Shown: positions 1-64,000 of the stretch, piece by piece
How positions within the stretch are numbered: the first letter of the stretch is position 1
How the letters are laid out: each line of letters starts with the position of its first letter
NCBI RefSeq assembly: GCF_003334335.1
Contig: NZ_QOWQ01000003.1
Reading direction: 5' to 3' (one strand)
From: Escherichia coli
Lineage (GTDB): Bacteria > Pseudomonadota > Gammaproteobacteria > Enterobacterales > Enterobacteriaceae
Length of the DNA stretch: 64,000 nt
Notes under the pieces: model-generated
What the model was told of the DNA's origin: nothing
Database searches by the model: none
What the model saw: the letters and a program-made list of their open reading frames with translations, nothing else
Made by a program: the position numbers and the translations under genes

Positions 1-216
1 TACTACCTGATGGAAGCCTACAAACACCTTAAACCGATTGCGCTGGCGGGTGACGCGCGCAAGTTTAAAGCAACAATCAAGGTCGCTGACCAGGGTGAAG
101 AAGGGATTGTGGAAGCTGACAGCGCTGACGGTAGTTTTATGGATGAACTGCTAACGCTGATGGCAGCACACCGCGTGTGGTCACGCATTCCTAAGATTGA
201 CAAAATTCCTGCCTGA
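1..216 (+). CDS. katE: catalase HPII, C-terminal fragment (5' end lies upstream of the window)
   Basis: Frame 1 is open from base 1 to TGA at 214-216. The tail ...[19 protein letters not shown] is recognised as the KatE C-terminus. Confidence 0.9.
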
Positions 217-219
217 TGG

Positions 220-243
220 GAGGCGGCGCAATTGCGCCGCCTC
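220..243 (+). terminator. perfect 24-bp palindrome just after the katE stop (hairpin, no clear T-run)
   Basis: gaggcggcgcaattgcgccgcctc is self-complementary and starts 4 nt after the katE stop. Confidence 0.45.
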
Positions 244-272
244 AAATGATTTACATAGTGCGCTTTGTTTAT

Positions 273-371
273 GCCGGATGCGGCGTGAACGCCTTATCCG
301 GCCTACAAAACTGTGCAAATTCAATATATTGCAGGAAACACGTAGGCCTGATAAGCGAAGCGCATCAGGCA
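273..371. repeat. BIME/RIP-type element: two inverted REP units flanking an IHF-like core
   Basis: Contains gccggatgcggcgtgaacgccttatccggcctac, then tgcaaattcaatatattgcagg, then gtaggcctgataagcgaagcgcatcaggca. A near-identical copy lies at 7419-7518. Confidence 0.8.
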
Positions 372-431
372 GTTTTGCGTTTGTCAGCAGTCTCAAGCGG
401 CGCAGTTACGCCGCCTTTGTAGGAATTAATC

Positions 432-462
432 GCCGGATGCAAGGTTCACGCCGCATCTGGCA
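432..462. repeat. REP (repetitive extragenic palindrome) unit
   Basis: gccggatgcaaggttcacgccgcatctggca, an imperfect palindrome of REP type between katE and chbG. Confidence 0.7.
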
Positions 463-473
463 AACATCCTCAC

Positions 474-1235
<762 letters not shown>

Positions 1236-2588
1236 TTAATGTGCTTTTTTAAGCTCTGCGATGCAGTCGGCAAAGTTTGGCAGCCATTTCTCGTGCGCCA
1301 GAATCATCTCGCGTGCCAGCAGCTCAGCATCGCGATCGGAATGCACCAACGGACTAAGGTTTAGCGCCAGTAACACATCGTTAAATTCTCCGCTAAGTGC
1401 GGCGTTACTGGCAGCAATCTCGAAGCCTTTAATGGTGTGAATCAGCCCCATTACTTTATCATCGAAATGCGTAATGCGCGGATGTGGCGTCGCGCCATCG
1501 CGCCCCAGCTTACAGGTCATTTCTACTGCCCAGTCTGCCGGAATATTATCAATCTGCCCATGATGCGGGATATTAACGTAATGTTCTGCTTGCTTGTCGT
1601 TGTAGATAGCGTTGATCACTTCGCATGCTGCATCAGAGTAATAAGCCCCACCGCGCTGTTCCAGTTCTTTCGGCTTAACTTTCAGCTCAGGATTTTTATA
1701 CAGCTCAAAAAGTTGTTTCTCGACTTTCTGTACTACCTGCGCTCGTGCGCCGCCTTTGTAGTATTCGCCCATTTCAATAGCCAGCATCTCTTTCTGCTTG
1801 AAGTAATACAGCAGATAAGAACATGGCAGCAGATTCAACGAACGAATTAAGCCCTCACTAAATGGCAGATCGAAAATATTTTTTACAGAGGACGCTTTTA
1901 ACTGCCCTGACGCCACACCATCAAGCAATTCGGCAAAGCGCGACTTGCCATTTACCAGCACATCCTTAATGAACACCATATGGTTGAGGCCGAACAAATC
2001 GATAGATAAATCATCGCTGTCTTTCAGCATCAGAACATCGCGAATAAACATCTTCATGCCGATCGGAATATTACACACGCCGATAAAGCGTTTAAATCCG
2101 GTATGACGATAAACGGCTTCAGTGACCATTCCCGCCGGGTTAGTGAAGTTAATCACCCATGCATTCGGACAAAGTTCTTCGACATCTTTTACGATGTCAA
2201 AAATCACCGGAATGGTACGCAGACCTTTAAACAAACCGCCCGCGCCGTTGGTTTCCTGACCAAGATAACCATGACTTAATGGAATACGTTCATCCAGTTC
2301 ACGCGCCGGTAATTGGCCAACGCGCAGTTGGGTAGTAACGAAATCAGCATCTTTCAATGCTTCGCGGCGATCCAGCGTTTTATAAAGCTTCATCGGGACG
2401 CCAGCGTTATCAATCATCCGTTGGCAGAGATCGAAAATAATATCCAGTTTCGCTTTACCACCTTCGACATCCACCAGCCATAATTCGCTGACCGGCAATT
2501 CGTGATAACGCTTAATAAATCCTTCCAGTAACTCCGGGGTATAGCTGCTCCCGCCACCAATAGTGACGACTTTTAATTTCTGGCTCAT
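1236..2588 (-). CDS. chbF: 6-phospho-beta-glucosidase, glycoside hydrolase family 4
   Basis: 450-aa ORF with the N-terminal KVVTIGGGSSYTPEL dinucleotide-binding motif typical of GH4 enzymes. Sits in chb operon context. Confidence 0.93.
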   Translation of the reverse strand: MSQKLKVVTIGGGSSYTPELLEGFIKRYHELPVSELWLVDVEGGKAKLDIIFDLCQRMIDNAGVPMKLYKTLDRREALKDADFVTTQLRVGQLPARELDERIPLSHGYLGQETNGAGGLFKGLRTIPVIFDIVKDVEELCPNAWVINFTNPAGMVTEAVYRHTGFKRFIGVCNIPIGMKMFIRDVLMLKDSDDLSIDLFGLNHMVFIKDVLVNGKSRFAELLDGVASGQLKASSVKNIFDLPFSEGLIRSLNLLPCSYLLYYFKQKEMLAIEMGEYYKGGARAQVVQKVEKQLFELYKNPELKVKPKELEQRGGAYYSDAACEVINAIYNDKQAEHYVNIPHHGQIDNIPADWAVEMTCKLGRDGATPHPRITHFDDKVMGLIHTIKGFEIAASNAALSGEFNDVLLALNLSPLVHSDRDAELLAREMILAHEKWLPNFADCIAELKKAH

Positions 2589-2692
2589 AATTTCTCCCTT
2601 CAGTACAGAATACTGATATCTGGCATATCTGCCCCCCCGGACATAAATAATCCAGCAACAGGACAGATATGTGAATTGTCAGGTATAACGAC

Positions 2693-3535
2693 TTACTGAT
2701 TAAATTCAGTCAATTTCTTACGATAGCTCTTAGGCGTAAAGGACGTTAATTTCTTAAACGTTTTAATAAACAAACTCGGGCTACTATAACCGGCCTCAAA
2801 CGCAATATCCGTCACTGAATAGTTGGTCATTTCCAGTTGTTTTTTGGCAAAATTAATACGGATTTCATTAATAATCTGCATTGGCGTTTTGCCATAATAT
2901 CGTTGAGTCGCTCGCGTCAAATATTCCTGTGATTTGGCTGACAACGCCACCATATTCTCCAGCGCCGATTCACTAAACTGCTCTTTATCATGCATCTTTT
3001 CTACCGTACTTTTCAGCCACTGCGGTACATCATCAATCACCTGTTCTTCGCGGTAATGACGTAAACGGTTAATGACATAAAAAGTAACCATCTCAACAAA
3101 CTCTTCCAGCCCTGTTTCGCGGAAATTCAATGAAGAAATCACTGTTTCCACATAGGTGAGAAAAGCGTTATTGGTCCGGTATACCTGCGAAGCGACAAAG
3201 CAATAAGGCAACAATGGCAGGTAATGCTGCTCAAAAAAGCGTTTACTGATCCCAACGTTCAATATGCGCGTGGCACCAAACTCATAAAAACTTTGATGGT
3301 GCGAACCTAACGGAATAAAAACAAAATCGCCCCGTTCCAGTAACACGCGCTTACCGTTAATCTCCTGGAAATAACGCCCGGTTAATACCAGAGTAAATTC
3401 ATAATAGTCGTGCTGATGCAGTCCGCTGATACTCTCAGTTTTGTTATAGATAAACACATGGAAGTTTTTGCCATTAAACAACTGCTGTTCTCGGGCAGTG
3501 GCAATTTCCGGCGCGTTAATCACTGGCTGCATCAT
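2693..3535 (-). CDS. chbR: AraC-family regulator of the chb operon
   Basis: 280-aa ORF with a C-terminal AraC-type HTH region (..[30 protein letters not shown]). Confidence 0.92.
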
Positions 3536-3542
3536 CGACTCC

Positions 3543-3893
3543 TTATGCCTTCAGTTTTTCATGAAGCTCAATTAATTCAGTAATCAGTTCACGCGCAAGC
3601 ATGGACGTCATTAAATGATCCTGAGCGTGGACCAGCACCAGACTCACTTTCATCTTACCTTCGCCCGCATCGCCTTCAATCAGTTTCGTCTGTACCAGAT
3701 GCGCTTCATTCAATGCCATCCGTGACTGATCCATCATGGCTTTTGCTGCGGCAAAATCGCCCTGCTTCGCCTGTTTCAGTGCCGCATACGCCAGGCTGCG
3801 CGCTTGTCCGGAGTTGATGATCAGCCCCATCACCACTTCTTCCAGCTCTTCAGCTTCCGTTTGCGTATCGGGAATGTTATCGAGATCCATCAT
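3543..3893 (-). CDS. chbA: PTS chitobiose/cellobiose-family EIIA component
   Basis: 116-aa ORF recognised as ChbA, lying between chbC and chbR. Confidence 0.92.
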
Positions 3894-3943
3894 ACATCGT
3901 TCCTCTCTTTTCTTACCGGCACGATTACCCGTACCGGCATCGA

Positions 3944-5302
3944 TTAAAATTTCAGGGCGTTAGCGATATCTTCTTCGCTCTCTTCTTTATCAATCGCATT
4001 TTGTGCTTTGTTAGCCACCACAACAAAGGGCAGATAAATTAACGTTGCGATGCCAAGGTTGAAGAGTGCGACCAGCAATGCGGCGACGCTACCGTTGGTG
4101 TTAAAGAAGGCTCCCAGACCGGTTGGCATGGTCCACGGTGCAATATTGGTCACCGGAGGAATAATGCCCATGTAGTACGCTGCGAGGGTGATTGCCGCCA
4201 GAATCGGTTGTACCAGTACAAACGGGATAAACATCACCGGGTTCATGATAATTGGCAGACCAAACAGAATCGGTTCGTTAATCTGGAAGATGCCGGACGG
4301 CAGCGCCAGTTTTGCCACCTGACGATAATCAGCACGGCGAGAGGCGATAAAGATAGCCAGGATCAGGCCTAAAGTCGCACCACTGCCCCCAAGGAAAATA
4401 AAGGAGTCCAGCATCGGCTTGGCCCAGATATGGAAGGTCTTACCGGCTGCCAGCGCCGCTTCGACGGAACCATATTGCTGATAGGTCGCGATATTTTCCA
4501 GTGCCCACGGCGTCATAATGCCGTTGTCCAGTGCGGTCAGCGCCAGCGCGCCATGAATACCGAAGAACCAGAGCAGTGGAACAAAGATCACATAGGCCCA
4601 GCCCACCACGCTACCCAACGATGCCAGTGGGGTTGAGATGGTATCCATAATGATCTGATGGAAGTTGGTGCCCCAGGTATTCAACGCCCAGGCAATAATC
4701 CCCATCACGGAAAGAATAATAAAGCCGGGAATTAATGCCGAGAAGGAACGCGATACTGAAGCAGGTACGCTGTCGGGCAGTTTAATGACCCAATTGCGGC
4801 GGACAATAAAGGTAAACATTTCTGCCACCACCAGGCCAATAATAATCCCGGAGATGATATTCGCCCCACCTAACCAGTTTGCACCAACCGCATAGGCCTC
4901 ACCGACACTATATGGGGTGACGGTCATAAATGCTGCAACGGATAACAACCCAGCCGCCAGCGCATCGACTTTAGGCTCTTCTGCCAGCGCCATGCCAATA
5001 AAGAACGGTGCCATTAAAGACATTATTCCTAATGTTCCGTTATATACGTTGCCGCCAATACCTTTCAGACCATTAAGTGTTTCAATGGTTGAGGCGTCGA
5101 GGCGAATACCTAAGGAATAAAAAAACGACCCCTCCCCAAAGCTTAGAAAAACGTTGTTAATTAATACAAACATGGCCCCCGCAAGGGTTAACGGCATTAA
5201 GCGAATAAAGCCATTTTTGATTGCATTAACGTGTGGCTGCTTTCCTATTTTAACTGCAAAAGGGAGGAGTACCTTTTCAAGCGATGCAATAACATTACTC
5301 AT
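3944..5302 (-). CDS. chbC: PTS chitobiose/cellobiose-family EIIC permease
   Basis: 452-aa hydrophobic polytopic ORF recognised as ChbC. Confidence 0.93.
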
Positions 5303-5351
5303 AGAAAAATACCCTTAAAAACCGCAATTTAAATATTGCGGTATTGATTTA

Positions 5352-5371
5352 TGAAATAACTCTTTGACGGG
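5352..5371 (-). promoter_or_regulatory. ChiX (MicM) sRNA pairing site ('decoy/trap') in the chbB-chbC spacer
   Basis: The mRNA sense (minus strand) reads cccgtcaaagagttatttca. Its core cccgtcaaagag is complementary to the ChiX segment CUCUUUGACGGG as I recall it. The site lies in the 84-nt chbB-chbC spacer next to the hairpin at 5321-5342. Confidence 0.6.
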
Positions 5372-5386
5372 AAAATTTAAAATAAA

Positions 5387-5707
5387 TTAATTTGCTGCGG
5401 CTTTTTTAATCGCTGCAACCGCAGCCTTAAGCACGCCTAAACCATCGACTTTGCCATAAAGCAGCGAGTCAATTACTTCAACCGGTTTGTTGGGTAACAA
5501 ACGCTGGATTTCGGGCAACATATAAGCAATCTGCGGCCCTAATAACACGACATCGGCATTCTGACCTTTTTCACCAGCCAGTGTTTCCGGAAATGCTTCA
5601 ATAATGACCGGAACTTCATATTTTTCTGCCTGTGCGCGCATTTTTGATACCAGTAAAGAGGTAGACATGCCCGCAGAACAAAACAGATAAATGTGTTTCT
5701 TTTCCAT
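5387..5707 (-). CDS. chbB: PTS chitobiose/cellobiose-family EIIB component
   Basis: 106-aa [20 protein letters not shown] carries the phospho-accepting Cys motif. First gene of the chb operon. Confidence 0.93.
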
Positions 5708-5947
5708 AAAACTGCCCTCATCGACGATTATCTGTCAGCCAGACACTCCGCAAGCCTTAACCTGCTTCCATGCTCTGGGTAACTTGCGAAACCAACATGA
5801 CTTTTTTTGTGGCTGAAAGGAGTATACGGTATAGACCTGAGCAATAGTATTTCTTTGACCTTATAAATTGTTTCTCCTTGACCTGTGGTTATGACCCTCT
5901 TCACATTTCGGGCAAATAATTCGCGAAGATAATTAAGAACTCAGGCC

Positions 5948-5975
5948 AAAAAAAACCGGCGCAATGGCCGGTTTC
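5948..5975 (-). terminator. rho-independent terminator of osmE
   Basis: The minus strand reads accggccattgcgccggt followed by tttttttt, beginning about 30 nt after the osmE stop. Confidence 0.75.
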
Positions 5976-6005
5976 CGTTGTTACTCAAGCTTTCAGACGA
6001 ATTGA

Positions 6006-6344
6006 TTACTTCGCAGCCTGTGGATCAGTGTCGTATTCAGCACAGGTCTGATAACCGGAGTTGATGACATGTCCGGTATCATCTAACGCGACAAAGTAGG
6101 TTTCTGCTTTACCATCACGTTGACCCAGGATGTAGGTCTGGCAAGTACCGCGAGCATGGATCATGCTCACTTCAGACGAAGGTTTACCCGCAATTTGTGC
6201 AACCTGCGCCCGGCTCATGCCTTTTTTGACGTCTTTCACCACAGGCTGTACAAACTGGTCTTTGGTACGATCATAAGCCGTACAACCCGCCAGCATGGTT
6301 AATACCGCCGCTGCACTCAGAATTCCTGCCATATTCTTGTTCAT
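6006..6344 (-). CDS. osmE: osmotically inducible lipoprotein
   Basis: 112-aa ORF with a signal peptide and lipobox (..LTMLAGC). Confidence 0.9.
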
Positions 6345-6545
6345 ATTCCGTCCTCTTGTTTATCAGCGTGTTAGATAAGCCTGGAATACATTGGGCGCTT
6401 TTTCAAGCCCGTGAACGAAACGGCTCCGCTTTCAGAGGATTCCTGTATGACGTTTTAACCACCATTCAGCCCGCTGTCGCTTGTCGTTTCAGTAGCAACG
6501 GGTTAGCTTTAAGGAAGTTTTGTCTTTTCTGTCTGGAGGGGTTCA

Positions 6546-7373
6546 ATGACATTGCAACAACAAATAATAAAGGCGCTGGGCGCAAAACCGCAGATTAATG
6601 CTGAAGAGGAAATTCGTCGTAGTGTCGATTTTCTGAAAAGCTACCTGCAAACTTATCCGTTCATTAAATCACTGGTGCTCGGGATCAGCGGCGGTCAGGA
6701 CTCCACGCTTGCCGGAAAGCTGTGCCAGATGGCGATTAATGAGCTGCGCCTGGAAACCGGCAACGAATCACTGCAATTTATTGCCGTACGCCTGCCCTAT
6801 GGTGTTCAGGCCGACGAACAAGATTGCCAGGATGCCATTGCCTTTATTCAACCGGATCGCGTATTAACCGTTAATATCAAGGGCGCGGTATTGGCCAGCG
6901 AACAGGCATTGCGGGAAGCAGGCATTGAACTGAGCGATTTTGTCCGTGGCAATGAAAAAGCGCGTGAGCGGATGAAAGCACAATATAGCATTGCGGGTAT
7001 GACCAGCGGTGTCGTGGTGGGCACCGATCATGCAGCAGAAGCCATTACCGGATTCTTCACTAAATATGGTGACGGCGGTACGGACATTAATCCGCTGTAT
7101 CGTCTCAACAAACGTCAGGGTAAACAGTTACTGGCGGCATTAGCTTGCCCGGAACACCTTTATAAGAAAGCGCCAACGGCCGATCTGGAAGATGATCGCC
7201 CTTCTCTGCCAGATGAAGTGGCACTCGGCGTGACCTATGACAATATCGACGACTATCTGGAAGGGAAAAACGTACCTCAACAGGTCGCCAGAACAATAGA
7301 GAACTGGTATCTGAAAACCGAACATAAACGCCGTCCGCCAATTACCGTTTTCGATGATTTCTGGAAAAAGTAA
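6546..7373 (+). CDS. nadE: NH3-dependent NAD+ synthetase
   Basis: 275-aa ORF with the PP-loop motif [10 protein letters not shown]. Confidence 0.94.
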
Positions 7374-7418
7374 TAATTTGCACATATTGGATTGTGCGAA
7401 AAAGAGTAATTTGTTCAC

Positions 7419-7518
7419 GCCGGATGCGGCGTGAACGCCTTATTCGACCTATAAAACTATGCAAATTCAATACATTGCAGGAGTCGAATAGGCCTGACAG
7501 GCGTAGCACGTCAGACGG
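7419..7518. repeat. BIME/RIP-type element (second copy)
   Basis: Contains gccggatgcggcgtgaacgccttattcgacctat, then tgcaaattcaatacattgcagg, then taggcctgacaggcgtagcacgtcagacgg. Same architecture as 273-371. Confidence 0.8.
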
Positions 7519-7571
7519 TGTAACCTTTGTCATCGACCCGCCTCTTTTTTAATCGCTTCCCGCCTGTTACA

Positions 7572-7587
7572 CTGGATAGATAACCAG
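7572..7587 (+). promoter_or_regulatory. LexA (SOS) box-like palindrome upstream of cho
   Basis: ctggatagataaccag has the form CTGG-N8-CCAG and ends 15 nt before the cho GTG. The canonical box is CTGT-N8-ACAG. cho is known to be SOS-regulated. Confidence 0.6.
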
Positions 7588-7602
7588 CATTCGGAGTCAA
7601 CA

Positions 7603-9103
<1,501 letters not shown>

Positions 9104-9152
9104 TTAGTGGTGATCAGGCTTTTTTTACAACTGTTTGAGAAGAGAAAAGAAA

Positions 9153-9205
9153 ACCGCCGATCCTGTCCACCGCATTACTGCAAGGTAGTGGACAAGACCG
9201 GCGGT
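9153..9205 (-). terminator. long hairpin terminator downstream of spy
   Basis: accgccgatcctgtccac pairs with gtggacaagaccggcggt. On the minus strand a T-rich run (ttttcttttctcttc) follows. Confidence 0.6.
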
Positions 9206-9227
9206 CTTAAGTTTTTTGGCTGAAAGA

Positions 9228-9713
9228 TTATTCAGCAGTTGCAGGCATTTTACCTTTTGCCGCTGGACGTTCTGTCAGACGCTTCTCAAAATTAGCATTA
9301 AATTGCTTTTTCTGTTCCGGCGTCAGGATGTTGTAAATTTTGTTCTGGGTTTCCATGTGCGCCAGCATGTTAGCTTTGCGCTGTTCTTCCATTTTTGCGA
9401 TCTGCGCTTCAGCTTTTACTTTATCGAAGGTATCGCTGGCAATGATGTCATGCATTGCGCGGCGTTCTTCCAGCGGCGGACGTTTCATCTGGTCACGCTG
9501 GCCTTTCATGATTTCGCGGATCTGCTGTTTCTGCGCGTCGGTCAGGTTCAGGTCTTTGAACATCATGTCCTGATGCGGACCGAACTTGCCTTTGTGGTGC
9601 ATCATCGGCTTCGCGTCAGCCGGTGCTGCGGTAGTGGTGTCTGCGGCATGGGCCAGGTTAGCCGCGCCAAGAGCCAGGGTAGAGGCAACAAACAGTGCAG
9701 TTAATTTACGCAT
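9228..9713 (-). CDS. spy: periplasmic ATP-independent chaperone Spy
   Basis: 161-aa ORF with a signal peptide ending AHA and two LTxxQ motifs (LNLTDAQKQQI, LTPEQKKQF). Confidence 0.93.
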   Translation of the reverse strand: MRKLTALFVASTLALGAANLAHAADTTTAAPADAKPMMHHKGKFGPHQDMMFKDLNLTDAQKQQIREIMKGQRDQMKRPPLEERRAMHDIIASDTFDKVKAEAQIAKMEEQRKANMLAHMETQNKIYNILTPEQKKQFNANFEKRLTERPAAKGKMPATAE

Positions 9714-10013
9714 ATTCTATATCCTTCCTTTCAGTTATTTATTACGGCTTTCTTAAGTAGCGTGCCGTGTTGACGAGATTAACTTTACTGACTTTAGCGT
9801 CAATTAATCAGAGCAACGGTAAAACAATGAAAGTGTAAAAAACACTTTTGCGCCAATTATGGAGAAAAAAAGAAAATTTGATGGAGAGTGATGAGAGAAT
9901 ATTACAACACGATGATTTTGCAGAGATTATGAAGAACTATACCGGATGACTGGTGATAAATAAAGCAAATAACCAGGATTAATCTGTATTAATTTATAAG
10001 AAAGCAACTTAAT

Positions 10014-10037
10014 ACCCGCAGAATGATTTCTGCGGGT
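10014..10037 (-). terminator. hairpin just downstream of astE (possible terminator, no strong T-run)
   Basis: 10-bp stem acccgcagaa/ttctgcgggt with a 4-nt loop, 6 nt from the astE stop. Confidence 0.4.
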
Positions 10038-10042
10038 AAGTA

Positions 10043-16106
<6,064 letters not shown>

Positions 16107-16142
16107 TTAATAATAAGTAATGTTTGCGCTGTAAATGTAGAT

Positions 16143-16158
16143 TGCAGGGTTCGTGCCA
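16143..16158 (-). promoter_or_regulatory. sigma54 (-24/-12) promoter of astCADBE
   Basis: The minus strand reads TGGCACgaaccCTGCA (consensus TGGCAC-N5-TTGCA), about 70-90 nt upstream of the astC ATG. The ast operon is known to be nitrogen-regulated. Confidence 0.75.
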
Positions 16159-16515
16159 GCCAGTGATAAAAGTGCATAAACGGCGGAGGCTAACTGGAAA
16201 TCAAGGAGTTATAACCAAACCATATGCATTTAAAGTGCATATAAAGTGAATACGTTTGCGATGTGGGTGAATAAAAAGAATAAAAAACGCAATGTTATGC
16301 AGAAGTAAAATATAATTCTGGAATTGTGATCATTGACGAAATTTACTGGAAATTACTGCGCCATTCTGACGCAGCGCGCACTAAAAGCGGGCATTTTTTG
16401 CGCCATCGTTGACATCATTAACAACCATCGATCAAATCACTTAACAACAGGCGGTAAGCAACGCGAAATTCTGCTACCATCCACGCACTCTTTATCTGAA
16501 TAAATGGCAGCGACT

Positions 16516-17322
16516 ATGAAATTTGTCTCTTTTAATATCAACGGCCTGCGCGCCAGACCTCACCAGCTTGAAGCCATCGTCGAAAAGCACCAACCGGATG
16601 TGATTGGCCTGCAGGAGACAAAAGTTCATGACGATATGTTTCCGCTCGAAGAGGTGGCGAAGCTCGGCTACAACGTGTTTTATCACGGGCAGAAAGGCCA
16701 TTATGGCGTGGCGCTGCTGACCAAAGAGACGCCGATTGCCGTGCGTCGCGGCTTTCCCGGTGACGACGAAGAGGCGCAGCGGCGGATTATTATGGCGGAA
16801 ATCCCCTCACTGCTGGGTAATGTCACCGTGATCAACGGTTACTTCCCGCAGGGTGAAAGCCGCGACCATCCGATAAAATTCCCGGCAAAAGCGCAGTTTT
16901 ATCAGAATCTGCAAAACTACCTGGAAACCGAACTCAAACGTGATAATCCGGTACTGATTATGGGCGATATGAATATCAGCCCTACAGATCTGGATATCGG
17001 CATTGGCGAAGAAAACCGTAAGCGCTGGCTGCGTACCGGTAAATGCTCTTTCCTGCCGGAAGAGCGCGAATGGATGGACAGGCTGATGAGCTGGGGGTTG
17101 GTCGATACCTTCCGCCATGCGAATCCGCAAACAGCAGATCGTTTCTCATGGTTTGATTACCGCTCAAAAGGTTTTGACGATAACCGTGGTCTGCGCATCG
17201 ACCTGCTGCTCGCCAGCCAACCGCTGGCAGAATGTTGCGTAGAAACCGGCATCGACTATGAAATCCGCAGCATGGAAAAACCGTCCGATCACGCCCCCGT
17301 CTGGGCGACCTTCCGCCGCTAA
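16516..17322 (+). CDS. xthA: exonuclease III (AP endonuclease VI)
   Basis: Start taken at [14 protein letters not shown] (268 aa). The ORF track begins 4 codons earlier. Confidence 0.93.
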
Positions 17323-17488
17323 TTTAGCAGCTCTCCTGGCTCAAACTGGGTCAGGAGAATTAACCTTGAGAAAAATCAACAAACTGTCAGTAATGATTTG
17401 TTGCCTGCCGTCCTTTGTTATACCGTCTCTGCGTTTTTAGTTGTCTGACCACTTCTCTATTATCAAGTTTGATATAGGAAACTCCACG

Positions 17489-18199
17489 ATGAACGCTGAG
17501 CGTAAATTTCTTTTTGCCTGTCTTATTTTTGCGCTGGTCATTTACGCTATCCACGCTTTCGGTTTATTCGATCTGCTCACCGATTTACCCCACTTACAGA
17601 CACTCATCCGCCAGAGCGGATTTTTCGGCTATAGCCTCTATATTCTGTTATTCATCATTGCCACCCTCTTGCTGTTACCAGGAAGCATACTGGTGATCGC
17701 GGGAGGAATAGTTTTTGGCCCGCTCTTAGGGACACTACTCTCATTAATTGCCGCCACGCTGGCCTCCTCGTGCTCATTCCTGCTGGCGCGCTGGCTGGGA
17801 CGTGATTTACTGCTGAAATACGTTGGCCATAGCAATACCTTCCAGGCCATTGAAAAAGGCATTGCGCGTAACGGTATTGATTTTCTTATTCTGACCCGCT
17901 TAATCCCGTTGTTTCCTTACAATATTCAAAATTACGCTTACGGATTAACCACAATCGCCTTCTGGCCTTATACCCTTATTTCGGCACTCACGACCCTACC
18001 CGGTATTGTTATTTATACCGTGATGGCAAGCGATCTCGCCAATGAAGGCATTACGCTGCGCTTTATTTTACAACTCTGTCTGGCGGGCCTGGCGCTGTTT
18101 ATTCTCGTCCAGCTCGCAAAACTCTACGCCCGACACAAACATGTGGATCTGTCTGCTTCGCGCCGCAGCCCACTTACTCACCCAAAAAATGAAGGATAG
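17489..18199 (+). CDS. ydjX: DedA / TVP38-TMEM64 (SNARE-associated) family inner-membrane protein
   Basis: ATG at 17489 (MNAERKFLF...). The ORF-track frame begins at a TTG 16 codons upstream. Multi-pass hydrophobic protein. Confidence 0.85.
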   Translation: MNAERKFLFACLIFALVIYAIHAFGLFDLLTDLPHLQTLIRQSGFFGYSLYILLFIIATLLLLPGSILVIAGGIVFGPLLGTLLSLIAATLASSCSFLLARWLGRDLLLKYVGHSNTFQAIEKGIARNGIDFLILTRLIPLFPYNIQNYAYGLTTIAFWPYTLISALTTLPGIVIYTVMASDLANEGITLRFILQLCLAGLALFILVQLAKLYARHKHVDLSASRRSPLTHPKNEG

Positions 18200-18203
18200 A
18201 ACG

Positions 18204-18881
18204 ATGTTGCAACATTATTCAGTGTCATGGAAAAAAGGACTGGCTGCACTCTGTTTACTGGCTGTTGCTGGGCTTAGCGGCTGCGATCAACAAGAGAATG
18301 CGGCGGCAAAAGTGGAATACGACGGACTTTCGAACAGCCAACCGCTGCGTGTCGATGCCAATAACCATACGGTAACCATGCTGGTGCAAATTAATGGTCG
18401 TTTCCTCACCGACGACACTCGTCACGGTATTGTGTTTAAAGATGGCTCCAACGGACATAAATCGCTGTTTATGGGTTATGCGACCCCGAAAGCATTTTAT
18501 GAAGCCCTGAAAGAGGCAGGTGGTACGCCGGGCGAAAACATGACGATGGATAATAAAGAAACGACTCATGTCACAGGCAGCAAACTGGATATTTCGGTCA
18601 ACTGGCAAGGGGCGGCAAAAGCGTATTCCTTCGATGAAGTGATTGTTGACAGTAATGGCAAGAAACTGGACATGCGCTTTGGCGGTAATTTAACGGCAGC
18701 AGAAGAGAAGAAAGCGGGTTGCCTGGTGTGTCTGGATAGCTGCCCGGTCGGCATCGTCAGCAATGCAACATACACTTATGGTGCGGTTGAAAAACGTGGT
18801 GAAGTTAAATTCAAAGGCAATGCCTCAGTTCTCCCGGCGGATAACACGCTGGCAACGGTTACCTTTAAAATCGCCGAATAA
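18204..18881 (+). CDS. ydjY: lipoprotein with a ferredoxin-like Cys cluster
   Basis: Start at MLQHYSVSW with gaagga 7 nt upstream. Lipobox LSGC and a CLVCLDSCP motif. The 54-codon upstream extension overlaps ydjX and is rejected. Confidence 0.85.
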   Translation: MLQHYSVSWKKGLAALCLLAVAGLSGCDQQENAAAKVEYDGLSNSQPLRVDANNHTVTMLVQINGRFLTDDTRHGIVFKDGSNGHKSLFMGYATPKAFYEALKEAGGTPGENMTMDNKETTHVTGSKLDISVNWQGAAKAYSFDEVIVDSNGKKLDMRFGGNLTAAEEKKAGCLVCLDSCPVGIVSNATYTYGAVEKRGEVKFKGNASVLPADNTLATVTFKIAE

Positions 18882-49813: not shown

Positions 49814-50560
49814 TCAGAATTTGTAGGTGATCCCGGTAGAAATCAGGCCAGTCCAGGATTTATCCACCATCGGGCTGTCAGTAACTTCATCAGACAGACG
49901 GGTGTAGCGTGCGGTACCGTAAACACTCCAGTCGCCGAGGAAGTTGTAGCTGGCGCTCAGCTCCAGGTAAGGGCTCCAGCTGTCGTTCGGGTTATAGCCA
50001 CGCAGACCGCTGCGAGCGGACTCTTTGCGCGATACGCCATAATAGTATTCGTTCTGGTTTTCGCTGTTCCACTGCACACCAATACCCGGAGTCACGGTCA
50101 GGCCACCGTTGGTGTAACGATACAACCAGGCCATATCCCAGACGATGCCGTTGCTGTTATCCAGGGTATCGCCAGCCAGGGTGGTACGCAGGTAACCGTA
50201 CTGGGTAAAGTGAGCATAAGACAGACCAGCCATCATGGTGCTCTTACGGTCATCCAGGTGACGCATTTGGTGATCGCCACTGTCTTTCGCTTTGAAGTAA
50301 AGCGGCGACCAGTAAGCGGTAATTGAAAGTTTATCCGTTGCGTCATTCCACAGGTAGTAACCACCACCTAAGCCACGGAACCAGAAGTTATCGCCTTCAT
50401 AGTTGATTACCGGTACTGGGTAAACATCGGTATCGTAATCTTTATATGGGTGTTCAACGACACCTACGCCTGCGCCCAGGGAAAATTTACCTTCAGCGTG
50501 CGCTACGCCTGCAGACGTTGCGATAAGCACTCCAAGTGCCAGAAGTTTGAGTTTGGTCAC
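49814..50560 (-). CDS. mipA: outer-membrane MltA-interacting scaffold protein
   Basis: 248-aa ORF from GTG with a signal peptide ending AHA and a terminal ..GITYKF beta-barrel signature. Confidence 0.9.
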   Translation of the reverse strand: MTKLKLLALGVLIATSAGVAHAEGKFSLGAGVGVVEHPYKDYDTDVYPVPVINYEGDNFWFRGLGGGYYLWNDATDKLSITAYWSPLYFKAKDSGDHQMRHLDDRKSTMMAGLSYAHFTQYGYLRTTLAGDTLDNSNGIVWDMAWLYRYTNGGLTVTPGIGVQWNSENQNEYYYGVSRKESARSGLRGYNPNDSWSPYLELSASYNFLGDWSVYGTARYTRLSDEVTDSPMVDKSWTGLISTGITYKF

Positions 50561-50876
50561 AATTAATCATTCCTTAAACAAATGTTTAGCGGGCGACAAA
50601 GTTTACCCGTCAATACATCGAAACCCAACCTTTTTACGTTTTCATTTTTTAAAGTAACTGTTTAATTTTCCTGACGCGGATGACACCGCGCTTACAGCCA
50701 AATGAATTTAGCGTTACTGGCGAGCCTGGTCTTTACATTAATTATGCAAAATTTATGGATGAGTTGTTGATATGCCATTGAAATTAAGAAAGCCGTGCAG
50801 GCAAGTTTTCCATTTGCCATCTACGCTTAATTTTGAAGGTGTATCACCGGGCACGTTGTTCTCATCGTCGATAAAA

Positions 50877-50892
50877 TGGCATGAGAGTTGCT
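50877..50892 (+). promoter_or_regulatory. sigma54 (-24/-12) promoter upstream of yeaG
   Basis: TGGCATgagagTTGCT (consensus TGGCAC-N5-TTGCW), about 104 nt upstream of the yeaG ATG. Confidence 0.65.
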
Positions 50893-50995
50893 GTGTTTTA
50901 GCAAGAGACGTCGTTCAGTTTACCTCTTCCGGGAGCCTCTACTATTCATATGAACGGCTCTTAACCTGTGCTAAAAAACGAAAGGACGGCATACC

Positions 50996-52930
50996 ATGAA
51001 TATATTCGATCACTATCGCCAGCGATATGAAGCTGCCAAGGACGAAGAGTTCACACTGCAGGAGTTTCTTACCACTTGTCGGCAAGATCGCAGTGCTTAT
51101 GCCAACGCGGCTGAGCGGCTATTGATGGCTATCGGTGAGCCTGTCATGGTCGATACAGCCCAGGAACCCAGACTTTCTCGACTCTTTTCTAACCGGGTCA
51201 TTGCACGTTATCCGGCGTTTGAAGAGTTTTACGGCATGGAAGACGCGATTGAACAGATTGTCTCTTATCTGAAACACGCGGCTCAGGGGCTGGAAGAGAA
51301 GAAACAAATCCTGTATCTGCTGGGGCCTGTGGGTGGGGGTAAATCATCGCTTGCTGAGCGACTGAAATCATTAATGCAGCTCGTACCGATTTATGTATTG
51401 AGCGCGAACGGTGAGCGTAGCCCGGTCAACGATCATCCGTTCTGTCTTTTCAATCCGCAGGAAGATGCGCAGATTCTGGAAAAAGAGTATGGCATTCCTC
51501 GCCGTTATCTCGGCACCATCATGTCGCCGTGGGCGGCAAAACGCCTGCATGAATTTGGTGGCGATATCACTAAGTTCCGGGTAGTGAAGGTCTGGCCGTC
51601 AATTCTGCAACAAATTGCTATCGCCAAAACGGAACCCGGCGATGAGAACAACCAGGACATCTCCGCGCTGGTTGGGAAAGTCGATATTCGTAAACTCGAA
51701 CACTACGCGCAGAATGACCCGGACGCCTACGGCTATTCCGGTGCGCTGTGCCGCGCCAATCAGGGGATCATGGAATTCGTTGAGATGTTTAAAGCACCGA
51801 TTAAAGTGCTGCATCCCTTGTTAACCGCCACTCAGGAAGGTAACTACAACGGGACGGAAGGTATCTCCGCCCTGCCGTTCAACGGGATTATTCTCGCACA
51901 CTCGAACGAGTCCGAATGGGTCACTTTCCGTAATAACAAAAACAACGAAGCCTTCCTCGATCGTGTTTACATCGTGAAGGTGCCGTATTGCTTGCGCATT
52001 TCCGAAGAGATCAAAATCTACGAGAAATTGCTTAATCACAGTGAATTGACTCACGCCCCATGCGCCCCTGGCACGCTCGAAACACTGTCACGTTTTTCCA
52101 TTCTTTCGCGCCTGAAAGAGCCAGAAAACTCCAGCATTTATTCAAAGATGCGGGTTTATGATGGCGAAAGTCTGAAAGACACCGATCCCAAAGCCAAGTC
52201 GTATCAGGAATATCGTGACTACGCCGGTGTCGATGAAGGGATGAACGGTCTGTCGACGCGTTTTGCGTTTAAGATCCTCTCCCGCGTGTTCAACTTCGAT
52301 CATGTAGAAGTGGCAGCAAACCCGGTCCATCTGTTCTACGTCCTGGAACAGCAGATTGAGCGCGAGCAGTTCCCACAAGAGCAGGCAGAACGCTATCTGG
52401 AGTTCCTGAAAGGTTATCTGATCCCGAAATATGCCGAGTTTATCGGCAAAGAGATCCAGACGGCCTACCTTGAATCCTATTCCGAATATGGGCAAAACAT
52501 TTTCGACCGTTATGTTACCTACGCGGATTTCTGGATTCAGGATCAGGAGTATCGCGATCCGGATACCGGGCAGCTGTTTGACCGCGAGTCTCTTAACGCC
52601 GAGCTGGAGAAAATCGAGAAACCGGCGGGGATCAGTAATCCAAAAGATTTCCGCAACGAGATTGTTAACTTCGTACTGCGCGCCAGAGCGAATAACAGCG
52701 GACGCAATCCGAACTGGACCAGCTATGAAAAACTGCGCACGGTCATCGAGAAGAAAATGTTCTCCAATACCGAGGAGCTGTTGCCGGTTATCTCGTTTAA
52801 CGCCAAAACGTCAACCGACGAGCAGAAGAAACACGACGACTTTGTCGACCGTATGATGGAAAAAGGCTACACCCGTAAACAGGTGCGTTTACTGTGCGAA
52901 TGGTATTTGCGCGTACGTAAATCGTCTTAA
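50996..52930 (+). CDS. yeaG: PrkA-family serine protein kinase / AAA-type ATPase
   Basis: 644-aa ORF with a Walker A motif, LLGPVGGGKSSLAERL. Confidence 0.92.
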   Translation: MNIFDHYRQRYEAAKDEEFTLQEFLTTCRQDRSAYANAAERLLMAIGEPVMVDTAQEPRLSRLFSNRVIARYPAFEEFYGMEDAIEQIVSYLKHAAQGLEEKKQILYLLGPVGGGKSSLAERLKSLMQLVPIYVLSANGERSPVNDHPFCLFNPQEDAQILEKEYGIPRRYLGTIMSPWAAKRLHEFGGDITKFRVVKVWPSILQQIAIAKTEPGDENNQDISALVGKVDIRKLEHYAQNDPDAYGYSGALCRANQGIMEFVEMFKAPIKVLHPLLTATQEGNYNGTEGISALPFNGIILAHSNESEWVTFRNNKNNEAFLDRVYIVKVPYCLRISEEIKIYEKLLNHSELTHAPCAPGTLETLSRFSILSRLKEPENSSIYSKMRVYDGESLKDTDPKAKSYQEYRDYAGVDEGMNGLSTRFAFKILSRVFNFDHVEVAANPVHLFYVLEQQIEREQFPQEQAERYLEFLKGYLIPKYAEFIGKEIQTAYLESYSEYGQNIFDRYVTYADFWIQDQEYRDPDTGQLFDRESLNAELEKIEKPAGISNPKDFRNEIVNFVLRARANNSGRNPNWTSYEKLRTVIEKKMFSNTEELLPVISFNAKTSTDEQKKHDDFVDRMMEKGYTRKQVRLLCEWYLRVRKSS

Positions 52931-52937
52931 CAACCCT

Positions 52938-52962
52938 GGCCCGGTACACATGTTACCGGGCC
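52938..52962 (+). other. intra-operon stem-loop between yeaG and yeaH
   Basis: 9-bp stem ggcccggta/taccgggcc with a 7-nt loop and no T-run, 8 nt after the yeaG stop. Confidence 0.5.
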
Positions 52963-53030
52963 TACAACGACAGCGAACCGTGGGCCTGAGAAGCGGCAAC
53001 ACAGGCGTAGCATACAGTTGGCAAATGTAG

Positions 53031-54326
<1,296 letters not shown>

Positions 54327-54330
54327 AACT

Positions 54331-54364
54331 ATCAGCCAGGTCATTATCGCCTGGCTGATTTTTA
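54331..54364 (+). terminator. rho-independent terminator of yeaGH
   Basis: atcagccagg-tcattatcg-cctggctgat followed by tttt. Confidence 0.8.
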
Positions 54365-54472
54365 GCTTACTGTAAATTATCTCATTTATTACATACATTA
54401 GCTTACAATCGCTTTAAATATGACAGCATAACCTTTACATAATTTAGTTCCAGAAAACAATCATTCGGAAAA

Positions 54473-55948
54473 ATGATTCAGTCAACACGTATTTCCATGG
54501 GGTTATTCTTTAAATATTTTTTATCGTTAACGAAAATTGATCCTGGTCAAAACTATATATCTCTGCCATCAATAAAATCCAGCACTCACATTGCTCTCCT
54601 TTTTATGGTTTCTATGGGTACACAAAAATTAAAAGCTCAAAGCTTTTTTATTTTCAGTTTATTGCTGACGTTAATTTTATTTTGCATTACTACCTTATAT
54701 AACGAAAACACAAATGTAAAACTCATCCCACAGATGAATTACCTGATGGTTGTTGTGGCTTTGTTTTTCCTTAACGCCGTCATTTTTCTTTTCATGTTAA
54801 TGAAATATTTCACTAACAAACAAATTTTACCAACACTCATTTTAAGCCTTGCATTTTTAAGTGGCCTTATCTATTTAGTTGAAACCATTGTAATTATCCA
54901 TAAACCAATTAACGGCAGTACACTGATCCAGACAAAGTCGAATGATGTTTCTATTTTCTATATTTTCCGCCAACTCAGTTTTATTTGTTTAACCTCGCTG
55001 GCGCTCTTTTGTTATGGAAAAGACAACATCCTTGACAACAATAAGAAAAAAACGGGAATCCTGTTGCTGGCGCTGATCCCTTTTTTAGTTTTTCCCCTTC
55101 TGGCACACAATCTGAGCAGTTATAACGCTGACTATTCTTTGTATGTCGTCGATTACTGTCCGGACAACCATACTGCGACCTGGGGAATCAACTATACAAA
55201 AATATTGGTTTGTCTGTGGGCATTTTTACTGTTCTTTATTATCATGCGCACACGATTAGCCAGCGAACTATGGCCGTTAATAGCATTATTATGTCTGGCA
55301 TCGCTATGCTGCAACTTACTTCTACTGACTCTGGATGAGTATAATTATACTATCTGGTATATCAGTCGCGGGATTGAAGTTTCCAGTAAACTGTTTGTTG
55401 TGTCTTTTCTGATTTATAACATTTTTCAGGAGCTGCAACTCTCCAGCAAACTGGCAGTTCATGATGTGCTGACCAATATTTATAATCGGCGCTACTTTTT
55501 CAACAGCGTAGAGTCATTATTGTCGCGACCTGTTGTTAAGGACTTCTGTGTCATGCTGGTTGATATTAATCAGTTCAAACGCATCAATGCCCAATGGGGA
55601 CATCGTGTGGGTGATAAAGTGCTGGTTTCAATTGTCGATATTATCCAGCAAAGCATCCGCCCCGATGATATTTTAGCGCGACTGGAGGGTGAGGTGTTTG
55701 GCTTGCTATTTACCGAACTCAATAGTGCCCAGGCAAAAATCATTGCGGAACGTATGCGTAAAAATGTCGAACTCCTGACCGGCTTTAGTAACAGATATGA
55801 TGTTCCTGAACAAATGACCATCAGTATTGGCACGGTTTTTTCAACGGGTGACACGCGTAATATCTCGCTTGTCATGACGGAAGCAGATAAAGCCTTACGC
55901 GAAGCGAAAAGCGAGGGGGGCAACAAAGTGATTATTCATCATATTTAA
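54473..55948 (+). CDS. yeaI: membrane-anchored degenerate GGDEF protein (c-di-GMP binding effector type)
   Basis: 491-aa ORF with an N-terminal multi-TM region. The GGDEF position reads EGEVF, with an RxxD site (RPDD) 5 residues upstream. Also named cdgI. Confidence 0.9.
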   Translation: MIQSTRISMGLFFKYFLSLTKIDPGQNYISLPSIKSSTHIALLFMVSMGTQKLKAQSFFIFSLLLTLILFCITTLYNENTNVKLIPQMNYLMVVVALFFLNAVIFLFMLMKYFTNKQILPTLILSLAFLSGLIYLVETIVIIHKPINGSTLIQTKSNDVSIFYIFRQLSFICLTSLALFCYGKDNILDNNKKKTGILLLALIPFLVFPLLAHNLSSYNADYSLYVVDYCPDNHTATWGINYTKILVCLWAFLLFFIIMRTRLASELWPLIALLCLASLCCNLLLLTLDEYNYTIWYISRGIEVSSKLFVVSFLIYNIFQELQLSSKLAVHDVLTNIYNRRYFFNSVESLLSRPVVKDFCVMLVDINQFKRINAQWGHRVGDKVLVSIVDIIQQSIRPDDILARLEGEVFGLLFTELNSAQAKIIAERMRKNVELLTGFSNRYDVPEQMTISIGTVFSTGDTRNISLVMTEADKALREAKSEGGNKVIIHHI

Positions 55949-56128
55949 GTGCAAAAATATTCAGAGCCATGCTTTTTGCGTGGCTTTTGCATACAATTTA
56001 TTACTATTACCCCTAAATTTCCCCTCCCCAGCGGCGCAGAGATGAGTATAATTAGCGCCCCTGTGCCAGGCCGCAATCGAACTTTATCTGGTTTTCTCGT
56101 TTCACTAACCGAAGGAGTGCCATTTATC

Positions 56129-57619
56129 ATGAAATTGCACCATAGAATGCTCCGGCATTTTATCGCCGCAAGTGTCATTGTGCTGACATCTTCCTTCCTT
56201 ATTTTTGAACTTGTCGCCAGCGACAGAGCAATGAGTGCCTATCTGCGCTATATCGTGCAGAAAGCAGACTCCTCCTTTCTTTATGATAAGTATCAGAATC
56301 AGAGTATTGCCGCGCATGTGATGCGCGCTCTCGCTGCTGAGCAGTCGGAAGTGTCGCCAGAACAGCGGCGCGCCATCTGCGAGGCTTTTGAGTCTGCCAA
56401 TAACACCCATGGCTTAAACCTGACTGCCCATAAATACCCGGGCTTACGCGGCACACTACAAACCGCATCCACTGACTGCGACACAATTGTGGAAGCTGCA
56501 GCACTATTACCCGCTTTTGATCAGGCAGTGGAAGGCAACCGCCACCAGGATGATTACGGTTCAGGTCTTGGGATGGCCGAAGAGAAATTTCACTATTATC
56601 TCGATCTCAATGACCGCTATGTCTATTTTTATGAGCCGGTTAATGTTGAATACTTTGCGATGAATAACTGGTCCTTCCTGCAGTCAGGAAGTATTGGCAT
56701 CGATCGCAAAGATATTGAAAAGGTATTTACCGGGCGTACCGTATTGTCGAGCATTTACCAGGATCAGCGTACTAAACAGAACGTGATGAGTTTGCTGACG
56801 CCGGTATATGTCGCAGGGCAGCTAAAAGGGATTGTGCTGCTGGATATTAACAAAAACAATCTGCGGAATATCTTTTATACTCATGACCGCCCTCTCCTCT
56901 GGCGTTTTCTCAATGTCACGCTAACCGATACCGATTCGGGGCGCGACATTATCATCAACCAGAGCGAAGATAATCTGTTCCAGTATGTCAGTTACGTCCA
57001 TGACTTACCGGGCGGCATTCGTGTCTCGTTATCCATTGATATTCTTTACTTTATCACGTCTTCGTGGAAAAGCGTTCTGTTCTGGATTTTGACGGCGTTA
57101 ATTTTGCTGAATATGGTGCGGATGCACTTCCGTTTATACCAAAATGTGTCGCGAGAAAATATTTGTGATGCGATGACTGGACTGTATAATCGCAAAATTT
57201 TAACCCCTGAACTGGAGCAGCGGTTGCAGAAACTGGTGCAATCCGGTTCTTCGGTGATGTTTATTGCTATTGACATGGACAAGTTAAAGCAAATAAATGA
57301 CACCCTCGGTCATCAGGAGGGGGATTTAGCGATTACGTTATTAGCTCAGGCGATTAAACAGTCGATTCGTAAAAGTGATTATGCCATCCGACTCGGTGGC
57401 GATGAATTCTGCATCATTCTTGTCGATTCGACGCCGCAAATTGCAGCACAACTGCCTGAACGTATCGAAAAACGTCTGCAACATATCGCGCCGCAGAAAG
57501 AGATCGGCTTCTCTTCCGGTATTTACGCGATGAAAGAAAACGATACGTTACATGATGCGTATAAAGCTTCCGATGAGCGTTTATATGTCAATAAGCAGAA
57601 CAAAAACAGCCGTTCATGA
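56129..57619 (+). CDS. yeaJ: membrane-bound diguanylate cyclase
   Basis: Start at MKLHHRMLRHF (496 aa) downstream of gaaggag. Intact GGDEF (RLGGDEFCIIL) with the RKSD I-site. Also named dgcJ. Confidence 0.9.
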   Translation: MKLHHRMLRHFIAASVIVLTSSFLIFELVASDRAMSAYLRYIVQKADSSFLYDKYQNQSIAAHVMRALAAEQSEVSPEQRRAICEAFESANNTHGLNLTAHKYPGLRGTLQTASTDCDTIVEAAALLPAFDQAVEGNRHQDDYGSGLGMAEEKFHYYLDLNDRYVYFYEPVNVEYFAMNNWSFLQSGSIGIDRKDIEKVFTGRTVLSSIYQDQRTKQNVMSLLTPVYVAGQLKGIVLLDINKNNLRNIFYTHDRPLLWRFLNVTLTDTDSGRDIIINQSEDNLFQYVSYVHDLPGGIRVSLSIDILYFITSSWKSVLFWILTALILLNMVRMHFRLYQNVSRENICDAMTGLYNRKILTPELEQRLQKLVQSGSSVMFIAIDMDKLKQINDTLGHQEGDLAITLLAQAIKQSIRKSDYAIRLGGDEFCIILVDSTPQIAAQLPERIEKRLQHIAPQKEIGFSSGIYAMKENDTLHDAYKASDERLYVNKQNKNSRS

Positions 57620-57661
57620 TAACCTTCTGTGGTTGTTTGCTTGTAATCTCAGGAGCGTGAA

Positions 57662-58165
57662 ATGACTGAAATGGCTAAAGGAAGCGTGACGCATCAGCGG
57701 TTAATCGCTTTATTATCACAAGAAGGTGCTGACTTCCGCGTCGTTACCCATGAAGCGGTAGGTAAATGTGAAGCGGTGTCAGAAATTCGTGGCACCGCTC
57801 TAGGCCAGGGTGCTAAGGCACTGGTATGTAAAGTCAAAGGCAATGGCGTAAATCAACATGTTCTGGCGATCCTCGCAGCCGATCAACAGGCCGATCTGAG
57901 CCAACTCGCCAGCCATATAGGCGGATTACGCGCTTCGTTGGCCAGCCCGGCGGAAGTCGATGAACTCACAGGCTGTGTCTTCGGCGCGATCCCCCCTTTC
58001 AGCTTCCATCCAAAACTCAAACTGGTTGCCGACCCTCTACTCTTCGAACGATTTGATGAAATCGCCTTCAATGCAGGCATGCTGGATAAATCCGTTATTT
58101 TGAAAACCGCGGATTATTTGCGCATTGCGCAACCAGAACTGGTCAATTTCCGCCGCACTGCGTAA
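57662..58165 (+). CDS. yeaK: YbaK/ProX-like aminoacyl-tRNA trans-editing deacylase
   Basis: 167-aa ORF recognised as YeaK. Confidence 0.86.
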   Translation: MTEMAKGSVTHQRLIALLSQEGADFRVVTHEAVGKCEAVSEIRGTALGQGAKALVCKVKGNGVNQHVLAILAADQQADLSQLASHIGGLRASLASPAEVDELTGCVFGAIPPFSFHPKLKLVADPLLFERFDEIAFNAGMLDKSVILKTADYLRIAQPELVNFRRTA

Positions 58166-58270
58166 CTAGCCGGTCCGTTCGATAAGAAGAACGGACAAAA
58201 CCAGTACAACAGCAATGGCAAAAAACGATGACGTGATAATCAGTGTCTCGACAAACATTTGATCGTTCAT
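58166..58270 (-). CDS. yoaI: 34-aa single-TM small membrane protein
   Basis: Hand translation of the minus strand gives [34 protein letters not shown]. It is below the ORF-track cutoff. Its TAG stop abuts the yeaK TAA. Confidence 0.8.
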
Positions 58271-58320
58271 AGCATGCCCCCGGGAGATAGCTGTTTTCAC
58301 GTTATTGTTAGCGTGCACAA

Positions 58321-58338
58321 ATGGCAGTTTGATGACAG
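58321..58338 (-). promoter_or_regulatory. Pho box (PhoB binding site) at the -35 position of the yoaI promoter
   Basis: The minus strand reads CTGTCATCAAACTGCCAT (consensus CTGTCATAWAWCTGTCAY), 51-68 nt upstream of the yoaI ATG. A -10-like taacaat lies downstream of it. Confidence 0.6.
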
Positions 58339-58439
58339 TTCGCCTGATTTTTTATGCAAAAAACGTAAAGATTTTCTACTTCCTTCCTGCAGCAAGCGTA
58401 AAGTAAGCAGGCTTATTATTTTTTGGCAAGGAAACCACG

Positions 58440-58886
58440 ATGTTTGATGTCACTTTGCTGATCCTGCTCGGGTTAGCTGCGCTGGGCTTTATCAGTCATA
58501 ACACCACTGTCGCCGTTTCAATTCTGGTGTTAATCATTGTCCGCGTCACACCGTTAAGCACCTTTTTTCCGTGGATTGAAAAACAGGGGCTAAGTATCGG
58601 GATAATCATTCTGACGATTGGCGTTATGGCCCCCATCGCCAGCGGGACGCTACCGCCCTCAACCTTGATTCACTCGTTTCTGAACTGGAAATCACTGGTG
58701 GCGATTGCAGTAGGCGTGATTGTCTCCTGGCTGGGTGGGCGCGGCGTGACGTTAATGGGCAGCCAGCCGCAACTGGTCGCCGGGCTGCTGGTAGGCACTG
58801 TTTTAGGCGTAGCGCTGTTTCGCGGCGTACCGGTTGGGCCGCTTATTGCCGCGGGTCTGGTTTCGCTGATTGTGGGGAAACAGTAG
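58440..58886 (+). CDS. yeaL: DUF441-family inner-membrane protein
   Basis: 148-aa hydrophobic ORF. Confidence 0.86.
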
Positions 58887-59664
58887 TTAATCTCGCAATA
58901 TATCGGCCTGGCGTTTGCCCCAGGCCTTTCTTAAACATAGTAATAAAGGCCGTTGTTGAATCATACCCCAGCGTATGAGCAACTTTCTGTACAGTATCGC
59001 CTTTCACTAATCCCTGAAGCGCCATAATCAGCTGTAACTGCTGACGCCACTGGCGAAAACTCAACCCCGTCTCTTTTACTATCAGTCGGGCAAGATTGCG
59101 TTCACTCATCGCAAAAAAGCCAGCCCATTGCCCCAATGCCCCCCACTCGACAGGCCCTTTCGCCATCATCTCCACCATCGTGCGGATTTTAGGATGAGAA
59201 GAAACGGGCAGGTGCAGCTGTTGTTGTGGCTGCTGAGGGAGTTCATCAAACAGGACCTGAATTAATCTGCGGGTCATTGGCTCAGCACGCTGAGTCGTCG
59301 TCCTGTTTGCCAGGGTTAAAATTAATTCCCGGCATAAGGGCGATATTTTCAATGTGCAACATGTTGTCGGCATTGTCACTGCGCTGGGTTCGATAAACAG
59401 AAAACAGAGTTCAGCATTAGCTGTTACTTGATTGCTATGTTCCACCCCGCCCGGTATCCAAACCGCATATTGTGGCGGCACCATCCACAAAGCATTTTCC
59501 ACCGTACAGGTAATTGCACCATGTAGCGCCAGTATCAGCTGTCCTTTGCGGTGCTGATGTACAGGACTGGTTAACTCATCCGTTCCGGCGTGAATACAAA
59601 ATGCGACCGCGGCTTCATGGTGTCGGTCGGGTTCATAGCCATTGAGATTCAACCTGTGCATCAT
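58843..59664 (-). CDS. yeaM: AraC-family regulator (NimR)
   Basis: 273-aa ORF with an N-terminal cupin-like region and C-terminal AraC HTH. Divergent from yeaN. Its 3' end overlaps yeaL by 44 nt. Confidence 0.87.
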
Positions 59665-59760
59665 TTTGTCCGAACTTAGCGATAATTTGTCATTTTAGCT
59701 TGATTCAACATAACAATAAAAACGGTAAGGTACAGCCTCGTTTGTAACAATGAGAAGCAT

Positions 59761-60942
59761 ATGACCTGTTCAACTTCATTAAGCGGCAAAAACAGGATTG
59801 TCCTTATCGCTGGCATTCTGATGATTGCCACAACATTACGCGTCACCTTTACCGGCGCAGCACCGTTACTGGATACGATTCGTTCCGCTTACTCGCTGAC
59901 GACAGCGCAAACCGGCTTATTGACCACCCTGCCATTATTGGCCTTTGCGCTAATCTCACCTTTGGCTGCCCCGGTAGCGCGACGTTTTGGTATGGAACGT
60001 AGCCTGTTTGCCGCGTTACTTTTGATCTGTGCTGGTATCGCAATTCGCTCTCTCCCTTCGCCTTACTTATTATTTGGCGGTACAGCGGTCATTGGCGGTG
60101 GGATTGCATTAGGCAATGTCTTACTGCCAGGATTAATTAAACGCGATTTCCCTCATTCCGTCGCCAGACTTACCGGCGCATATTCCCTGACAATGGGAGC
60201 TGCAGCGGCACTGGGATCGGCTATGGTCGTGCCGCTGGCTTTGAACGGTTTTGGCTGGCAAGGCGCGTTGCTCATGCTGATGTGTTTTCCTCTGCTGGCT
60301 CTTTTTTTATGGCTGCCACAGTGGCGAAGTCAACAACATGCAAATTTGAGTACCTCGCGCGCCTTACATACTCGGGGTATCTGGCGTTCGCCGCTTGCCT
60401 GGCAGGTCACATTGTTTCTTGGGATCAACTCACTGGTCTATTACGTGATTATTGGCTGGCTTCCGGCGATCCTCATCAGTCACGGCTATAGCGAAGCACA
60501 GGCGGGTTCACTGCATGGTTTGCTGCAACTAGCCACAGCAGCACCCGGTTTGCTGATCCCACTTTTCTTACATCATGTGAAAGATCAGCGTGGTATTGCA
60601 GCGTTCGTTGCCTTGATGTGCGCAGTGGGCGCGGTTGGGCTCTGCTTTATGCCAGCGCACGCGATCACCTGGACTCTGCTTTTCGGTTTTGGTTCCGGCG
60701 CAACAATGATACTGGGGTTGACGTTCATTGGTCTGCGGGCTAGTTCTGCGCATCAGGCGGCGGCACTCTCGGGGATGGCACAATCCGTCGGGTATTTGTT
60801 GGCAGCCTGTGGGCCGCCGCTGATGGGTAAAATACACGATGCTAACGGTAACTGGTCTGTACCACTTATGGGTGTTGCCATACTTTCACTACTGATGGCG
60901 ATTTTCGGACTTTGCGCCGGGAGAGACAAAGAAATTCGCTAA
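59761..60942 (+). CDS. yeaN: MFS efflux transporter (NimT, cyanate-permease-like family)
   Basis: 393-aa 12-TM-type ORF. Confidence 0.87.
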   Translation: MTCSTSLSGKNRIVLIAGILMIATTLRVTFTGAAPLLDTIRSAYSLTTAQTGLLTTLPLLAFALISPLAAPVARRFGMERSLFAALLLICAGIAIRSLPSPYLLFGGTAVIGGGIALGNVLLPGLIKRDFPHSVARLTGAYSLTMGAAAALGSAMVVPLALNGFGWQGALLMLMCFPLLALFLWLPQWRSQQHANLSTSRALHTRGIWRSPLAWQVTLFLGINSLVYYVIIGWLPAILISHGYSEAQAGSLHGLLQLATAAPGLLIPLFLHHVKDQRGIAAFVALMCAVGAVGLCFMPAHAITWTLLFGFGSGATMILGLTFIGLRASSAHQAAALSGMAQSVGYLLAACGPPLMGKIHDANGNWSVPLMGVAILSLLMAIFGLCAGRDKEIR

Positions 60943-60996
60943 TATCCGGTGCTATAGTGACGTAACAAATCATGCGTGAAAGGGAGAACAAACACG

Positions 60997-61344
60997 ATGA
61001 ATATTCAGTGCAAACGCGTTTATGATCCGGCTGAACAGAGCGATGGTTATCGCATACTGGTCGACCGCCTCTGGCCGCGCGGTATCAAAAAAACCGATTT
61101 AGCCCTTGATGAGTGGGATAAAGAAATCACGCCGTCAACGGAACTGCGCAAAGCCTTTCACGGCGAAGTCGTCGATTATGCAACCTTTCGCGAGCAATAT
61201 CTTGCAGAACTGGCGCAACACGAGCAAGAAGGAAAGCGGCTGGCGGACATCGCCAAAAAACAGCCGCTGACCCTGCTCTACTCAGCAAAAAACACCACGC
61301 AGAACCATGCGCTGGTGCTGGCCGACTGGCTACGTAGCTTGTGA
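60997..61344 (+). CDS. yeaO: DUF488-family protein
   Basis: Start at MNIQCKRVYDPAEQSDGYRILVDRLWPRG (115 aa). Confidence 0.85.
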   Translation: MNIQCKRVYDPAEQSDGYRILVDRLWPRGIKKTDLALDEWDKEITPSTELRKAFHGEVVDYATFREQYLAELAQHEQEGKRLADIAKKQPLTLLYSAKNTTQNHALVLADWLRSL

Positions 61345-61365
61345 TTTTAGTACAGCATCCGGCGG

Positions 61366-61620
61366 TTATTTTTCACCAGCCGGATGGTCACGCCGCCACA
61401 ATGCCCATTCATCAATCGTTTCACCGCCCGGTAATTTGCAATTGTTGCTGACCCCTTGCGCTGTCTGCACTGGAATGAGCGTCCCGCCCTTCTGCTGGCA
61501 ATAGACCGACGCCGGATTTGCCATACCAATCTGCGGCGGTTTAGGTGCTTCTGGCTGAGAAGGGGTTGAACAACCAGCCAGGACCAGCAAGCAAGGCAGA
61601 ACAAAACTGATAATTTTCAT
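61366..61620 (-). CDS. yoaF: DUF333-family lipoprotein
   Basis: 84-aa ORF with lipobox LAGC. Confidence 0.85.
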   Translation of the reverse strand: MKIISFVLPCLLVLAGCSTPSQPEAPKPPQIGMANPASVYCQQKGGTLIPVQTAQGVSNNCKLPGGETIDEWALWRRDHPAGEK

Positions 61621-61802
61621 TTATTGATCTCACATATTTATCCAAGATTAGAGTATCGCGGTATCGTTTTGTTTTGCAGCACTATTTTTATTACATTCAC
61701 TCAAAACATATTACGTCTTGTTTCATCTTTGTTGATGATGTTTTATCATGCCTGCAAAGATTAAATAATCAGCATTTACCCGCCGTATCCTGGAGTTGTT
61801 CC

Positions 61803-62828
61803 GTGTCAGATCAGATTATCGCCCGCGTCTCGCAATCCCTTGCCAAAGAACAGTCACTGGAAAGTCTGGTCCGACAGCTTCTGGAGATGCTGGAAATGGT
61901 CACTGATATGGAATCAACCTACCTGACCAAAGTGGATGTCGAAGCGCGCCTGCAGCATATTATGTTTGCCCGTAACAGCCAGAAAATGTACATCCCGGAG
62001 AATTTTACCGTCTCGTGGGATTACTCGTTATGCAAACGCGCCATTGATGAAAACTGCTTTTTCAGCGATGAAGTCCCCGACCGTTGGGGTGACTGTATTG
62101 CGGCACGCAATCTTGGCATCACCACATTTCTGAGCACGCCAATTCACTTACCGGATGGATCATTCTATGGCACGCTTTGCGCCGCCAGCAGTGAGAAGCG
62201 CCAGTGGAGTGAACGCGCGGAACAGGTTTTACAGTTATTCGCCGGACTGATTGCACAATATATTCAAAAAGAGGCACTGGTTGAACAGCTGCGCGAAGCC
62301 AATGCTGCGCTGATTGCGCAATCGTATACCGACTCGTTAACCGGGCTACCGAATCGGCGGGCGATTTTTGAAAATCTGACGACACTGTTTTCCCTCGCCC
62401 GGCATCTTAACCATAAGATAATGATCGCGTTTATCGATCTGGATAACTTCAAATTAATCAATGATCGTTTTGGTCATAATAGTGGCGATCTGTTTCTCAT
62501 TCAGGTTGGCGAGCGCCTTAATACGCTCCAGCAAAATGGCGAAGTTATTGGTCGTCTCGGCGGTGATGAGTTTTTAGTTGTTTCACTAAACAACGAGAAT
62601 GCGGATATTTCGTCGCTGCGAGAACGCATTCAGCAGCAAATACGTGGAGAATATCACTTAGGTGATGTTGATTTGTATTATCCCGGTGCCAGTCTTGGCA
62701 TAGTAGAAGTCGATCCTGAAACAACCGATGCAGACAGTGCCCTGCATGCTGCCGATATTGCGATGTATCAGGAGAAAAAACACAAACAGAAAACACCTTT
62801 TGTCGCGCATCCAGCGCTACATTCCTGA
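61803..62828 (+). CDS. yeaP: cytoplasmic GAF-GGDEF diguanylate cyclase
   Basis: GTG start at 61803 (MSDQIIARVSQ, 341 aa) with tggag 7 nt upstream. Intact RLGGDEFLVV. Also named dgcP. Confidence 0.88.
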   Translation: MSDQIIARVSQSLAKEQSLESLVRQLLEMLEMVTDMESTYLTKVDVEARLQHIMFARNSQKMYIPENFTVSWDYSLCKRAIDENCFFSDEVPDRWGDCIAARNLGITTFLSTPIHLPDGSFYGTLCAASSEKRQWSERAEQVLQLFAGLIAQYIQKEALVEQLREANAALIAQSYTDSLTGLPNRRAIFENLTTLFSLARHLNHKIMIAFIDLDNFKLINDRFGHNSGDLFLIQVGERLNTLQQNGEVIGRLGGDEFLVVSLNNENADISSLRERIQQQIRGEYHLGDVDLYYPGASLGIVEVDPETTDADSALHAADIAMYQEKKHKQKTPFVAHPALHS

Positions 62829-62860
62829 GGCGTATTCACATCCTTTTGATTGGTGATAAC

Positions 62861-62959
62861 ATGCGAATCGGTATTATTTTTCCGGTTGTAATCTTCATTA
62901 CAGCGGTCGTATTTTTAGCATGGTTTTTTATTGGCGGCTATGCTGCCCCGGGAGCATAA
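62861..62959 (+). CDS. yoaK: 32-aa single-TM small protein
   Basis: Hand translation gives MRIGIIFPVVIFITAVVFLAWFFIGGYAAPGA*. Below the ORF-track cutoff. Confidence 0.75.
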   Translation: MRIGIIFPVVIFITAVVFLAWFFIGGYAAPGA

Positions 62960-62961
62960 AG

Positions 62962-63036
62962 ATGAAAAAAACAACGATTATTATGATGGGTGTGGCGATT
63001 ATTGTCGTACTCGGCACTGAGCTGGGATGGTGGTAA
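62962..63036 (+). CDS. yoaJ: 24-aa single-TM small protein
   Basis: Hand translation gives MKKTTIIMMGVAIIVVLGTELGWW*. Starts 2 nt after the yoaK stop. Confidence 0.75.
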   Translation: MKKTTIIMMGVAIIVVLGTELGWW

Positions 63037-63055
63037 CGTCACCTCTAAAAAATAG

Positions 63056-63082
63056 CAAAGGCTGCCTGTGTGCAGCCTTTGT
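63056..63082. terminator. hairpin terminator shared by convergent yoaJ and yeaQ
   Basis: caaaggctgc-ctgtgt-gcagcctttg. Confidence 0.7.
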
Positions 63083-63094
63083 GCAATTTAAGCG

Positions 63095-63343
63095 TTAACT
63101 TTTAATCTTCCTGTAGATAAATAGCACGACAATCGCACCAATAACGGCAACCACGAAGCTGCCAAAATTGAAGCCATCGACTTTACCAAAGCCAAACAGC
63201 GTGCTGATCCATCCGCCGACTACGGCACCGACTATCCCCAGCAGGATAGTCATAAAGAATCCACCTCCATCTTTACCTGGCATGATCCACTTCGCCAGAA
63301 TACCGGCAATAAGCCCAAAAATAATCCATGACAGAATGCCCAT
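63095..63343 (-). CDS. yeaQ: GlsB/YeaQ/YmgE-family small membrane stress protein
   Basis: 82-aa Gly-rich hydrophobic ORF. Confidence 0.87.
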   Translation of the reverse strand: MGILSWIIFGLIAGILAKWIMPGKDGGGFFMTILLGIVGAVVGGWISTLFGFGKVDGFNFGSFVVAVIGAIVVLFIYRKIKS

Positions 63344-63490
63344 TGTTTCCTCACTTATCTGTTTTGCATTAGCGGGTTAGTCGCTGATAAAAAGCATAGC
63401 ACAACATCGGGAGGGCAAGATTTGTGACGAGCATCACGGAGGTTTTTTTTGCGATGGCGCAGAAATTGCGCCATCAACGATCAGTGATAA

Positions 63491-63673
63491 TTACCAACCA
63501 CAAACATCATGTTCGTTTTCCGTGTCATAAGAACGTACGGTATTCACCAGATCTTTTATCACTTCAGCCGCCACTTCTGGCACCAGCAAAGTCATCGGCG
63601 TCTCTGTTTCATAATCGACAGAAACGCCATTGCTGTTATTGGTGACGGTCACGGTATACGTTGCTTTGCCCAT
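63491..63673 (-). CDS. yoaG: DUF1869-type small protein
   Basis: 60-aa ORF, starting 3 nt after the yeaR stop. Confidence 0.82.
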   Translation of the reverse strand: MGKATYTVTVTNNSNGVSVDYETETPMTLLVPEVAAEVIKDLVNTVRSYDTENEHDVCGW

Positions 63674-63676
63674 GAT

Positions 63677-63924
63677 TCATTTCCCGTTATGAATGACTTT
63701 CCGTTGTTGCGCACCTTCCATCAGGACTTCAGGAGCCACGAAGAAGTCAATGTTGAAATAAGTATCGTCAGTCATGGCTTCAATGTTGTGCCACTTTTCT
63801 GGAGGGAACACCGCAAACTGCCCCGCTTCGATAAGGATCACCTGATCAGGCTCTGCACTGTGTTCATCAGCGTAGCCGAGATATTTGACCGCCCCATGCA
63901 TAACGGAAAGGCGTGGGTAAACCC
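63677..63924 (-). pseudogene. yeaR: yeaR (DUF1971 / TehB-C-terminal-like) 3' portion, interrupted by IS186
   Basis: The frame reads ...GVYPRLSVMHGAVKYLG...VIHNGK*. Upstream of 63925 the YeaR sequence is replaced by IS186 sequence, and an in-frame TAA appears at the junction. Confidence 0.8.
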
Positions 63925-64000
63925 CATAAGCGCTAACTTAAGGGTTGAACCATCTGAAGAATGCGACGCCTCGGTGCCTCGTTAAGACGATGCCTCGCGT
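63925..64000 (-). mobile_element. IS186 (IS4 family) terminal inverted repeat and adjoining 3' end; element continues beyond the window
   Basis: cataagcgctaacttaagggttg, followed by aaccatctgaagaatgcgacgcctcggtgcctcgttaagacgatgcctcgcgt, matches the IS186 end as I recall it. The flanking target gggtaaaccc is G-run/C-run bounded. Confidence 0.85.
63933..64000 (-). CDS. insL: IS186 transposase, C-terminal fragment (5' end beyond the window)
   Basis: The minus-strand frame reads ARHRLNEAPRRRILQMVQPLS*, with TAG at 63933-63935 inside the terminal repeat. Confidence 0.8.
   Translation of the reverse strand, partial: ARHRLNEAPRRRILQMVQPLS

Follow-up and report, generated by a model that had tools for sequence, protein, structure and literature searches.

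An IS186 insertion at a recurrent hot spot splits yeaR in an Escherichia coli genome closely related to K-12

Introduction

IS186 (IS4 family; labeled "IS421 family" by PGAP) is present in Escherichia coli K-12 strain MG1655 as three copies, IS186A, IS186B, and IS186C, none of which lies in yeaR. A target consensus of 5'-GGGG(N6/N7)CCCC-3' has been derived from 59 de novo insertions of this element, and palindromic sites of this form are taken by IS186 in either orientation (Lee et al. 2016). The hot spots described for it, at the lon promoter, fimA, and menC, share the GGGG(N6/7)CCCC palindromic target, the use of either orientation, and independent recurrence.

Insertions into yeaR have also been described. 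This gene is followed by yoaG in the yeaR-yoaG operon. The operon promoter is located upstream of yeaR; NarL activates it from a single 7-2-7 site, and it is also under NsrR control. The MG1655 derivative PFM2, an unselected founder, carries an additional IS186 in yeaR, and many antibiotic-evolved MG1655 lines carry IS186 in the same gene (Hoeksema et al. 2018, PMC6307192). The Baym megaplate experiment is reported to have yielded an IS insertion in yeaR, with the element unnamed (Durrant et al., bioRxiv 10.1101/527788), and yeaR is a parallel mutational target in the mouse gut (Barroso-Batista et al. 2015, PMC4674774). Since yeaR::IS186 has been published in both PFM2 and evolved lines, an insertion of this kind is already known.

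Here, we describe a 64,000-nucleotide stretch of E. coli DNA from contig NZ_QOWQ01000003.1 (the whole stretch is referred to as the window) that ends within an IS186 element in yeaR. The locus agrees with PFM2 and the evolved MG1655 lines in gene, element, and map position (~1.87-1.88 Mb), and its junction is base-identical to that of the K-12 derivatives CV601 and PG2018xxx. It differs from PFM2 and the evolved lines in its background, which is not K-12. Compared with the lon promoter, fimA, and menC hot spots, which it likewise resembles in target, orientation, and recurrence, the yeaR site has a mismatch in the G flank (GTGG) and is located within a gene that is dispensable and of unknown function, for which no phenotype has been described.

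Results

Background of the window and its close relatives

Positions 1..63925 of the window are collinear with positions 1815913..1879837 of MG1655, with 20 scattered SNPs and no gaps. Given this gapless collinearity, the IS186 element is the sole structural change relative to MG1655 across the window. We rejected an assignment of the window to K-12 itself on the basis of the 20 SNPs that separate it from MG1655 over 64 kb; by its sequence, the source appears to be a close phylogroup-A-like relative of K-12. The insertion is therefore the same type of event as that in PFM2 and the evolved MG1655 lines but in another phylogroup-A-like background, where it may have been inherited or have arisen independently.

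No exact match to the whole window was found among the complete E. coli genomes compared. The best matches to 25-kb portions of the window were a few SNPs apart from it or contained an extra IS1. The genome closest to the window over positions 1-25000, that of PK6, has an intact yeaR, and the presence or absence of IS186 at yeaR thus differs among close relatives. PK6 also has an IS1 between dgcP and yoaF (L005 6104..6801), and SEV1 and SEV4 carry an extra segment of ~776 bp within the stretch matching positions 39001-64000 of the window.

A scan of the window against Rfam returned two plus-strand matches to the ES036 (CssrF) small RNA, at 307..349 and 7453..7495 (55.5 and 42.9 bits, respectively). 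These 43-nt elements lie downstream of katE and near chbB/osmE and are possibly repeat- or terminator-like. Nothing was found by the Rfam scan at the yeaR/IS186 locus.

The junction between yeaR and IS186

At position 63925, the plus strand changes to CATAAGCGCTAACTTAAGGGTTGAACC, and the last 76 bases of the window (63925..64000) match the end of MG1655 IS186A, the copy near dnaJ that was used for comparison, at every base (76/76 identities). This is the end of the element downstream of insL, on the minus strand. It begins with the 23-bp terminal inverted repeat CATAAGCGCTAACTTAAGGGTTG at 63925..63947, identical to the inverted repeat of MG1655 IS186A, and the element continues past the end of the window, with the remaining ~1263 nt lying beyond base 64000. 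An earlier note on this DNA, made from the letters alone, had placed an IS186 end against a truncated yeaR at 63925, and this proved exact to the base. The same note described yeaR as intact in MG1655 with no IS186 there, which the MG1655 sequence and annotation bear out.

Minus-strand translation across the junction (window 63677..64000) reads ...FNP*VSAY up to the junction and continues in yeaR as GVYPRLSVMHGAVKY...VIHNGK*. The in-frame stop that the earlier note had seen at the junction is present as a TAA at 63938..63940 (minus strand), 13-15 nt inside the IS and within the inverted repeat. This codon lies in the yeaR frame and is predicted to block translation entering the yeaR remnant from the IS.

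One element of that first reading was wrong. The peptide RHRLNEAPRRRILQMVQPLS*, with the terminal residues ...QMVQPLS*, had been taken as the C terminus of the transposase; it is not, because insL stops 171 nt before the end of the IS, with InsL ending in ...RSAGSEKKN* in the full copy of CV601gfp. The peptide instead forms part of an unannotated 62-amino-acid open reading frame in the tail of IS186 with a GTG start, which is in a different frame from insL, overlaps the insL stop, and ends in ...RRRILQMVQPLS*. In the K-12 strain CV601gfp, this frame occupies L001 3534..3722 on the minus strand and extends into the inverted repeat; its last 22 codons correspond to window positions 63933..63998.

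The target site and its duplication

The uninterrupted site in MG1655 is GCGTGGGTAAACCCCCGGG. When the target is restored, it reads GTGG-GTAAAC-CCCC, with a single mismatch to the IS186 consensus GGGG(N6)CCCC that falls in the G flank. The suggestion that the flank fits the preference of IS186 for targets bounded by a G run and a C run thus agrees with the published consensus to within one base. The 10-bp target-site duplication, GGGTAAACCC, is centered on the 6-bp core of this target and is present as a single copy within the window, at 63915..63924 (unstranded). A second copy of GGGTAAACCC flanks the opposite end of the IS in L001, L002, L006, and L007. A direct-repeat search gives 11 nt, as the inverted repeat also begins with C, and the formal length of the duplication is thus 10-11 bp.

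A good match to the motif is not enough to determine occupancy. A perfect IS186 consensus GGGG(N6)CCCC target, GGGGCGCCGACCCC, is found elsewhere in the window, at 46680..46693 in the msrB-gapA intergenic region, and an IS186 at this site upstream of gapA was absent from all 5426 complete E. coli genomes. The perfect site is therefore empty, while the imperfect site in yeaR is occupied in 8.3% of the same genomes (see below). The simplest reading would be that insertions upstream of gapA are purged and the loss of yeaR is tolerated.

Complete structure in genomes with the same junction

We inspected three genomes with the same junction, those of K-12 CV601gfp (L001), the porcine enterotoxigenic strain UMNK88 (L002), and SCPM-O-B-7615 (L007), the last of which is the best single-piece match to window positions 39001-64000. 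The order in all three is yoaG, the 3' part of yeaR, IS186, the 5' part of yeaR, and leuE. The 5' piece of yeaR is a 123-nt pseudogene fragment comprising the first 41 codons, and its predicted product in L001 consists of 41 YeaR residues followed by 13 IS-encoded residues. In L001 and L007, the element measures 1339 bp from inverted repeat to inverted repeat, shows 100% identity to IS186A, and carries the gene for the DDE transposase InsL (WP_001300563.1); insL and yeaR share a strand (L001). The element in yeaR of UMNK88 is 1343 bp long (L002 3526..4868), and its transposase is annotated as frameshifted. This copy is decayed and differs from the K-12-type element found at that position.

The earlier note had predicted that a full IS186, a duplication of 10-11 bp, and the first third of yeaR would follow beyond the junction, and all of these were found in each of the three genomes (3/3). 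We infer that the genome from which the window derives is probably organized in the same way beyond base 64000.

Occupancy of the yeaR site across E. coli genomes

To place the insertion at the level of the species, we searched 5426 complete E. coli genomes. The junction in the orientation of the window, scored where a 120-nt junction-spanning query was covered, was found in 197 of the 5426. The opposite orientation, represented by a synthetic query in which the other IS186 end was joined to the same yeaR flank, was found in 255 of 5426. The site was intact (empty) in 4963 of 5426 genomes. Taking both orientations together, the yeaR site is occupied in 8.3% of complete genomes. For the intact-site query, the surplus of places over records (5872 - 5420 = 452) equals the sum of the two junction counts (197 + 255). 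Neither half of the site has thus been lost from any occupied genome, in agreement with simple insertions.

All three classes are represented among K-12 derivatives: the site is empty in MG1655, occupied in the orientation of the window in CV601 and in the mouse-gut PG2018 isolates, and occupied in the opposite orientation in ET12567 and a "Dam/Dcm" strain. In ET12567, an identical IS186 occupies this site in reverse, flanked by the same duplication. Within one laboratory lineage, then, IS186 has entered the site on more than one occasion. These data indicate that the yeaR site is a recurrent natural hot spot for IS186 that is used in both orientations. The description of the insertion as the only strain-specific structural change in the window was accordingly right in part: it is the sole structural difference from MG1655, but it is not specific to this strain, with 197 + 255 of 5426 genomes occupied.

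Predicted consequences for yeaR and yoaG

The 3' remnant of yeaR in the window (63677..63925, minus strand) comprises codons 38-119 and the stop, and has neither a start codon nor a promoter of its own. Over positions 63677..63924 it shows zero differences from MG1655 (comparison over window 60391..63924). The remnant matches the Pfam family DUF1971 at profile positions 24-80 of 80, and the N-terminal part of the domain is therefore missing. In genomes that share the junction, RefSeq annotates this stretch as a pseudogene of yeaR, "missing N-terminus". An intact yeaR frame of 119 codons is absent from the window, as the IS interrupts it at codon 38, and the yeaR promoter lies outside the window. 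The longest open reading frame in the remnant, taken from the list of open reading frames, encodes 74 amino acids from Met47 (63677..63901, minus strand), and no Shine-Dalgarno-like sequence was seen upstream of it on reading the sequence. Neither fragment can yield full-length YeaR, and yeaR, split at codons 38-41, is thus inactivated.

The second gene of the operon, yoaG (63491..63673, minus strand), is intact. It encodes a 60-amino-acid protein that matches DUF1869 over profile positions 2-59 of 59 (E = 4.7e-33), and the yeaR-yoaG gene order next to yeaQ is conserved. The start of yoaG lies 3 nt past the yeaR stop, so any translational coupling between the two genes would be lost. With the insertion, yoaG is ~1.35 kb further from the operon promoter.

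A consensus scan of IS186 and both junctions found no outward sigma-70-like promoter. On the insL strand, a scan of the 171-nt IS tail found no canonical intrinsic terminator, and a terminator scan of the IS and its junctions gave two weak hairpins resembling terminators, a number that shuffled sequences also reach. The RNA of the IS186 tail and junction (L001 3490..3705, minus strand) is predicted to fold into stable hairpins (minimum free energy, -72.5 kcal/mol; z = -3.0 relative to shuffles), and no U tract follows the hairpins in this fold. An untranslated 171-nt tail followed by an untranslated yeaR remnant would favor Rho-dependent polarity, and polarity of this kind acting on yoaG is plausible. 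From the arrangement of these features, expression of yoaG is likely to be substantially reduced or uncoupled from control by nitrate/NO.

Discussion

We very probably observe an ordinary simple insertion of IS186, correctly identified and of a kind that has already been described. In the proposed sequence of events, an IS186 copy would have transposed into yeaR at codons 38-41, at the near-consensus target GtGG(GTAAAC)CCCC, duplicating the 10 bp GGGTAAACCC. The element would end up with insL co-directional with yeaR, and only the junction downstream of insL falls within the window. The event destroys YeaR, leaving a 5' piece of 41 YeaR residues plus 13 IS residues and a 3' piece without a start codon, and separates yoaG from the NarL-activated yeaR-yoaG promoter by 1.34 kb of IS. 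Such an insertion would be tolerated, yeaR being dispensable.

The window ends 76 nt into the IS, and the second inverted repeat, the second copy of the duplication, and the 5' part of yeaR all lie outside it. The IS186 end could for this reason mark a rearrangement, such as recombination between IS186 copies, a deletion, or an inversion, with the 5' part of yeaR no longer adjacent, and both recombination and deletions mediated by IS186 have been documented in E. coli. Against this, all three of the inspected genomes with the same junction are simple insertions, the number of split sites equals the number of junctions so that none of the 452 occupied genomes lacks either half, and collinearity with MG1655 is perfect over the remainder of the window. 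We consider a rearrangement highly improbable, and a simple insertion of IS186 into yeaR at a recurrent hot spot is with little doubt the best explanation of the junction. A separate matter is whether yoaG is in fact silenced by such an insertion, as transcription from the yeaR promoter, the insL promoter, or both might read through the end of the IS and still drive yoaG. The stretch that separates the insL stop from the IS end, with no canonical intrinsic terminator and with hairpins that are not followed by a U tract, would permit this, and the two orientations are similarly frequent (197 versus 255), giving no sign that orientation matters, although these counts are confounded by clonal descent. 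The scan, however, returned no outward promoter, and on general grounds the in-frame TAA and the lack of a start codon or Shine-Dalgarno sequence favor Rho-dependent polarity, with coupling lost. Continued expression of yoaG by read-through is possible but the less likely outcome.

The frequency of the insertion could also reflect positive selection for the loss of yeaR-yoaG, in the gut or under fluoroquinolones, beyond target preference and neutrality. yeaR was hit in parallel in wild-type mouse gut populations (PMC4674774), IS186 in yeaR was correlated with exposure to enrofloxacin (PMC6307192), and the perfect site at 46680 is empty in 5426/5426 genomes. The last of these is equally explained by purifying selection at an essential promoter, and IS186 hot spots such as fimA and menC are hit repeatedly in mutation-accumulation lines, where selection is absent (Lee et al. 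2016). Because the unselected founder PFM2 already has the insertion in yeaR, positive selection is not required, and we regard it as an unlikely cause of the high occupancy. A stronger form of this proposal, in which the insertion is a selected off-switch for yeaR-yoaG in the gut or under fluoroquinolones that also couples expression of insL to nitrosative stress, is very unlikely; if it were true, insL in the orientation seen in the window would have been placed downstream of a nitrate/NO-induced promoter.

The insertion is a common polymorphism that inactivates yeaR, useful as a strain marker and mattering little beyond bookkeeping. The occupancy of 8.3% over 5426 complete genomes, in both orientations, provides a population-scale figure for the yeaR hot spot, and "parallel" yeaR mutations in evolution experiments may reflect the target preference of IS186 and not selection.
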